NCBI GenBank assembly: GCA_965285935.1 | Contig: OZ260661.1 | Location: 143,716,001 to 143,780,000 of the forward strand | Direction of reading: 5' to 3' | Source of the DNA: Ophelia neglecta | Lineage: Eukaryota | Length of the DNA: 64,000 nucleotides | Shown here: piece after piece, positions 1-64,000 of the stretch | Numbering within the stretch: position 1 is the stretch's first letter | Layout of the letters: every line of letters begins with the position of its first letter | Made by a program: the position numbers and the translations under genes | The notes under the pieces: generated by a model | The model's input: the letters and a program-made list of their open reading frames with translations, nothing else | Told to the model about the DNA's origin: nothing | The model's database searches: none

Positions 1-3000
1 CCAGCTTGCAATGTGACTATGACTGTTGATCCTTTTGTTCCTTTACGAGACCTAATCTCTCATCATCACATCATTGTGGACAAATATTGCTGTGAAGAGA
101 GTACAGCTTTTCATTTAAGTCTCTGGACGCCAATGGAACTTTCCTGGGTGGAAGCAGAAGAACGCTGTGTATCTGTTGGTGGTCATTTGCCGATTGCATC
201 GACACCAAAGGAAATGACCATATTGGAAAATATCATTTTGGGGGCCAGATTTGATACCAACCGATTGCCATTCCCTAATCCATCACGATTAAATCCACGA
301 ATAGGCACATTTATTGGTCTTAACGCATCGGCGGTAAGTGCTTTATGGTAAACTCCGTGGATATAGTGACTTAATCATTTCTGTAATTATCGTTGTGTGC
401 AACACCTTCTAAACTCTTAAGCTCCCACATATTGAATGATTAAATTGTAGTTTTAAAATTAGCCTAGGAGTTATCTGTGGTTCTTGCAAGGCCCAAGTTA
501 TGTATCATCAGACCGTTTTTCTTGAAGTCAAGGGAGGTAGAGGCTCTAATATAGGTTCTCAACCAGGCAGGATATTATGATTTCGTAGTCCTTCAAGACA
601 GTGTTTTCATATTTATTAGTAATACATTTTGAATAAACCAAAGTAGGAAATTGGTTTGCATTTCAGATGCGTTGGGTAACTGGACAAAATGCCATTATTG
701 GCAACGTCGTTTCTTTCTCCGGAGAGGACCAGTCAACTCTTTTAAACAAGCAAGAGCATCACGACGAGGATGATATGTGTGTTTTTGCTGAAAGTGAGTA
801 TCGTGTGACTATTTATAACAGGAACAATTTTCGGTGGCACAGGGTTCCATGCAAGCAACCTAAATTGACTCGACAGTTAATTTGTCAGAAATGGCCTGAT
901 AGTGAACATAGATATAGTCTGGACAGCCACCTACTGATTTATATCGACGCCATGTTTATGGCATTGCCATTACTGGACCCTAGTTGTGATGACGGGGTAG
1001 AGATTGCAGGATGGACTAATAGAGGATACTTCGACTGTGGTACTAAGACTTTGAATGTACCTACATATTTAAATGAGATAACTTTGGTTCGTTTAGCTAA
1101 AGCCGTTGATAGTCTGCTACGCCCTGTTTGTTATGTTATCACAGGCGTAGTCCCGGTTTGTTTTAATTATATAACAAACATACAAAAAGATAAGGGTGAA
1201 AGTGATTTGCTTTCTGTCATTTTTGTGAACCAAAGCTTGGTACAAGGTCCTTTTGTTTGTAGACCAGAGAGATTAGCACATAACAACAAGTGTCTAAAGC
1301 CTACCTTCGAAAATGTCCTCCATTCACGCTTAAAACCTGATAAACAATTTCATAATGAAAAATATATTTTAGACATTTATGAGTCCATAAAGAAACTACA
1401 ATATTTGGGATTTTGCGACTGGACGGTATTTTTCAGCGGAAAATCATTGGCAAGCACTGTAACAAATCCTCAGAGATGCTCAAACGTTCTTAATATAACA
1501 CTGATCGTTGAACAGGCAACTGCACCAGAACACGTCGGGTGTGAGGAATATCAAACTACTTGCAAGGAGGGAACATGCATATCTGATTGGGCATTAATTG
1601 ACGGAGAAAAAGATTGTAATGATGGGTCAGACGAGTACTTGAGCATGTTCCTTATTAATGTTTCTTGTGATATTGATATTTTACAGTCACTATGTCTCTG
1701 TGCCGCACAATATTTCAAGTGTTTGTCTGGGGGATGTGTCCCCTGGTACAGGGTCTGTGACACTAGGAGTGACTGTCTTAATCAGGAGGACGAAAGGATC
1801 TGTGTGGAACCCTTGCTCTCAAAACCTCTACCGCGGCTTTACATTGATATGTTAAAACAGGCGGTAGAGTTTCCCATAGCTGCCTCTTCCTTTCAGGGTG
1901 AACCGTTTTGTAATAAGGGGAAAACGGTCTGTAATGAGGGAAAATCGGTTTGTAGTGATTTATTTTTATGCCGGGCAAGCAACACATGTATACCGATGGA
2001 ATGGGTGGATGATCAGTTTCCTAACTGTCAGCGGGGGGAAATATTCATTGCTGAAGATGAGCGATTCATTTGGCACGTTGATAATCCTATGGCTTTACTT
2101 AATTGTAGTGATCCTACCCACATTCCTTGTTCAAACCCTCCGTCGAAGTGTTTTCCATTAAATAAGCTATGCATTTATGAATTGACTCCATACGGTAAAG
2201 TCAAGTTCTGTAGAAATGGTGATCACTTGAAAGTTTGCAGCAAGTTCCAGTGCCCAGGGCGCTTTAAATGTCCTGACTCATACTGCCTGCCCTTGCACCT
2301 AGTTTGTGATGGTGAAAACCAGTGCTATGGAGGGGAAGATGAACAAGGTTGTCCTCCTGGCGGACAATATCTAAACTGCCCTGGCTTCTTTCGGTGTAAA
2401 GGAGGCTCTTGTCTGCCACAGAGTAGTGTATGTGATGGTAACGTCAATTGCCCCTTGTATGGCGATGATGAGTTTTTCTGTAGTTTGACCCTGTGTCATG
2501 AAGGGTGTGTTTGTAGATGGATGACTGTAACATGCCTTAACTCGACCATTCACGAGATCATAGCTAAAAACATAAAATCAGTTAGTATTCATGGAAACGG
2601 AGTTGTATTTCCCAAGATTTTAGCTGGTGGTTATGTTGTTTCTGTCAATCTATCCCGCAACTCCTTTGTTGTTATTTTGGAATATGCATTTTCGTTCCTT
2701 ACCAATGTGGCTATCATTGACATTTCGAACAATAGAATTGAGCTGATCAAGACCGGATCATTTGACAGCCTTATAAATCTGAGGAAGATTTACTTAGAAG
2801 GAAATCAGGTCAAAGAAATAGAGCCCTTTGCCTTTTTCAATTTGGGCAGGTTAACAAGTCTCATATTCCGCGGTATGAACTTGCAACATATAAAGCCTGA
2901 TTCATTTTACAATATTTCATCGGTCAGGGTGATTGATTTCTCTTCTAATAAAATTATATCATATGACTTCTCTATATTCAAGAACTTTCCCAACTTAGAG

Positions 3001-3999
3001 AGAGTCATTCTGACTGATAACCCCTTGGCAATAGTGTATCATCTAGAAGTCTTAAATGTCACAATTGACACGGATGTTGGTTATTTTTGTTGCCTTTTTG
3101 AAAGCAGCCGTTGTGCTAAGTTGCCACTCATAAGTTGTCTTTGTTCAAGCAGTCTTTCTAATATTAATCTTTTATGTGCAAATATATATGCATTTTGTCT
3201 GATTGTCTTAAATGGTGTTGTTTTCAAACTGAGAATTGATAAGGTTTCACCAGTAGGTAAGCAATGTGTTTTTATAAACATAACCGGTATTGCTTACGGT
3301 ATATACATTCAAATCACGACTCTCCGAGAATTATTATTCGATTTTGAGGCAATTCATTATCAATACGGTTCCCGGCATATGTGGTGCATTGTCGCGGCTT
3401 ACATCCAATATTTAGTCACTTGCGGCTCTTGTGCGCTAAAGGCTATTCCTTTATTTTCTCTTTATCAGAGAACCAAACACCTCAAATCAGCCATTCATAT
3501 GTTGGATACTTACACGAAGAAGGGTGTTGGTATCTTATGGATTGTTACTTTGTTCATGGTTGTCGGGGTTTATATCTGGGGTGTATATTCTGGGTCGGAT
3601 CCAAATCCGTCGGAGCTATGCTCCTTCTTTTTCCCTGCTACCGTCCCAAGGCACCCAGGTATAGCGTTGCTATCCTATTTTCTGATATTATTCATAATAT
3701 CGGTATCTGTTTCCTTTTGTTTGCTTTGGCAAATATATAAACGTATGAATGAGTCTTCATTGCTGTTAAAGGCGACAGGTGGGAAAGTATCAAAGCAGAC
3801 ATCCAATCCTTTTCGTGGAATCCTAATAAAGACAACGGTTGACTTCATCTTATTAATGCCATTGGCAATCGTATGTATTCTATCTCTAGTTAACATTTAT
3901 ATTCCTATTAATTACGGTCATGTTCTCAGTACTTATACTGCTCCGACGTTTTGGCTGGTGAATTTGATTTTGTATTTGATCAAATATTTCAAAGCATAA
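1..3999 (+). CDS. GRL101-like receptor (C-type lectin, LDLa repeats, LRRs, divergent 7TM), 5' part outside window; exons <1-333 and 667-3999
   Basis: Donor GCG|GTAAGT at 334 and acceptor TTTCAG|ATG at 666 join in phase 0 and rebuild a C-type lectin-like domain (SWVEAEERC..GGHL..FIGL|MRW..CV..WHRVPC..ICQ). About five LDLa repeats follow (e.g. CLSGGCVPWYRVCDTRSDC..EDE), then an LRR N-cap (CHEGCVC), LxxLxLxxN repeats, a YFCC hinge and seven hydrophobic segments. The ORF is uninterrupted to the stop at 3999. Confidence 0.9.
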
Positions 4000-4239
4000 A
4001 TCATACAATTTGGCTTGGAAAGTGAAAACATGAATTATATGACGATTTCATAATACTTTATAATATTATAATTTGTATGCTAAAAAAATGATCAAAAATG
4101 GCATACACATTACGGAAACAGTTGTTAGTATGGTGGTTTACCAACCACAAAACGGCGCCTATACAGATACCTTGGTATCAGCATGATTATGTGATTTGTA
4201 ATGTACAAAGCCCCTTATTAGCCAAATCCTACAATTCTG

Positions 4240-4430
4240 GCAAATCATTCAGGCAGTAACAGCTTGTCCTAAAGCTCACCTCCGGCATAGCAAATCATAC
4301 AGCTAGTGTTAGGTTTCGCTAGTAACCTTCCCCGCTGCATGGAAATCATACAGGCATTATTTCTTGTCTTAGAACTCATTTCCCGCTATGAGACAATATT
4401 AGCGTGTCTTAGGACTCACCACGAATTTCG
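4240..4430. repeat. Degenerate ~50-bp tandem repeat 3' of the receptor gene
   Basis: Recurring (c)aaatcatacagg...cttgtc(c/t)ta..actca(c/t) units; similar units occur at about 13660-13765. Confidence 0.55.
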
Positions 4431-4659
4431 CGAAAATACAATTATCTCAAAATGTCTATTATGATAAGTCCCTACATATCCCCTACTTTCCACGATGGTA
4501 CGTCCCTACATATCCCCTACTCTTCATTATGCCATGTCCCAAATTATTCCTTACTTTACAATACGCTTTGTCCCCACATATCTCATATTTTATATTATGC
4601 TATGTCCCTTCATAAGCTTCAACTTTCCATAGCAAACCACTCCCTATACCTACTCATGG

Positions 4660-5340
4660 ATGGAGATGAGGTTACGTGAGAACAAGCAGGATTGTTAGTC
4701 AGAGAGAATTTATATGATTTACAATTTGAGCTTTTTGGTAAGGCCGCGTGGTCAAATGAAAGTTTGAAAAAGTTACTTGGAACATATGCTGATGAATATT
4801 TTGATGAAGGTCACCTCATTGCAAAATAAACTAATTCACTCATGTATGACCTGGCGAGTAAATCTTCAGATCGTGTAACAAAGATATTCCATAATGAACA
4901 GGGTGTATGGTGCATAGAAGAATCGCAAATGTTATTGGATCGTGATTTCCAACCGGCAAAGAAAGCCACACCTAAGATGAGTGATTTTCCTGATCTTAAG
5001 AAATAAGTAGTCGACCTCAGCATTCAGCAATGTAAGTAGGAGTAATAGCTACAGTGGAAGCAAGGTAAAACTAACATATCGTTACTTGAGGACCTACATG
5101 CCATATTTTCTCCAAAGCTGGAGCTTGAACACATTTCTATAGAGAGAGTTCATAGAACTCTAAATAAGGAAGATTCCCCGGAACAAAGCACATAGTAAGC
5201 ACATTTGTTCATGCCAAGGCGGATAAATGCATCGACAGAGAAACTATCGTAAAAATGCATCAAAAGCCTGCAAAGACAATGGCCTGTAAATTACTGGTGA
5301 CATTGAGCCAACTTCAAGGAAGGGAGAAGCATTGGTAAAA
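4660..5340 (+). mobile_element. Decayed 5' end and ORF1 of a CR1/L2-group LINE
   Basis: Resembles the reverse complement of the 27.5-28.5 kb LINE 5' region (gtgagaaca; gtagtcgacctcagc; atagagagagttcatagaac = IERVHR); many stops. Confidence 0.65.
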
Positions 5341-5344
5341 GTGT

Positions 5345-5860
5345 AAACATTTGGTTTAAACATATTTATTTACAACGTGATTTTTATAATAGTAAATGCT
5401 AACAAAGCGTAAGTATCACGTAAAAAACAACATTAATGATTAAATTACAGCTATAACGTGCGCCAACAGTATAAGAACAAATGTTGCATGCATCGACAGG
5501 TGCGATAAAGAATGGATGAAGGTATGTATCTTAATTTAAGCATCTATTTTGTTAACACCAATGCTGTGAAAATAATATGACAAACGAAGCAAAGATGATT
5601 TAGACTATATGTAAAAGTGTGAATCGATGACGTGTAGAACGCGAGGTGTGAGGCAAGGCTAGAAAGAGGTTTTGGAGATACTGAGGTGAGTGGCCATGGT
5701 ATATACTATAAAATTAACAGAGTAAGACCGACGGGAGGCAAGAGCATTCCAACCTAATACATCCAGAAGAATATTATGAGAAGTTTCCTTCCTGGCTCCG
5801 GAAACAATAGAAGCTGCTTCAGTATTACGTTTTTCAAGCACGTTCGACATGTAAACATTC
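5345..5860 (-). mobile_element. 3' fragment of an L2/CR1-like LINE
   Basis: Peptide EAASIVSGARKETSHNILLDVLGWNALASRR resembles a LINE ORF2 C-terminus; 3' end aaataaatatgtttaaacc on the minus strand. Confidence 0.6.
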
Positions 5861-6599
5861 AGACAGCAGGGTAAGCTGGCCTATGTGCCGTTCTCAGTAC
5901 CTTGTATTCTTCTGTACAAGGATAGCTAGCTCCTGGTCAACTAAAGACTTTAAAATGTTCAGAGGATGAGAGAAAGTATTGTTTTCTAGGCAATACCTGC
6001 ATTTAGTGGATTAAGCCCCCCCCCCCCCCTCCCACGCAGTATAGGGTTTGTAACTGTAGTCACCCAGGTATGGAAATCAGCGTGCACATGTCTGATCGCT
6101 AGGTAAATACCAATTAGTAAGTGATACCAGAGCTGTGACAGCGTGTAACTGTACTTGAACTAACTGTCAATTTGACACCTGGCCTAGTTTACGTGCCACT
6201 TGATGTATAGGAACAGGCATAGCCTAACATTTGCCTTTTCACTATTTAATTATACAGCTGCGCTCTTGCTGACACTTATATCTCTATTCATATCGTTTTT
6301 TGCAGATTGGGTGTGTGTGTAACTTGTTTTTGATGTGTGAATTTCTATTACTATATCAAATGAATTTCTATTGCATACTATATATATCGTGTTTTAATGG
6401 TCTTTTGAGCAGGTATTCCACATATATCCATTGTGGATGCCCTTAAAGTGTATCATATGTGGGTGCACAGTTCTACCTCTCTCTTAACAACTTGTTTTGT
6501 GTTGCCTACACATGTCAAATGCTGTGGTGTATAACACCGACCAATTGTACACAAAGAAACCAATAACTAGCTATGTTTAACTTGCTCGCCTTAAATATT

Positions 6600-9070
6600 C
6601 CAGTATAACTACTCTTCTAGAATAAGTCAAGACAAGGTGATTAACCAGAGAGGTAGAGTTCTAATTGACTTCTGCATTGGCAGTCCATTGCGTATTGTAT
6701 ATGGACGAACTGGCGTTGACGCTGGAGTAGGTGGTTGTACATTGATGAACTCAATGGGTAACCTAGTGAACGATTATATAGAAGAGGATGAAATATTACT
6801 GGGTGTTATTACTCAAATTCAAACCTGACAGCTTGGTGTCAGATCATCGCCAGTTGTGTATAAAGTTTATGTTGCTAACTTCAAATGTCACTAAAGAACA
6901 AAGTGATGGCAACGATAAGTTAGCTCGAAAGAGTATATTGGAATGAATCCGAAGTAGATTTTTATATGGCAGGGGTTAACAACGGTTATAGGAGTTAGAA
7001 GAATGTGTTAAATGCTAATGTTGATGTACAAGTTAAGGCGCAGATGTATGGTGATATACTTTATTCAGTGGGTAAAAAACACTCGACTGGAAGCAATGAA
7101 ACCCAAAACAGTAAGAATATCACCCTGCCAGATCTGATGTGTAATGACTGTAATTTAATTGTATTGTATAAAATACCAGGGATGCGTAAAGCATTGTTAA
7201 ACGACAGGAATAGTTATCACAAACATTCGAAATTATGTAAACAAGAGCATACTTCTGCTAAAACTGATGAATAACTGAAAATAAGCCCCAGGGAAACTAG
7301 AAAATACTGGGACATGTTGAAGGGTGTGAAAACAATGGATTATCCTAAAGTTGAGTTGAACTCATTCTATGACTATTTTAATAAACTTCACCAACCAAAT
7401 GACCCAAAACTGTATGAAATAAGTGTCAATGGAGAAACCTTTCTGTCTGAACACGTCCAAAGTGACCCGGTGTTTCTGGACCAGGATAGAGAAATATCGC
7501 TCGAAGACATTGATAAGTGTACTCAAAAGCTAAAGACAGAAAAATGTCCTGGTCCTAATGGTGTCATGAATGAACAGATCAAGTATTGTAATGAAACTCG
7601 TTAACCCCTATTGAAATTTTCAACGACATTTTTGAAACCGGTGTATATCTAGAGTCATGGAACACTAGTCACCAATCGCCTATATTCAAAGTAGTGCTAC
7701 AGACCCTAACAATTACAGGGGCATCTCATTGCCAAGTTGTATATCAAAATGTTGGCTGTTCTGAATCGGCAGACGCGCGAACGGCGAACGTGGACCTCCA
7801 AAATTTGTAGCATTATGGTAAGGCCTATGGTAACTGCTACAGCGATACGCTCACATCCTGCACAGCTGGATTAGTCTGGAAGTTGAGATAATCACACCTT
7901 GAATGTCAACTAATTGTAGGCCTCGTAATATATGTTAAAAGCTTGGCAGCATTATTTCCGTAATCGATAACCACCGGCACAACCAAAGCGGGATTACCCA
8001 AATCGGCCACGGACAAAATCGGCCATGCCGACACTATATATATGTTTCTATTTGCGGCAGCTAGGCCTGAGTCGGAAGTGTCTAAGGGATTAAAATATCT
8101 ATCCAAAGGCGACCCACAAAAGTTAAATGATTAATGGTTTATAATAATTATGGGTGACAAATCATCGGAGGTGAGGGGGTCCATCCAATACTTGGTGGCA
8201 CCACCTGTTCTGATTGGGGGTTACGAAATTATTAACATTAATTAACTATATTTGGGGAAGGAGAAATGTAGCACCATCAGGTATATATGAAATATGCAAT
8301 CCCATAGTTGTCCAATTATTTTAGTGGGAATCGCATGCCTAATAATGCAGCTTCATCCATCATCATTTAGGGGGTTAATTAGTGATTTGATACAAGAAGG
8401 ATTTTAGGGGGAAAGTCTTCTTGACCCCCCCCCCCCTCCATCAAATCACTAGTCCATCCCTGCTGGTTTTAGCGACTAGCCCCCCCCCCCCTCCATCATT
8501 AATGTGATTAATTGCCAGTCAGTGATTGCTTTATAATTTCGTGGCAGTCCCCACTGTCATTACATGATAGGCCTCCTATATTATTTGTCAATGCCAGAGA
8601 TTACAAGTCCCCCATCTTCGTAGTCGCCCTACATATTTTATTTGTATTATCTGAGTTTAGAAAGCACTGTGACATGGGAATGAGAAATAATATATATATA
8701 TATATCTTTTAAAATTCTCGCGATCTATCTGGCGGTAAAATAACCACAACGTGTCCCGCCATGATTGGTGTTGCATACTTAGTGTGACACTCCACGGCAA
8801 TGTAGTAAAAAATCACAACACAATAACTGTGAAAATAACCTCGAGCGACTTGGCACACGAGCGAGTTGTGGCCCGCGCGAGTTAGCACCCGCGCGAGTTG
8901 ACTGGACACCAGTCGGGTCAGTCTCCTGACAGCGCCAGAGTTCATACCGTAATGCTACAAATTTTGGAGGTCCGCGTTCGCCGTTCGCGCGTCTGCAGAT
9001 TCAGAACAGCCCAAAATGTTCACGAAAATTCTGAACGATAGATTGAGTGTATGGGCGGAAGAAAACCAGT
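6600..9070 (+). mobile_element. Decayed LINE ORF2 (endonuclease to start of RT), interrupted by a TIR element
   Basis: INQRGRVLIDFC..LRIVYGR..G (APE endonuclease), KLKTEKCPGPNG..NE, and NYRGISL..C; the reading resumes after 9020 (FTKILNDRLSVWAEENQ). Confidence 0.75.
7754..9011. mobile_element. Non-autonomous DNA transposon (MITE-like), 67-bp TIRs, 9-bp TSD; MULE-like
   Basis: TIRs 7754-7820 and 8945-9011 (GGCTGTTCTGAATC...; 3 mismatches in 67); TSD CAAAATGTT at 7745-7753 and 9012-9020; no transposase ORF. Confidence 0.92.
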
Positions 9071-9439
9071 TATATATAAGCAGGTTCCTCCTTAGAATGT
9101 ATCATCTCTCTATGAAACAGAGACGTGGTCAAGGCCCAAAATACGCCCGGAACACAGATGTTGTGTTGCGTGTAGAGAATTGAAGCTGAAATTAATTTCC
9201 TTTTAGTGTGCCCATGCCAACTATGCAGTAGTCTATGGGAACATAATTTATCTTGCTGTGAATTTGAAGGTAGCCCAGAAATGTTTTTTGTTAAGATATT
9301 TAATGAAGGCAACAGTTGACTATTGAAAAATGTACCTGTGTATATCGGAAAGCCATTTATGCTCCACACAATACTGTTGTAAATTCGGGTAACTCCCTTA
9401 TTTTATATTATATATATTACAGGATTAACATTATATATA

Positions 9440-10330
9440 TTATATGATAAAAATTTGTCTTTGTTTTTATCGTATTATTGCAAATATGAACGCTAAAAAT
9501 TGTATTATTTGTAATAAACTATGTCTAATAAGTGTTAACTATCAAACTTCAACTAATCTTGTTTCTCTCTGTTTCATACAAATATCAAAAGCTTCCCTAG
9601 CAATCGTACACAATTTGAAACATATTTTAATAATCTGAATTTTTAATTGTTACATGGTTCAATTTAACTCAGTTGATCTTTATATTTTCCGAATTACTCG
9701 GCCATTGATAGTCACATAAAAGATAGGGCAAATGATATTTGTTGAGAAATAGCCTATCAAGCATCAGGAGGCATATTCTGTTTTCAATAAAACATGTTTA
9801 TCTTATTATGAAGCACATTTCCCTTACGTTACTTAAGAATCAATGTAAAGAAATCGAAAACCCTGGCTAATTGAAGTTTTAAAAAAGTCAATAAAACTAC
9901 AAATAAGCTTTATTATTGACTATGAACAGTTCACATTTAGAACCGTCTTATAAAATATATAAAGATATTTTGCTGTCTTTACTTTGTAACTGTGTAACAT
10001 AATAAAAACCTGGAAAAAGCTCCTGTATATTTGTAACTTGTCTTTAAATCGACAATATTTTCTGATTAGATTCATACCCATATTCAAGAGCGGTGATCCG
10101 ATGAAGTTTATGAATTATCGTCCTGTTTCTCTCCTTCTGGTGTTTTCTAAACAAAATAAATTATGTCTCCCTGACTTTCTCAACAATACTAATGTGCCTA
10201 TTGATCACCAAGTGGGTTTGCGCGAGAAATCTTCTACTAATATGGCCCTTATTTTACTTCAAATTGGCGACTATGTCTTGGCACTGTATCTCGACAAATC
10301 AAAGGCCTTCGATACATACGACCATACATA
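9440..10330 (+). mobile_element. Decayed CR1/L2-like LINE ORF2 fragment
   Basis: PIFKSGDP..NYRPVSLL..FSK, HQVGLREKSST..AL and LYLDKSKAFDT RT motifs. Confidence 0.8.
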
Positions 10331-12399
10331 TTGTGTTGATTCTTGGGGTAATACATTTGACTCGTACTTACATCAACTGAATATTCAACTAATATTTTAC
10401 CTCTGGTACAAATATACAAGTTAAGATTAGGTGTATTCATGTATATTCACGGATTAATTCCTTTTTCCATTAAACTGTGTGTTTTGGGTGTCTGTGTTTG
10501 ATATCCATTATTAACTTTTTCTTTATTTCTATTTTTTTAGGTTTTACCATTCAGTACCAATACATATGCTAGAACCAATACAGATGCTAATACACTAAGG
10601 CCAGTATTATTATCAAATTATGTTTAATATATGTGGGGACCAATAAGCAATGTATGCTTCATCCTCCACTTTTGTCAAATTCTTATTATTTTTTTACCTC
10701 TATTTATATAAAGTCTGCGTATAGAAGATTTGCATTTCATGAATGTTATGGCGATTAAACAATTAACCATTCACTCTGCCACGAAATGTCCAGTCAAAAA
10801 TATATAAAATGTGATTTACCAAATCTTCTCGAAAACACATTACATTAGGTCAAAATAAATGTGTATCCCGTGCGATATGACAATTGTAAAAGGATAGCCA
10901 AAAACCTCGCTTTTGCTCAAATTTATTTTTTATTATATTACATCACATCACAGCTTTTCATACCACATCACAATTGACATATACATACACATATACATTC
11001 ACATACGTACACTTTGCTACAGTAACATTTCAATATGGTAAACGTACAGGAAACAAAAACATTTCAGGCACACGACAAAAAACGAATAAAAAAAACGAAT
11101 AAAAAAGACAACCAGAGACCATTAAACATGAGTTCTACATATTATGTCGCACCCAACATCAGCAGGTCAGGCGACCACACCCACACAAAAAGATAGTTAT
11201 TATACACGACACAAACTGCGAGAATTATAGATAGTGCTAATCAATTACCAATCCCCCCCCCCCATAGGTCCTCATAACTGTCAACCTGACCTTTCGAAAG
11301 CGCAATAAGTCTTTCGCATTTCAATTTAAAATTTAAGATATTGACACTATATTCTTTTGTTTGATACTTCACAAAAAATGACATTGCCCAATTCTCGTAT
11401 TTCATTCACTCCGTGTCTAAATTTCCATGTGATTAATTTTGTCTTGTCCATAAGTTCTGAGCTGAGTTTTGGCGTACATATCCTGCCAATAATGTTTCCC
11501 TTATAGGCCTTTAGATTTAATATTTGCGTTTAGTAATTTTCAGTGTCCAAGTTAGCACAAATTCTTACGCTAAGGGCTCTACCTGATGCTTTTCGGGGGC
11601 GCTGATGATACCCGGCACGACTATCTTGGACCAGTGGTGCCATTCTGTTTTTAGTATTTGCATGTACAAAAGCGATTCCTTCTTTATTTATGTCCGCTGC
11701 ATGAAACTTGCGCGATGGTTTTAGTAAAACCCAACCAACTCTTAAAACAAGTCAGCTTATTAATGTGAGGAGAAGCACTGAAGCTCGGCCCTAGGAGGTT
11801 CAGATGGAGTTAAAATATTCGTCAATCATCGTCAATATTCTGCCCTATCCTGCGCAACAAATTAGCTCGCAAACAAGATGTTTTGTATGGTCTTATCTAT
11901 CGGAGTGAAACACAAACCGGGGTGTGCAGTAATGTACTCGCGGAATCCTGGCAATAAGTCAGTGAAATATAACCCAAAACAGAGTAACATTAGCTTACTC
12001 TAGATTATTCGAATCATCATCCTTTGATTATACCGCCGTCATATGAACTGTTGTTCTTTGTGATTGGCATTTACATAACTGACTTCTTATTTGAACAGAT
12101 CCCCACAGACTTACTCACAAATGGTAAATATTCATCGTTTATTACGACCTAATAAAACATGGTGGCTTACAATAATAAGCCACATATTATTGATATCAAT
12201 ATGACTCTTTACAGAAAAGCCCATAGACGGGACTTTAATGTATCCGATGATTACTAGTCAATTTATCGAGGTCCATATCAATATTAGTATTGTGATTGAA
12301 TTGCGTAGACCTTTATCAGCATATTTATTTAGACGTCATCAATTTCTTATAAATCGTTGCAATCATATCTACAGAGTGTGGATTGAAACTTAAACAATG

Positions 12400-12790
12400 C
12401 AAATTAACACTGATAAAACAATTTACTACAATTTTATTTTAAGGATATGTGGGGTAAAACTTCTGATAATTACCTGAAGCCATTGGACACTCTACAAAAA
12501 AGATCTATTTGCATCATTGCTGGGTTAAAAAGATTGTGTCACACCACTAGTCGTCTATTCACAAAATTTAAAATCCCCACCCCACATTTATATATATAAT
12601 TAAAGGTACTTATATACTTAAAAACTTTAAATTTATATTCTTATAAAGTTTTCTTTTTTTTATGTTTTAATATTACCATGGACTACTTCCCTGTGCTTTC
12701 AAGTCTTTTTTTTTCTATGCATTCTGATAGCCACGCTTATCCCACTAGAAATGCTAGCATGTTTTGTATTCAAAAATTCAACTTACCTTT
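12400..12790 (+). mobile_element. Decayed LINE ORF2 3' fragment
   Basis: WG..YLKPLDTLQKRSICIIAG..HT..LF-like remnant typical of a CR1/L2 RT C-terminus. Confidence 0.55.
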
Positions 12791-13356
12791 TTATTTAATG
12801 CAGAAGGGGTCCCTAGTTTTTATCATATACATGTTGAAATAGTCCACTACACAGTTTAAATCTTTTGTATCATATACATGTTTAAATAGTCCACTACACA
12901 GTTTAAATCTTTTGTAAAGACAAACCTTCTTGTTGTGACACACGCCTAAGTTCTTTTGATCTTGTCCTTTTGCAATCTAGGTAGGTTGACGAGTCCCATA
13001 TTCCGTGGTATGAACTTGCAGCACATAACGAGTCGCTGCTCATACTTTGCAGTCTTTCTATATTCAACTTATATGTGCAAATGTATATGCGTTTTGTCTG
13101 ACTAGAACTAGAAAACAACTAGAAATGCTAGCATGTTCTGTATTCCAAAATTCAACTTACCTTTTTATTTAATGCAGTAGGGGGTCCCTAGTTTTTATCA
13201 CATACATGTTAATTTTTTTTAAATAGGTTGACGAGTCCCATATTCCGTGGTATGAACTTGCAGCACATAACGAGTCGCTGCTCATACTTTGTCTTTGTGC
13301 AGGCAGACTTTCTATATTCAACTTATATGTGCAAATACATATGCATTGTGTCTGAT
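12745..13356 (+). repeat. Local tandem duplication spanning a LINE scrap and a receptor fragment
   Basis: 12745-12836 is repeated at 13118-13210; 12982-13101 is repeated at 13225-13356; an internal ~45-bp duplication lies at 12822-12915. Confidence 0.85.
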
Positions 13357-13650
13357 TGTCTTAAATGGCGTTGTCTCAAACTAAGGAGCGACACCGTTTC
13401 ACCAGCAGGTAAGTAATGGGTTTTATAAACATAACCGGTATAGCTTTGGCTGTATTTATTCAAATTATGACTTTGCGTGATTTATCATTCGATTTTGAAA
13501 CAAATCATTTTCAAAACGGTTCCTGGCATATGTGGTGCATTGTCGCGGGTTGCTTTCAATCTTTAGTCACGTGCACGCCTTCAGCGCTAACGGTTATTCT
13601 CATAAACTCCCTTTATAAGAGAACCAAAATCCTCAAATCCGCCATCAAAT
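12982..13650 (+). pseudogene. Fragmentary third copy of the GRL101-like receptor (LRR end plus TM1-3)
   Basis: IFRGMNLQHI and FINITGIALAVFIQIMTLRDLSFDFE..GSWHMWCIVAG..LYKRTKILKSAI match the copy-1 protein; deletions and frameshifts present. Confidence 0.9.
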
Positions 13651-16600
13651 TCACGATGCCACCGTCATGGCAAAGCATACAGGAAGAATTATCTTGTTCT
13701 AGAACACACCTGCCGCGGATTGGCAAATACCAAAGGTAGTATGAGCTTGTCCTATAACTCCTAGATACTACTACACCAGGAAAGTATCGCTATATGGTAA
13801 TTTTTGTGAATCTCTTGGGACGTAGCAAATTATTATAAATAATATAAAATTAATATTAATATAATATAAAAATACTATAAGGTTTCAGATCATGATAAGT
13901 ATCCCTTCTTTCCACAAGAAATCACTCAAACATTACTCGGCGACGCCATTTTATGTGGAAAATATATTATGAACTATTGAACGCGAAATTTTCTTGATCA
14001 CAAAAATGTCCTTGGCCTTTGGAAAGTAATAAGAAATTAAGGCACATTCGCCAAGAGCATTTTTTATTCAACAAACAATATCATTGTCCGTATGTTGACC
14101 TAAGCCCTCGAAGGTCAAATTGATGTTTATGAAAAATACTACTATGCATCCGTAAGCTTCTTTTTCCTTAATCAAATGTAATTTGAAAATATTTAGGTTA
14201 TCACTGTTGAATGTTTTACTTGATGCTTCGCTTAACAAAGAAAATAAAACAATATCCTTTTATATATTTTGGATTGCTTCCTTGATATTAAGACATACAA
14301 TAAATGCCATTTTAATTTTACTTTTTCACAACATTTTTTTTTTTTTGCTGTTCGCGGTTATGACATTTGAAGCATTTGTTGGTATTTCACCATTCCGCGC
14401 TGGTTTACTGATTCATTGCGCAGGAAGTGAGATTATATCGACAGAAGACCCGTAAAAAGGTGTGTCCCTTAAGAAACTTTATTTTTTAAACCAACGTACA
14501 GCTCTTCAAAGTGCCATGGTATGCATGTCCTCAAACCAACCAACTCGCCGCTCCGTTGAGATACCTAAATGTTTTTACGTGTCGATAAACATGATAAATA
14601 GTGATTGCTGGACTTAATTTAATGCACGCTGAAACTCATTTGACAATTTTTTATTGATGCAGCGTTAAATGAGAAAGTGTCGGCAATCTGTTTATTTTAC
14701 ATATATTTTCAGAATGCCCGCTCTGGCTCGAGATATTATGTTGATCCCATTTTTTTATGAAAATTCAAGTAGGTAAACAAATAGTGGCGGACAAAGATAT
14801 AAATATGAATGTGCCTTTATCGAAAAAAAGTTTCAACAAAACTGTTAAGAAACATTAAGAGTATTATACAAAATGTTATTGTATGTAGTCGTCTTGGTGG
14901 GGAAAATCTTCTAAATCGGGATATTTCTTACACAGTGTCATTTTACGTCTTAGGAAGTAAACTGGAATGGTCTAGTTGCAGTAAGTTATGATTGTTAATA
15001 TATTGTATACAACCATCGCGTCAATACTAGTTATTTGTATTTTTATTTATATAATGTGTGTACATATTCTACATTTCTGTACCTAGTACATTGCATTGTC
15101 CCTTGGTAGTTTTTTTTTAACCCGTCTTTAATTTATTAAAGAATTTTCTAGTCATATTCAAAGACTAATGAGCCATAGACTTTCCTATTATGCTTTGTTA
15201 TATTAAAAAGCATACAGCCATTCAGTAAATCAACAGTCAGTGTAGTAAGGTAACTTCACTCATAAAGCACTTTTAACCCTTTGGGTGTCGAACAAATACG
15301 CAATTTTGATGTCGGTAAAGTGCCACTAGAATAAGCATATTCCCCAAAGAATCATGTCTACTTATAGCAATGAAGAGTTTATGAACAACTAAATATCTCA
15401 AACTATATATTCTCTTAAAGGACAGAACCACAACAATGATATAAAACGAAACTGCAGAGGAAAAGGAGCTGATATGGTGCCAGGGTGGACTTTTTGTATA
15501 CAGAATACTAGGTAAAATATAGAGCTGATTTTAGAGGCCCTTTACTCTTTACAAGGCGACTATTCCTGTCGAAAATTAACAGTAAAGTATGCCATCCTTA
15601 AGCTCCTGTATCATTAATTAAGAGTAACATGAAAACCTGTAAATTGACATTGTTTAAAGTTTTGCTTGAACTTTACTTACCATGAGAACAAAGCAATATA
15701 CTTATGTCTGTCTTAGATTGTTTGCCTTGATATGACGCCGAAGTTTTTATATTAATACTTTTTATACCATTTTGTTGCGGGTTGCAATAAGACATTTGCT
15801 AATGGGATTGCACAAGTGTGGTATATCTCCTCTTTTCATCGCAGACATTCAGGTTTCGAAATTTGTGCTCAGTTTCAGGACACGTGACCTCTTTTGACCG
15901 TTAAGTGTTTTGTAGCGCAGAATGACCCTCACTGTGGCTGCTGCGCTGCCGCTGTCTATGCAATGGAGTAGTTGCTGATTGCCATAAGAAATGTCATGCA
16001 AGTAGCACAAATAAGAAGTAGAACAGGGAACATTCATCTGACTACAAAGAATCAGAATCAGAATCAGAACATTTTATTTAGACCACAATGAAGACAATAT
16101 GAAATCATAATATAAGTACATGAATTTGATAACGAGTAGCAGACATGTAACGTATAAGTAACGTATATACACACGTTTATATATATATAATTTGTAAGAC
16201 ATTATGATATATACAATATGGAATTATAGTATAAATACACGAATAAGAGATCAAGTATGGGACATGTAATGTACATGTAACGCATATACACGTTTATATA
16301 TAAAATTAGTGAGACATTATGATGTAGACATTTGGCCAGGGAGAATCTCATTAAGTGTTGTTCACACGCTAGCATGGGAGCCACCCAGAAGAAGAAGGCA
16401 AAAAAGGACACTATGATACATTTAAATATTGTCACATTACAATATATTGTAGTGTATTGTCAGGGATAAACAAAGTAGGTGAATGCAATGTTAAATGCTA
16501 TATTTATATAGATAAGTCAACCTTTTAAAGGTTACTGCCTGGAATGCAAAGAGGCATAAATTATCTTAATCACAACTCCATAAGAGAATATACATTTGTT

Positions 16601-18231
16601 ATTAAAAATACATAAGGCAATACAAACAAGAGGGCATGCAGGTGATTTCCCATATTCCGGAGCACTTTTATGTAAAAGACATAAAAACACATAAAAACAC
16701 ATCCAAGGGATCGTGTCTGGATGCAAATGCAAATGAGGCAAACAGTACCAGCACATAATAACCGATGGGCCCGCACAGAGGCAGCCCGCCAGGAGAGGCA
16801 CGGAAACTAGAGCCAACCCCCGAAGGACCACCGCCGCGCAGACCCATCAGCCCATACATGTGACCCGACAAACATAACAGCCCTGAATATAACAGTCCTC
16901 GGAATAACTATTTATGTAATAACGTTTGATGTAGTTAGAAAACCCATGTAGGCTGTGAGAAAAAACTTTTTCCTTGATAAGATCAGGAGTTACATTCAAT
17001 AAGGAGACAATGTGATAACGGATGCACTTTTTGGCAAATTCATGTTTAACCAAACCCTGGTAATAGCTAGAACTTGTTCTTGTATTATACCTATGTACAT
17101 CAGACACGTGTAATAAGTTGAATTGATAAAAATATTGCGGGACTGTGCCATTGATATACCCGTAATAAAATTTAAGAGTACATAGTTTATAGATATCTGC
17201 AAGCTTAAGCAAATATAACTTTTTAAACAGAGGAGAGGAGTGTGAAACAAACCTACTATTTGTAATGATACGCACACATTTTTTCTGTAGCTTATTAAGT
17301 CTCGTAGTTTCAAGGCCCCAAGCAAGTATGCAGTAATTGAGGCGAGGCAACACCAAAGTATTATAAATACACTTAAGTATATATTGTGGAAGAATGTGCC
17401 TTAGTCTACAAAGAACTCCCACCGATTTGGAGATAGCTGTTGAGACATTGTTTATGTGGGTGTTCCAATTCAGGGGTTTGTTTAAATTCAGACCAAGAAA
17501 GTTAAAATTATCTACACATTCCAGGGGGATGTTATCTATCATAATATTGGGGATGTCAAATTTCTTTCCCGGCATATAAAAGATCATAAATTTGGTTTTG
17601 TTAGCATTTAATGATAATTTATTGAGCTTGAGTAACTCACTGATTTTTGCCAGTTCTGTATTTATATTATCACTACAATGCTGTGATTGAGCTTGATGGT
17701 TGAAAACTTTTAAAATACTCGACAGTGCTGTGTCGTCCGCATAAACTATGGTTTGGAATAATTTACTAACTGTGCTAATATCATTTATATATATAATAAA
17801 TAGAAGAGGGCCGAGAATAGAGCCTTACGGGACATATTAATAGAATCCATTTTCGAACATGTATTTTCTATTTGTACATATTGTTTTCGATTTTGTAAAT
17901 AACTGGTAAGGAGTGTCAATGAAGAGCCTGCCACGCCATAATAGCGCAACTTGTGTAATAAAATATCATGGTCTAAAGTATCAAATGCCTTCGACAAAAA
18001 AAATTATAAAAGTTAAGGGGCGTTTCATCCCTGTCCAGCTCATTTATTATTCGATCGACTAATTCAAGAGCCGCCAGCTCCGTCGAGTGCCGTTTTCTGA
18101 AACCATACTGGCTACAGTGAAACAGTGCATTGGATTCAAAGTAATCGTATAATTGATCCGCAATAATTCGTTCAAAAATCTTAGAAAAAGTAGAGAGGAC
18201 AGATATAGGACGGTAATTATCCAGTGAAGTG

Positions 18232-18759
18232 TGTTGCATTACAAGCCCCCTGGTCATTACCTGGTCATTACCTGGTCAGTCAGGCATGACTTCAGTCAGG
18301 CATGACGGTGTGTCCGGAGGACTAGCGTGTTTGGGGTATGTGCCAATTGTACAGCGGACTGACAGTGTGTCAATGTATTGGATGTAATATTGGAATTGTA
18401 CAGCGGACTGACAGTGTGTCAATGTATTTACTGTAATATTGGAATTGAACTGCGGACTGACGGTGTGTCATTATTCCCTGTATTAGTACCTCATGTTGTG
18501 TCGCTTCATCGTGGTTTTGAGCCCGGTATGGTGGTATGTATTTACCTTATTCGCAGATACGTTAATAATGATTGTATGTTCATATATTGCCTGTAACTTC
18601 AAATGTTTTCCTTTTCATTGTAATTACAGTTTACCTGTATACGAGTGCATGGGATTAGACCTCGGAATAAACATTACTGCATGTTCTACTGGTTCATAAC
18701 CTTCACTGTTATTACTGAGTGCAACAATACCAACATCCAATACTAGATGCGACATAACA
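18232..18759 (+). repeat. 5' LTR (528 bp)
   Basis: Near-identical to the 3' LTR (two G/A differences seen); contains internal short tandem duplications. Confidence 0.97.
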
Positions 18760-18806
18760 TTAGTAAACACCACATGCCTTTGGTGGGTGATTTATGAACT
18801 GTTGTA

Positions 18807-21800
18807 GTGGTCACAGTTACAATGAATACAGATATTGAACTGTGCGGGGATGTCACTGAGGCATCTTCAAAGAGATCAACAGCTCAGGGTGTCGTCAGAA
18901 GGCACATAAACACTATTCTTCGTCTTCTTGGGGAAGACGACATTGTGAATGTGGATGAATGTGATTCCACTGTTCAGAAATTGTCGGACGCTCGAGAGCG
19001 CTATTCGACCTGTCATAATAGGACTGTTGAAATATTGATTGCTGCAGATAAGGATACGGCAGTGATTGAATCTGCTGCCTTTGCCTTGATTGAGGAGATT
19101 GACAAAACCATTCGAGATGCCAAAGAATGGTGCAGGCGAGCTAGAGTGGGTCCTCGCGATACGACCACCGAGGTGACTCCCAGCGACGGTGCTGGTGGTG
19201 GGAGTGATCAGAGCGTGGATTCTAGGGATGAGGACAGTAGTGGGACTGAGAGGCAGCGGCCTGATGTTCGTCCTAAGACTCCCCCGGGTCATGCTGTGAA
19301 CAGTGATAAGGAGGAGTCATTTCAAGCTCAAACTTTGAGTGTGCTCTCAGGTTTGACAGCTCAGATTCAGAGTTTGTCGTTCTCAGTGGACTCTCATACC
19401 AGGAGACATGATGAGCAACTGGCAGCATATGGACAGTCCGTACAATCTCTCAGACAGGAAGTGGAGGTTCTTCGTCGTGAGCGTGCTGCTTCCACACCAA
19501 AAGGGCCTGCTGAAAAGCGTGTTTCATTTGAAAATGTCACATATGATACTATACCTGTTGATCTGGCACAACATAAAGATGTAATATCAAATGTAGAATT
19601 ATGTATTGATGCTCATGATAAAACAAATGCTATGTCTCAAGATATTTCAAATGCTGTGCTAACTCCAAATGTAGATCAACATAATGTTTCAGATGTGATT
19701 GTTCAAAACACTTCCATTATGAGATCTCTTGTTGATGAAAATCGTACATACCACCAGTCGTTCTTAGCTACAGTTAGGGCCCCACATTCAAAACTAATGC
19801 ATTTCAACGGTGACCCATTAGAGTATACAGCTTTCATGGGAGCTTTTGATGACATGGTTGAGACTGCTATCGATAATCCACGAACAAAACTTACCATATT
19901 GTATGCTCATTGTGAGGGTAGGGCCAAACGTGTTATCGGTGGGTGTCTTCACAAACCCGCGAAAGAAGGCTACTGTAATGCTCGTAGTCTGCTAAAAGGG
20001 AAATTTGGTAATCCAACAGTTATAAGTCAAGCTTGGCTCAATAAGTTGTTGGGGGGTCCTCAATTGAAAACAGCAGATGACTTAGAGACATTTGCGGCTG
20101 ATTTGACAAGTTGTGCCGATAGTCTAGGGGCTCTGGGGTTTCTGGCTGAGCTGAACTGTGTGAACTCAATGAGAATCATTGTCTCAAAGTTACCATAATT
20201 TTTGCGTGAAAGGTGGCGTAAGCTCCATCGCCGATTGAATGCTCAAGGCAGGCCAACTTCTATCGAACAACTCATTGAGATGGTTAATCAGGTAGCTGAA
20301 GAGATGGGTGACCCAGCCTTTAGTGAAAGTAGTATTTTGAAAGTAAAAAATACTTACGACAGCAAGGTCAGCAGTCGCCAGTGGTCACAGAGTAAGGTCA
20401 GAGCTAGTGTGAACCTTGCCACTGATGCTGACGAAGGTTCTGTTGATGAGTTTGGTGATGATGGTTTGTTTACTGAATCCGGACTCTTTATGGTTGGTGG
20501 AAATAGGTTTGTGTGTGCAGCATGTTCTGGGCAGCACTACACTTCACGTTGTAGAGTGTACAGAGAAATGTCACCTACTGAGCGTATATCATTTGTTCGT
20601 GAAAAGAGATTGTGTGTGACATGTTTGGGTGAGAATCACATGATGGCTGAGTGTAATTTGGGATGGAAATGTCAGGAGAGGAATTGTTCTCAAAGGCATC
20701 ACACTTCTCTTCACAATGCGTTTACTCCTAAGCAGGCTCCCATGATTGATGATAAAAGGGTTGGTGAAGGAAGTGTAGAGGAGAATCAGAGTCAGAGATA
20801 TATAGATATTGGTGTAGGTACTAGTGGTGCATATACTCTTGAAGCTCGTGTTTATGGTGGTCGGATTTCAGCTTCTTTACCTCTCACTCCAGTTGTTGTT
20901 TCGGGACCTCAGGGAAATTTTGTGACTTATGCACTCATCGATCCTGCCTCCTGCATGACCTTGTGCACCGAGAGACTTATGGATCATTTGAGGTTGACTC
21001 CGCATGGTGTTGCAACGACAAATTTGCACACAGTTACTGGTGAGCAGGCTTTAGAGGGCAAGCTTGTCAGCATGGATATTAGAGGTGTCAATTATCGGTC
21101 TTCTTTCCCTGTTTTTGATGCATTTGTGCTCCATGCACTGCCAATATCCGGTGAGCATCTGGTCACTGCCGATCAATTGGCAGCCTGGCCTCATCTATCT
21201 AATCTGAGGCTTCCAACTGCAGATTTTAGTGCAGTCGATATTCTGATTGGTCAGAATAATGCTCATCTGTTAGAGCCTATGGGCAAAGTCACAGGCAAAC
21301 GATTCGAGCCCTATGCCGTTGAGACTCCAATAGGTTGGACAGTTTATGGACATTTCAATGGGCAAACTCCGGCTGTGTCATGTTTCGTGAGTGCAGGGAG
21401 TCAGTTCGAAGATTCGTCGTCCGACAGATTGGATCGTCTCGTTGAACGGTTCTGGAAGCTGGATGAACTTCCTTTAAGTCCTTCTTTGTCTTCTATCGAT
21501 CAGTCTGTTGTTGATCTTTGGTCTGAGAATATGTACATCTCGGAAGGACATATTCACTTGCCAATTCCGTTCAAGACTAATCCACCGCAACTTCCAAATA
21601 ATTATGACATGGCTGTTCGAAGGCTAAGACAGCTAGGTAGAAGGTTGAGTCGTGATGAAGATATGGCAATGAAGTATAGAGACGGCATAGGTGGGAACTT
21701 GAAAGAAGGGTTCTCAGAAAGGGTGGATGAATCTGTGGAAGTAAAGGTGGGAGCTGTTTTTTACATTCCACATCATCCTGTGACTCATCCCAGAAAACCT

Positions 21801-24714
21801 GACAAGGTCCGCATAGTGTTTGATTGTAGTGCCGAAATTGATGGTGTGAGTTTAAATAAGTCGGTGCATCAGGGACCGGATTTGGCTAGCCGGCTGGTCA
21901 ATGTTCTCATGAGATTCCGAGAGTTCAAGACAACAATCATGGGAGATATAGAAGGGATGTATAATCAGGTACGAGTTCCCCCAGCACAGAGAAATTGCCT
22001 TCGGTTTCTTTGGTGGGATAATGACAGACCTGATGGTAAGATTGTGGTGTTGCGGATGACAACTCATTTGTTTGGTGGCATTTGGTCACCTTCAGCAGCC
22101 ATCTTTGCTCTTCGCAGGACTGCGGAATTGTTTGGTGGGTCTTTCATGGAAGAGGCTGTTGCTGCAGTTTTTAAACATTTTTATGTTGATGATTGGCTGC
22201 AGAGTGTGATTTCAGTTCCTCGTGCGATCAAGATGACAGTTGATTTACGTTTGTTGTTGAGAAATGGGGGATTTAATTTGACAAAATTCAGCTCAAATAG
22301 CAGACAGGTTGTCGAGAGCATTGAGGTGGAGCATAGATCCAGGGCTCTTTCTGGTCTGAACTTACAATTTGATGACATGCCCTGTGATACCACATTAGGA
22401 GTTCACTATGATCCCAAGAATGACAAATTCGGTTACACGGCGTCATTGAATGAGAAGCCATGCACAAGAAGAGGCATGTTATCAACAATGTCCTCCTTGT
22501 ATGACCCACTAGGTTTCGTTGGACCATTCATTGTCCCTGCTAGGCGAATAAAGCAAGAACTGTGCAGGATTGGGTGTGAATGGGATCAGGAGCTGCCTGA
22601 GAATTTGCTGCTACAATGGCAGAGATGGTTGAGGGATGTCCCTTTGTTGCAGAGCTTCAAAGTGCCACGTCACATTCGGTTTGATGGTGGTCATGGGTTG
22701 CAGCTTCATTGTTTCTCAGATGCTTCTGAGAAAGCATATGGCGCTGTTGCCTATTTGCGTGTGCTGGGTGAACATCAGTCAGGGTCGTCCAGTACACTTT
22801 TGATGGCCAAGTCTAGGCTTGCTCCATTGAAGTCTCTGACTATACCTAGGTTGGAGCTATCGGCAGCGGTGCTTGCTGTTAGGCTATGTAAGGTTTTGCA
22901 AGATTGTTTCACAACTGAGCTAGAGTCAGTCCATTTTTGGACTGACAGTGTATTAGTCCTCAGATATATTCATGGAGTGCCATCTTCATTTCAGACGTTT
23001 GTGGCTAACAGGACTGCTGAGATTCAGCGTCTGTCCGTTGCGGATCAGTGGCGATTTGTACCTGGATCAGACAACCCAGCTGATATGATATCGAGAGGTA
23101 TTTCAGCAGAACAATTGCTGAGCAGTTGCGTATGGCTAAGTGGCCCATCATACTTGCTTTTGCCGGAATCTGAGTGGCCGGATCAGCCAGATTTGCAGAG
23201 AGTTGAGATTTCTGAACTCAAGCGTTTAAAGGGCATTTACGTCACGGATGTGGTTGTCAGCCAGCGGTCAAGTGAGTTGCTGGAGGGTCTGGTTGCACAA
23301 TATTCAGATTGGATGAGATTGGTACGAGGGTACTGCTGGTTGCGTAGGTTTGGGTTGTTTGTGAAGGATGGGAAGTGTAAGATTGGTCGATTGAGAGCAG
23401 ATGAGCTTTCCATTGGAGTGGTTTTGGTGGTGGCTATGGCTCAGCAGCAGTCATTAACTAGCGCTCAGCTCACAAGTAGGTCTTTCAGGAAGCTCTTCCC
23501 ACAGGATAGTGAGGGAGTGATTCGAGTTGGAGGAAGACTTCACTACTCTGATCTTCCATTTGACATGAAGCATCCCATGGTTCTACCGCCTAAGTCGGAT
23601 ATCTGTCCACTGATCATTCGGTATTACCATGAGTTGGTTTGCCATGCGGGTGCAGATAGAACATTGCATCAGATCAGGGAGAAGTTTTGGTTGTTGGGAG
23701 GAAAGCGTGTTGTACGAGGGGTCCTGAAACATTGCATTCCATGTAGGCGAATGAAAGCGGCTCCTGCTGAGCAATTGATGGCTCCTTTGCCTGTATTTAG
23801 AACAAAGGCAGGACAGCCCCCGTTTGATGTGGTTGGCTTGGATTATTTTGGTCCTTTTTTGGTGAAGCATGGCAGAGGCACAGTGAAACGGTACGGTTGC
23901 ATATTTACCTGTATGGCAATTCGAGCCATACATCTTGAGGTGGCAACAGATTTATCAACAATGGCCTTTTTGAATGTTTTACAGCGTTTTATTGCGAGGA
24001 GGAATCAACCTAGCTTGATCATCAGTGATAATGGCACAAACTTTGTTGGTGCAGCTAGGGAATTGCGTGTGCTTTTTAGAGTTGCTAAGTGTGACTCTGT
24101 GGCCAAATACTTGGTGGACAGAGGCATGGAATGGAAGTTCAATCCACCTTCTGCAAGTCATCATGGGGGAGCCTGGGAAAGGCAAATTAGGTCTGTGCGT
24201 CAATTATTGATGTCGGTTACAAAACTGCAAAGCTTAACTGATGATGGCTTACACACATTCTTTTGCACGGTTGAGCGGATCATCAATTCAAGACCGCTGA
24301 CAAAATTGTCCGATGATGTCGAGAGTTTGTCACCCCTGACACCTAGCCATCTGTTAGTTCTGCGGTCTGGTGCTAGTTTGCCTGGCGAATTCAGTTCTGC
24401 AGATGCTCTCAGATCTAGGTGGAAACGTGTGATGTATCTGTCAGAACTTTTTTTGGGATCGCTGGACACGACAGTACCTTGTTGAGCTTCAGCGCAGGGT
24501 CAAGTGGTCTAAAATTGTAGACAATGTTAAAGTAGGTGAACTGGTACTATTGGTCAAAGAAAACATGCCAAGAATGAGTTGGCCTTTGGGTTTAGTTAAG
24601 GAGGTTTTTGCTGGAGAAGACAAACTTGTTAGGGTTGTCAGGTTGAAGACAGTTGATGGTGAGTATACTCGCCCAATCACCAAGATTATAAGATTGGAGG
24701 CTGACATCAATTGA
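18807..24714 (+). CDS. BEL/Pao gag-pol polyprotein (in-frame TAA at 20196-20198; +1 frameshift near 24450)
   Basis: FNGDPLEY gag motif, triple Cys/His knuckles, protease ALIDPAS, RT (YIPHHPV, GDIEGMY, FYVDD), RNase H (FSDASEKAYG, WTDS, NPAD) and integrase (HAG..C..C, GLDYFGP, SDNGTNF, GAWERQI). The C-terminus WDRW..WPLG..RPITKI is in a shifted frame. Confidence 0.93.
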
Positions 24715-24744
24715 TGAACTCTATGGAGTTCATGGGGGGCGGGA

Positions 24745-25272
24745 TGTTGCATTACAAGCCCCCTGGTCATTACCTGGTCATTACCTGGTCAGTCAGGCAT
24801 GACTTCAGTCAGGCATGACGGTGTGTCCGGAGGACTAGCGTGTTTGGGGTATGTGCCAATTGTACAGCGGACTGACAGTGTGTCAATGTATTGAATGTAA
24901 TATTGGAATTGTACAGCGGACTGACAGTGTGTCAATGTATTTACTGTAATATTGGAATTGAACTGCGGACTGACGGTGTGTCATTATTCCCTGTATTAGT
25001 ACCTCATGTTGTGTCGCTTCATCGTGGTTTTGAGCCCGGTATGGTGGTATGTATTTACCTTATTCGCAGATACGTTAATAATGATTGTATATTCATATAT
25101 TGCCTGTAACTTCAAATGTTTTCCTTTTCATTGTAATTACAGTTTACCTGTATACGAGTGCATGGGATTAGACCTCGGAATAAACATTACTGCATGTTCT
25201 ACTGGTTCATAACCTTCACTGTTATTACTGAGTGCAACAATACCAACATCCAATACTAGATGCGACATAACA
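24745..25272 (+). repeat. 3' LTR (528 bp)
   Basis: Follows the PPT; ends in ...CATAACA, then the TSD. Confidence 0.97.
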
Positions 25273-27528
25273 AAGTGTTTTCTCCTTTCTTGAAGACAGG
25301 GGTCACCTTTGCAATTTTTAACCTATTAGGAAATAATCCAACAGCAATTGACTGGTTAATCAGCTTGGTTAGAGGTCCTACAATATCCTCCTTGATCTGT
25401 TTTAACAAGATGGAAGAGAAGCCATCACACCCAGAGCTACCCTTATTTTTCAGCCTGTCTATGTGGAGAGACACAGTAATTTTAGACACTGATTTCAGTT
25501 TGAATTCTGTGTTACAAGAGGTCGTTAGGAATGATTTAAAAGTTTTACAAGAATAAGTTGTTAATTTAGAGGTTAGTCTAGGGCCAATATCAATAAAATA
25601 GTCGTTGAATTCCTCAGCAATTATTTGAGTATCAGAGACTAACTTATTATTTATTGTGAAGTGTTTAGGAAGTTTCTTATTATCTTTCTTACGATTTAAC
25701 ACTTTATTAATAGTTGACCAAGTGTTTTTTATGTCATGCTTATATATTTAGTAAATCGAGAATTGTAATGTTTTTTTTTTGCAAAAGAAATATTTTTACT
25801 CAAAATCTTGTTATATGAGTCCAAGTTGGCCTTGAGTTTGAAATATAGTTCGGTATTTTGAGGGGTCGATTTCACTCGCTTATAAAGTTTGTCTCTGAAA
25901 GTAATTGATCTTATGATACCCTGTGTTATCCAGTTGGACTTTTTTATGTTTGTGCTTGTTGTATTTTACACGAACTGGTTTTAAATGGTTAGAGTATGCT
26001 TTTGTTATAACACTGTCAATGACATTATAATTAGAATCTGGGTCGGAATCAGGGCAGTCAAAAAGTGATTGTAAATTCGATTGAGAAATTTCATTTTTAA
26101 ACCTTTGGATCGATAGGGGGTCACAACGTTTAACTTCAATATACCTAGGTGTGGAATGTCTAGTTCGTAATATATTGTTAACAGAAAGGTAATATGGGAG
26201 GTGGTCTGATATCTGACTTAATAGAATGCCACTAGAAGAGTCATACATTCTGCTGCTAAATTTACAAATGAAATTGTCAATTAATGTTCCCCTAAAAGTA
26301 GAAAATCTTGTTGGAAGAGTAATCTTAGGGAAGAAGCCATGGGAGATGATAGTGTCAAAGTATTCCCCAAATATTGGTCGATCATTGATTTTCAGCAAGT
26401 CTATATTATAATTCCCAGCAATAAAGCTCTCACAGTTATAACTATCAAGATATTCAAGTACACTGGCGAATTCATTAATAAAATGTTTATATTTGTCAAC
26501 AAGATCTCTAGGTGGTCTATAAATATTGCCAATGACTATTTTTTTTTTAAATTCCACCACCAGATACTTCAACAAACTGTCCCTCCCATATCGACGAAGA
26601 TGAATTACCCATATCTAATACCCTATAATCATAACAATCCCTAAGATATATCACAAGTCCACCATGTTCTGAACAGGTTTTACCCCGGGACAACAGATTA
26701 TAACCCTCCAATTGTAGCAATGACAGGTCCGAGTCACAGGACAACCAGCTTTCTTGGAGACAAATAGCACTGAAATAGACACCTGAGGCATTGAGCTGTT
26801 CAAGTAGTACCTGAATCTGAGTAAATTTAGCATGAAGACTTTGGCTGTTCATACTGAGTAGCGTGAATGCAGTTTGCTTACAACATAATTTATTAGAAAG
26901 TTCGTAGTTGTCCAAATAAGGCGAGAATTGTTTTATGTCCGGCTCCGTGTCAGCTGAGAGCCTGTCATTGCCACCATCCGGATTTAACAGATAATTTAAA
27001 GAATTATTGTCTAGCCCTCAAAACATCCTCAAAAAGTCACGTGAGTTATCCACAAAGTTGCATTAGAATAGGAAATAAAAGATATATGCAATCACCACAA
27101 TATGACAAACCGGTACATTGTCTACTAACAAACTGGCCAATGAAGACCAGTAACGTTGTAAATTTTCTAAACTGAAGTGCTGTGGAAAAACAAAACACCC
27201 CGAAACTGAAAACCAATTATTCAAACAATAACACGGAAAACACGATATAATACAATGCAGGTGCTCATGAACAAGCGCACAAGATACATCAAGTAAGATC
27301 ATAACTGTGTGACAAACGTCAAATGGAAGGTCACAGTCGAGAGTCATTAGGCATATAAAGTGTGACATGGCAATTGACAGTTGGCCATGGCCAATTAACT
27401 GCATACTTACACCGAGGAACAGCTCCAAATAACAGTGAGCGTCGCTGTCACTCACTAATTAAGAGCTAATCAAGAAGCACTGACACAAAAACAACAGACG
27501 CAGGCTCCAGAGTTCTAGGGGGCTACCT

Positions 27529-28263
27529 CTACCACATGGGAGTGTCACTTGAAAGGCACGAAGTCTTCTCATCCTCAGTTAGGCGAAGAGATTTCAATGG
27601 GCCGGGGGCCCCACTGTCTTTGTATAGAAGTATACGTGGGATTGTAAAAGGCACAAATGCGACCTGTCCTCCCTCCCTAAATGTTTTCATTTTTTTCTTC
27701 AGTAGCATATCTTCCCTACGCGTGACAGTATCGATATCATCGGTGATGAAAAGGCCACTAGATTTTAAGGCTTTTGGCGCTTTTTTCAGGATAGTTTCTC
27801 TGTCGCACCAATTTGTGATCTTAGCATGCACCAGTCTCGGCTTACCTTTTGGCTCGGAACTAGCTTTCGATCTGGTCCTATGGACTCTCTCTATTGCGAT
27901 ATTGCCAAGCCCTAGCTTAAGTGAAAATATAGACTGTAAGTCCTGCGCCAGAGAGTCAAATGTTTCATCTTTTTTCTCCGGTAGGCCATGCACAACTATA
28001 TTGTTCCTTTGGCTTCTGTTACTAAGGTCAACGACCTGTTTCTTAAGTTCAAGAAAGTCACTCATCTTTGTTGTTGTTTTCTTTGCTTCCTGGATTTCAC
28101 GTTCAAGTGTCATCTGCGACTCCTCCATGTATCCTACTCCTTGTTGGAGATCAGTTATACGTCGTTCATGTTCAGTTGATTTCTTCTCAAGTTCATACAT
28201 AAGAGTTTCAAATTTCGAGAACCTGTCCTCCAGCGAAGTCACTTTATCCAGAATGGTCATCAC
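27529..28263 (-). CDS. LINE ORF1 protein (coiled coil plus L1-ORF1-like RRM)
   Basis: Heptad-rich N-terminus, then DLSNRSQRNNIVVHGLPE..IERVHR..KPRLV..FITDD. Confidence 0.85.
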   Translation of the reverse strand: MMTILDKVTSLEDRFSKFETLMYELEKKSTEHERRITDLQQGVGYMEESQMTLEREIQEAKKTTTKMSDFLELKKQVVDLSNRSQRNNIVVHGLPEKKDETFDSLAQDLQSIFSLKLGLGNIAIERVHRTRSKASSEPKGKPRLVHAKITNWCDRETILKKAPKALKSSGLFITDDIDTVTRREDMLLKKKMKTFREGGQVAFVPFTIPRILLYKDSGAPGPLKSLRLTEDEKTSCLSSDTPMW

Positions 28264-30857
28264 AATCTAATGGGAGTTACCCCCCTCTGATTCTAAAGCC
28301 TTGTTACTGGTATCTGAATTCATTTCAAGACACTTTCCAAGTTTTCCAAATAAATTTTACACAAGATTTTGTCGCCTGTGTGTAGCTCAGAGTTTCACTG
28401 AACAGTCCACACGATTTAACAAGCCATGTCACAGTCTAAAACATAGAATATCTACAAATTTCAACCTCCCACTGTGAACTCCCTCCTGTTCTCACATGAC
28501 CTTCACCTTACCAAAGGAAGGTGATTGCGATGAAACATGAGGGACGAGATGAAAAATGAATGGATTAGACTATGCATACCTCCAGTTACAATTCAACATT
28601 TAATGAAAAGAAAGACATTGTCTAATAAACATTTAACAAATATCCAGTTCTGAAATCTTACTTTTGGCCAGTGTTGCATTAAGTGGTTTGATATAATATA
28701 TTTAAATATCTCCCCAATTGAGTTATTTATATTGTTTTACTATTAGCTTATCGACGCCAGAAGATACGGTAGAATTGCAAACTCTGAAAGCGGATACGTA
28801 TAATGAGCAACAACTTGAGGAAAGGGACCACATAAATAAGGGAAATTAAGCAAAAATATCTAACCCAAACTGGTTATTTGTCATCACAATTTATCGCCAT
28901 TCTGTCAGCCACGGCGAGAGCAACCAAAAATACCCCGGCGACGTCCCTTCTAATCATTGACCCCAAACGCAATACAGAAAAAGTTTATAGACGTGTTCTT
29001 TATTAAAAGCTAATGGCATATGACGACCCTAAACACATACGTCGCATGGCCCTCCGCGTCTTAAGATGGCGCCACTATCGACTTGTATGTTCTTTATCAT
29101 GCAAGAAATCAAAACTCACAAACAGAGGGTTAAAAGAAAATTTCATTATGATGAAAATATTTCTATGAAAGCGAGAATAATAATAGTTTCGATTTTACTC
29201 ACTTGTGGTACAACGTGTTTGGAAGAATCCGGGTGTAAGTAAACGGCGGACAAAGAACAATCATTAGTGAAGAATAACCTATTATATAGGTCAGGAATGA
29301 TTGGCTGGTCTCCCGTCTGAATATTTTCAACTGCCTCAGTCTATACAACCTCCATTCTACACTTCAACAACCAAAAAAAAGCATAGCGTGAAACGTGAAA
29401 AATAATCTAAAGGAAAGTATATGTAATAGAAATTGCCCACCTCAGCTACTTCCAGCCGTGCTAACAAGGACCCAAAGTGCTTCGTCTAAAAGTAAACCCA
29501 AGAATAAGTACATTTATAATTGTATACTGCTCAGTATACCTTAAAATAAAGTAGATTTGCATCTACATACTACTAAGCCGCTAAGCCCTGTACTTTTCGG
29601 TTAAAATGACCGTTTTCAATGGCATTTTTTATTATAAATATCCTTTACATTGCCATTCGGACTTCCCTGGAAGAATCGCCAATGTTTTATACATGGTGAA
29701 CCTTGGATATCAATCATGGTATTGTTCGCATGCAACACGAAACGTTACAAAACTCATAGACATAGACACAGGTCACAGCCTACAAGGCCCTGTTACTAAT
29801 GACGCTATCTCCAATGTCATACTTTACAATTTACCGGCATAATAGGCCTTATAAAAAAGGTTCCAATTGCCATTATAGCATATCAGGTTAACCAACCCCA
29901 CTGCTGCTTGCTCATAGATGTCTCTTTGATATTCACATAATGGGGTAGATTGAACACAAAGGATTAAATGTCATAAATTCGGTAACTAATAAACTAAATA
30001 CACGTGAAAAACTAGAAAAACAAGGAATAGAACAAGGAAATAAGCCAACATGGAATAAAATATACTCACAAAATGGTTACCATAAGAAATAATGTATTTT
30101 ATTTAAGCAGGAATTCGTCATTTAAAAAAAAATTCCATTAGTAATTTGAACGAACATAGACTGTTTATATTGACGAAAATTCACAGAAATTATGTATCAG
30201 GTCTAGATGAATATGCTATGCAGCTTAATATTGATGCAACTTAGGAGTCATGTATAATAATTGAAAATGGAAATCACAGATATAATAATCAGCAAAAACA
30301 AAGAGTAATTTATGCAATAAATTTTGATATGAATGCATTAAAAAAGCCTTTAATATTCAACAAATTGTTTTCTTGGCATTTGTCAAATAAAACCTATACA
30401 CGTAAGTCTCTCTAGTGGATAATATATATCTGTAACATTGAGGGATAAAAATGGCATTATATCATATAAGGATTTAGATAGATAATTACTGATCTATACA
30501 GCTACATACTACAGAATATCATTTTGGGATTTTTATGGTGACAGAAAGAGACAATATACTCCTTGATTGAATAACAAGATTGTGGCATTTTTTCATTTAA
30601 CCATTTTAATTAATTAAAAGCTACAAAATGGAAAAAACTGAAGCAAAAGTTGAGATGGAAACCTCACCATATTTGCATCTTTGACATTGTCCCTCGTTTT
30701 GCGGGCCATATTTGATCGACGAGTTTGTTAGACTATCAGTGACGGTCACATAGTACATGGATAGATTATTTAACCCTTATCAAACCCGGATCATAATAAC
30801 TGTATTCGATTTAAACATATATTATTTTGGTAGCTGTACTCACCATCAAGCACAAGA

Positions 30858-33800
30858 TTACCTGCTCTGCGATCTAATGTAATTAGTCAAATAGATAAAC
30901 TGGTTTACCAGCCAATACATCGGAACTATAAAAGTATTGAGCACGTACCCGTAAACGATCGGAATAGTAATATTGATCAGAGAAAGTACGCATATAGTGG
31001 GCAATGGCATTAATAAGATGATATCTGCTGTAGTATGTAATACAATTCTCTGAACTTGGTTGGATGTCTGTTTTGACGCTCTGCCTCCTGTGGCCATCAC
31101 TAGTGATAACGATCTATTTTTCATGTTTATATACTTTCCAAAGCAAAGCATAAGACACAACAATCGAAATACAGTATATTGTCATGTGATAAGAAAGCAA
31201 CACTTTTTCTGGATGTGAAGTGCTCGTGACTAAATATTGGATGGTACCCGCGACAATGCACCACATATGCCAAGAACCATATTGATAATGAATTGTATTG
31301 ATGTCAAATAGAAATTCTCGCATAGTCACGATTTGAATATATATTCCTAAAGCAACACCAGTTATATTTAACAACATCGGTGCCCATTGGTCCCCTAATT
31401 TAGAAACAATGTCACTTCTCAGTTTGAAAACTACGCCATTTAGCACAATCAGACAAAGTGGATATAAATCTGCACAAATAAGATGTACATCAGAAAGACT
31501 ACCTCCACAAAGACAACTTATTGGCCGCATCTCAGCACATCTACTGTTCTCAAAAACGCAACAAAAATATCCAACATCTGTATGCATTGTGGTGTTAAAT
31601 GGTTGCAAATTATTCGCCATTACTAATGAGTTATCTGTTAGATTGGCTTTTTCTAAGACGGGAAAGTTCTTAAAAACAGAAAAGTCAAACGAAACAATAT
31701 GGTTTGAAGAGAAATCTACTTCTCTCACAGAGGACATATTATGAAATGAATCAGTCTATATGTGTTGTAGGTTCATACCGCGGAATATCAGATTTGCCAA
31801 TCTACCTATATTATAGAAAGCGAAGGACTCTATTTCTCTGATCTGATTTCCTCCAAAGTGAATGAATCGCAGATTAACAAGTCTTTCAAAGGACCAAGAT
31901 TTGATCAATTTAATGCTATTGTGCGAAATGTCAATGACAGCCACATTTTGAAGAGCAGAAAATATTTGTCCTCCAATGACAATGAAGGAGTTGTACGATA
32001 GATTAACCGAAACAACATGGCCACCGCCTAAAAACCTGGGCACTACCAGTCCGTTTCCATGAATACTAATTGACCTTACTTGATCAGCTCTAATCTCATG
32101 AACTGAGGTGTTAGAGCAGATTACAGCCATCCATCTACAAGCACACCCAGCGACACACTTGGCCAAGCGGCAAAACAATTCATCCTCGCCATATAACGGG
32201 CAATCGACGTGACCATCACATACGCTACTTTGAGACAGACATACACCTCCTTTACACCGAAAGAACCCAGGGCAGTTCAGATTCTGTCCGCTAGGAGGAC
32301 AATCCAGTTCGTCTTCCCCACCGTAACAATGACTTTCCGCATCACAAACAAGCGACAAGGGGAGACAGTATGAGTCAGGACACTTAAACCGCCCTGGGCA
32401 TTGAAACTCGCTGCAAAGCCTCAAGTGATCACCGTTTCTACAGAACTTGACTTTGCCATATGCAGTCAATTCATAAACACAAAGTTTATTCAATGGAAAA
32501 CACTTCGACGGAGGGTTTGAACATGGAATGTGTGTTGTATCACTACAATTGAGTAGTGCCAAAGGATTATCAACGCGCCAAACAAATCTCTCATCTTCAG
32601 CAGTGAAATTGGCACTCCGTTGACAGTCGGGAAACTGGTCATCCACCCATTCAATCGGTATACATGTGTTACTTGCCCGACATAAAAATAAACCATTACA
32701 AACCGATTCACCCTGACTACATTTCGGTTGGCCCTCCTTACAAACCGTTTTACCTTCAATTGAAGTCGCAGCGATAGGATACTCTACAGCTGGTTCTAAC
32801 ATGTCAATGTCAATCCGCGGTAAAGGTTCGGAGAGCAATGGTTCCACACAGATCATTTCATCCTCCTTATCAGGACAATCAGACCTAGTATCACATACCC
32901 TGTACCAGGGGACACAAGCCCCAGACAAACACTTGAAGTATTGTGCGGCACAGAGACATGGTGACTGCCCAACATCTAAACCACAAGAAAAATCAATAAG
33001 AATCATGCTTGAGTTCTCGTCTGACTCATCGTTACAATCTTTTTCCCCATCCATTATTGCCCAATCAGATATACATGTTCCTCCTTTGCACTCAGTTTGG
33101 TATTCCGCACAGCCAATGTGTTCTGGTGTAGTTGGCTCTTCAATTATTAGTGTTATATTAAAAGCATTAGAACAGCTCTGATAATTTGTTACAGTGCTTG
33201 CCAGTGACGTTCTGCTGAGAAAAACGGTCCATTCGCAAAACCCCAAATACTGCAGTTTCCTTATGTAATCCTGTATGTTTAAAACATATTTTTCTTTGGC
33301 AAACTCTGTATCAGACATAACGCGCGAACGGAGGGCATTGTCAGTGGTAGGCTTTAGACACTTGTTGCTATGCGCCATATGTTCTAGGCCACATACGAGG
33401 GGAGGCTGTACCAAACTTTTGTTCACAACTATAACTGAAAGCAAATCACTTGCCACGGGTCCCTTCTTAATGTTTGCTATGGAACTAAAACAAATGGGAA
33501 CTGCGGCCGAAGTGAGTTGACAGACATAGCGCAACATATTACCAACAGCTTTAGCTAACCGCACTAAAGTTATACTATTTATATATTTAGGAGCATTCAA
33601 CGTTTTAGTACTGCAGTCGAAGGATCCTCTATTAGTCCATTTTGCTGGCGGTACGCCGTCATCACAACTAGGATCCAGTAATGGCCATGACATGAACATA
33701 GCGTCGATGTAAGTAAGGAGGTGGCTGTCAAATGGCAGGCCCGCCATATAATTAAGTTCACTGTCTGGCCAAGTTTGACAAATCAACTGTCGAGTCAACC

Positions 33801-36800
33801 TAGTTTGCTTGCATGGAACCCTATGCCACCGAAAATTATTCCTGTTATAAACAGTCATGCGAAACTTACTTTCAGCAAAAATACACATATCATCCTCGTC
33901 GTAGATGCTTTGCTCTTGTAAGAGAGTTGACTGGGACTCTCCGGAGAAAGAGACAACGTTTCCGGTGACAGCCTTATGACCAGTCGTCCAACGCATCTGT
34001 GAATTGCAGACCAAGAAAAAAATCATTAACTTTCTAAATCGTTCTGTCTTGAAGGTCACAAGGCCTACATAATTTGATACCAAAATCTTCCTGGTGTGAA
34101 ATCTCAACGTAGGACCTTTACCTTCCTGAGCATCATAAAATGAGATATGGTTTTAATTCACCTTATGCTAAGAAAAAATAAGAACTTTCATAACATTGCA
34201 GCTCCCTTTTAAGTATTTCATGTTTGGAAGTTTCAGAGTTAGCAAGATACACCTCACGGCTTTCTATTTCACAGTGTCTTATATAAACAGTGAAGGTAGT
34301 AGCTTGGCAATAGAATACTTACCGCTGAAATATTTAGACCAAGGAAGGTGCCAATTCGTGGATTCAATCGAGATGGATTAGGGAATGGCAATCGGTCGGT
34401 TTCAAATCGGGCGCCAAAAATTATATTTTCCAGGATAGAAATCTCGTTCGGTGTAGACGCAATCGGCAGATGACCACCAACAGATACACAACGTTCTTCT
34501 GCTTCCACCCAAGAAAGTTCCATAGGTGTCCACAGGCTAAAATGTAAAGCTATACTGTCTTCGCAACAACTTTTGTCTACAATTGTGTGGTGGTGATATA
34601 TTAGGTTTCTCAGAGGAACGAAGGGATCGATAGACATAGTCACCATGCAAGTTGGGTCAAAATTGCATGTAGAATTGGTTCTTTTAAGAAGGTATGGCCC
34701 TGCCCAGGATACCATAATATTGTATAAATTATGGAATCTATATATAAAATTGTATGCGCTTCTTTTGTTCAACACTATTATGTTAGCGGTTTTGCTCCAA
34801 TACCAGCCTGGTCTGGCCAGCATATTTAGTTTATGCGGTTGTCTGTGAGCTGCTGAAAAACGTATACAAACTCTGTTACAGGCGCCAGTATGTTTAAACT
34901 CTATTACTGTCACGTTTCGGTACATGTTAGCATACGCCGACAGCATCTTAAAGGGGATCGTGGTTTCAAGTTTATCTCTGAACTGGTAGTGGGCCACGAA
35001 TTCGGTCCATTTGTAGTTACTTAGTGTAATACGGCGTTCAAGTTTCTCATAGTGGAGCTCTGCATTTCTTTTAATCTGTGTTGCCGCTTGAGTGCCTGGT
35101 TCAATGCGTGCCAGTAATCTGTCTATAGTCACCAGAGGGACCTTTAATAACTTTGTCCGATTTCGTTTCGCAAATATAACAAGAGCCTGACATGCAGGGT
35201 TCAACGAGTAATAACTATCTTGACTTATCTCCTTCATGATAGGTGTGAACCTGACCTTGCATACAGGTACCCTCTCTGTCAGTTGTTCCGTAGTGACATC
35301 AAGTACCTCTGATACGTAGTCCACCGGACTTACACCCAGTCTGCACTTTGTAGCAGCCTGCCATTCTGTGAACGTTGGAATGTGCTGTAAAACCTGACAA
35401 TGGATTTCGCCATGATTCCTGCCCAGATTTGAAGGGATAAAATAGAACATTGATATACAGAGGAAACCATGAGAAAATTGTATTTTCCAAATGTCTTGAG
35501 TAAAGTCAGTTTTACGGCAAAATGGGGTATTTCCATCGTACTCCAGCGGTATTTTATATCTTAAGAATACCTGACCACGTAATGGTATATAATTATAATG
35601 TTTTATAGGCTTGCAATAAGCAAACCTGCCTTGACATTCGCTGCGAGTTCGTTTTAGTGTAAGGTTCAGAATGCTTCTAACCGGCAAAGAAAAGATATAA
35701 ATAAAAATAGCGACTTCATTGGTGCTGCTATGACGTATCGTGTGATCAGAGGCCGTCTCCCATGTCCAAACAGATTTGCAAAAGATGGTGACCGGTGCAA
35801 AAGCGTTGAAGAATTTATTTGTCGTCTGTAGCCCCAAAAAATGATTCAGCATGAATACCCTGGACGTTTCAAATACGGCTACTCCTCGATAACGACAATC
35901 GTCGGTATTAGGTCCGCCTACACTTAATTGGACGATCACCATGTCTACGAAACTCCCAGGTTCTGTACTTACTAAATGATATCCGGTACAGCATTCACCA
36001 GGACACTTATGGTCACTTACATAATTTATTTGGTCTCCATGAGTCTTAAAGCAACGAGATGAAATGAAGGGTCTGACCATCAGTCGTAATTTTATTTTAA
36101 TTCAACAATATTCCATGTTTTCCGAGTCCGAGTCCGAGAATTGAATTTGCATTGATATTATGAATGCGGTTGATTTTCTAAAAATGATTTTATCAGATGA
36201 CTTCATCTGCACTGTCAATTCAGCCAAAACATTCATGGGCCCGTCAAATGCCTGAACATGATAACACGTTACATTCCCCACGACACCGCTATGGATCTGC
36301 TCGCTGTAATCCGCTAATATCGTAATCCAGAAACTATTTTCTTCTCGAGTGCGGAGCCTGTGAATTATATCAGAACCCATCATTTCTATGGTATTTCCAA
36401 CTGGTTGGTAATTGTTCTTAAAATGAGGTGCTTGATGAAATATGTCTTCACTTAAAGGAAAATCTGAACCAACAATTTGATAGAGAAGAGTAAAACCATG
36501 CGCCAATCTATAATTCTCTTCAGGAGCTGAGTTGTTATTAAGGTACTGTAAAGTTATTTTAGTTGCTGCTATGTACATGCTCTGAGGGACGATATGTCCG
36601 CAATACGCATCATGAATATCATCACCAGAAGGCATCGTAACCGTCAGAAGGAACATTTCAAACTGGCATTTGTACATGGAATCCTCGAGTAATAGTTGCA
36701 AAAACGTCAAGTTAATGTTAAACCATTCGTGAACGCTTAATTTCCAGCATGCGGACCTACCAAATCCCAGATTTCCGGAATGGACAAAACCGCATGGAGA

Positions 36801-37049
36801 GTAGGGGTATATTCTCGACGGACCGTTCAAAGCTGGACGTAGGTGGCAATGGGCGGTGGAATGACTAAGTTTGTATTCTGCAGCAGCAACTGTGTCGCGG
36901 ACATTCCCATATGATTTAATAGAACTGGATGCTAGTCGTGATATGTATTTCCGTGCAACATCTTCCAAACCACTTGCACCAATAGTTAGTGAAATAAGAA
37001 GGACACAAGTCAAGGTCAAGTTCACCTGCGGCATTCTAGACGTTGGCAT
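30858..37049 (-). pseudogene. Full-length paralog of the GRL101-like receptor (signal peptide, CUB-like domains, C-type lectin, LDLa, LRR, 7TM); disabled
   Basis: Exons 37049-34323 and 33996-30858, with the intron at the same position as copy 1. Lesions: in-frame TGA at 36102-36104, in-frame TAG at 31756-31758 (K in copy 1), deletion of about 75 codons spanning TM3-TM4 near 31225, and a frameshift near 31125. Confidence 0.9.
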
Positions 37050-37339
37050 TTTACCTCCACTTTCAAAAGAAACTGTTGGTTTTCCAAACATACACTTTGA
37101 ATTCTTCCACTGTTTACGGAGAAAGGAGCGTTTTGGAAGTGTCTGAATATCTTGCAAAAAGTGGAACGAGATTGGCTCGAAGAAAACATGATAATATTAT
37201 AATTTGATATTTGCTCAGTGGTAAATTGAGATTGGCGAAGCAAACAATTAACAAGGATATCAAAATCAGTATGAATTAAGTGGCATATTATACAATGATC
37301 AAAATACCAAGAAGAGCCATTTAGAGGTTTAATACTACC

Positions 37340-37620
37340 ACTCCACATTTAAAGCTGTTTACTTGCTCGACTATTTGGCCATTTACTTATACAATGAGAT
37401 TCATTTCTTGCGGGTTTTTGAAAATAATGAACTTTGTTTGAGTGGTATTGAGTATCAGGTCATTACTATGCATCCATATGTTTAATTTTTCTAATTCGTT
37501 ATTTGTGTCTTCAATGAGCGATAGAAAATTTGTATCGTTAATAACTGCACTAGTGTCATCAGCAAAAAGAATTGTAGCAGATTTGTTTAAAGGCAATTAG
37601 TGACATCATTTAACGTAGCC
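37340..37620 (-). mobile_element. Short LINE RT fragment
   Basis: ILFADDTS..NNELEKLNIWMHSNDLILN..TKFIIF. Confidence 0.8.
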
Positions 37621-40600
37621 ATATGGACTAGGTTAGGGTTAGGATGAAGGGTTAAGTAAGGAATGATTTCATTAGGTTGCTAGCTTAACCCTACCCCTAA
37701 CCCTGTTATAACCCAACTCTATCTTTTTTTTTTCTATCTGTGTATCTCGTATTTCTCTCGTATCAGGTTTTCCAGAGTGCCTCGTCTCCCATGTCGGCAT
37801 CAGGGCTAAAGATAGCAGCTCTAACTAATGGCTCGAATATATACGACAAGGGACAAAAGGTTCTTTATAAAGGGTCATTATTTGTTTTTCCACTCCACAC
37901 ATAGAAACATCAAGGAGAGTCGATTGCAGGATCCATCTTGAGTTTCATCTTAAGCAGACGATTTGTGACCCGGAAGTCAATTTTTTTATATTATGCGCAG
38001 TATACAAAACCACAGATTGGGGAAAAACAAGACTGTCGCTTTTAGCCCTGTGAACAAATCATATAAATGCTTCGATTCAAGTCGTTTGAGACCATGAGAC
38101 CATTTAAAGCCTTTTATTATTATTATTGTTTTATTATCCTCCACTTTCTGGAGAGCAAGACATAGACATATATACACTCACACATACACACATATACATA
38201 CATATATTTAACAACCACCCCCCCCCACACACACACACACACACACGCACATCACACCCGCTCCAATGCACATCATATCCCACTCTCGCCTGCATACTCG
38301 CATGTCCCTATATACAACAATTAATATTAACAAGAGTAGGTGACAAGTCATATCAGTAAAATATGCCTCATACAGGACACCGCATGCATAGATAAGTTAT
38401 ATTATTACAATATGCTATACTTTTTCAATACTACTGTAGTGGGAATAAAGAATCTTAACTTCACAGGAGACGACTATTCTTAATGCATAACACAAATTAA
38501 ATTTAAATGGCTCATGAGGTCAGAGAGATTGTGTCAGCAGCCACTCTCTGGCGGTACATCCATCCCACAATCTTTACATGCACTGAAGTGATGAAATTAA
38601 GAAGACACCAAGGTCAGTGTTCAAATATTCAAACAGTCATCTGGGCAAAACTGTTTGAATACCCTAATTTAGGAAGTGCAGCATTATATGCAAAGTGTCC
38701 GATGACATGATAAATGTTTTACTTGCCGTCAGCGGTCAGCAGGAAGTGCCGCACTCCCTTGTTTTGCTGGAAATGCTATTTTTTATTTATCGTTCAGGCA
38801 TTTATTTATGGAATGTGCATAAAAAAGCTTATCGAATGTTAGATTTCATGTTATTTAGCCCAAATCAATGGGGAAGTTGTCATGTGAACATTTCTCAGGT
38901 GCCTTTTTATGTAAAAAAAAAAGATTTATTTTCGTTCCTAGCATTCAAAATGGGCTCTGTGTTAAACCTAAAGCTGCGGCGAAAGCAACTAGGTCTCTTA
39001 AAATGAGCTAGTATGATCACAATAATAACCAAACCCTTACCCTCTTGTATAAAGAACAAAGCCGAGATGGTATGGTAAGGGTTGGGTTATAGAATGACAG
39101 ATATTACAGATTATTGTGCTACCAATGTTGCCATGGTTTACCATCACCCCCCCCCCCCCCCCCGAGATTACCCCCATTCCGACCTAACCCTAAGCCTAGC
39201 CAGTCATTCACGGATAAGCTACTCCTTGGATAAGCTACCCCTCAATGGGTGAAGTTTTGGGCCTCACATGCACTTGGGTATTAATATGGGCTTTTTCCTG
39301 GTGTATGCCACTACGGGCCTAACATAAGTGATATGTTATATATATATATATAGCTTGTACAACACTAATGCATATCCCATTTGTGACAATAGCCTCCTTG
39401 GCTATTCCCAGCGATCGCTGCGGGACTGCACGTGAGGTGCCCGAAACCCCGCCGGTTCTTGCGAGACTGACCTCAATACGGCACAGCCAGTTAACAACAT
39501 CGAATAGACCCATCGAATATGGTGCACTGCTGCATACCTGGATGTAATGCGACCACAAAAAAACGGAAAGATGGAAGAAACCCCAAGATTTAAGCTTTTA
39601 CAATATCCCTAGGCGGCCTCTTAACCGATATAGGGCGTCTATTAGGAGAGAGGATAAGTGGAAACTTCATGCGAGGACTACTATATGTAGTCGTCATCTT
39701 GTCAAAGGACGAAAAAGTGGAGATCCGAGCAAGGAAAATTGGATTCCAACCCTCAGCCTGCCGCAAACTCGTTTGAGGCCCCCACCAAATGCAAGGAAAC
39801 CTCCAACAGATCGTTCCACGCCTGAGTTGTGCAAACCAATTTCGGGTGACTATCGCAATTTAGTCATTTGACGCAGTATTGCATCGCAAATATTTTACTG
39901 TACAGTGTTTGTGAAAATGACAGGGGGTTCCCATGGAAAAGAGCTTATAACAAAAATGTGATGACACAAACTCGACCACACCCCTGTAATCATATTCCAC
40001 AGATGCCGAGATTAAAGCGAGCTTCGGTCTGTCCATTTACCCTTCTTGTTGACAACACCGAAAATTTGGGCTTTTTTTCCTTGCCTAAAAAGTGGCATAA
40101 ATCGTTATGCCTCAGATTGATGTGCGCGTACATGACACTGATAAGGAGGGACATGACCCTTATGTCGAGGGACGTGGCCCTGATATAGTGAAGACTGACT
40201 CTGGTGTAGAGAGGCGTGACCCTGGTCAAAAAGGAAATATTTCGTTATGAATATTGTTGTTGATTAGATTGGTTACCGTTATCCGTGTAGTAAAGGTTAT
40301 ATATAATTTTCTCACTAACTTGTTATGATTAAGTGGAATAGTAAATGATGATACGTGGGCATGAATACATACTTATTTTATCACATTCGACTAATTTGGT
40401 GTTTTGTAATTTAAATCTCATAAGTAATAAAAATAAGTAAATGTTGTGTTATATTTCTTTATATAGATTAGATAACTGGAGTCCATTTGACGGACTATTT
40501 CCTTACCACATAGAAAAGTTATTTTGTCCTTTATTTTCCTATTTTATACAAACATATTGTTAAAACACTAAAGAGGGTCTTACCTTAATGTAGGCAAATA

Positions 40601-43600
40601 ATATTGTATACTATTATTTTGTGTTTTCTTTTATGTCGTGCACATTTGACTATGAATATCGGCGCTAAATGTGACGCAGAAAACAAGGTTATTGACAGCT
40701 ATATTGTCGGTTCCAAAAATGTTGCAGGTAAAAATTAATTTACATTTCGACTTAACATGATCTTATGTACACTCTGTTGTACGGATGGATGGGGATGGGG
40801 GGTTAATATCATATACATGGGAACACGACATTGTCCATTGTGATGCTATTAGTAATAATTTGATAAAAAATAAATTAAAAGCTTTCAGTCCATATTTTTC
40901 CGTAGCTATTAAGGGGTTTTCACATGGTTAATTTCGCTGTTTCCAAGTATTGATCATACATTATAGTGTTTCAATTAAAGGATGCCGCTATATTCTCTCA
41001 TTTGTATGTATAATTGAAAAGTAAATAAAAACAGATATACGAGTACGACGTAATACAATTACAAATACATCAAGTGACATGAGCAGGTGGGCAGTGTCTT
41101 GATGAATTGATTAATAATCGCTTTGAACATCTATGTAGTTCTCTTTTCTTCCTATAGTCCTATAAATACTGGGCATGTGTGTGTCACTTTTATCAGTAAT
41201 ATATAGCTTTTACAACGCTTTTAGTTTAAAATGACAATATATGAACAACAAGTATCCATGAGTGTTAAATGGTACCCTGAAGCCATAATAATCGAGTTAT
41301 GTAGATGCAAATCATAATCAAAAGGTAGCGAGATGCCTGGTATGACGAGAGCTATTACACTTACAGTCGGCATGATCAATGGTTTAACACGTTCACTTGG
41401 CACTAAATATAATTATCCTACTTATATAAATATTCATAATATAAATAAAAATTAGAGCATCGTTTGTGTATAAACGATAATTGTGGAGACGAGAATCACG
41501 ACACATTAACGTCATATTCTCTTTGTGGCGGATTCCTCTCTGCACTCTTTGTTTGCCTGTGGTACAAACGCAGTGAGTGGGTCTATGAATTAACTCCATT
41601 TACATATAAAAGTGCTGGTTAGGAAAACGGCACAGCTCAGTTGTAGACCAGTTTCATACATATAATATAATTCATATATGTATTTATATATATTTTTACG
41701 TCTACACTGGAATCGCAATAATTTAGTGAATCACCTCTCTACCCACCTGGACAAATAGAAGTCGACGAGAAACTAAAAGAAAGTGGATAACCGGCAGACA
41801 AAACTTAATCATTAAACGAAACCAGTCCTTGAAATTGGTTTAAAATCATCAGGACCCAGCAGATACAGGCCCGCACACACTAATACAACAATCCCCAGCT
41901 CACAAACACTAATTTAACTCCAATAGGAAAAGTGGAAACATAAACTTAATATCATTAGCAATAACAAGTAGTCACCTGTTTTCCAGCTTGAAAAACTGTA
42001 GTCCATATGTTGTACACTCGAAATTCAATGCACGGTAAGAAAGCGTTTCTATTACTTCTATTACTTACAATTACTATTTTAATTAATTTAATTACAATTA
42101 CTGTAATGTCAGATGTTGAGTTGTCCCTGTCACCCGAGGCTAGGGAGCAGATTAAGGGGCCGCTTTCACACCTAACAGGCTAGTGCGATATACCTGTGTT
42201 GCCTCGCGTCAATCTATTACCTCTATCACTTAGGGAGAGGTGACTAGATAAGCCCCTCGATATTTTGTTAATGCCAATACGAAAACATGTTTGAGCCACT
42301 TGTACTCGGGACCTTAACTGAACCAATATGGCATTGACTGGTGGAGGAACGTAAACCCCCTAAGACCCTTCTTGGATCGAATAATTTATTCACGGCACAT
42401 GGAACGACGGAAAACTATAGGTATTTGAATAAAGGCCAATTAGTATAGCACTCTATATACAGCAATAAAACGATCGTAGAACTTGAATGAATTTGACGCT
42501 TGGCAACACCACCTAATTGATATTATTAACGTTAACATCCTAATAAACAGAGTGGTAAATAACACAAATAAGTAATTTTATGATATTCGGAGAAATTATA
42601 AATAGCATTAACAATATTCTTTGTGTAAGACCTTTTACCTGTACTCGGACAGTAGGTCTAGCAAAACGCACCAAAATTGTAACAATGGGTGGGAGGGTGG
42701 AAAGGGCTCAGAATTGCCCGGCCCTGAAGGAAACCGCATTAAGGCCGCGGGATGGCAGAAACTCGAAAGGTTCATCGATGTTTCTCGGTGCATTTTTAGC
42801 CATTTAAGTTTTTAGTATTTTTTTTTCATTTTCATTTTAAGTTATTTGTTTCGTACTCTTTGGCTGTTGATTCCTGGCGATTTTGGACAGATTTACCTTC
42901 TAGTGTTCTTGATTAATGATTTTACTGTGTTTGCAGGTTTTTCAAGCTATTGATGTGCCCGTTACTACATAAACTGGGAGTGACTAGAAATATTTTAAAC
43001 TTAAAAAATATTTATGTTGTCTATTTCATATGAAGCTATGTCCAATGTATATCTAATTGTGATCGATTTTTAATTTGATATGAAATATTAATTTACAGCC
43101 TTTCTTGTGTAGTTAACAATGATCATAGTCTTCTGCAGCTTTACAACTGGCTGTGACATCTAAATGGACCGATGATGAGCCCTGCCCTGTTTCTGACTAC
43201 CTCTGGGTTCGTTGTGGTTAATGCTCACAAGTTTCGTCCGCTGACGTTATGAAGCCACCGTCAAACTGGTAATAAATAATATCTAATATCCAAGCCTAAT
43301 CCTCCATTAAATGGAAATTTCGCTAATGCCCCTAATGCCTCCTGGATTCGTCACGTTTACCGGTCACTACACTTAACTGCAGATTATGATTGCCATCTAA
43401 ATAACTAATGTTGTGTTGCATTATGTCCCTTGTATGCATTAGGATTAGGATTCGTTAGGAAAAGTCAAATCGACAGAGCTATCCAAACAGCTAGTACAAA
43501 GCAAAATGGAATGGTCTTTATACTCCCAGGCTTCTGATACCAATGATAATTAGTAAACTACAGGCTTGCTTTATTGCTCTCAGTATAATGCGACTGGGTG

Positions 43601-44757
43601 TGGTTCCCTGCCTGGTGTCTACGGCAGGTAAACCAGTGAGGCACCACTATAAAGAGGGCTTTGGGACTACTTGTCACCGTGGCCATTTGACCATATCATT
43701 GCTAGAAGCCACAGAAAAAGTTGTCGATGATATCTCCCACAATATAGTTTATATAAATTAAAAATAAAAGGAGTCAAGGAGAGAGCATTGAAGCTTACCT
43801 GATGTAACAGGTTTCCACTAGGAGCGTCCCCTGACAGGTAACCCATTGGCATGTGTCAGATACAAAATTAGCTAGAAGTTTATGTATGATACCTCTGACA
43901 TCATAAGAAAGATATTTTGTCAGTATACCAGCATGTCAGCCTCGGTCGAAAGCCTTAGAGAAGCCACGTATGACAGGAATGGCTTATAGCCATCATATTG
44001 GCGCTAGATATAGTTTGGTAAAATGGATTAGTTGATTGTTGTAGAAATATTCTTAATAAACGCGGATTGATTGCACGAGGATTTATTAATTCTAAGAAGC
44101 GGGTAACTGCGACTAAAGGGAGGCCTCTCAAATACTCTAGATACATATGGAGGCAATGAAATCAGCTTGTAATTATTACAATAGTACAATTTTTAACTTC
44201 CTTTTTAATACACTGGGATGAATTTTGATCGTCTGCATTGCTTTTGGATATTTAAAATCCACAATACACATTAGATAATAATCTATTGGCTATAATCGCC
44301 GTTTCTTGATACCCGCCCACTTCATTAAACTGGGCCGAGTTTGTCATTCAACCTATTCAACTCACTGTTCATTCCACGTATTATATAATATATTATCATA
44401 CCTCAATGTCTGACTCCGATGATGCGTGTTTCATTAGTCCGAATACTTTTGTGACTGGTGATTGAAAGGAAATGCCAGAGTTGGCCACTGATTATAGAGT
44501 TACGTACCGATCTAATTCCTGTCTTAGACGTGGTTGTTCTATAGTTAATTTTATAAACATTCTTAATAACTAACGAAAAGTAGTATGTTAGTAGCAGTAA
44601 ATAAGTGGGCTGTTGAAATCTGTTTGTGCGTACCAGTGCGTCCAACGGTTTGTCTAAGCATTCAAATAAACTAATTCACGTGATCACGTGTACATGCAGG
44701 GTATTAATCACCAATAAATAACCTTTGCTATTATTCTCAATATAAGGACATCATGTT

Positions 44758-45983
44758 TTACTGCAAGGTGAAGGCGGTGCTCAATGTATTTTCCGGGTGA
44801 GACCGGACGTTTTGTTGTTTTTCACTGCGATAGCAACAACTAAACACTCTAGTGATGTCCCTCCTAAACAATGACCCGCCGAGACAGTACAGAAAGAAAT
44901 TTACGGGGCTGTTAGAAGCTAAAAATATGTAACAGAAGTGGTATGCAAACACGTACGTCGCAAAGCCTTCTGGGTCTTCAGGGGCCGCCATAATGGAGTA
45001 GTACAAGTTGATAAGCCACGCTGGAAGGGTGAGAATCAACACACCAAAGCTCACCAAAAGAAGAATAGTGACCATCTGACGGTTTTGTTGCTGCATGTTT
45101 TTATTGGGTTCTGCATCCCTTGAGGTATTCGTATCTAAGGTTATCAACTCCCTGGCTTTATGTTGTGATAGAACGGTGTGAATGGAAATAATATTCATAA
45201 TGAGTATAGCGGCAAAGGGCACAATGCTATTGACAACTGTCACAGTGTACGAATGAATTTTTGAGAAGTAGTTGTCTGAAGTTGAAGCATAACATAAATT
45301 ATTCGGTCCAACGATATCAACGGTATACGCAAGTGGGGCACTGACGATTACCGCGAACGCGATGACCATTCCGATGGTTATCGATGTTCTACGGGATGCA
45401 TTCCAGTTCTTTGCTCGGAGAGGAAACCGTATTGCTACCATTCTGTCTGCAGTCATCGCTACGGTCATGTACACGCTGGCCGTTTGAAATGTCAATAAGA
45501 TGGTACCTACCATTACATACCTACCTTACATTCCCAGCGGGTGAAAGGATGGGCGGTATATGGTCCGTCTGTTATACTCCAGTGCCAGGCACTGCTTAAC
45601 AAAAACAATGTGTCACAAACAGCCAAAGCCGCGAGGAATTTGGGGAAGGACAGTCGTCTGTTGTGTTTTAATGTCATCACTTTCAGTGAGATAGAATTCC
45701 CGATCAGGCCGATAGTTATTACAACAGGCAGGCAGTACATCTGTAATGCCATTCCAATTTTATACCGCAGTTTTGTAGAAGCTTCCTCATTGTAATGTTC
45801 CTCGGGAGAGTTTCCTGTGGTTACCTCTGAGACACGGTATCTAGAAGTAGATAGACACTGTGTCTGATTAAAGAAGGATTCATTTTCGGCCGTTGAGCTT
45901 CTTCTGTAACTCGAAGCAGGACACTCGATACCTATAACCAGCCAAACTAGGGCCACGGTTACACAATTCGCTGTGGAGATCAT
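44758..45983 (-). pseudogene. Intronless class A GPCR (FMRFamide/sex-peptide-receptor-like), frameshifted
   Basis: GLIGN, LAALAVCD, MTADRMVAIRFP, LPAW and NSPVNFFLYC..FR motifs; a 14-bp duplication at 45504-45517 breaks the start of TM3. Confidence 0.85.
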
Positions 45984-47381
45984 TGTTTTTATTCACTTGT
46001 TACTTTAGCTGGAACCAGCTACCAACCACGAGCACACTTAGCATTGTACGGCTTTCGCTAGCTAGATGTGTTGCCTCGCGTCAACCGCTATGCCATGCCG
46101 CCATGAGCAATGCACTATCATCATTAGCACATCAGCCATCAGAGCGATAATTGCAAACAGACAGGGCCAGGAGTCCGCTGGTTATCTGTTTATTCGTTGC
46201 TGCATGTCAGTCGGTCGTTATATACAGGTGAGTCAGTAGTACCATATCAATTGCAAACTCACACTGGGGTCTGTTGGCGTCTGACAACTATCCGACCCAT
46301 ATTACACAATCTTATTCATTACAATCTGGTAGAATGGTAAACAGAGTTCACCTAGATTCGTCAAAACATCCTGTAGGACATTAAAGAAAGGCATTCTTAG
46401 AAAAAAACCCAGAAAGCACACGCAGTCAAGCCAAAAGAATATAATAAAGGGAAAAAATTACTTTCCGCAAAGGCCAGTGGGACATTGAAACTAGCCAAAT
46501 GTTGGGAGTACAGTCAAACCCTACTAGATATTTCCTGTAGCAAAACAGGTTGTTTAAAGACATAAAGTTCACAGCCCAAATCTACTAGTCTTAAACCTGG
46601 TAGCAACCGTTGTTATTACGAATACGTCTACACACGTGTAATAAAAAATGTGCCAAGGCACAGTTGTGAAGGCAACTTCAAGATGCGACCCGCAAAACGT
46701 CATGAATGCGAGTAGTTGACACTATAGCAGTGCGTCTAGTGTGATACCCCCTTAGTAGTATTATCATAAGTAACGGTGAGAAGTTACAGTTTCTATCTGC
46801 AGTAAGAATGCTCACATAATGGAAAAATATTCCATACATATTATCGGGGTATATCAAGTTTTTCCTTTTATCACGTTTAAGCCAAGTAAATCTATGGTTA
46901 TTGAAATATGTCGCCATTTGGATTATAACACCCCACAAGTCAGGTCGCTATGGCTTTAACCTGTATCCCTTTTCGTAGCATCACCAAATGTCACCGTTCT
47001 TTTTCCTCCTCACTCGAGAGGATCTCCAAAGTCGCCGAGCAATATATGTTTACTTGTTGGTTGAAACTTGCATACCAGAAAAGCTAATATCGAAGCAAAT
47101 CAACATTTAAAGTTAAAGTTTGCACACATTCTATGTAAACTGCGTGCATTAAGGCACAATATGATAATTATCCAATCTGTCTTAGTGATTGTTTATAGTA
47201 AGTTAAGGATGCCCGAAATCAAATAGTTTGCGGATATCGCTGACGTCATAAATAAGTATGCCCTTGAAAGGCGGCAATTTTCGTCTGTTAGTATAAGTCA
47301 TTTAACATGTTTATATTTACGCGGATTGATGTAATATTTATTTCTGAAAAGGCATATGATATATACATAAGTAGTGACAAG

Positions 47382-50300
47382 TGGCTTTATTAATTGCGCA
47401 GAGGCGCAGGGCAAATATATCGTCGAATCATATGGTAGCAGAGCGTAGTGGCGGCAGAACGGCGGAACTACGGAGGCAAATGCGTGGGTTACGTAGCGAG
47501 TTTTTTGACGTTCATCGGCAACTTGTCAATACGTATAAGTCCGAGAGACCATATCCTGGCGAACTATTTAATCTCAAAGATATGCTTGAGGAACTTTATG
47601 GTAGAATTAAACATGTGTCAGATCAGTTAATGTCAGAATACAGCGAGTGGGCTGAAGTGGATAAACAGGCAAAACACAAGGCAGAGTTCGCGGTGCTAGA
47701 ACGCATGTGCACAGAGGCAGAATATCACGTACAGCACAGATTGGATGAAATTAGTTCACAGTCTAGTTTCATTGATGAAACAAAACCGCATGTCAGAGAA
47801 ATTGAGAAACAAGTTATCGCACCATCGGGGGAAAGTATGGACAAAGAAAATAACTGGGTAGAGTATCTTGCTCAGTCACTATGTAAACATTTGGGTTTGA
47901 AGCCACATACAAATCCAGACAGGGATAATATTGCACAGGATGAATTTAGTGAGCCAGCTAGAGACAGGGTTCCTACTGATAGACCAAGGAGGGGACACAG
48001 CCTTAAAAAGCCTAGATACGCAAGGTTTTAGGCCTGAGAAGGCTTCCACTCCCTATGAGGAAATTTCTGCTTCGAAAAAGGTTGGTTTTGGGGCTTCAAA
48101 ATTCCACAAACTTGATTTGAGTAGTGATGAGGACAAAGAGACTGGCTAGTTATAAGCCATCAAGCATCAAGCAGGCCAATGCTGAGTGTATCAGATATGT
48201 TGCATGGATTTGGACAATTAGAAGGTATAACTGGTGTTGGAGCTGGAGTTGCTGAAATGGCACATAAAGCACAAACTGACAACCGATCTGGTGTAGCCAG
48301 CAGTGAAAGATATGTGCAGCGCATACCGCTTCCTGTGTTCCCTGGCGGGGAGGGCTTTGATGCATGGTGGAGCACCTTTGAGGCACTTGTGGATGAAACT
48401 GATGAGCCATCGAAAATCAAATTTCTTCGGCTGAAATATTTCCTTAAGGGTGAGCCATTAGACTTGATTAAGCATTTCCCATATGATGATTTCAGCTATG
48501 AAATGGCCAAAAAACAGTTGTATGAGAGCTATGGTGGACTGCTAAGGCAGTTAAATAGGCTGTACAGTGAGGTGCGGGAATTTAAACAGCTACAAGAACA
48601 TGATTATGTTGGAATGCGTCGGCTGCTGTCATTGGTAAACAGGACTGCTCGCCAGCTTCAGATTACGGGGCGAACTGGAGAAATAGGTCCAAGCCTACTA
48701 AATCACAGCTTGGTGGGGAAGATACATGTATCTACTGTATTTCGATACAATGACTGGCGATCAAACAAATTACTTGAGGACAACATGTTCTCACTTTCCA
48801 GATTCCTAGAAGAGCAAATTAGTAGAGGCACTATGGCACAGGAAACCGTGTTTGGAGTGAAGGGAAAAGTGAACCCTGGCTGCAGATCTGCAAGAACTAT
48901 GGCAAGTGTCCATGACGCCAATAAAAACCCTGAGTCAACTAGCCAAGCAGCAGGCAGCAGAAATGTGACCCGAAATAGGCACTGTCGCCTTTGTAGAGGG
49001 AATCATGCTCTCTGGGCATGTGCTCAGTTCAAGGAAATGTCCATACAAAGTCGATGGGACACTATGCGCAAATTACATGTATGTTTCAAATGCTTATCTG
49101 CCCAACATCTTTCTAAAGATTGTAAATATGATAGAATCTGTGGAGTTGATGGATGCGGATACAGGCAAAATCGCCTTCTGCATGATTCCAATAACCCTGG
49201 CCGGTCCCAGAGTAAGCCTGACAAGGGGAATCATGGACCAACTGTTAGTGATAGGTCTACAGAATTGGCCAACCAATCGGGGGATGGTATCAGGCTGACG
49301 CACCAAGGTGGAAGCTTGCCAGCAAGCAATACAGCAGAGCAGGCCCAAGTTCATAACACTGGACTGGAACGAGAAACAGTACCTAAGGCAACTATGGTGG
49401 CTAATAACACATATGAGTAAAGATTCTTAGCATTGAGAACATATGGTTTTCAGAATTACCGGACTTGGGTGATCTCAGATTGGCAAGGCCCCTAATAAAG
49501 CTAGAAAAGTGGCATGGGATGGCTTTGCATGCTTTTAGTGACGCGAGTGAGGAAGCATATGGAGCTGCCGTGTATCTCAGAGTTGAGTACTCAAACAAGG
49601 ATGTTGATGTGAATCTGGTAATTGCCAAGACTAAAGTAGCCCCTCTGACAAGCATATCCATACCTCGACTGGAGCTCCAGGGAGCTCATCTGGCAGTCCA
49701 AATTGTTGAAAAATTGGCCCCGGTGTTCAATCTTGATATATCTAAGGCAACATTCTGGACAGACAGTACAGATGTTTTGTTTTGGATTCATTCCCAGAGC
49801 AGAATATACAAACCTTATGTTGCAAACAGGGTTGGCCATATCCAGCAAATGACAGAGCCATCCAGCTGGAAACATGTACCAACCTCCTGTAACCCAGCGG
49901 ACTAACTCACCCGCGGAATGGCTGCAAAGAAACTTGAGCAGGATGGTAATTGGTGGCACGGACCAGAGTATTTACAGGGCGATGAATCAGTGTGGCCAAA
50001 ACAACCAGAACTTCTACAGCCTGATGTTGATCAAACTGATTGTAAAAAACAAAATTTGACATTTACAGCGATACAGGTGAATAAGGTGGTGGGCATTGAC
50101 AGTCTGAAGCAGGCTGGCATAGATCCAGGAAGCTTTTCAAAGCTTGAAGGTTTGATCAGAGTTTTAGCTTATATTAGGCGATTCATAGGCAAATGCCGAA
50201 GGCAACTAGTATTAGATGGAAAAGGCCAGGCTGTGGATGGCACGGAGTACAATGAGGCCAAATTGAAGTTGATCAGACTTGTACAAATGGAAACTTGGCC

Positions 50301-51776
50301 CCAAGAATATAAGATGTTACAGTCTGGTAACTGTGTGTCACCCAGATCAGAGTTGGCTCAGTTTGTTCCCAGGCTAGACAGTGATGGCTGCATTCGCAGT
50401 CAAACTCGAATGGAAAAGGCATATGAGGTGCCTTGGAGTACTCGCTTTCCATTGATTCTTCCTCGGCATGGGGTTCTAACAAAGCAGATGATTATGCACA
50501 TTCACGAGAGCAATGGCCACATTGGAGTAACACACACATTATGCGTTATTCAGGGAAGTGTATTGTGCAATTGCTGCCAGGGAGACTGTGAAATCCGTTA
50601 TTTATTTGTGTATGTTCTGCCATTTGCGGAAGAAACGCCCTGCAGAGCAACAGATGGCTCCGTTACCAATGCAGAGAGTCGAACTCACCTACCAACCATT
50701 CAAATACACCGCCATTGATTATGGAGGTCCGATACTTAATAAACAAGGCAGAGGGAAGACCAGAACAAAGAGATGGTTTTGTGTATATACCTGTTTGAGT
50801 GTGAGAGCTATACACATTGAACTTGCATATGATTTATCAACTGAGGGTTTTCTCCAAACCTTCAGTAGGTTTTGTGCCAGAAGAGGTGTGCCTACGGAAA
50901 TCCACAGTGATAATGGTAGTAATTTTGTTGGGGCACAAAGAGAGCTAGGAAAACTTATCAGATCCTTGGACACTCAAACCATACAACACACTACAGCCAG
51001 TAAAGGTGTGGTATGGAAATTCCTTCCCTCAGGAGCTCCACGCATGGGCGGCTCCCATGAGGTAATGATTAGGGCAGTGAAACGATCAATGAACAAAGTT
51101 CTCAGTCAGGCAGAAGTTTCAGATGATGAACTTCATACTGCCCTTGTAATCATTGAGGGCTTAGTTAACACTCGGCCAGTGACATATCAGAACTCGTGCA
51201 TTGATGAGCCCACTCCAATAACTCCAGGACATTTTCTGCATGGGAATGTGGCTACCGAGATACCAGTGCCCAATGCAGAAAACCTCAGGGAAAACAGTAG
51301 ACATCGGTGGCGGAGGGTGCAGGAAATAGTTCGCCATTGCTGGAGGAGATGGCTGATGGAATGGAGTTCCTGCACTAGGACCCAGATCAAAGTGTTGGAA
51401 AGAACATTCAAACTTTCGTGTAGGAGACATCGTTATGGTTCTTGATGCAACCAACCAACGAGGGTGTTGGCCGTTGGCTCGAGTAGAAGCATTACATCGT
51501 GGGTCGGACGGCAAGGTCCAAGTGGTGGATATCAAGCAAAAGCCCAAAGTATTCAGGAGGCCTTTAGTTAAATTAACTTAGTTAATGCTTGGTCGAAAAA
51601 AAATAACACATCCCTAAACAGGGAAGTTGTGGGCTGATGGATGTGAGTTGTAGGCCAGGCAGGCTTGGGCGATTCTGTGTATTTTTGACAGTGCGATATT
51701 GGCAATAAACACCCGAAATTTAACAAAACAAATGGCTTTATCAATTGCGCAGAGGCGCAGGGCAAATATATCGTCA
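47382..51776 (+). mobile_element. Degenerate BEL/Pao element with protease and RT deleted
   Basis: Gag (LPVFPGG..WWSTFEALVD, Cys/His knuckles) at 47480-49420; RNase H (FSDASEEAYG, WTDS, NPAD) at 49465-49905; integrase (IDYGGP, SDNGSNF, WPLARV) at 50558-51580; no YVDD region. Confidence 0.92.
47433..47449 (+). promoter_or_regulatory. Primer-binding site, initiator tRNA-Met type
   Basis: TGGTAGCAGAGCGTAGT lies just after ...GAATCA and before gag; TGGTAGCAGAG is complementary to the 3' end of animal tRNAiMet. Confidence 0.8.
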
Positions 51777-52089
51777 AATTAGGGAGTAGGAGGCAATATA
51801 TATCTAAAGGGGCGCTAGGGGAGGGAGACCTAAAAGGGGGTAAGGGGACAATATACTCCTAATTGGGGACCAGGGGAGGGAGCCCTTAAAGGGGTTAAAG
51901 GGGACAATATATACTTAGAATATATTGAATAATGTTTTGGATGGTCAGTTGGCGGATTCCACTTTGTTTTCTTTTACAAATAAGAAACCTTGGTTAACCA
52001 TTGCCACTAACATGCTTATTAAGATTAAAGACTCGTTATTTGTATGGCTATGAGATCTCCTACACCTTTATATATCAAATCCTACCGTG

Positions 52090-52315
52090 AATTACAGACA
52101 CATCTAAATAAACTTTTGCGAAGACATGAAAGAGAACATTACGATCTTAGGCTGAAATAAGATCAATCCAGCTAACGGAGAACTTGGTCTGTGATAAGGG
52201 AGGTTATTGGTTCTAGCAAAGGCCCATGTCCTAATAGTGAGTTTTTGATTGATGGTGAAAGTGTTACTGACAGCCAACGCGTTTCAAATTCTTTTAACAC
52301 GTATTATGTTAAGGC
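52090..52315 (+). mobile_element. Small decayed LINE ORF2 fragment
   Basis: TWSVIREVIG...EFLIDGESVTDSQRVSNSFNTYYV, typical of the region between endonuclease and RT. Confidence 0.6.
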
Positions 52316-52639
52316 ATGGGTATTGGTATTATAATAGTAAAGACGATTTCATATGTGCACCAACTATTATCAAAACAGCAGCCAAAACGTCATTTAATAA
52401 TAAGCTCTAAGCTTTCGCTGTCAATTGTGCAATTATTTATTACACTTTATAATATTAATGTTTTGTGTATAAGGTATTATCCCGGGTGATACTGCGCATG
52501 CCTAAGCGCGCGCAATACAAATCCATTCCTGACTCAGCTGGAAAACTGGTCAGACGTGCCAGCGACGAGGCTCCTGTCTTAGACGTTTTCTCCACAACGG
52601 ATATAGGTAATATCACTTTCGTTGTTATTCAGCATGCCC

Positions 52640-52950
52640 GGGGGGCATTGCTGCTAAGTCCCTGGGGGACAAAAACATTGCCGGGGGCAATGTATTAGAT
52701 AAATATAGTAATTTTAAACTCAAGTCCCTGGGGGACAAAGACATTGCAGGGGGCAATGTATTAGATAAATATAGTAATTTTAAACTCAAGTCCCTGGGGG
52801 ACAAAGACATTGCCGGGGGCAATGTATTAGATAAATATAGTATTTTAAACTCAAGTCCCTGGGGGACAAAGACATTGCCGGGGGCAATGTATTAATCTAA
52901 TTAATTTGTTTAAGTCCCTGGGGGACAAAAGCTTTGCCCGGGGCAACGTT
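52640..52950. repeat. ~65-bp tandem repeat (about 4.5 copies) in the 5' region of the YR element
   Basis: Unit aagtccctgggggacaaagacattgccgggggcaatgtattagataaatatagtaattttaaactc. Confidence 0.95.
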
Positions 52951-54112
52951 TGTAATAAAATTCCTAGACAAAGCTTTACTAAGCTTTATTTATTTAAATA
53001 AACTAGTTCGATGTGTTATCGTATTTTAGCGTATATATCACCCCAAGTGTTATATTCTTGTACCTTATAATTAGGAGTCGGTTACAGGAATTGTGGTCCC
53101 ATTTGGTTTTATGTACCCAGATCTCTTTATGTTTGCAATTAATCCCAGTTATTGGTCAATATGAATGCTAAAGAGCTACGGCAGTGGACATCTAGATGCA
53201 TTATAGAAAGTGGCACTTTCGAACATGTATATTTGCTTAGCAAAACCCCAAGGCAAATCCAGTTAGCCGGGTATTCACAGACTTAATAAAACCACCTTTT
53301 CTATGTTCTGTGATGGCATTTGTCGTGTACAAAATTGTCGCTTTTATTGTTGAAATAATCGGGTCAGAAGTGACTGTGTGGTTTTGCCTGGTCAGCCTTT
53401 GTTACAAAATGTAAAAGCTTCACTTAACAGCTTTCACTCGGTAGGATTTTGGCGATATAGCTTATGTAACAGCAGGGTATGTTAACGAGGCATGACCTAC
53501 AGTTTATTTAAGACTTTAGATGCAGGTTGGCCAGGCTAGGCTAGGCCAAGGCTTGGCTCTACAATTCTTCTTGGCTACACAAATAGTCAACCCTTCTAGT
53601 TGACCACAAATAACTGTTGGTTACATTTAGCACATGCCCTCCTTTCCAGCTTTCTAGCCTTTTGGAAACATGTTAGAAATTCAGGTTGCAGTTTCTTGAT
53701 TTAAGGGCCTTGCATTTGGTTTAACTTTGACCTGTCATTGACTTTTGGCCTATATTGACAAAGGGATATAAAGAGTATTGATGCTTTATATTTCTAACGT
53801 TATACACATATAATTGTATATTAACATAATGTTACAGATATTTGATAAATAAAACCATTCTATTACATTGAGAACGTGCAGTAGGGGCGACCCACATTCT
53901 GGATCTTTCCTATTCTTCTGAAATATTTTCTTAACTGTTTTGTTAATTATTAATATTAACTGATCGGTGCTTGGCCATTTCTATTTTGGTGTAATTAAGG
54001 GTCCTTTTATCAAAACTATATTTTCAATACGTTGCATATCTGCTACGTAATAGATATGTTAACTTTTTCGATTTTATGGAAGGTATTTTACTTTTAATTT
54101 CTTTTCCGCAGG

Positions 54113-55353
54113 ATGGCTGCTGTAATAATCTTGAAAAAAGACCATAGCCTAGTGGGAAAAAGTCCATTCGCTGTAGTGATGGCGCTGAAAGAATTTGGGG
54201 GCATACTTCCCACTCCCTTGGCGAGGCTGAAACGCAGTCACCCGTTGGAAAATTACTCGTCTAATGATCTCATAGAGAATTTGGAGGGTATTATGGGTAT
54301 TCCGGCGACGGAAATCCTGACCTTGGCTCAGGTAGAGGGAGCGTCTGATCCCACACAAGTGCCGACAGAAAAGCTCCAATATGTGCTACATACTGCTATT
54401 GTCGAAGCAAATAGGGTAGGCCAACCTCAAGGAGTTACCCTGGTGAAAGAGAAGTAGGATACCCCACATCAAGAAGTTACTAGGAAAGAACCTACAAATG
54501 TATCTAACAAGGTAAAATTTTATTCTGCTTATACGAGAGTATGCTGTGAACGATTCGTAATAGGCCTATATATCTTTTAAGTCCACGCAGTTATTCTGTT
54601 ACATGTGAATCCCTTTGCATGAGACCGTTAAGTCGTCTTATTTAGTACATTTTAGGTGGGCCTATTTTATCACAATGGGCACTTCATTCTTTTCAGAGGA
54701 AAGACAGAGACGATGATTTAGAATCCAGACTAAAGTTGCTAGAACAGAAAATGGAACACGAGTCTGGGAGTGAAGTTGACCTGGCCTTACAACAGGTGAG
54801 GAGGTTACAGGGGTCAAGAGCCCTCATGCAGCCACACTTGGTAATCTCTAGTGTTGAGAATCTGGTCGAAGTAGCCCTACGGGTAAATCATCCCCAAGTT
54901 GAATATTTCAAGCGAGCTCTCCTGGAATTAAAAAAACACGAGGATGCAGAGGGCCTCGGACAGCTGCTAACTCAACTTTTTGGATCGCCCGAAGATAAAA
55001 AAGTTGCTACAGCGGTAACCGCCTGGCTTAAGGTGAAGAAAGCAGAAGAGGCGACTGGGCATTCCAAAAAAGATCAGCTAGAGGAAAGTGCTAAACCATA
55101 TCGGCACCCAGCACCAATGCCTCAGCCAGGCATGTTTCAAATGCCAGGGTTCCCACCTTTTCCAGACTACTTTCCACAACCCTACCCCGCTTATTACGGT
55201 GGCTTCGGACCCAGACGCGGCAGAGGTTCCTTTAGGCGCGGTAGAAGGGACCCCGCCCAGAGAATGGTGGCCAGATGTTATGGGTGCGACTCTGCAGATC
55301 ATAGGGTTGTGGACTGCCCTGTCATAAAAGCAATGAAAATTGAAAAAAAGTAG
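54113..55353 (+). CDS. Gag-like protein of the YR retrotransposon, predicted spliced (leader exon from 54113; exon 54697-55353)
   Basis: RG-rich segment and CCHC knuckle CYGCDSADHRVVDC; acceptor TTTTCAG|54697 is in frame; phase-0 donors at 54416, 54443 or 54512 (using 54512 includes the TAG at 54455). Confidence 0.75.
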
Positions 55354-55904
55354 ATATTGGAATATATATATAGACCTCATATTATAGAATCGACATCTAG
55401 AGAATTTAGACCATTGAATTTACTGTACGACCAACTTCGCCTATTAAATTAGATTCTTGCATTTCTTAGCATTTCGTCAGTCTTCTTTATCAGCACGCAA
55501 AAGGATCGTATATTTGAATATACCCAACTTAGACGTCATAGTTACCTTATTGGTAGTAAATACTATGTGGGATACGTATTAAAAAATTGGACTATAATGA
55601 GAAGTTCATAGTTTAAAGAATCGGCATCTTTGTTTAGTTATATTCTATTATATTATATTCAAATTTGATAGTCCTAGAATGTTTTTTGGAAACTAATTTA
55701 ATTTCTGACCCAATTGCTACTACTTCTAAAATTTAAAGTAGTAAATATTTGAGGCAAGAATACCTGCCCACCCCGGCAAGTTTCCGCCCCAACCAAAAGG
55801 TACCTAAAACACCTTAGTGGAGGCTATCCTTCACGCTGGTTGGAAGCTGGAGCCTTGTTGGGAATTCAACCACACGGAGTTATCATATCTTAATCATTTT
55901 GTAG

Positions 55905-58151
55905 GTATCAGGCAATGGTGATTACGTAACCTCGGATGAAAAACCGTCCCCAGAACCAACGTTCGACCCACAAAAGGCAGCTAAAAGGGTAAGAACAGCT
56001 CCGGTGTGGGTGGATTCCCAGGGAAAACGGCTCCAGCCCCAACCAGATACGCCTCCAACAGCCGAGCAAGTGGCCACGCCTAATACAGACACACCTAGTA
56101 TTTCAATTTTGGCATTCAGGGATCCTGAAAACTTCATTGCCGGCGAACTTCACAACCAAGCGGCGGAATGGGAAAAAATCCTCCCCCAAACTGAAGTGGG
56201 CAAGGAAGCATTAGATTGGATTTTGCGTGGGGTGTGCATTCAAAATTACTTTCAACCCTATCGAGGAAAATTTAGAGGGAAACAGTACAATGCTGAGTTG
56301 CCACAAAAATATTGCCAACCTAATAACGCCTCCTGTGTGGGGCATGAAAGTTTCATTTCCGACACCTTGCAAGAGTGGATCGAGTGCGGAGCAATTCAGC
56401 TATTAGGGAAAGTCGGGGAAGTACAACCACCACTTATGGTCATGCCATTGACTGTCGAACCATCGAAACCCAGACTTTGCCATGATGAACGTTTCCTGAA
56501 CTTATGGATAAAAGACCTCCCTTTCAATCTCGATACCCTTAAAGATGTTCCTAGAATTGTTCACAAAAACTTTTTTCTCACCTCCCTCGATCACAAATCC
56601 GGTTATCAACATGTCAGGCTTAACCCAGAAAGCTACAAATACTTCGGCATTTGTTGGGAAGGGTACTATATGGTATATGTGACTCCTCCATTTGGTTTCA
56701 AAGCAAGTTGCTACATCTATCACACCCTGACCGGTTTAGTGGCCTCATATGGCAGAGAATTGGCAGTCCCCACTTTGGCTTATATAGATGACTCTTTGAA
56801 CTCGCAGTTCGCCAACTCTTTGAAAGATAGGCTAGATAATTACCAGAATGCTGCAAATTTAAACGAGGCTCTGAGGTCTCTGTATATTATGTGTCAATTA
56901 TGGACAAGGCTAGGTTATACCATTTCATTGAAGAAGAGCGTTCTTATCCCGACTCAAATCATCCGCTTTCTGGGTCTGCTCACAGACAGCACTCTTGAAG
57001 CTTTTATCCTCCCACAAGACAAAAAAGAGTCATTTGCCACTCTTAGAGAAGCTATCCTCAAAAACCGCACAGTAGATATGAAGTCTTTGCAGAGACTTCA
57101 AGGAAAGTGTATATCGTTGACACTAGCTGTACCTGGAGCAAGGCTTTACATATCTGAAATGTCAAAAGCCATTTCATTGGCAGCTAAGAATAGCAGGTGT
57201 ATATCATTGGCAGGTGGCTTGAGAGAAGAAATTGAGCACTGGCGTTTTGTCGACACCTGGCAAGGTTGCGTCCCTTGGAGACAGGAAATGCACCTGCAAA
57301 TGGCAATGGCCACGGATGCTTCTAACTTTAAGTGGGGAGCTATGTTCTTGGATGTAAAAGGCCATCCAAATGAAGAGATAGGAGATTTTTGGCCCCAGGA
57401 AGATGATCGCCCTATACACCTAAAAGAAGCCAGTGCCCTTCTACAGGCCCTCCGGTCGGTCAGGAAGAATATTCAAGATCACAGAGTGGATGCATTTGTA
57501 GATAATATGGCAGTCCTGTCCGCGTGGAATGGACAGAAAGCCAAGGATGCCAGGCTAACAAGTCTTATAAAGAAAATTTTTTGTTTCACTCAACTGGCCA
57601 ACTTAGATCTCCGCCTGCACTTTGTACCTAGCCAGGAGAATCCCGCGGATGCACCATCAAGAAAACTCAGTTGGTTGGATGCCATGCTGGCGCCGGAAAT
57701 TTGGGAATTAGTAGATGGCAGATTTGGACCCCACTCAGTAGATTTGATGGCCTTAGATAGTAATGCTATGCAAAGATGTGGAAAACCTCTCAAGCACTTT
57801 ACCCCTTACCCCACTCCTTTGTCTGATGGGGTAAACGTATTCTCACAAGACATCTCCAAAGAACAGGCGCCATATGTATACCCACCCCTTAGCTTGGTGG
57901 GACCTCTCTTGAAGTTTCTCTGTGAGAGCAATATTCAGGCATGCACTTTTGTAGTCTTTGATGTGGTCCCAAGGCCATATTGGTGGCCCCTGCTGAAACA
58001 ACACGTGTCCGACACTTTGATACTCGGCGAGCAGGGAGAAAAGGGAGTTCTTTTGGTACCTACAAAATCTGGTTATGTTCGAGATACCTTTGGTCTTCGG
58101 TTTCCCCTGATTGCATTCAAACTTGTTTTTGGAGCGGTTTCAACTCAATAG
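55905..58151 (+). CDS. RT, RNase H and N6-adenine-methyltransferase-like protein
   Basis: SLDHKSGYQHV, PFG, AYIDD, FLG; RNase H ATDAS, HLKE, VDN, NPADAPSR; MT-like VDLMA..FSQD..YVYPP. The frame opens right after TTTTGTAG. Confidence 0.93.
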   Translation, partial: VSGNGDYVTSDEKPSPEPTFDPQKAAKRVRTAPVWVDSQGKRLQPQPDTPPTAEQVATPNTDTPSISILAFRDPENFIAGELHNQAAEWEKILPQTEVGKEALDWILRGVCIQNYFQPYRGKFRGKQYNAELPQKYCQPNNASCVGHESFISDTLQEWIECGAIQLLGKVGEVQPPLMVMPLTVEPSKPRLCHDERFLNLWIKDLPFNLDTLKDVPRIVHKNFFLTSLDHKSGYQHVRLNPESYKYFGICWEGYYMVYVTPPFGFKASCYIYHTLTGLVASYGRELAVPTLAYIDDSLNSQFANSLKDRLDNYQNAANLNEALRSLYIMCQLWTRLGYTISLKKSVLIPTQIIRFLGLLTDSTLEAFILPQDKKESFATLREAILKNRTVDMKSLQRLQGKCISLTLAVPGARLYISEMSKAISLAAKNSRCISLAGGLREEIEHWRFVDTWQGCVPWRQEMHLQMAMATDASNFKWGAMFLDVKGHPNEEIGDFWPQEDDRPIHLKEASALLQALRSVRKNIQDHRVDAFVDNMAVLSAWNGQKAKDARLTSLIKKIFCFTQLANLDLRLHFVPSQENPADAPSRKLSWLDAMLAPEIWELVDGRFGPHSVDLMALDSNAMQRCGKPLKHFTPYPTPLSDGVNVFSQDISKEQAPYVYPPLSLVGPLLKFLCESNIQACTFVVFDVVPRPYWWPLLKQHVSDTLILGEQGEKGVLLVPTKSGYVRDTFGLRFPLIAFKLVFGAVSTQ

Positions 58152-58185
58152 ACTATGCATAATTAGTGTGTTCTCATTGTTGCAG

Positions 58186-59406
58186 GGCAATGAAAGTCAT
58201 GACTGCGAGGATGTAGATGTCGCCCCACTGGATTTCCGTCTTCGGGAAATTGAGAGGAAAGCAAAGTCCACACCCTATGAGCGTAAAAAAGAAGCATTAG
58301 CCAAAGAACTGGACAGTTTTTTGCATCGCTTACCAGGCAAACCAACGCTCAAAACTATGGATGACAGAGACCTCAGACGGTTTTTAGTATTCAAAGACGG
58401 CAAGGGGAAGACTGTTGTCCATACAACCTTGTGCCCTCTATTAGGACAGCGGGATCCAGGGGACTGTGGGTGCCCAAGGAGGCTTACAGCGGGTACTGTT
58501 ATATCCATGGTAGGTCAGCTTAAGGCTTTTCTACAAAGGCTCGGTAGGGGTAGTGCGTGGGATGAGCTCAAAACAGAAGGCAACCCCGCTTACGCCTCCT
58601 CCGTTTCAGAATATGTAAGAGTAATACAGAAAGAGCATGCAATCGCTCACGTATCTCCCAAACAGGCGAAACCATTATTTGTTGAAAAATTGGAAAAAGT
58701 GTGTGACTATTTAAAACGTGAGAGCGAATGCGTATGTTCATCGGCAAAAGATAAGTTTATGTATCTACGAGATAGAGCCTTTATGACAGTCCAATTTTTT
58801 GCCGGCGACCGAGCCAGTGATCTCTGCAAGACGTTGGCGCAAGAGATCAAGAGGTTACCTGATGGTACCGGCTTTGTAGTAAACCACACGCAAGGGAAAA
58901 CGGCCAGCTCTTCTTCGCCGAGGGTTGTGTACATAAAGAAATGCGAGAATAGAAAAATCTGTCCTGTAACTAGCCTTGAAGACTATGTCTCGGCAGCATC
59001 ACGAATGGGTGTTGATTTGAAGACCGGGTACATATTTCGAAAAACAAATAAACATGGACAGGTTTTGCAGTTCCCAATAACGTATGATGCAGCTCATGAT
59101 CAACTTAAGAAATACTTGCGTCAATTAGGTGAATATGACGGGGAAACCCCCCACAGCCTTAGAGGGGGTTGTGCTGTTACCATGCTCCTTACAGGAGCAG
59201 CAGAGACTGTCGACGAAGCTCAAGCTCACATTGGATGGAAATCAACTACCATGCCAGACAGGTATGCACGTGCGAAAGGGGCTCAAACTTTGAGAGCCAG
59301 TGAAAAGTTGAGGAAAGCCATAGATAACGAGTCAAGCGTTACGGCCAAGGATGCTAGTAAATTATTTGGCGGTCTTGAGTACCATGAACTAGATAATGCC
59401 TTTTAA
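58186..59406 (+). CDS. Tyrosine recombinase
   Basis: Catalytic set R (GDRASDL), K (GKT), HxxR (PHSLRGG), H/W (HIGW) and Y (DRYA) all present; acceptor TTGTTGCAG|58186 is in frame. Confidence 0.93.
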   Translation, partial: GNESHDCEDVDVAPLDFRLREIERKAKSTPYERKKEALAKELDSFLHRLPGKPTLKTMDDRDLRRFLVFKDGKGKTVVHTTLCPLLGQRDPGDCGCPRRLTAGTVISMVGQLKAFLQRLGRGSAWDELKTEGNPAYASSVSEYVRVIQKEHAIAHVSPKQAKPLFVEKLEKVCDYLKRESECVCSSAKDKFMYLRDRAFMTVQFFAGDRASDLCKTLAQEIKRLPDGTGFVVNHTQGKTASSSSPRVVYIKKCENRKICPVTSLEDYVSAASRMGVDLKTGYIFRKTNKHGQVLQFPITYDAAHDQLKKYLRQLGEYDGETPHSLRGGCAVTMLLTGAAETVDEAQAHIGWKSTTMPDRYARAKGAQTLRASEKLRKAIDNESSVTAKDASKLFGGLEYHELDNAF

Positions 59407-60130
59407 TAATGATTTATTTCTTGGTCTGAAGGAGAAATTACAATAGAAAAACACCGACACCGTTATACACTTAACAACTAATGACTGTCATTTAAAAATA
59501 TGGATTTATGTAAACTAATTGTATATATTTTATTCAGAGGTTGTAATAATGTTGAATGAAAATAAAATTTGGTCATTCCAGTTTTCCCTTAGCTGTTTGT
59601 AATAAGGTTTGGGAGGGGAATAACTCTAGCTGTTGTTTCCAAATGGAAAAACTGGGAAAAGCGACGTTCAAACCTCCAATCCTGTTGACTTCCCCCACAC
59701 CTTAAACCAAGAGCCAAGGCAGGGGCGGTATCACCCGGGATGTTATTATATCCCGGGTAATACTGCGCATGCCTAAGCGCGCGCAATACAAATCCATTCC
59801 TGACTCAGCTGGGGAGAAGTGAAGTCGGGTAGAGCAGAGAGTGTGTTTTAAGTTTAATTATAGTGTATTAACGCCAACAAAATTTAGCCTGGAGAAAGTT
59901 ACCCACCCAACACCCCACCCGGTCAAGGTATATGCCACTGCTTTGGCCCTCCAGTCCTGTTGACTTCCCCCACACCTTAAACCAAGAGCCAAGGCAGGGG
60001 CGGTATCACCCGGGATGTTATTATATTATGATTTTAAGAACTATTTGTAGAACCCGTTTTTCATTTAAATAATATATGTTATATTATATTAAGTGACATC
60101 TTTGGAACGTTGCCTGCAATTATTATTAAT

Positions 60131-60338
60131 TATTATCAAAACAGCAGCCAAAACGTCATTTAATAATAAGCTCTAAGCTTTCGCTGTCAATTGTGCAATT
60201 ATTTATTACACTTTATAATATTAATGTTATGTGTTTAAGGTATTATTATGATTTTAAGAACTATTTGTAGAACACGTTTTTCATTTAGATAATATATGTT
60301 ATAATATATTAAGTGACATCTTTGGAACGTTGCCTGCA
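60131..60338. repeat. Uninterrupted copy of the ~210-bp sequence into which the YR element inserted
   Basis: Matches 52365-52480 joined to 60027-60118 with only a few substitutions. Confidence 0.95.
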
Positions 60339-60754
60339 TGAAGCATTATCTTTTTGAAGCATTCGGTATAAGATAAAAGGAGGTTCCCATTTCTTATATA
60401 CATGTTCATTAGTGACGTTAAGCCGGGTGGTACGATTATAATGATTAACCTTTAAATGCATTTATTAATATTTATTTCCAGGAAATAGCTAAATTACCAG
60501 ATTTGACTTCAAATATGTGTATAAAATGTTTATTTTGATCATATTGTTTTTCGAGAAAATTGGATAAATATTGCGTAGCAGGACAAAAGTCGGCATATGT
60601 TCATATCTCAAGCATAAGTAGTATTACCTAGCAGTCTTCTGGTGCCGATCACTGCTATACAATACACATACTACTCGATAGGATACACAAAGTGGGGGCT
60701 CTATTTCTTTCACGTAGACACCGGAACGTCATTTAAGAAAGTGATAATAATAGT

Positions 60755-60929
60755 AATAACATGATATTGACGGGTGTTACGCTACTTCAGTGTCCCTCCA
60801 TAAATTATTAGCAGCCCTTCATAGTCATAGCACCCTCGGCTACGCCTCGGGCGCTATGACTATGGCGGGCTGCTAATAATTTATGTCGGGCCACTGATAT
60901 AGCGTAACGCCCTGCAAAATCATGTTATT
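60755..60929. mobile_element. ~175-bp palindromic (fold-back) element
   Basis: Arms aataacatgat..gggtgttacgcta..ataaattattagcagccc..catagtcatagc and their reverse complement flank a central cctcggctacgcctcggg. Confidence 0.8.
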
Positions 60930-63900
60930 GGTATATTGTCCATCATTATACTTTCATAATCGGCATCATCGCTTTGCTTTGTATTCTGGGGTTGCTCTCT
61001 GTGCGGTACAGCATAATCATCGCTCACTGAGTTAATTTCAGCTTTGCTTTTAGCACCTGCATTTTTGGATTTGTCGACCTCAGCATTCACATGATATTCT
61101 GTATTTTCAAGAGCCACAGTTACATCCTGATACTCAGTATCAACAGATTCGTGGTTACTGTAAACGTTAGAGCCGTTTGTCAGGGTGTGTGAAGTGTGAA
61201 CGCCATAGCATGTATTGTTAGAAACAGTATAGCTTGGCCCTTCTGATCAATTTTTTCCTATTCTGTGGATGTAAGCAGAACTTATAATAGTAAGTTATGT
61301 ATTTAATTTAACAAATTGCATATTTGCATCAATAAGTAGAGTAACAGTATCAGCTTTATTTAATTTTTCTGGGTGGCCCTCTTGGTAGCGTCCATTGGGA
61401 CTTAGTGGAGGTCTCCCAACCAAACTAATCTCTCGATTGCAAATACTTATTTTGTTAATAATTGTCTTTGTGTAGCATTATGGTTGGAATATATATATTT
61501 TTTGCATGTTATTATTGATTTGGTTGAATAAAAGTTCAGTTCAGTTCAGTTCAGTACTATCTCCAAAGTAGGTGCATATTGCTTAAATCTCTACCTTTGT
61601 TTCCGAAGAACAAAGATCAACACAATGACTAGTAGTGCAGCGACAATGACTACTACTCCTACTCCTAGACCAATAAAGATGCCTTGCCCTGGAAGTTTAT
61701 AGTTGTTTACTGCTTTCATCATTTGAGTTGAAAATTAATTCTATGATTATTATCTTATCGATGTATAAAATGCCGCCTTGGATTGTAATTCATAAGGTGT
61801 CGGAAACAAAATAGCCTTTAAATGATTATTGTTCATATAATATATACATTATTTATCGAAACAAAAACCAAGCCTTTTTTAGGAAATCGTGTGATATGTT
61901 TAAGTGGCCACTCTAACATGCCTTCACAACTGACAATGTCTTGGTATAATCTTTTAAAAGTTATATCTATTAGATAACGTACCCTTGTTCTGAGCCTGGG
62001 AAGTGGTAGTTACATCAGTATTTTTCTTTGAAATCGAGGTGGTAAAACGTAAACTAGAGGTTAGGCGTTCGTCCTCTGTGGTTGTAAGATGGTTAGTCAA
62101 TTCGGTCGCCGTAAAACTAAAGGCTATAAACAGAAATTGTGAAATGCCGAAACGAGATTGGGAAACGGAACAGACTAGGTGTCATGCATGGTAATTGTAG
62201 TATACTAGTAATGTTATATGGCCGCTTGGCTTGTATTAGTGTGTCTGTATGATTGGCATTTAAAATAGGGTCAATAATAGAATTCCTATTGTTGTTTACA
62301 CAATTTATATAACGCTGAATCAATAAAACATACCCTTAAGCAGGTTACAATCAATAAAGTAGGTTATAAAAAAGTGATAACAAATAATGAATCAATGGAC
62401 AGAGTAAGAAGCCTGCACGCTCATAGTGTCTCCTGGCATTTGAAAGCCAGATGGTCATAGTGTCTCCTGGCATTTGAAAGCCAGATGGTCATAGTGTCTC
62501 CTGGCATTTGAAAGCTAGCTGGTCATAATGTCTCCCGGCCTTTGAAAGCTAGCTGGTCATAATGTCTCCCGGCCTTTGAAAGCTAGCTGGTCATAATGTC
62601 TCCCGGCCTTTGAAAGCCAGATGGTCATAATGTCTCCCGGCCTTTGAAAGCCAGATGGTCATAATGTCTCCTGGCATATGAAAGCCAGATGGTCATAGTG
62701 TCTCCTGGCATTTGAAAGCCAGATGGTCATAATGTCTCCTGCCTTTGAAAGCTAGCTGGTCATAATGTCTCCTGGCATTTGAAAGCCAGATGGTCATAAT
62801 GTCTCCTGCCTTTGAAAGCCAGCTGGTCATAATGTCTCCTGCCTTTGAAAGCCAGATGGTCATAATGTCTCCCAGCCTTTGAAAGCTAGCTGGTCATAAT
62901 GTCTCCCGGCCTTTGAAAGCCAGATGGTCATAATGTCTCCCGGCCTTTGAAAGCCAGATGGTCATAATATCTCCCGGCCTTTGAAAGCTAGTTGGTCATA
63001 ATGTCACCTGGCATTTGAAAGCCAGATGGTCATAATGTCTCCCGGCCTTTGAAAGCTAGCTGGTCATAATGTCTCCTGGCCTTTGAAAGCTAGATGGTCA
63101 TAATGTCTCCTGCCTTTGAAACCAGATGGTCATAATGTCTCCTGCCTTTGAAAGCCAGATGGTCATAATGTCTCCTGCCTTTGAAAGCCAGATGGTCATA
63201 ATGTCTCCTGGCATTTGAAAGCCAGATGGTCATAATGTCTCCTGCCTTTGAAAGCCAGATGGTCATAATGTCTCCTGCCTTTGAAAGCCAGATGGTCATA
63301 ATGTCTCCTGCCTTTGAAAGCCAGATGGTCATAATGTCTCCTGCCTTTGAAAGCCAGATGGTTATAATGTCTCCTGGCATTTGACCGAGTATAGTTACAC
63401 CCCATATAATTCAAGCCATTTAGCAAATAGTCTAGACTCAGAATAACTGCATGGTATTTATATAGATGTGGAGAAAATCTATATTTCTATTCAATTTGAA
63501 TACTTAGTTTATCATTTTATTTTAAGTGCACTGAACTATACTGCAGGCTTTTAGCAAATCTTAAAGGAATTTATCCTATTCGCCACAGGAAACCAATGTA
63601 CATTCCACAGTGCGGATGTGATGACGTTTAAAGGCATCTTCGACTAGACAAGATACTGAATTTTCAAAATCGGAAAACGCCCTATTACCCTGAAAGGCCC
63701 ACGAGAAACCCCTACCTTAGTCCATTCGGATAATGATTAGTGTTTTGAAGGCACTGTATGTCATGTAAAGACCGATACGGTAAAAGTACAATTAAGGCCT
63801 CTACAAACAACAGAAAAAAAGAACCAAAGCCGCCTACGTCTATCATCAGGTGTCCCTGTTGTCTTGAACGCATCTACTTTCTCCTCCGATTTCGTAGCGT

Positions 63901-63984
63901 CGTTTGGGAAGGACATGGAAGTAGTATGTGAAATCATGTCTCCAGAAGTTTCTACTGCCGATATGGTCGTTGAAGATTTGTTAT
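60920..63984 (-). CDS. 3' exons of a single-pass membrane protein with a Ser/Thr-rich stalk and Tyr-motif tail (5' part outside window)
   Basis: Phase-compatible GT-AG exons 63984-63838 and 62123-61983 (Thr/Ser-rich), and 61688-61595 (IFIGLGVGVVVIVAALLVIVLIFVL-RKQR). Tail segments 61262-61200 and 61157-60920 carry YTV, YQDV, YHV, YAV and YESI; tail splicing is uncertain. Confidence 0.75.
61360..61555 (+). mobile_element. LINE/SINE 3' end remnant with AATAAA and (AGTTC)n tail
   Basis: aataaaagttcagttcagttcagttcag preceded by a GC-richer structured segment. Confidence 0.55.
62421..63383. repeat. Intronic minisatellite, 33/34-bp unit, about 29 copies
   Basis: Unit tcataatgtctcct(g)gc(a/c)tttgaaagccagatgg, head to tail with no spacers. 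Confidence 0.97.
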
Positions 63985-64000
63985 CTGAAAACCATTAAAC

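Follow-up and report, generated by a model that had tools for sequence, protein, structure and literature searches.

How does a retrotransposon that encodes a tyrosine recombinase (YR) enter its host chromosome, and must element and target share a core sequence for it to do so? The question is raised by a locus in the window (the whole 64,000-nucleotide stretch of Ophelia neglecta DNA that was analyzed), where an element occupies one of two adjacent host units and the other is empty. The original prediction was a crossover in a TAT core without target-site duplication (TSD).

The element and its duplicated host unit

The features of the locus are as follows.

52365..52477, + strand: left part of the filled 208-bp host unit; the last six bases are the target's spacer
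52478..60023, + strand: full-length YR retrotransposon, 7546 bp, A1-ORFs-B1-A2-B2; begins TATCCC, ends GGGATGTTATTA
52478..52541, + strand: A1 repeat, 63/64 identical to A2
52656..52946, + strand: 66-bp tandem repeat, ~4.6 copies, in the 5' non-coding part
54098..55353, + strand: probable gag-like region made up of two open frames, 54098-54457 and 54646-55353; weak zf-CCHC zinc knuckle, E 0.23
55905..58151, + strand: 748-aa ORF for RT-RNase H; its C-terminal domain is conserved
58111..59406, + strand: tyrosine recombinase ORF, 431 aa, ALOG and phage-integrase domains; R, K, H-x-x-R and Y columns conserved
59673..59748, + strand: B1 repeat; its final six bases, 59743-59748, are the element's spacer
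59717..59774, no strand: joined-ends dyad, 25-nt imperfect arms flanking the spacer, predicted hairpin; crossover 59748/59749
59749..59812, + strand: A2 repeat
59948..60023, + strand: B2 repeat, right end; the element's spacer is kept at 60018-60023
60024..60118, + strand: right part of the filled host unit; its TAT start is a coincidence
60119..60130, + strand: AT-only join of the two host units
60131..60338, + strand: empty duplicate of the host unit; insertion-equivalent site 60243/60244

The element at 52478-60023 is a young, PAT-like YR retrotransposon with split direct repeats and an ALOG-domain YR, and its core is 99.0-99.5% identical to other copies. Two features of PAT-like members of the DIRS order are present, i.e., the A1-B1-A2-B2 repeats and an RT and RNase H alongside a YR rather than a DDE integrase. 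The internal B1/A2 junction is a base-for-base copy of both element ends. Pfam matches to RVT_1 (4.7e-5) and RT_RNaseH (0.003) both fell below the curated cut-off, and the predicted fold of this ORF resembles RTs; Phage_integrase matched at 6.3e-8, with an ALOG domain N-terminal to the YR catalytic domain (PF04852, E 8.4e-16; PDB 8p5q, E 2.1e-7). The ~160-aa domain after RNase H is conserved in 59 relatives and argues against Ngaro. It had no Pfam or PHROG match and no PDB match among the matches listed, and Dam occurs in 14% of the members of an Atlas neighbour (score 0.91); it is probably the DIRS methylase-like domain. We rejected the DIRS1-like type, which has inverted terminal repeats and an internal complementary region, since the repeats are split direct and the inverted arms only 25 nt. 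A single-protein scan of metagenomes found nothing, and no RNA data set was listed as a holder.

All four junction strings were as first written, letter for letter, with TAT at 52478-52480, 59749-59751, 60024-60026 and 60244-60246, and target plus circle junction do yield the left and right junctions, as had been calculated. The B1/A2 junction and the empty unit have exactly TAT in common and 0 more bases leftward. Gapless alignment of 60131-60338 with the left plus right flank, differing at 5 of 208 positions, together with a read contig confirmed the originally noted tandem duplication of ~210 bp with one empty copy. This contig, from run X1, crosses the empty site, shows 0 differences along 60176-60304 and continues into the unit-to-unit join, so that an assembly artefact, raised originally as a possible refutation, is not supported; the read support comprises contigs from three runs with one sample label and one study, possibly the source of the assembly.

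A single empty unit was present in a run X2 contig and also in paralogue L158, 136 kb away, and the duplication is therefore haplotype-specific. Of the other haplotypes suggested for inspection, one with a single empty unit was thus found; a joint from 60304 to 60085 in a read contig was rejected as a haplotype with two empty units because it crosses 34 identical bases. We also rejected the 208-bp duplicate as a long TSD copied from the same chromatid during insertion, an unlikely origin given 5 differences against 1.15 expected from the divergence of the nearest copy (P 0.007). It may instead derive from an older duplication or from exchange between alleles.

Insertion sites and the proposed TAT core

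We surveyed insertions of the element's family (family 1) and a sister family (family 2), with 19 right junctions, 19 left junctions and 24 events; family 2 was under-sampled (40 of 49 candidates scored). Flanks rejoined exactly to an empty homologue at 10/10 two-sided sites with no TSD, and conservative insertion, as first proposed, holds. At an eleventh site having homologues, F2 C1:12.14, the flanks do not rejoin. Searches for an empty homologue of C7:25.67 and C5:24.19 found none, and that for C2:23.50 returned only degenerate local repeats. Copy C2:55.89 is precise at its left end and truncated at its right, and ~110 bp of its left flank are duplicated.

The crossover in a TAT core did not withstand the same survey. 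The 10 two-sided sites share 3, 1, 1, 0, 0, 2, 2, 0, 0 and 0 bases with the element junction, and no base is shared at 8 of the 16 fully known targets. Mean sharing across these 16 was 0.81 bases compared to 0.88 in a local null (3069/5000 nulls at least as high). Three or more bases would be shared with probability 0.09 at any one site and 0.79 somewhere among 16 sites, so the TAT match at the present locus is not above chance. The supposed preference for (TAT)n sites failed as well, with TAT starting only 2/19 right flanks (0.58 expected, P = 0.11), and collecting flanks from other copies, the check originally put forward, revealed insertions without a TAT core. The TAT core is a local coincidence, TAT being the element's own first three bases. 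A TA core, with the loss of two element bases, was rejected because the empty homologues at C12:69.14, C8:35.37, C1:10.99 and C1:2.68 lack TA. Among 24 positions tested, T at -3 matches the element in 12/19 targets (P 0.004), which leaves room for a trace of spacer matching.

Spacer fate and strand exchange

The element's spacer was present at 19/19 right junctions and 0/19 left junctions, representing 24 events in two families (P 1.2e-7 against a 50:50 fate), and the target's own six bases lie at the left junction. Targets are weakly arm-like, with C at +4 in 11/19, C at +5 in 10/19 and G at -11 in 13/19; that the target lacks the cccggg arms, as originally noted, is literally true, and this weak bias across 19 targets qualifies it. 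At +1 to +3, to the right of the cut, identity stays at the background level (6/19, 9/19 and 9/19); high values occur only at +4 and +5. The weak dyad symmetry of the targets is centred on the six bases left of the insertion point: 33/80 were paired in a 6-nt register, against 7/2000 local nulls and 15/2000 arm-permuted nulls, or about 0.03 and 0.07 once corrected for the nine registers tried, of which this was the best. This target dyad is modest. A 7-nt target spacer, hinted at by G at -11 and C at +4, was rejected (25/80 paired; 349/2000 nulls). Seven metagenome relatives carry seven different spacers, each retained at the right end; six of the seven have the same dyad register, and the dyad is kept where arm sequences differ. 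The sense strand folds more stably in most of these relatives, with G-T pairs, and hairpin folding z was -3.85 (sense) and -1.03 (antisense) for family 2, and -2.57 and -2.65 for family 1.

YR cleavage frees a 5'-OH on the side of the spacer, in agreement with the Fig. 1 legend of PMC5871717, and by this chemistry a crossover at the spacer's right edge would amount to exchange of the antisense strand, which is the first cDNA strand. All evidence on mechanism consists of fixed genomic products. Insertion is precise, leaves no duplication and needs no sequence match; in our judgment it probably exchanges a single DNA strand, which replication would then fix in the chromosome. The donor would be end-joined cDNA, either single-stranded and folded, with an unpaired 6-nt loop needing no partner, or a double-stranded circle halting after one exchange; replication would then resolve the single-strand exchange, following the SE/Tn554 pattern. 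The same spacer fate in bacterial SEs and Tn554 has been read as one-strand recombination (PMC10214605). PMC7192593 describes DIRS-1 cDNA as single-stranded and antisense, and as mostly linear with a circle junction that could not be amplified. The sense strand folds as well as or better than the antisense, which weakens the case for a folded antisense donor. The non-rejoining F2 C1:12.14, the modest target dyad and the mostly linear DIRS-1 cDNA were counted against one-strand exchange. A bolder version, possible but less than probable, is that ALOG-type PAT-like elements integrate single-stranded first-strand cDNA directly: the YR would open the 6-nt hairpin loop, one strand would enter a weakly palindromic target without homology, and replication would complete the process.

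The textbook DIRS model, as originally proposed, has a double-stranded circle recombining through a 3-bp TAT core with a genomic triplet identical to it. This published model (PMC3266345, PMC7192593) fits the present locus exactly, but TAT rarely follows right ends, and the 5/10 verified two-sided sites that share no base refute it for both families; we give it almost no credence. An exchange like that of Tn916 would instead swap both strand pairs without homology, leaving a 6-bp heteroduplex at each end and strand-directed repair that always keeps the antisense version. Tn1549 is an established case of YR integration that needs no homology and melts the crossover region (PMC5871717), and both donor and target have a dyad and 6-nt spacer; simple segregation, however, predicts both outcomes where 24/24 events show one, so that fully biased repair must be assumed at both ends, and we consider this unlikely.

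Topoisomerase-like end joining dispenses with a joined-ends donor: after a single nick in the target by the YR, the 5'-OH of linear cDNA resolves the phosphotyrosine into the right junction, and a second transfer or host ligation joins the other end. The mostly linear cDNA of DIRS-1 (PMC7192593) suits it, as does C2:55.89, whose ends look separately handled. Yet the B1/A2 junction mirrors both ends exactly, relatives with differing arms keep the dyad, and left ends are precise in 19/19 cases, unlike repair joins, which makes this account unlikely. Exchange of the sense strand, with the YR cutting a sense hairpin at the 3' loop edge and target likeness to TATCCC reflecting partial pairing rather than protein recognition, draws on the more stable sense fold of family 2 and most relatives; the background identity at +1 to +3 and a symmetry centred left of the cut speak against it, and we regard it as unlikely.

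Relation to known recombination systems

Reviews model DIRS integration with an identical 3-bp core and a double-stranded circle, and PMC7192593 (2020) describes DIRS-order integration as untested by experiment. Our literature search turned up no paper that describes DIRS/PAT integration as homology-free or strand-biased; prior notice is possible in the original Goodwin/Poulter papers, Repbase reports and supplements, which lay outside the search. Young copies with empty homologous sites show that neither of these two animal families depends on a core and that both leave a one-sided spacer signature like that of bacterial SE/Tn554. This connects the reported single-stranded antisense cDNA with integration, supplies a cleavage assay with exact substrates and a predicted strand, and points to a scarless, low-specificity, single-protein eukaryotic integrase. 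If direct single-strand cDNA integration is true, eukaryotes would have a route resembling that of integrons and SEs, and the ALOG-type PAT-like clade, at the least, would contradict the 3-bp-core model. Annotating ends at one locus can mistake chance matches for cores, as here.

We found neither an attC-like nor a dif-like two-site stem and, unlike in integron attC, the predicted hairpin puts the cut at the loop edge. Integron attC x attI recombination (PMC3458562) and CTX phage integration (PMC3442271) have in common with our reading one strand exchange resolved by replication and, possibly, a folded single-stranded donor. With Pat1 and other PAT-like or ALOG-domain DIRS1-type retroposons (PMC4157794, PMC3537659) the element shares the A1-B1-A2-B2 order, gag-like region, RT-RNase H, ALOG-domain YR, probable methylase-like domain and lack of a TSD; it departs from the identical 3-bp core of the DIRS-order model (PMC3266345) in that the core is unneeded and spacer fate one-sided. 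Cryptons are likewise eukaryotic YR elements without a true TSD (bioRxiv 10.1101/2022.05.23.493040; PMC13465315), but CryptonF-1_cRei targets a near-identical 5-bp motif, whereas the present element shares no crossover motif. Tn916/Tn1549 also insert by a YR without homology in a short crossover region; Tn1549 depends on a single terminal base pair and resolves its Holliday junction by exchanging strands again (PMC5871717), whereas here no conserved position adjoins the cut and the outcome is one-sided.

The bacterial strand-biased circularizing integrative elements SE-6283 and SE-6945, and Tn554 (PMC10214605), similarly combine a YR with imperfect inverted ends around a 6-bp spacer and place the donor spacer at the right junction and the target's central 6 bp at the left. 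Those are DNA transposons with several proteins, a spacer copied from the donor flank and few targets; the present element has one YR and moves through an RNA intermediate, its internal B1/A2 junction fixes the spacer, and its targets are dispersed. Their gene sets (intA-tfp-intB-srap, tnpABC), which serve a DNA-only cycle, are absent from the element, which has one YR and an RT. By analogy, the element appears to work like the SE/Tn554 elements without belonging to them.

The window element and its empty duplicate

The window element codes for a gag-like region, a 748-aa RT-RNase H protein and a 431-aa tyrosine recombinase (YR) bearing an ALOG domain. This content, together with its split direct repeats, places it among the PAT-like elements of the DIRS order (class description in PMC4157794); it is of the ALOG-YR type (PMC3537659). 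An additional conserved domain of the RT-RNase H protein is weakly supported as methylase-like. The locus comprises the following features:

50531-51445: left of the target, open frame coding for an rve integrase core (E 4.4e-5), left over from an LTR-type element
51794-51914: G-rich tandem repeat, 55-bp unit, 2.2 copies
52478-60023: PAT-like element, repeats A1-B1-A2-B2
52478-52541: repeat A1
52656-52946: GC-rich tandem repeat, 66-bp unit, within the 5' part of the element; its copy number appears from alignments to vary among element copies
59749-59812: repeat A2, following B1 at the internal B1/A2 junction
60131-60338: empty host unit
60379-60937: MITE-like fold-back repeat of very high copy number (contig depth sums to >20,000 in read runs X1 and X3); its arms, 60750-60840 and 60844-60934, are 82% complementary

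Comparison within the window pairs A1 with A2 and B1 with B2. The sequence bears out all four junction strings of the original prediction (left, internal, right and empty site), and exactly TAT is common to the empty unit and the internal B1/A2 junction, as it had claimed. Five of 208 positions distinguish the filled from the empty host unit, and each unit carries two derived changes relative to a paralogue elsewhere on the contig. Contigs of run X1 span the empty site with 0 differences, which speaks against an assembly artefact, with the qualification that runs X1-X3 share a single sample label and that the assembly may have been built from them. As to the suggested check of other haplotypes for two empty units, one run X2 contig represents a haplotype with a single empty unit, and the paralogue likewise has a single empty unit. 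The 208-bp duplicate is real and haplotype-specific. Its origin as a same-chromatid target-site duplication is unlikely, the divergence being too high (P 0.007).

Insertion register and the TAT core

Family 1, that of the window element, is represented in the genome by 11 left and 9 right ends with a core identity of 99.0-99.5%. The YR of its sister, family 2, is ~70% identical, and the family 2 set is incomplete (40 of 49 candidates scored). We tabulated 24 insertion events (both ends in 14, left only in 5, right only in 5), having dropped L153, a segmental duplicate of L154 with a different right spacer, and two more repeats of the C1:18.58 right end. Some copies are rearranged: family-2 copy L150 (8618-9296) has a repeated B-A unit, giving three B ends, and another (L151-L152) contains its 2.7-kb 3' end three times. 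Both families have hit 5S rRNA/U1 snRNA repeats at C5:106.19 and 106.55 Mb (L147, L008, L027), one C5 insertion lying inside a 5S gene; further copies are located within 1.7-kb and 3-kb tandem arrays.

Direct continuation of the flanks in empty homologous loci (positions in Mb)
C12:69.14: 11 of 11, same first base in 10
C8:35.37: 12 of 12
C1:10.99: 2 of 2
C1:2.68: 4 of 5 anchored loci (7 examined)
C1:19.00: 3 of 3 aligned loci
C2:59.49 and C15: 5 of 5 each, substitutions farther out
5S-gene insertion: flanks rejoin as in the intact 5S gene
C5:106.19: flanks rejoin as in the adjoining array unit

These empty homologues settle the insertion register. The predicted lack of a target-site duplication held at 10 sites, including the window's, which show neither loss nor duplication of bases; this set excludes three paired sites without a verified empty homologue. 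At the duplicated family-2 insertion L153/L154 (C1:11.22 and 12.14 Mb), the C1:12.14 flanks do not rejoin, and the right flank mismatches what succeeds the left flank in empty homologues. The C2:56.86 site combines two partial copies within a tandem array.

The claim of a crossover in a TAT core, dependent on a short core match, did not survive collection of the flanks. TAT opens every left end because it forms the element's first bases, and opens just 2 of 19 right flanks. Across 16 known targets, the mean number of bases shared with the junction is 0.81, against 0.88 by chance, and half of the 10 rejoining sites share 0 bases with it. Recombination through an identical 3-bp sequence, the DIRS-order integration model in print (PMC3266345), is on these counts hardly credible here.

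Fate of the spacer

Insertion is precise, homology-free and one-sided. In both families, joining of the ends creates a dyad centred on the 6-nt spacer TTATTA, with differing arm sequences; the spacer is kept at 19/19 right junctions and found at 0/19 left junctions (3 to 6 mismatches each). From 48 metagenome loci, 30 were screened and 11 repeat pairs read; two of these pairs ran to the edge of their contig, two were unclear, and seven had a readable right end. Each of the seven retains its own, distinct spacer at the right end, and six share the dyad register, with cuts set by eye from the dyad and B1/B2 divergence and uncertain by up to two bases. Targets are weakly arm-like, with A/T at +2 in 18/19, C at +4 in 11/19, C at +5 in 10/19 and G at -11 in 13/19. 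They show symmetry in one register alone, centred on the six bases to the left of the insertion point (33/80 paired; 7/2000 nulls; nine registers tried).

Strand exchange and known systems

We consider exchange of one strand the probable route. Cleavage by a YR is known to leave the 5'-OH on the side of the spacer (PMC5871717), so a crossover at the spacer's right edge would mean that the antisense strand, the RT's first product, is exchanged there. DIRS-1 cDNA is reported to be single-stranded, antisense and mostly linear (PMC7192593). In folding computations the joined-ends junction forms a predicted hairpin, cut at the loop edge, and an unpaired loop would account for the lack of a homology requirement. 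The sense strand of family 2, however, folds better than the antisense strand, which counts against a folded antisense donor and favours sense-strand exchange, a reading that we still regard as quite unlikely. Simple segregation of the heteroduplexes after exchange of both strand pairs would yield mirror images in half of the events, whereas 24/24 go one way (p ~1e-7 against 50:50); two exchanges followed by biased repair is a doubtful alternative. Joining of linear ends is unlikely.

At C2:55.89 (L107, L157, L023), the left end is precise and the right end truncated 138 bp early, followed by ~110 bp of duplicated left flank joined at microhomology. Resolution of a one-strand intermediate may leave behind duplications such as this and the window's; alternatively, they may have arisen afterwards, by exchange between filled and empty alleles.

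The element type is already known; the openly accessible papers searched yielded no description of homology-free, strand-biased DIRS-order insertion (further sources in scope: PMC13465315, PMC8547959 and bioRxiv 10.1101/2022.05.23.493040). Integrons are proven to complete a single exchange by replication (PMC3458562); the same is proposed for bacterial SEs, in which the fate of the spacer matches that in the elements described here (PMC10214605).

What the first reader, a model, noticed from the sequence alone, without database searches (positions are those of the whole stretch)
52607..59406. Tyrosine-recombinase retrotransposon that appears to express gag, RT and recombinase by splicing one leader exon to three acceptors
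Seen: an ATG-initiated leader ORF (54113) ends near phase-0 GT donors (AGG|GTAGGC 54416, CTG|GTGAAA 54443, AAG|GTAAAA 54512). Each downstream ORF starts right after a pyrimidine-tract AG in phase 0: gag (ttcattcttttcag|54697), RT-RH-MT (aatcattttgtag|55905) and YR (ttctcattgttgcag|58186). The RT frame opens directly after the acceptor's TAG and has no ATG for over 150 codons; the first YR ATG is about 57 codons past its acceptor. The three ORFs do not overlap once the acceptors are used, and gag and RT are separated by an AT-rich intron-like spacer. Known: DIRS-order elements usually have overlapping ORFs, and retroelements normally lose introns. Inference: a retrovirus-like strategy in which an unspliced genomic RNA is copied while three mutually exclusive mRNAs give all proteins the same ~100-130 aa N-terminal tag, possibly for co-assembly. 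I cannot confirm that this is undescribed.
Basis: partly seen in the sequence, partly recalled or inferred. Interest (0 to 1): 0.9.

Follow-up and report, generated by a model that had tools for sequence, protein, structure and literature searches.

The report
Pat1-like retrotransposon apparently expressed by splicing
This is a complete 7.5-kb tyrosine-recombinase (Pat1-like, DIRS-order) retrotransposon whose gag, reverse-transcriptase and recombinase frames each start at a splice acceptor conserved across related elements, so its proteins are probably made by alternative splicing, which I found described nowhere for this element class.

Summary
The element is larger than stated: 7,546 bp (about 52479-60026), with split direct repeats (A1..B1A2..B2), no target duplication, and a paralogous empty site beside it.

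It is an echinoderm-form Pat1-like element. It has a Gag with a CCHC knuckle, an RT/RNase H/methyltransferase-like ORF and an ALOG-tyrosine recombinase.

In 75 related loci, the best acceptor-like site before gag-core, RT and YR is in phase 0 in 14/17, 12/14 and 18/20 cases (control 32%). Relative frames and spacer lengths vary, so no frameshift or readthrough is conserved.

The "leader" is not a separate tag. It is a folded N-terminal Gag domain (pLDDT 93.5; 68 relatives).

The best-supported shared donor is not at the leader's end. It is CAG|GTGAGG at 54795/54796, 33 codons into gag. This is the top-scoring donor in the element and it is conserved in the near clade. Two bivalve RefSeq models switch from Gag to RT at this point.

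Leader-to-YR joining is inferred only. This copy has one in-frame stop in exon 1 if the distal donor is used. No transcript data could be examined.

Verdict: splicing strategy supported, details revised, and no description found in the searchable literature.

The parts
52479..60026 (+). Whole Pat1-like YR retrotransposon (7,546 bp; ends ambiguous by 2 nt of AT microhomology); no target-site duplication
   Evidence: The flanks 52362-52480 and 60024-60118 match the adjoining empty paralogous unit at 60128-60338 (97%). They rejoin to it exactly. It is the only copy in the window.
52478..52541 (+). Terminal repeat A1 (same as A2)
   Evidence: 64 nt, 98% identical to 59749-59812.
52656..52977 (+). 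Five copies of a 66-nt tandem repeat in the 5' non-coding region; each holds an 8-bp-stem hairpin motif. Possible promoter, enhancer or RNA signal.
   Evidence: Function not tested.
54092..54112 (+). Pyrimidine tract plus AG one base before the start codon: putative acceptor of a 5'UTR intron (donor not identified; 53477 is a 7/9 candidate)
   Evidence: The same signal lies 0-2 nt before the leader ATG in L001, L011 and L070. It also shows as translated Y-tract plus CAG before the Met in P0131, P0132 and P0136.
54113..54511 (+). Exon 1: ATG-initiated 'leader', i.e. the N-terminal Gag domain plus linker, read to the distal donor AAG|GTAAAA. Alternative weaker donors end the exon at 54415 or 54442. 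One in-frame stop in this copy if read to the distal donor, none with the proximal donors.
   Evidence: 68 relatives at E<=1e-3. AF2 pLDDT 93.5. Homologous exon ends in L001, L011 and L046 are phase-0 GT donors 4-42 codons past the conserved domain.
54512..54696 (+). Intron 1 (185 nt; 254 nt if the 54442 donor is used)
   Evidence: The acceptor ending at 54696 is in phase 0. A homologous phase-0 acceptor precedes the gag core in 14/17 relatives.
54697..54795 (+). Exon 2: 33 codons of acidic/coiled-coil-like Gag sequence, phase 0 at both ends. Proposed to be shared by the Gag, RT and YR mRNAs.
   Evidence: Alignment A3. P0044 and P0158 share 26 identical residues ending at this column and then diverge.
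54796..54801 (+). Alternative 5' splice site CAG|GTGAGG inside gag (read through as Val-Arg in Gag)
   Evidence: Unique best donor of 394 GT sites in the element. The near clade is 6/6 MAG|GTRAGR at the same column. P0057 and P0044 switch to RT here.
54697..55353 (+). gag core frame (no break), with a CX2CX4HX4C zinc knuckle at 55276-55317
   Evidence: The knuckle was read directly from the sequence.
55354..55904 (+). AT-rich spacer between gag and RT. It is the 3' part of the proposed 1,109-nt intron 54796-55904.
   Evidence: GC 0.33-0.39. Relatives have spacers of 62-654 nt with variable relative frame.
55905..58151 (+). RT / RNase H / methyltransferase-like ORF (no break). RT about 56556-56978, RNase H about 57297-57566, MT-like about 57621-58148. 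It opens at the acceptor's TAG and its first Met is residue 178.
   Evidence: Pfam. 291 homologues at E<=1e-10. The MT-like model has pLDDT 90.4 and best Foldseek hits to SAM-dependent methyltransferases. A phase-0 acceptor is found in 12/14 relatives.
58186..59406 (+). YR exon (no break): ALOG-type N-terminal domain about 58267-58629, catalytic domain about 58747-59274. The acceptor ends at 58185 and the first Met is residue 58, inside the ALOG match.
   Evidence: Pfam ALOG 8e-16 and Phage_integrase 6e-8. A phase-0 acceptor is found in 18/20 relatives, most with no in-frame ATG upstream of the conserved start.
59561..59566 (+). AATAAA downstream of the YR stop
   Evidence: Use not tested.
59673..59812 (+). 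Internal repeats B1 (59673-59751) and A2 (59749-59812). Their junction forms 25-nt imperfect inverted arms (59717-59741 and 59750-59774) around an 8-nt spacer, a lox/FRT-like site.
59948..60026 (+). Terminal repeat B2 (same as B1, 99%)
60128..60338 (+). Paralogous empty target site (neighbouring unit of a ~220-bp host tandem repeat)

Best explanation
The locus is a young, nearly intact echinoderm-form Pat1-like (DIRS-order) retrotransposon.

Proposed expression scheme:
- One promoter in the 1.6-kb 5' region gives a full-length transcript. Unspliced, this transcript is the template for reverse transcription, so all introns are kept in new copies.
- For translation, a 5'UTR intron is removed. 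Its acceptor lies right before the ATG at 54113.
- Exon 1 (the folded N-terminal Gag domain) is joined to exon 2 (54697-54795).
- If the strong donor at 54795|54796 is not used, translation runs on through the gag core to the CCHC knuckle.
- If it is used, exon 2 is joined in phase 0 to 55905, giving N-Gag fused to RT/RNase H/MT-like.
- Alternatively it is joined to 58186, giving N-Gag fused to the ALOG-tyrosine recombinase.
- Splicing would thus set the Gag:Pol:YR ratio. It would also give the enzymes the Gag N-terminal domain and coiled-coil segment, the likely means of incorporating them into Gag assemblies. This is a splice-made counterpart of Gag-Pol.
- Integration would be by YR recombination between the lox/FRT-like B1|A2 junction of a circular or junction-bearing intermediate and a target with a similar AT-rich core, leaving no duplication.

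Shown here:
- Element anatomy and limits.
- Conservation and phase of the three acceptors.
- Conservation and strength of the gag-internal donor in the near clade.
- The leader is a conserved folded Gag domain.
- RefSeq models exist with exactly these Gag-to-RT joins.

Inferred:
- That these sites are actually spliced in this host.
- That YR uses the same donor.
- The co-assembly role.
- The recombination mechanism.
For: Anatomy:
- Split direct repeats and the empty site.
- Domains.

No own start codons:
- First Met in the RT ORF is at residue 178. In the YR exon it is at residue 58, inside the ALOG match.
- The gag core frame in relatives often opens at the acceptor itself.

Acceptors:
- In phase 0 in 14/17, 12/14 and 18/20 relatives, against 32% in controls.

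No conserved recoding:
- gag-to-RT relative frames are 0:4, 1:2, 2:4, with spacers of 62-654 nt.
- RT-to-YR relative frames are 0:2, 1:3, 2:4.

Donor at 54796:
- Best of 394 GT sites in the element.
- The homologous site ranks in the top 1-5 in L001, L004, L011 and L070.
- The near clade is 6/6 MAG|GTRAGR.

Gene models:
- P0057 (XP_062568476, Saccostrea cucullata) is leader homologue (pairwise E 8e-6, HMM 1e-20) plus linker plus coiled-coil, then RT, joined at that column.
- P0158 (XP_069114013, leader+Gag) and P0044 (XP_069137272, isoform X1, RT), both Argopecten irradians, share 26 identical residues and diverge exactly there.

Leader:
- 68 relatives, nearly all N-terminal short ORFs. P0158 and P0162 are continuous with Gag.
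- pLDDT 93.5.
- Leader exon ends in L001, L011 and L046 are phase-0 GT donors.
- L046 and L070 carry an additional phase-1 intron inside the leader.
Against:
- No model or ORF joining the Gag N-terminus cleanly to YR was found. P0207, which holds leader, gag, RT and YR pieces, looks like an ab initio chimera.
- Among the 120 listed RT homologues only 2 carry a leader.
- In more distant families the gag-internal column keeps Val (GTN) but with weak donor context, or is Leu with no GT. The donor position is therefore not universal.
- Some families have an ATG just after the YR acceptor.
- The window's exon-1 donors are mediocre (6-7/9), and this copy has one in-frame stop in exon 1 if the distal donor is used.
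- Splice scoring used a simple consensus count and pyrimidine fraction, not a trained model.
Confidence: 0.65

Rival explanations
1. A donor at the end of the leader ORF (54415, 54442 or 54511) is joined directly and exclusively to one of three acceptors (54697, 55905, 58186). Exon 2 then belongs to Gag only, and the shared tag is the leader alone.
For: All these junctions are in phase 0, so every combination keeps frame. Leader-exon donors are conserved in L001, L011 and L046.
Against: - The three RefSeq models place the Gag/RT switch after the coiled-coil segment, not at the leader's end.
- 54796 is a far better donor than any at the leader's end.
- The leader is continuous with Gag in P0158 and P0162.
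Confidence: 0.15
2. No cis-splicing to RT and YR. They are translated from separate transcripts (internal promoters in the gag-RT spacer and near the RT end) or from the full-length RNA by non-AUG initiation, internal entry or reinitiation. The acceptor-like motifs would then be incidental to AT/pyrimidine-rich spacers.
For: The spacer is long and AT-rich. Some relatives have an ATG just after the YR acceptor. No transcripts were seen.
Against: - Phase-0 bias of the best AG site at all three blocks, p from 2e-7 to 8e-5, against 32% in controls.
- Conserved protein sequence begins only 6-66 nt after the AG and well upstream of any Met.
- RefSeq models show Gag-RT joins.
Confidence: 0.1
3. The acceptors are used for spliced-leader trans-splicing, resolving a polycistronic element RNA into separate capped mRNAs, as in operons of some invertebrate phyla.
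For: Each coding block is preceded by an acceptor. The founding PAT element comes from nematodes, which trans-splice (own knowledge).
Against: - RT and YR lack start codons near the acceptor, so the trans-spliced leader would have to supply an in-frame AUG.
- Relatives occur in bivalves and amphioxus, where, to my knowledge, SL trans-splicing is not known.
- Conserved cis donors exist.
- The host of this window is not identified.
Confidence: 0.05
4. A decayed or rearranged copy. The spacer and the missing start codons would be damage, and the splice-like motifs chance.
For: One in-frame stop in exon 1 under the distal-donor reading.
Against: - gag core, RT/RH/MT and YR frames have no breaks.
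- Repeats are 98-99% identical.
- The same layout is found in L001 and many relatives at 40-57% protein identity.
Confidence: 0.03

Closest known systems
Pat1-like elements, echinoderm form (e.g. SpPat1 of the sea urchin), PAT group of the DIRS order (described in PMC4157794 and PMC3266345)
   Same: - Split direct repeats A1..B1A2..B2, with the internal repeats downstream of YR.
- Gag with a zinc knuckle.
- RT/RNase H followed by a methyltransferase-like domain.
- YR in the same orientation.
- No target-site duplication.
   Different: The accessible descriptions do not mention introns, a separate upstream Gag exon or splice-dependent RT and YR frames. PMC3266345 has no occurrence of 'intron' or 'splic'. 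No sequence of a named reference element was compared here.
Ogre LTR retrotransposons of legumes (PMC6317226, citing Neumann 2003 and Steinbauerova 2008)
   Same: [quoted passage not shown] Splicing therefore controls Pol expression, while intron-containing RNA is propagated.
   Different: - Ogre is a Ty3/gypsy LTR element with a DDE integrase and one intron.
- Here several introns are proposed, with two alternative acceptors (RT, YR), and the donor lies near the start of gag, so most of Gag is skipped.
Ty1/copia alternative splicing in Arabidopsis (PMC5580714) and BARE (PMC3735527)
   Same: Alternative splicing of a retroelement RNA sets the Gag:Pol ratio. Distinct RNA pools serve translation and replication.
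   Different: There, splicing yields a Gag-only subgenomic RNA from a single gag-pol ORF. Here the unspliced-at-donor form gives Gag and the spliced forms give the enzymes.
Retroviral subgenomic mRNAs; spumaretroviral Pol from its own spliced mRNA (own knowledge; cf. PMC5294762)
   Same: A common 5' exon is joined to alternative downstream acceptors, and unspliced RNA serves as the genome.
   Different: - Retroviral leaders are mostly non-coding.
- Here the shared exons encode about 143-166 residues of Gag, so the products would be Gag-N fusions.
- Different element class: YR instead of integrase, no LTRs, no env.

Membership tests
DIRS order (tyrosine-recombinase retrotransposons) | Reverse transcriptase plus RNase H related to Ty3/gypsy-type | tested here: met
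   RVT_1 4.7e-5 and RT_RNaseH 3e-3, both below Pfam cut-offs. 291 homologues at E<=1e-10, many flagged PF00078. The YIDD and DAS motifs are readable.
DIRS order (tyrosine-recombinase retrotransposons) | Tyrosine recombinase instead of a DDE integrase; no protease | tested here: met
   Phage_integrase 6.3e-8 (above cut-off) and ALOG 8.4e-16. Weak XerC/XerD matches. The R..HxxR..Y residues are readable. No protease or rve domain is found in the element ORFs.
DIRS order (tyrosine-recombinase retrotransposons) | Insertion without target-site duplication | tested here: met
   The flanks rejoin exactly to the paralogous empty site.
PAT group / Pat1-like, echinoderm form | Split direct repeats A1..B1A2..B2, with B1A2 downstream of YR | tested here: met
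   A1 52478-52541 matches A2 59749-59812 (98%). B1 59673-59751 matches B2 59948-60026 (99%).
PAT group / Pat1-like, echinoderm form | Methyltransferase-like domain after RNase H | tested here: met
   The conserved C-terminal ~175 residues model at pLDDT 90.4. Best Foldseek hits are SAM-dependent methyltransferases: KsgA, and the cap adenosine MTase at TMq 0.61, prob 1.0. E-values are only about 2e-3, and there is no sequence-level PDB or NCBIfam hit. This is fold-level support only.
PAT group / Pat1-like, echinoderm form | Zinc-finger (CCHC) motif in Gag | tested here: met
   CX2CX4HX4C at 55276-55317. It aligns with the knuckles of P0158 and P0162.
PAT group / Pat1-like, echinoderm form | Phylogenetic placement of RT/YR with reference Pat1 elements | not tested
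   No reference element sequence was available through the tools, so no tree was built.
DIRS1-like | Inverted terminal repeats plus an internal complementary region | tested here: not met
   The termini are split direct repeats. Only ~25-nt inverted arms occur at the extreme ends and the junction.
Ngaro | Split direct repeats but no methyltransferase-like domain | tested here: not met
   An MT-like domain is present.
Splice-regulated retroelements (Ogre-type / retrovirus-type expression) | Conserved donor and acceptor sites bounding the inter-ORF regions, in compatible phase | tested here: met
Splice-regulated retroelements (Ogre-type / retrovirus-type expression) | Spliced and unspliced transcripts both observed | not testable with these tools
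   No transcript data. The only evidence is indirect, from RefSeq gene models.

The most novel reading that the evidence does not exclude
A widespread metazoan clade of Pat1-like YR retrotransposons (bivalves, coral-holobiont assemblies, amphioxus and this host) runs a retrovirus-like alternative-splicing programme.

- Reverse transcriptase and the recombinase are made as fusions to a novel-fold N-terminal Gag domain plus coiled-coil. These would be splice-made 'Gag-Pol' and 'Gag-YR' proteins.
- Intron-containing RNA is the transposition template.
- Introns are gained and lost between families.
Probability: 0.45. Interest if true: 0.75.

Novelty: new variant of a known kind. Interest (0 to 1): 0.62.

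Why it matters
How DIRS-order elements express their downstream ORFs has been an open point. These ORFs are often non-overlapping and lack start codons.

A conserved splice-based scheme would explain three things:
- how the elements set Gag:enzyme ratios;
- how RT and YR reach Gag assemblies;
- how a retroelement keeps several introns through many rounds of reverse transcription.

It also matters for annotation. ORF-based TE pipelines miss the upstream Gag exon. Gene predictors produce mixed models from these loci (P0207, P0101, P0094).

The leader domain has a confident predicted fold with no detectable structural relative, so it is worth a structural look.

Tried and rejected
Exon-intron structure of those models could not be read.
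I did not resend those sequences.

Searches that found little or nothing:
- The third protein search (P0057, region 1-150), meant to find leader-RT and leader-YR fusions, returned only P0057 itself.
- The leader HMM found a leader in only 4 of the 75 related loci. Many contigs are short or the families are too distant.
- No locus had Gag N-terminus and RT contiguous in the way a processed copy would. The one shared segment (L016) is a decayed copy. L056 is decayed.
- The leader has no Pfam, NCBIfam, PDB-sequence, PDB-fold or BFVD-fold match.
- Rfam found no family at gathering score in the window.
- Eight literature searches, with text look-ups in thirteen papers, found no description of introns or splicing in DIRS, PAT or Ngaro elements. 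The key subscription reviews (Goodwin & Poulter 2001 and 2004; Poulter & Goodwin 2005; Poulter & Butler 2015) are not held, so prior description cannot be excluded.

Ideas rejected:
- A short RT-YR intron. The donors are weak, and in L004 only 23 nt separate the RT stop from the YR acceptor.
- Arg-codon choice at the donor as evidence. AGR is 64% of Arg codons in the element, so 6/6 is not significant by itself.

- Exons were searched and folded one by one. The joined exon products were neither built nor searched.
Conservation is given as counts.

- This was written before I read that end as a possible break.
- My working notes on it were more specific than the rule allows.
Full report
OBSERVATION

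- Donors have their first intron bases at 54416, 54443 and 54512. All are in phase 0 with the ATG at 54113.
- Acceptors end at 54696, 55904 and 58185. Exon starts are in phase 0 of the gag, RT and YR frames.
- The RT frame opens at the acceptor's TAG, and its first Met is residue 178. The first Met after the YR acceptor is residue 58. That lies inside the ALOG match, which starts about 27 codons past the acceptor.
- The gag-RT spacer has GC 0.33-0.39.

ELEMENT LIMITS AND CLASS

The element is wider than the finding.
- A1 (52478-52541) equals A2 (59749-59812). B1 (59673-59751) equals B2 (59948-60026). Identities are 98-99%. This is the A1..B1A2..B2 split-direct-repeat layout.
- The host flanks 52362-52480 and 60024-60118 are a copy of the adjoining uninterrupted unit 60128-60338 and rejoin to it exactly.
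- So one 7,546-bp unit (about 52479-60026, ±2 nt of AT microhomology) was inserted without target duplication. That unit includes the leader, all proposed introns and the spacer.
- The B1|A2 junction carries 25-nt imperfect inverted arms around an 8-nt spacer, like a lox/FRT site. The target resembles that spacer.

Coding content:
- Gag has a CX2CX4HX4C knuckle (55276-55317).
- The RT ORF has RVT_1 and RT_RNaseH matches.
- Its conserved C-terminal domain models at pLDDT 90.4. Best structural matches are SAM-dependent methyltransferases: KsgA, and the cap adenosine MTase at TMq 0.61 and prob 1.0, with E only about 2e-3.
- YR has ALOG plus Phage_integrase domains.

By the criteria in PMC4157794, this is an echinoderm-form Pat1-like element of the PAT group. 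It is neither DIRS1-like (no ITR/ICR) nor Ngaro (MT-like domain present).

THE LEADER IS PART OF GAG

A full HMMER pass of the 114-residue leader over 1.84 billion representatives gave 68 hits at E<=1e-3, 17 of them at E<=1e-10.
- Nearly all hits are short ORFs with the leader at their N-terminus. That is the pattern expected for an exon running into an intron.
- P0158 (XP_069114013, Argopecten irradians, 350 aa) and P0162 (Tegillarca granosa) are continuous. They run leader, low-complexity linker, coiled-coil segment, Gag core, CCHC knuckle.
- The leader models with pLDDT 93.5 and pTM 0.83.
- It has no match by sequence or fold in Pfam, NCBIfam, PDB or BFVD.

ACCEPTORS ARE CONSERVED

An RT alignment retrieved 75 related loci from marine-invertebrate and coral-holobiont assemblies.

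For each locus I anchored the conserved start of the gag core, RT and YR with profile HMMs. I then ranked every AG between the frame opening and that start by upstream pyrimidine content.
- The top site is in phase 0 in 14/17 (gag), 12/14 (RT) and 18/20 (YR) distinct contexts. Binomial p is 5e-5, 8e-5 and 2e-7.
- In 427 control ORF openings on the opposite strand the figure is 32%.
- Strong phase-0 sites occur in 67% of observed cases against 8% of controls.
- These sites lie 6-66 nt (gag, RT) upstream of where protein conservation begins. Several relatives, like the window, open the frame at the acceptor's own TAG.
- Most relatives have no in-frame ATG between the YR acceptor and the conserved start.

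NO CONSERVED RECODING

- Relative frames vary. gag-to-RT is 0:4, 1:2, 2:4 with spacers of 62-654 nt. RT-to-YR is 0:2, 1:3, 2:4, mostly without overlap.
- In L001, RT and YR are even in the same frame, whereas in the window they are not.
- Frameshifting or readthrough cannot be the general mechanism.

DONORS

Exon 1:
- The leader exon ends in phase-0 GT donors in L001 (8/9), L011 (8/9) and L046 (8/9), 4-42 codons past the conserved domain.
- In the window the only donor scoring at least 7/9 there is 54511|54512, also phase 0. Read that far, this copy's exon 1 contains one in-frame stop.
- I cannot tell which donor is used.

The gag-internal donor:
- The strongest donor of the whole element is CAG|GTGAGG at 54795|54796, 33 codons into the gag frame. 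It is the unique best of 394 GT sites.
- At the homologous column the near clade (window, L001, L041, L004, L011, L070; RT identity 37-57%) is 6/6 MAG|GTRAGR. The site ranks in the top 1-5 in four of the five relatives.
- In Gag it is read through as Val-Arg.
- More distant families keep Val with weaker context, or have Leu. The donor position is therefore clade-specific.

GENE MODELS

- P0057 (XP_062568476, Saccostrea cucullata) begins with a leader homologue (pairwise E 8e-6, leader HMM 1e-20). It continues through linker and coiled-coil, then switches to RT at exactly that column.
- P0044 (XP_069137272, A. irradians, isoform X1) shares its first 26 residues identically with residues 135-160 of the Gag model P0158. 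It then diverges into RT at the same column.
- In all three cases RT sequence starts 18-22 codons before the first conserved RT-ORF motif. This matches the window's acceptor at 55905.
- I could not see the evidence behind these models.

FURTHER INTRONS

- A pyrimidine tract plus AG lies 0-2 nt before the leader ATG in the window, L001, L011 and L070. It is visible as translated tract plus CAG in several leader ORFs. This suggests a 5'UTR intron whose donor I did not identify.
- L046 and L070 carry an extra phase-1 GT..AG interruption inside the leader, where the window's leader is continuous. Intron content therefore differs between families.

MECHANISM

See Best explanation. All proposed junctions are in phase 0, so exon 1, exon 2, RT and YR can be combined freely.

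I rate splice-dependent RT expression at about 0.75, the same for YR at about 0.6, and 54795|54796 as the main shared donor at about 0.65.

State of this copy:
- gag core, RT/RH/MT and YR have no breaks.
- Exon 1 has one in-frame stop under the distal-donor reading and none under the proximal one.
- Among relatives, the leader of L001 lies in two frames, from one frameshift or an assembly error.

COMPARISON AND NOVELTY

The element itself is a new member of a known group. The expression scheme resembles several known systems:
- Ogre, where an inter-ORF intron is spliced in a subset of transcripts (PMC6317226);
- Ty1/copia and BARE (PMC5580714, PMC3735527);
- retroviral subgenomic mRNAs.

I found no description of such a scheme for DIRS, PAT or Ngaro elements in the held literature. 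The main subscription reviews could not be read.

LIMITS AND RULES

- Exons were analysed one by one. The joined products were left out.
- No contig looked human.
- Splice scoring was a simple consensus and pyrimidine count.
- The host species was not identified. The surroundings are TE-rich invertebrate DNA.

Noticed in passing
window 59717-59774: The B1|A2 junction forms 25-nt imperfect inverted arms around an 8-nt AT-rich spacer, like a lox/FRT site. The insertion target (empty copy at about 60228-60262) resembles the spacer.
   Followed up: partly
window 52656-52977: Five tandem 66-nt repeats lie in the element's 5' non-coding region. Each holds a GC-rich 8-bp-stem hairpin motif. They could be promoter, enhancer or RNA-signal repeats.
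   Followed up: no
window 54113-54454 (model m0ba7742bbdf0): The N-terminal Gag ('leader') domain gives a very confident model (pLDDT 93.5, pTM 0.83). It has no Foldseek match in PDB or BFVD and no sequence-family match.
   Followed up: yes
L046:1724-2739 and L070:3230-3528: Relatives carry an extra phase-1 GT..AG interruption inside the leader domain that the window's element lacks. This is intron gain or loss between families of a retroelement.
   Followed up: partly
window 52362-52480 and 60024-60338: The host target is a ~220-bp tandem repeat. One unit is filled by the element and the next is empty (97% identical), which gives a built-in empty-site control.
   Followed up: yes
window 18807-24485 (+) and 47381-51445 (+): These are BEL/Pao-type LTR retrotransposon coding regions (DUF1759, Peptidase_A17, Integrase_H2C2; DUF1759 and a weak rve match). 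The second ends about 1 kb upstream of the Pat1-like element.
   Followed up: partly
window 667-3999 (+), 31756-37157 (-): Very long uninterrupted ORFs carry LDL-receptor class A, leucine-rich-repeat and CUB domains. They look like paralogous host genes or gene fragments. Their identity and the host species were not determined.
   Followed up: no
window 62421-63384; 60750-60934: A 34-nt satellite of about 29 copies (93% matches) lies at the first position. A 91-nt-arm near-perfect palindrome (82%, 3-nt loop) lies downstream of the element.
   Followed up: no
P0204, P0207, P0209, P0218, P0228 (relatives' YR proteins): Many related recombinases carry a CxxC..CxxC zinc-ribbon-like motif right after their acceptor, N-terminal to the ALOG domain. 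The window's YR lacks it.
   Followed up: no
P0207, P0101, P0094, P0031 (public gene models): Ab initio models in Mytilus and Branchiostoma stitch pieces of leader, gag, RT and YR into single proteins. These elements therefore confuse gene predictors and inflate proteomes.
   Followed up: partly

What the first reader, a model, noticed from the sequence alone, without database searches (positions are those of the whole stretch)
59725..59766. Lox-like inverted-repeat site at the predicted circle junction
Seen: the B1-A2 junction reads gtatcacccggga-tgttattata-tcccgggtaatac, i.e. 13-bp inverted arms (one mismatch) around a 10-bp AT spacer. Joining the real termini (B2 end plus A1 start, tcccgggtgatac) gives perfect 13-bp arms, extendable to 16 bp with one mismatch. 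Known: tyrosine recombinases such as Cre, Flp and Xer bind inverted arms around a short spacer, and DIRS-order elements are thought to integrate from a circular intermediate. Inference: this is the donor att site of the encoded YR, giving a candidate animal recombinase/site pair.
Basis: partly seen in the sequence, partly recalled or inferred. Interest (0 to 1): 0.8.

Follow-up and report, generated by a model that had tools for sequence, protein, structure and literature searches.

The report
Lox-like site of a DIRS retrotransposon
A young retrotransposon that encodes a tyrosine recombinase carries, exactly where its two ends would meet, a 14-bp inverted repeat around an 8-bp spacer. Related elements in other animals keep that symmetry through paired base changes, so it is probably the DNA site this recombinase cuts and joins.

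Summary
At 59728-59763 two 14-bp inverted arms (13/14 here, 14/14 in sister copies) flank an 8-bp spacer. It is the only such repeat in the 64-kb window, and it sits on the B1|A2 boundary of a 7,546-bp split-direct-repeat DIRS-order element (52478-60023). The element has a zinc-knuckle Gag, RT/RNase H, and a tyrosine recombinase (YR) with an ALOG domain and all six catalytic residues. The genome holds ten copies of this junction context, 98-99% alike. Their ends are invariant, their flanks differ, and there is no target-site duplication. A paralogous empty site lies in the window. The chromosomal break always falls after spacer base 7, one base from the right arm, as with Cre on loxP. A second family here and seven elements from other assemblies (YR 38-58% identical) keep the same arm-GGAT-N8-ATCC-arm layout with compensatory arm changes (14 of 18 pairs; 0/500 shuffles). 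Five of them break at the same position. I read it as the recombinase core site of the end-to-end junction (confidence 0.6). Binding and circles are untested. Targets share no spacer homology, only one break polarity is seen, and no tandem or permuted copies exist, so a plain lox-style double-stranded circle is not enough. A single-strand hairpin or panhandle role remains a rival.

The parts
52478..60023 (+). Whole element, 7,546 bp, laid out as A1 - ORFs - B1 - A2 - unique 135 nt - B2
   Evidence: Repeat families D6/D7. The ends were fixed by comparing ten sister copies that have different flanks and by the paralogous empty site.
52478..52541 (+). A1 repeat. Its first base is spacer base 8, and 52479-52492 is the right arm as a terminal half-site.
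   Evidence: All 11 A1 starts read TATCCCGGG... after unrelated flanks.
54736..55353 (+). Gag-like ORF with a CX2CX4HX4C zinc knuckle
   Evidence: Read directly from the translation. Pfam zf-CCHC scores only E 0.18.
56004..58151 (+). Pol ORF: RT, RNase H and a C-terminal extension of about 190 aa (possibly a Dam-like methyltransferase relic)
   Evidence: RVT_1 E 4e-5 and RT_RNaseH E 0.003, both below Pfam cut-offs. The C-terminus has no meaningful Pfam match. Its third-ranked atlas neighbour is a Dam-domain cluster, score 0.93.
58111..59406 (+). Tyrosine recombinase ORF: ALOG (core-binding) domain plus catalytic domain
   Evidence: ALOG_dom E 8e-16 and Phage_integrase E 6e-8. R220, K263, H348, R351, H373 and Y385 are invariant across 12 relatives. 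PDB 8p5q, the LSH3 ALOG domain, matches at E 2e-7.
59673..59748 (+). B1 repeat, ending after spacer base 7
59728..59741 (.). Left arm of the internal full site
59742..59749 (.). 8-bp spacer. The B|A break lies between 59748 and 59749.
59750..59763 (.). Right arm of the internal full site, with a private G-to-A change at 59759
59749..59812 (+). A2 repeat
   Evidence: D7, 98% to A1.
59813..59947 (+). Unique 135-nt segment (U) between A2 and B2
   Evidence: No repeat partner. It was used as the marker in the adjacency test.
59948..60023 (+). B2 repeat. 60003-60016 is the left arm as a terminal half-site, followed by spacer bases 1-7.
60237..60250 (.). Paralogous empty target site in the 220-bp tandem repeat that the element interrupted. 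The break equivalent is 60243|60244, with 3 nt of ambiguity.
   Evidence: D4/D5. The left flank (ending 52477) plus the right flank (starting 60024) rebuild this sequence exactly.

Best explanation
The inverted repeat is the core recombination site of the element's own tyrosine recombinase. Each 14-bp arm would bind one recombinase monomer through its ALOG/core-binding and catalytic domains, and the spacer would be the strand-exchange region. The internal B1|A2 copy is the inherited template of the site. Reverse transcription recreates the same site when the B2 end meets the A1 start. Cutting and joining one base inside the spacer, next to the right arm, inserts the element into largely non-specific DNA without a target duplication. 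Shown here: the site's anatomy, its conservation and covariation, the break position, the lack of duplication and the intact catalytic residues. Inferred: recombinase binding, the form of the DNA intermediate, and the order and number of strand exchanges.
For: (1) It is the only inverted repeat of this quality in the window, and it sits on the B1|A2 boundary.
(2) The ten copies end identically: all 11 A1 starts and all 9 B2 ends read the same, with unrelated flanks and no duplication. The empty site in the window confirms a clean insertion.
(3) The same layout, arm-GGAT-N8-ATCC-arm, occurs in family 2 of this genome and in L081, L084, L085, L087 (Mytilus galloprovincialis), L088, L090 and L092. 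L092 carries GAAT/ATTC in place of GGAT/ATCC.
(4) Covariation over nine lineages: 79.6% of cells are paired, against 63% in shuffles and 30-44% in slid controls. 14 of 18 pairs show changes on both sides, and 0 of 500 shuffles reach the observed value.
(5) The inner four base pairs are nearly invariant while the outer arm varies. That fits protein contact near the cleavage point better than a bare stem.
(6) The break falls after spacer base 7 in F1, F2, L083, L085, L087 and L088. Cre cuts the corresponding strand of loxP at the equivalent position (established knowledge).
(7) The recombinase keeps the catalytic residues R-K-H-R-H-Y and has a core-binding domain whose plant homologue binds DNA sequence-specifically (PMC10927535).
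Against: No biochemical or read evidence exists for binding, cleavage or circles, and no RNA runs were found. Targets show no homology to the spacer, which classic tyrosine recombinases usually need. All insertions carry the whole spacer on the B2 side, which two staggered exchanges into heterologous DNA would not predict. The internal full site has never been used as a target, and no permuted or tandem F1 copy exists, although lox-by-lox reactions should be efficient. Covariation of the arms is equally expected for a hairpin. Two of the nine lineages (L084, L090) were located by scanning for inverted repeats, which inflates pairing for those rows.
Confidence: 0.6

Rival explanations
1. The repeat works as a structure in single-stranded nucleic acid: a hairpin at B1|A2, or a panhandle between the two ends of the linear minus-strand cDNA. 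That structure would guide end completion or closure during reverse transcription. The element ends would then be set by the polymerase, and the recombinase would act elsewhere or without sequence specificity.
For: The site folds strongly as single-stranded DNA: -21 kcal/mol for the window copy and -26 for a sister copy, z -6.6 and -9.2. Covariation is expected for a stem. In Dictyostelium the DIRS-1 cDNA is mostly linear and single-stranded, the antisense strand, and its internal junction region is essential (PMC7192593). There is no target homology.
Against: The inner four base pairs and the 8-nt spacing hold across recombinases only 38-58% identical, which a stem alone does not require. Mismatches in the arms are mostly not G-T wobbles. 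The break sits at a canonical recombinase cleavage position. A sublineage (L006, L009) transposed with a C-A mismatch in the arm.
Confidence: 0.2
2. The recombinase does use the site, but through a single exchange of the minus (bottom) strand, possibly on single-stranded or panhandle cDNA, with replication resolving the junction. This would resemble integron attC cassettes or CTX phage integration rather than a Cre-type double exchange.
For: All 9 F1 right ends, 11 F1 left ends, 6 F2 right ends and four other lineages show the same polarity, with the break at the position expected for bottom-strand cleavage. There is no spacer homology with targets. No integration into the resident full site and no permuted copies are seen, as expected if only the terminal junction is in a reactive state. 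The bottom strand is the first cDNA strand (PMC7192593).
Against: This is purely inferential. Biased mismatch repair, or selection against the other product, could give the same pattern. A hairpin of the two arms offers one arm duplex, not a two-arm site.
Confidence: 0.15
3. A chance or vestigial terminal inverted repeat with no present function.
For: Each arm contains the self-palindrome CCCGGG. DIRS1-type relatives have long inverted terminal repeats from which a remnant could derive.
Against: Expectation is 0.2 per window anywhere, and far less on the boundary itself. Arms are conserved with compensatory changes across nine lineages.
Confidence: 0.03

Closest known systems
Cre/loxP (also Flp/FRT and XerCD/dif) core sites
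   Same: Two inverted arms of 13-14 bp around a 6-8 bp spacer. The inferred cut is one base inside the spacer next to an arm. The recombinase has an R-K-H-R-H-Y catalytic set and a helical core-binding domain.
   Different: It sits in a eukaryotic retrotransposon. Partner (target) sites share no arms or spacer homology. Only one of the two expected cleavage positions leaves a trace. Nothing is shown biochemically.
DIRS1-like elements: internal complementary region and 3-bp circular junction (PMC3266345; model tested in part in PMC7192593)
   Same: An internal copy of the joined ends acts as template. There is no target duplication. The recombinase is thought to integrate a closed intermediate.
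   Different: This element has split direct repeats, not long inverted terminal repeats. The rule that the same trinucleotide flanks both ends holds only for the window copy, 1 of 9. Here a defined arm-spacer-arm site is visible.
PAT-like (Pat1-like) split-direct-repeat elements (PMC4157794)
   Same: The A1 ... B1-A2-B2 layout with internal repeats downstream of the recombinase, a Gag zinc knuckle, and an extension after RNase H.
   Different: The methyltransferase domain could not be confirmed. No description of inverted arms at the B|A junction was found in the papers I could search. The key reviews by Poulter, Goodwin and Butler are not held.
ALOG-type DIRS1-class retroposons (Iyer and Aravind 2012, PMC3537659)
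   Same: A recombinase with an ALOG N-terminal DNA-binding domain, found in molluscs, cnidarians, echinoderms and amphioxus.
   Different: That paper judged all metazoan copies inactive. Here six copies keep a full open recombinase frame and copies are 98-99% alike.
Integron attC and CTX phage single-strand integration
   Same: A possible one-strand exchange at a site built from inverted repeats, with no need for spacer homology.
   Different: Analogy only. The folded form here would give one arm duplex rather than a two-arm site.

Membership tests
DIRS order (tyrosine-recombinase retrotransposons) | Reverse transcriptase/RNase H together with a tyrosine recombinase in place of a DDE integrase | tested here: met
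   RVT_1 and RT_RNaseH (weak, below cut-offs), and Phage_integrase above its cut-off; catalytic residues invariant.
DIRS order (tyrosine-recombinase retrotransposons) | Insertion without target-site duplication | tested here: met
   Empty site in the window. Nine flank pairs show no duplication.
PAT-like / Pat1-like | Split direct repeats A1 ... B1-A2-B2 | tested here: met
   (D6, D7). The same layout occurs in L085, L087, L088 and L092.
PAT-like / Pat1-like | Methyltransferase-like domain after RNase H (absent in Ngaro) | tested here: inconclusive
   No meaningful Pfam match. The third-ranked atlas neighbour carries Dam in 10% of its members, score 0.93.
PAT-like / Pat1-like | Zinc finger in Gag | tested here: met
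   CX2CX4HX4C read in the ORF 54736-55353. Pfam gives only E 0.18.
DIRS1-like | Long inverted terminal repeats plus an internal complementary region | tested here: not met
   the ends share only a 25-nt inverted match (22/25). The internal repeats are direct.
DIRS1-like 3-bp circular-junction rule | The same trinucleotide at both flanks, one copy from the target | tested here: not met
   the right flank starts with TAT only in the window copy (1 of 9). The junction equals B end plus A start with no overlap.
Tyrosine-recombinase core site (lox/FRT/dif type) | Inverted arms of about 11-14 bp around a 6-8 bp spacer | tested here: met
Tyrosine-recombinase core site (lox/FRT/dif type) | Strand cleavage at or one base inside the spacer edges | tested here: inconclusive
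   The break after spacer base 7 in six lineages fits one of the two positions. The other position leaves no trace, and the chemistry is not testable here.
Tyrosine-recombinase core site (lox/FRT/dif type) | Spacer identity between the two partner sites | tested here: not met
   the six target bases left of the break match the spacer at 1-3 positions of 6.
Tyrosine-recombinase core site (lox/FRT/dif type) | Specific binding of the arms by the cognate recombinase | not testable with these tools
   No protein-DNA tool is available. Needs EMSA or footprinting.

The most novel reading that the evidence does not exclude
The element integrates its single-stranded minus-strand cDNA. The terminal inverted arms anneal into a panhandle or hairpin that presents one recombinase half-site. 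A single bottom-strand exchange one base inside the spacer joins it to any target, and replication finishes the job. This would be a eukaryotic counterpart of integron attC and CTX-phage single-strand recombination. It would explain why DIRS cDNA is single-stranded and why circle junctions have resisted PCR.
Probability: 0.15. Interest if true: 0.85.

Novelty: new member of a known kind. Interest (0 to 1): 0.6.

Why it matters
The specificity of DIRS-order recombinases has never been tested experimentally (PMC7192593). For split-direct-repeat elements, I found no defined recognition site in the literature I could search. This finding gives a concrete arm-spacer-arm site and a predicted cleavage position. 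It also gives a natural series of co-varying recombinase/site pairs from several animals. That makes the integration step directly testable in vitro, and it offers candidate eukaryote-derived recombinase/site pairs. The one-sided break and the lack of target homology also constrain models of how these elements integrate.

Tried and rejected
- Sequence at the break shared between element and target (microhomology): the window copy shows a 3-nt TAT overlap, but 8 of the 9 paired copies do not, so it is coincidence or a weak preference.
- Target consensus: none beyond AT-richness and a frequent TA(T/C) just left of the break.
- More families in this genome: searches with the recombinase protein and with the ALOG Pfam model found only two families plus fragments.
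- L095 (recombinase 34% identical) has a different gene order and no comparable site.
- P0030, P0035 and P0037 gave no DNA.
- L083 and L084 first looked like inverted-terminal-repeat elements. In L083 the 'repeat' is a second, truncated inverted copy.
- The plant ALOG motif YACTGTW shares only an ACTG core with the arms of family 2 and L092, at shifted positions. This is a weak lead, not evidence (PMC10927535).
- RNA or read evidence: only three DNA contig runs from one study, and no RNA. Read laying was not used because the circle junction equals the internal junction and both ends cannot fit in 6,000 letters.
- The reviews by Poulter and Goodwin and by Poulter and Butler are not held, so prior description there cannot be excluded.

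Full report
**What is there**

The window contains a 7,546-bp element at 52478-60023 on the + strand. Its repeat layout is A1 (52478-52541), coding region, B1 (59673-59748), A2 (59749-59812), a unique 135-nt segment U, then B2 (59948-60023). It encodes:
- a Gag-like ORF with a CX2CX4HX4C knuckle (54736-55353);
- a pol ORF with weak RT and RNase H matches and a further extension of about 190 aa (56004-58151);
- a recombinase ORF with an ALOG domain (E 8e-16) and a Phage_integrase catalytic domain (E 6e-8) (58111-59406).

Aligned with eleven relatives, the recombinase keeps R220, K263, H348, R351, H373 and Y385, the canonical catalytic set of tyrosine recombinases. Its ALOG region matches the solved plant LSH3 ALOG domain. 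That domain is the core-binding domain of these recombinases (PMC3537659) and binds DNA sequence-specifically in plants (PMC10927535).

**The observation**

The most economical parse is a left arm at 59728-59741, a spacer at 59742-59749 and a right arm at 59750-59763. That gives 14-bp arms with one mismatch around 8 bp. The mismatch (A at 59759) is private to this A2. A1 of the same copy and both A repeats of every sister copy carry G, which makes the arms 14/14, 16/17 on extension and 22/25 overall. A scan for such repeats finds only this one in the 64 kb, against 0.2 expected, and it lies on the B1|A2 boundary.

**Ends and insertion**

The genome has ten copies of this junction context, 98-99% identical. 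Six have a fully open recombinase frame.
- All 11 A1 copies begin TATCCCGGG..., and all 9 B2 copies end ...GGGATGTTATTA.
- The flanks are unrelated and there is no duplication.
- The internal junction equals B end plus A start with no overlap.
- The window copy interrupted a 220-bp tandem repeat. The neighbouring unit (around 60243|60244) serves as an empty site, and the two flanks rebuild it exactly.

The break therefore lies after spacer base 7, one base from the right arm. Family 2 of this genome (recombinase about 66% identical) breaks at the same place.

**Comparative test**

Family 2 has the same spacer, but its arms differ from family 1 at mirrored positions. I took relatives of the recombinase (38-58% identical) from other assemblies and fetched their DNA. 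Every element with the same gene order showed arm-GGAT-N8-ATCC-arm 190-800 nt downstream of the recombinase stop. These are L081, L084, L085, L087 (Mytilus galloprovincialis), L088/L089, L090/L091 and L092; L092 has GAAT/ATTC at the inner arm.

In L085, L087, L088 and L092 the site coincides with an independently found B|A repeat boundary. B ends after spacer base 7 in L085, L087 and L088; L092 is ambiguous by up to 4 nt. In L083 the A starts of two copies and the B end give the same inferred site and break.

On an ungapped alignment of nine lineages (A1):
- 79.6% of cells pair, against 63% after shuffling and 30-44% when partners are slid;
- 14 of 18 pairs have changes on both sides;
- none of 500 shuffles reaches the observed values.

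Caveat: L084 and L090 were located by an inverted-repeat scan, which favours pairing for those two rows.

The inner four base pairs and the last two spacer bases are nearly invariant, while the outer arm and the rest of the spacer vary.

**Interpretation**

The anatomy is that of a tyrosine-recombinase core site. The break position matches where Cre cuts the corresponding strand of loxP (established knowledge). I take it as the recombinase's site at the junction of the element's ends, with the internal B1|A2 copy as its heritable template. One sublineage (L006, L009) carries the same arm change in both B1 and B2, as expected if B is copied from one template.

**What does not fit a plain lox model**

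- Targets share no homology with the spacer.
- All insertions keep the whole spacer on the B2 side. Two staggered exchanges into heterologous DNA should give both forms.
- A closed molecule made by joining B2 to A1 would hold two identical sites. Yet the adjacency U-B|A-5' region, the signature of a tandem or permuted copy, has 0 matches in the assembly, while the canonical context has 10.

These points favour a reaction confined to the terminal junction and to one strand. The break corresponds to the bottom strand, which is the first cDNA strand. That recalls the single-stranded antisense cDNA of DIRS-1 (PMC7192593). The site also folds into a very stable DNA hairpin. A structural role in single-stranded intermediates therefore remains a rival, or a complementary reading.

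**Classification**

- Split direct repeats, a Gag knuckle and the post-RNase H extension place the element with the PAT-like branch of the DIRS order (PMC4157794).
- The recombinase is of the ALOG type (PMC3537659).
- The methyltransferase domain is not confirmed.
- It is not DIRS1-like in its termini.
- It does not obey the rule that the same trinucleotide flanks both ends, proposed for DIRS1-like elements (PMC3266345).

**Novelty**

An internal circle-junction template and recombinase-mediated integration are long-standing models. In the searchable literature I found no defined arm-spacer-arm site, no mapped break position and no covariation for split-direct-repeat elements. The main reviews are not held.

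Noticed in passing
window 52656-52977; also L083 347-523 and L087 6713-6909: Tandem repeats (66 nt x5 here; 33 nt and about 40 nt in the other two lineages) lie 200-400 nt downstream of the A1 start. Each unit holds small palindromes, such as GTCCC-N3-GGGAC. They could be accessory protein sites, a promoter or a packaging signal.
   Followed up: no
window 58111-58200: The recombinase frame has no in-frame ATG before the conserved ALOG region. It overlaps pol by 41 nt in the +1 frame. A splice-acceptor-like ttgttgcag ends at 58185. Expression may need splicing, a frameshift or reinitiation.
   Followed up: partly
G000 C1:18578800-18584700 (L026, L027, L045, L093): Three tandem units of 2,726 bp contain a partial family-2 recombinase and B1-A2-B2. 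Each B2 end abuts a TATCCCGGG-type arm that is not the family-2 A start, which makes a hybrid site.
   Followed up: partly
G000 C8:58343620-58344300 (L022, L023): A family-2 copy carries one extra A-U-B unit, so two full junction sites lie about 300 bp apart before the final B end.
   Followed up: partly
L083 7690-8640: The B end is joined, exactly at the usual break position, to an inverted, 5'-truncated second copy of the same element. This may be a recombination product of the site.
   Followed up: partly
L081 1-55 and 7120-7174: The 7,174-bp contig closes on itself across the junction site. This is probably how an assembler collapses split direct repeats and is not evidence of a circle.
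   Followed up: no
L006 and L009 (G000 C5:106553128, C7:25663839): These two copies share a T-to-C change in the left arm in both B1 and B2, so the family transposed with an imperfect arm.
   Followed up: partly
window 52362-52480 and 60024-60338: The host DNA around the element is a 220-bp tandem repeat.
   Followed up: partly
window 62300-63374 and 60750-60934: A 33-34-nt satellite-like array and a 91-nt near-perfect palindrome lie downstream of the element.
   Followed up: no
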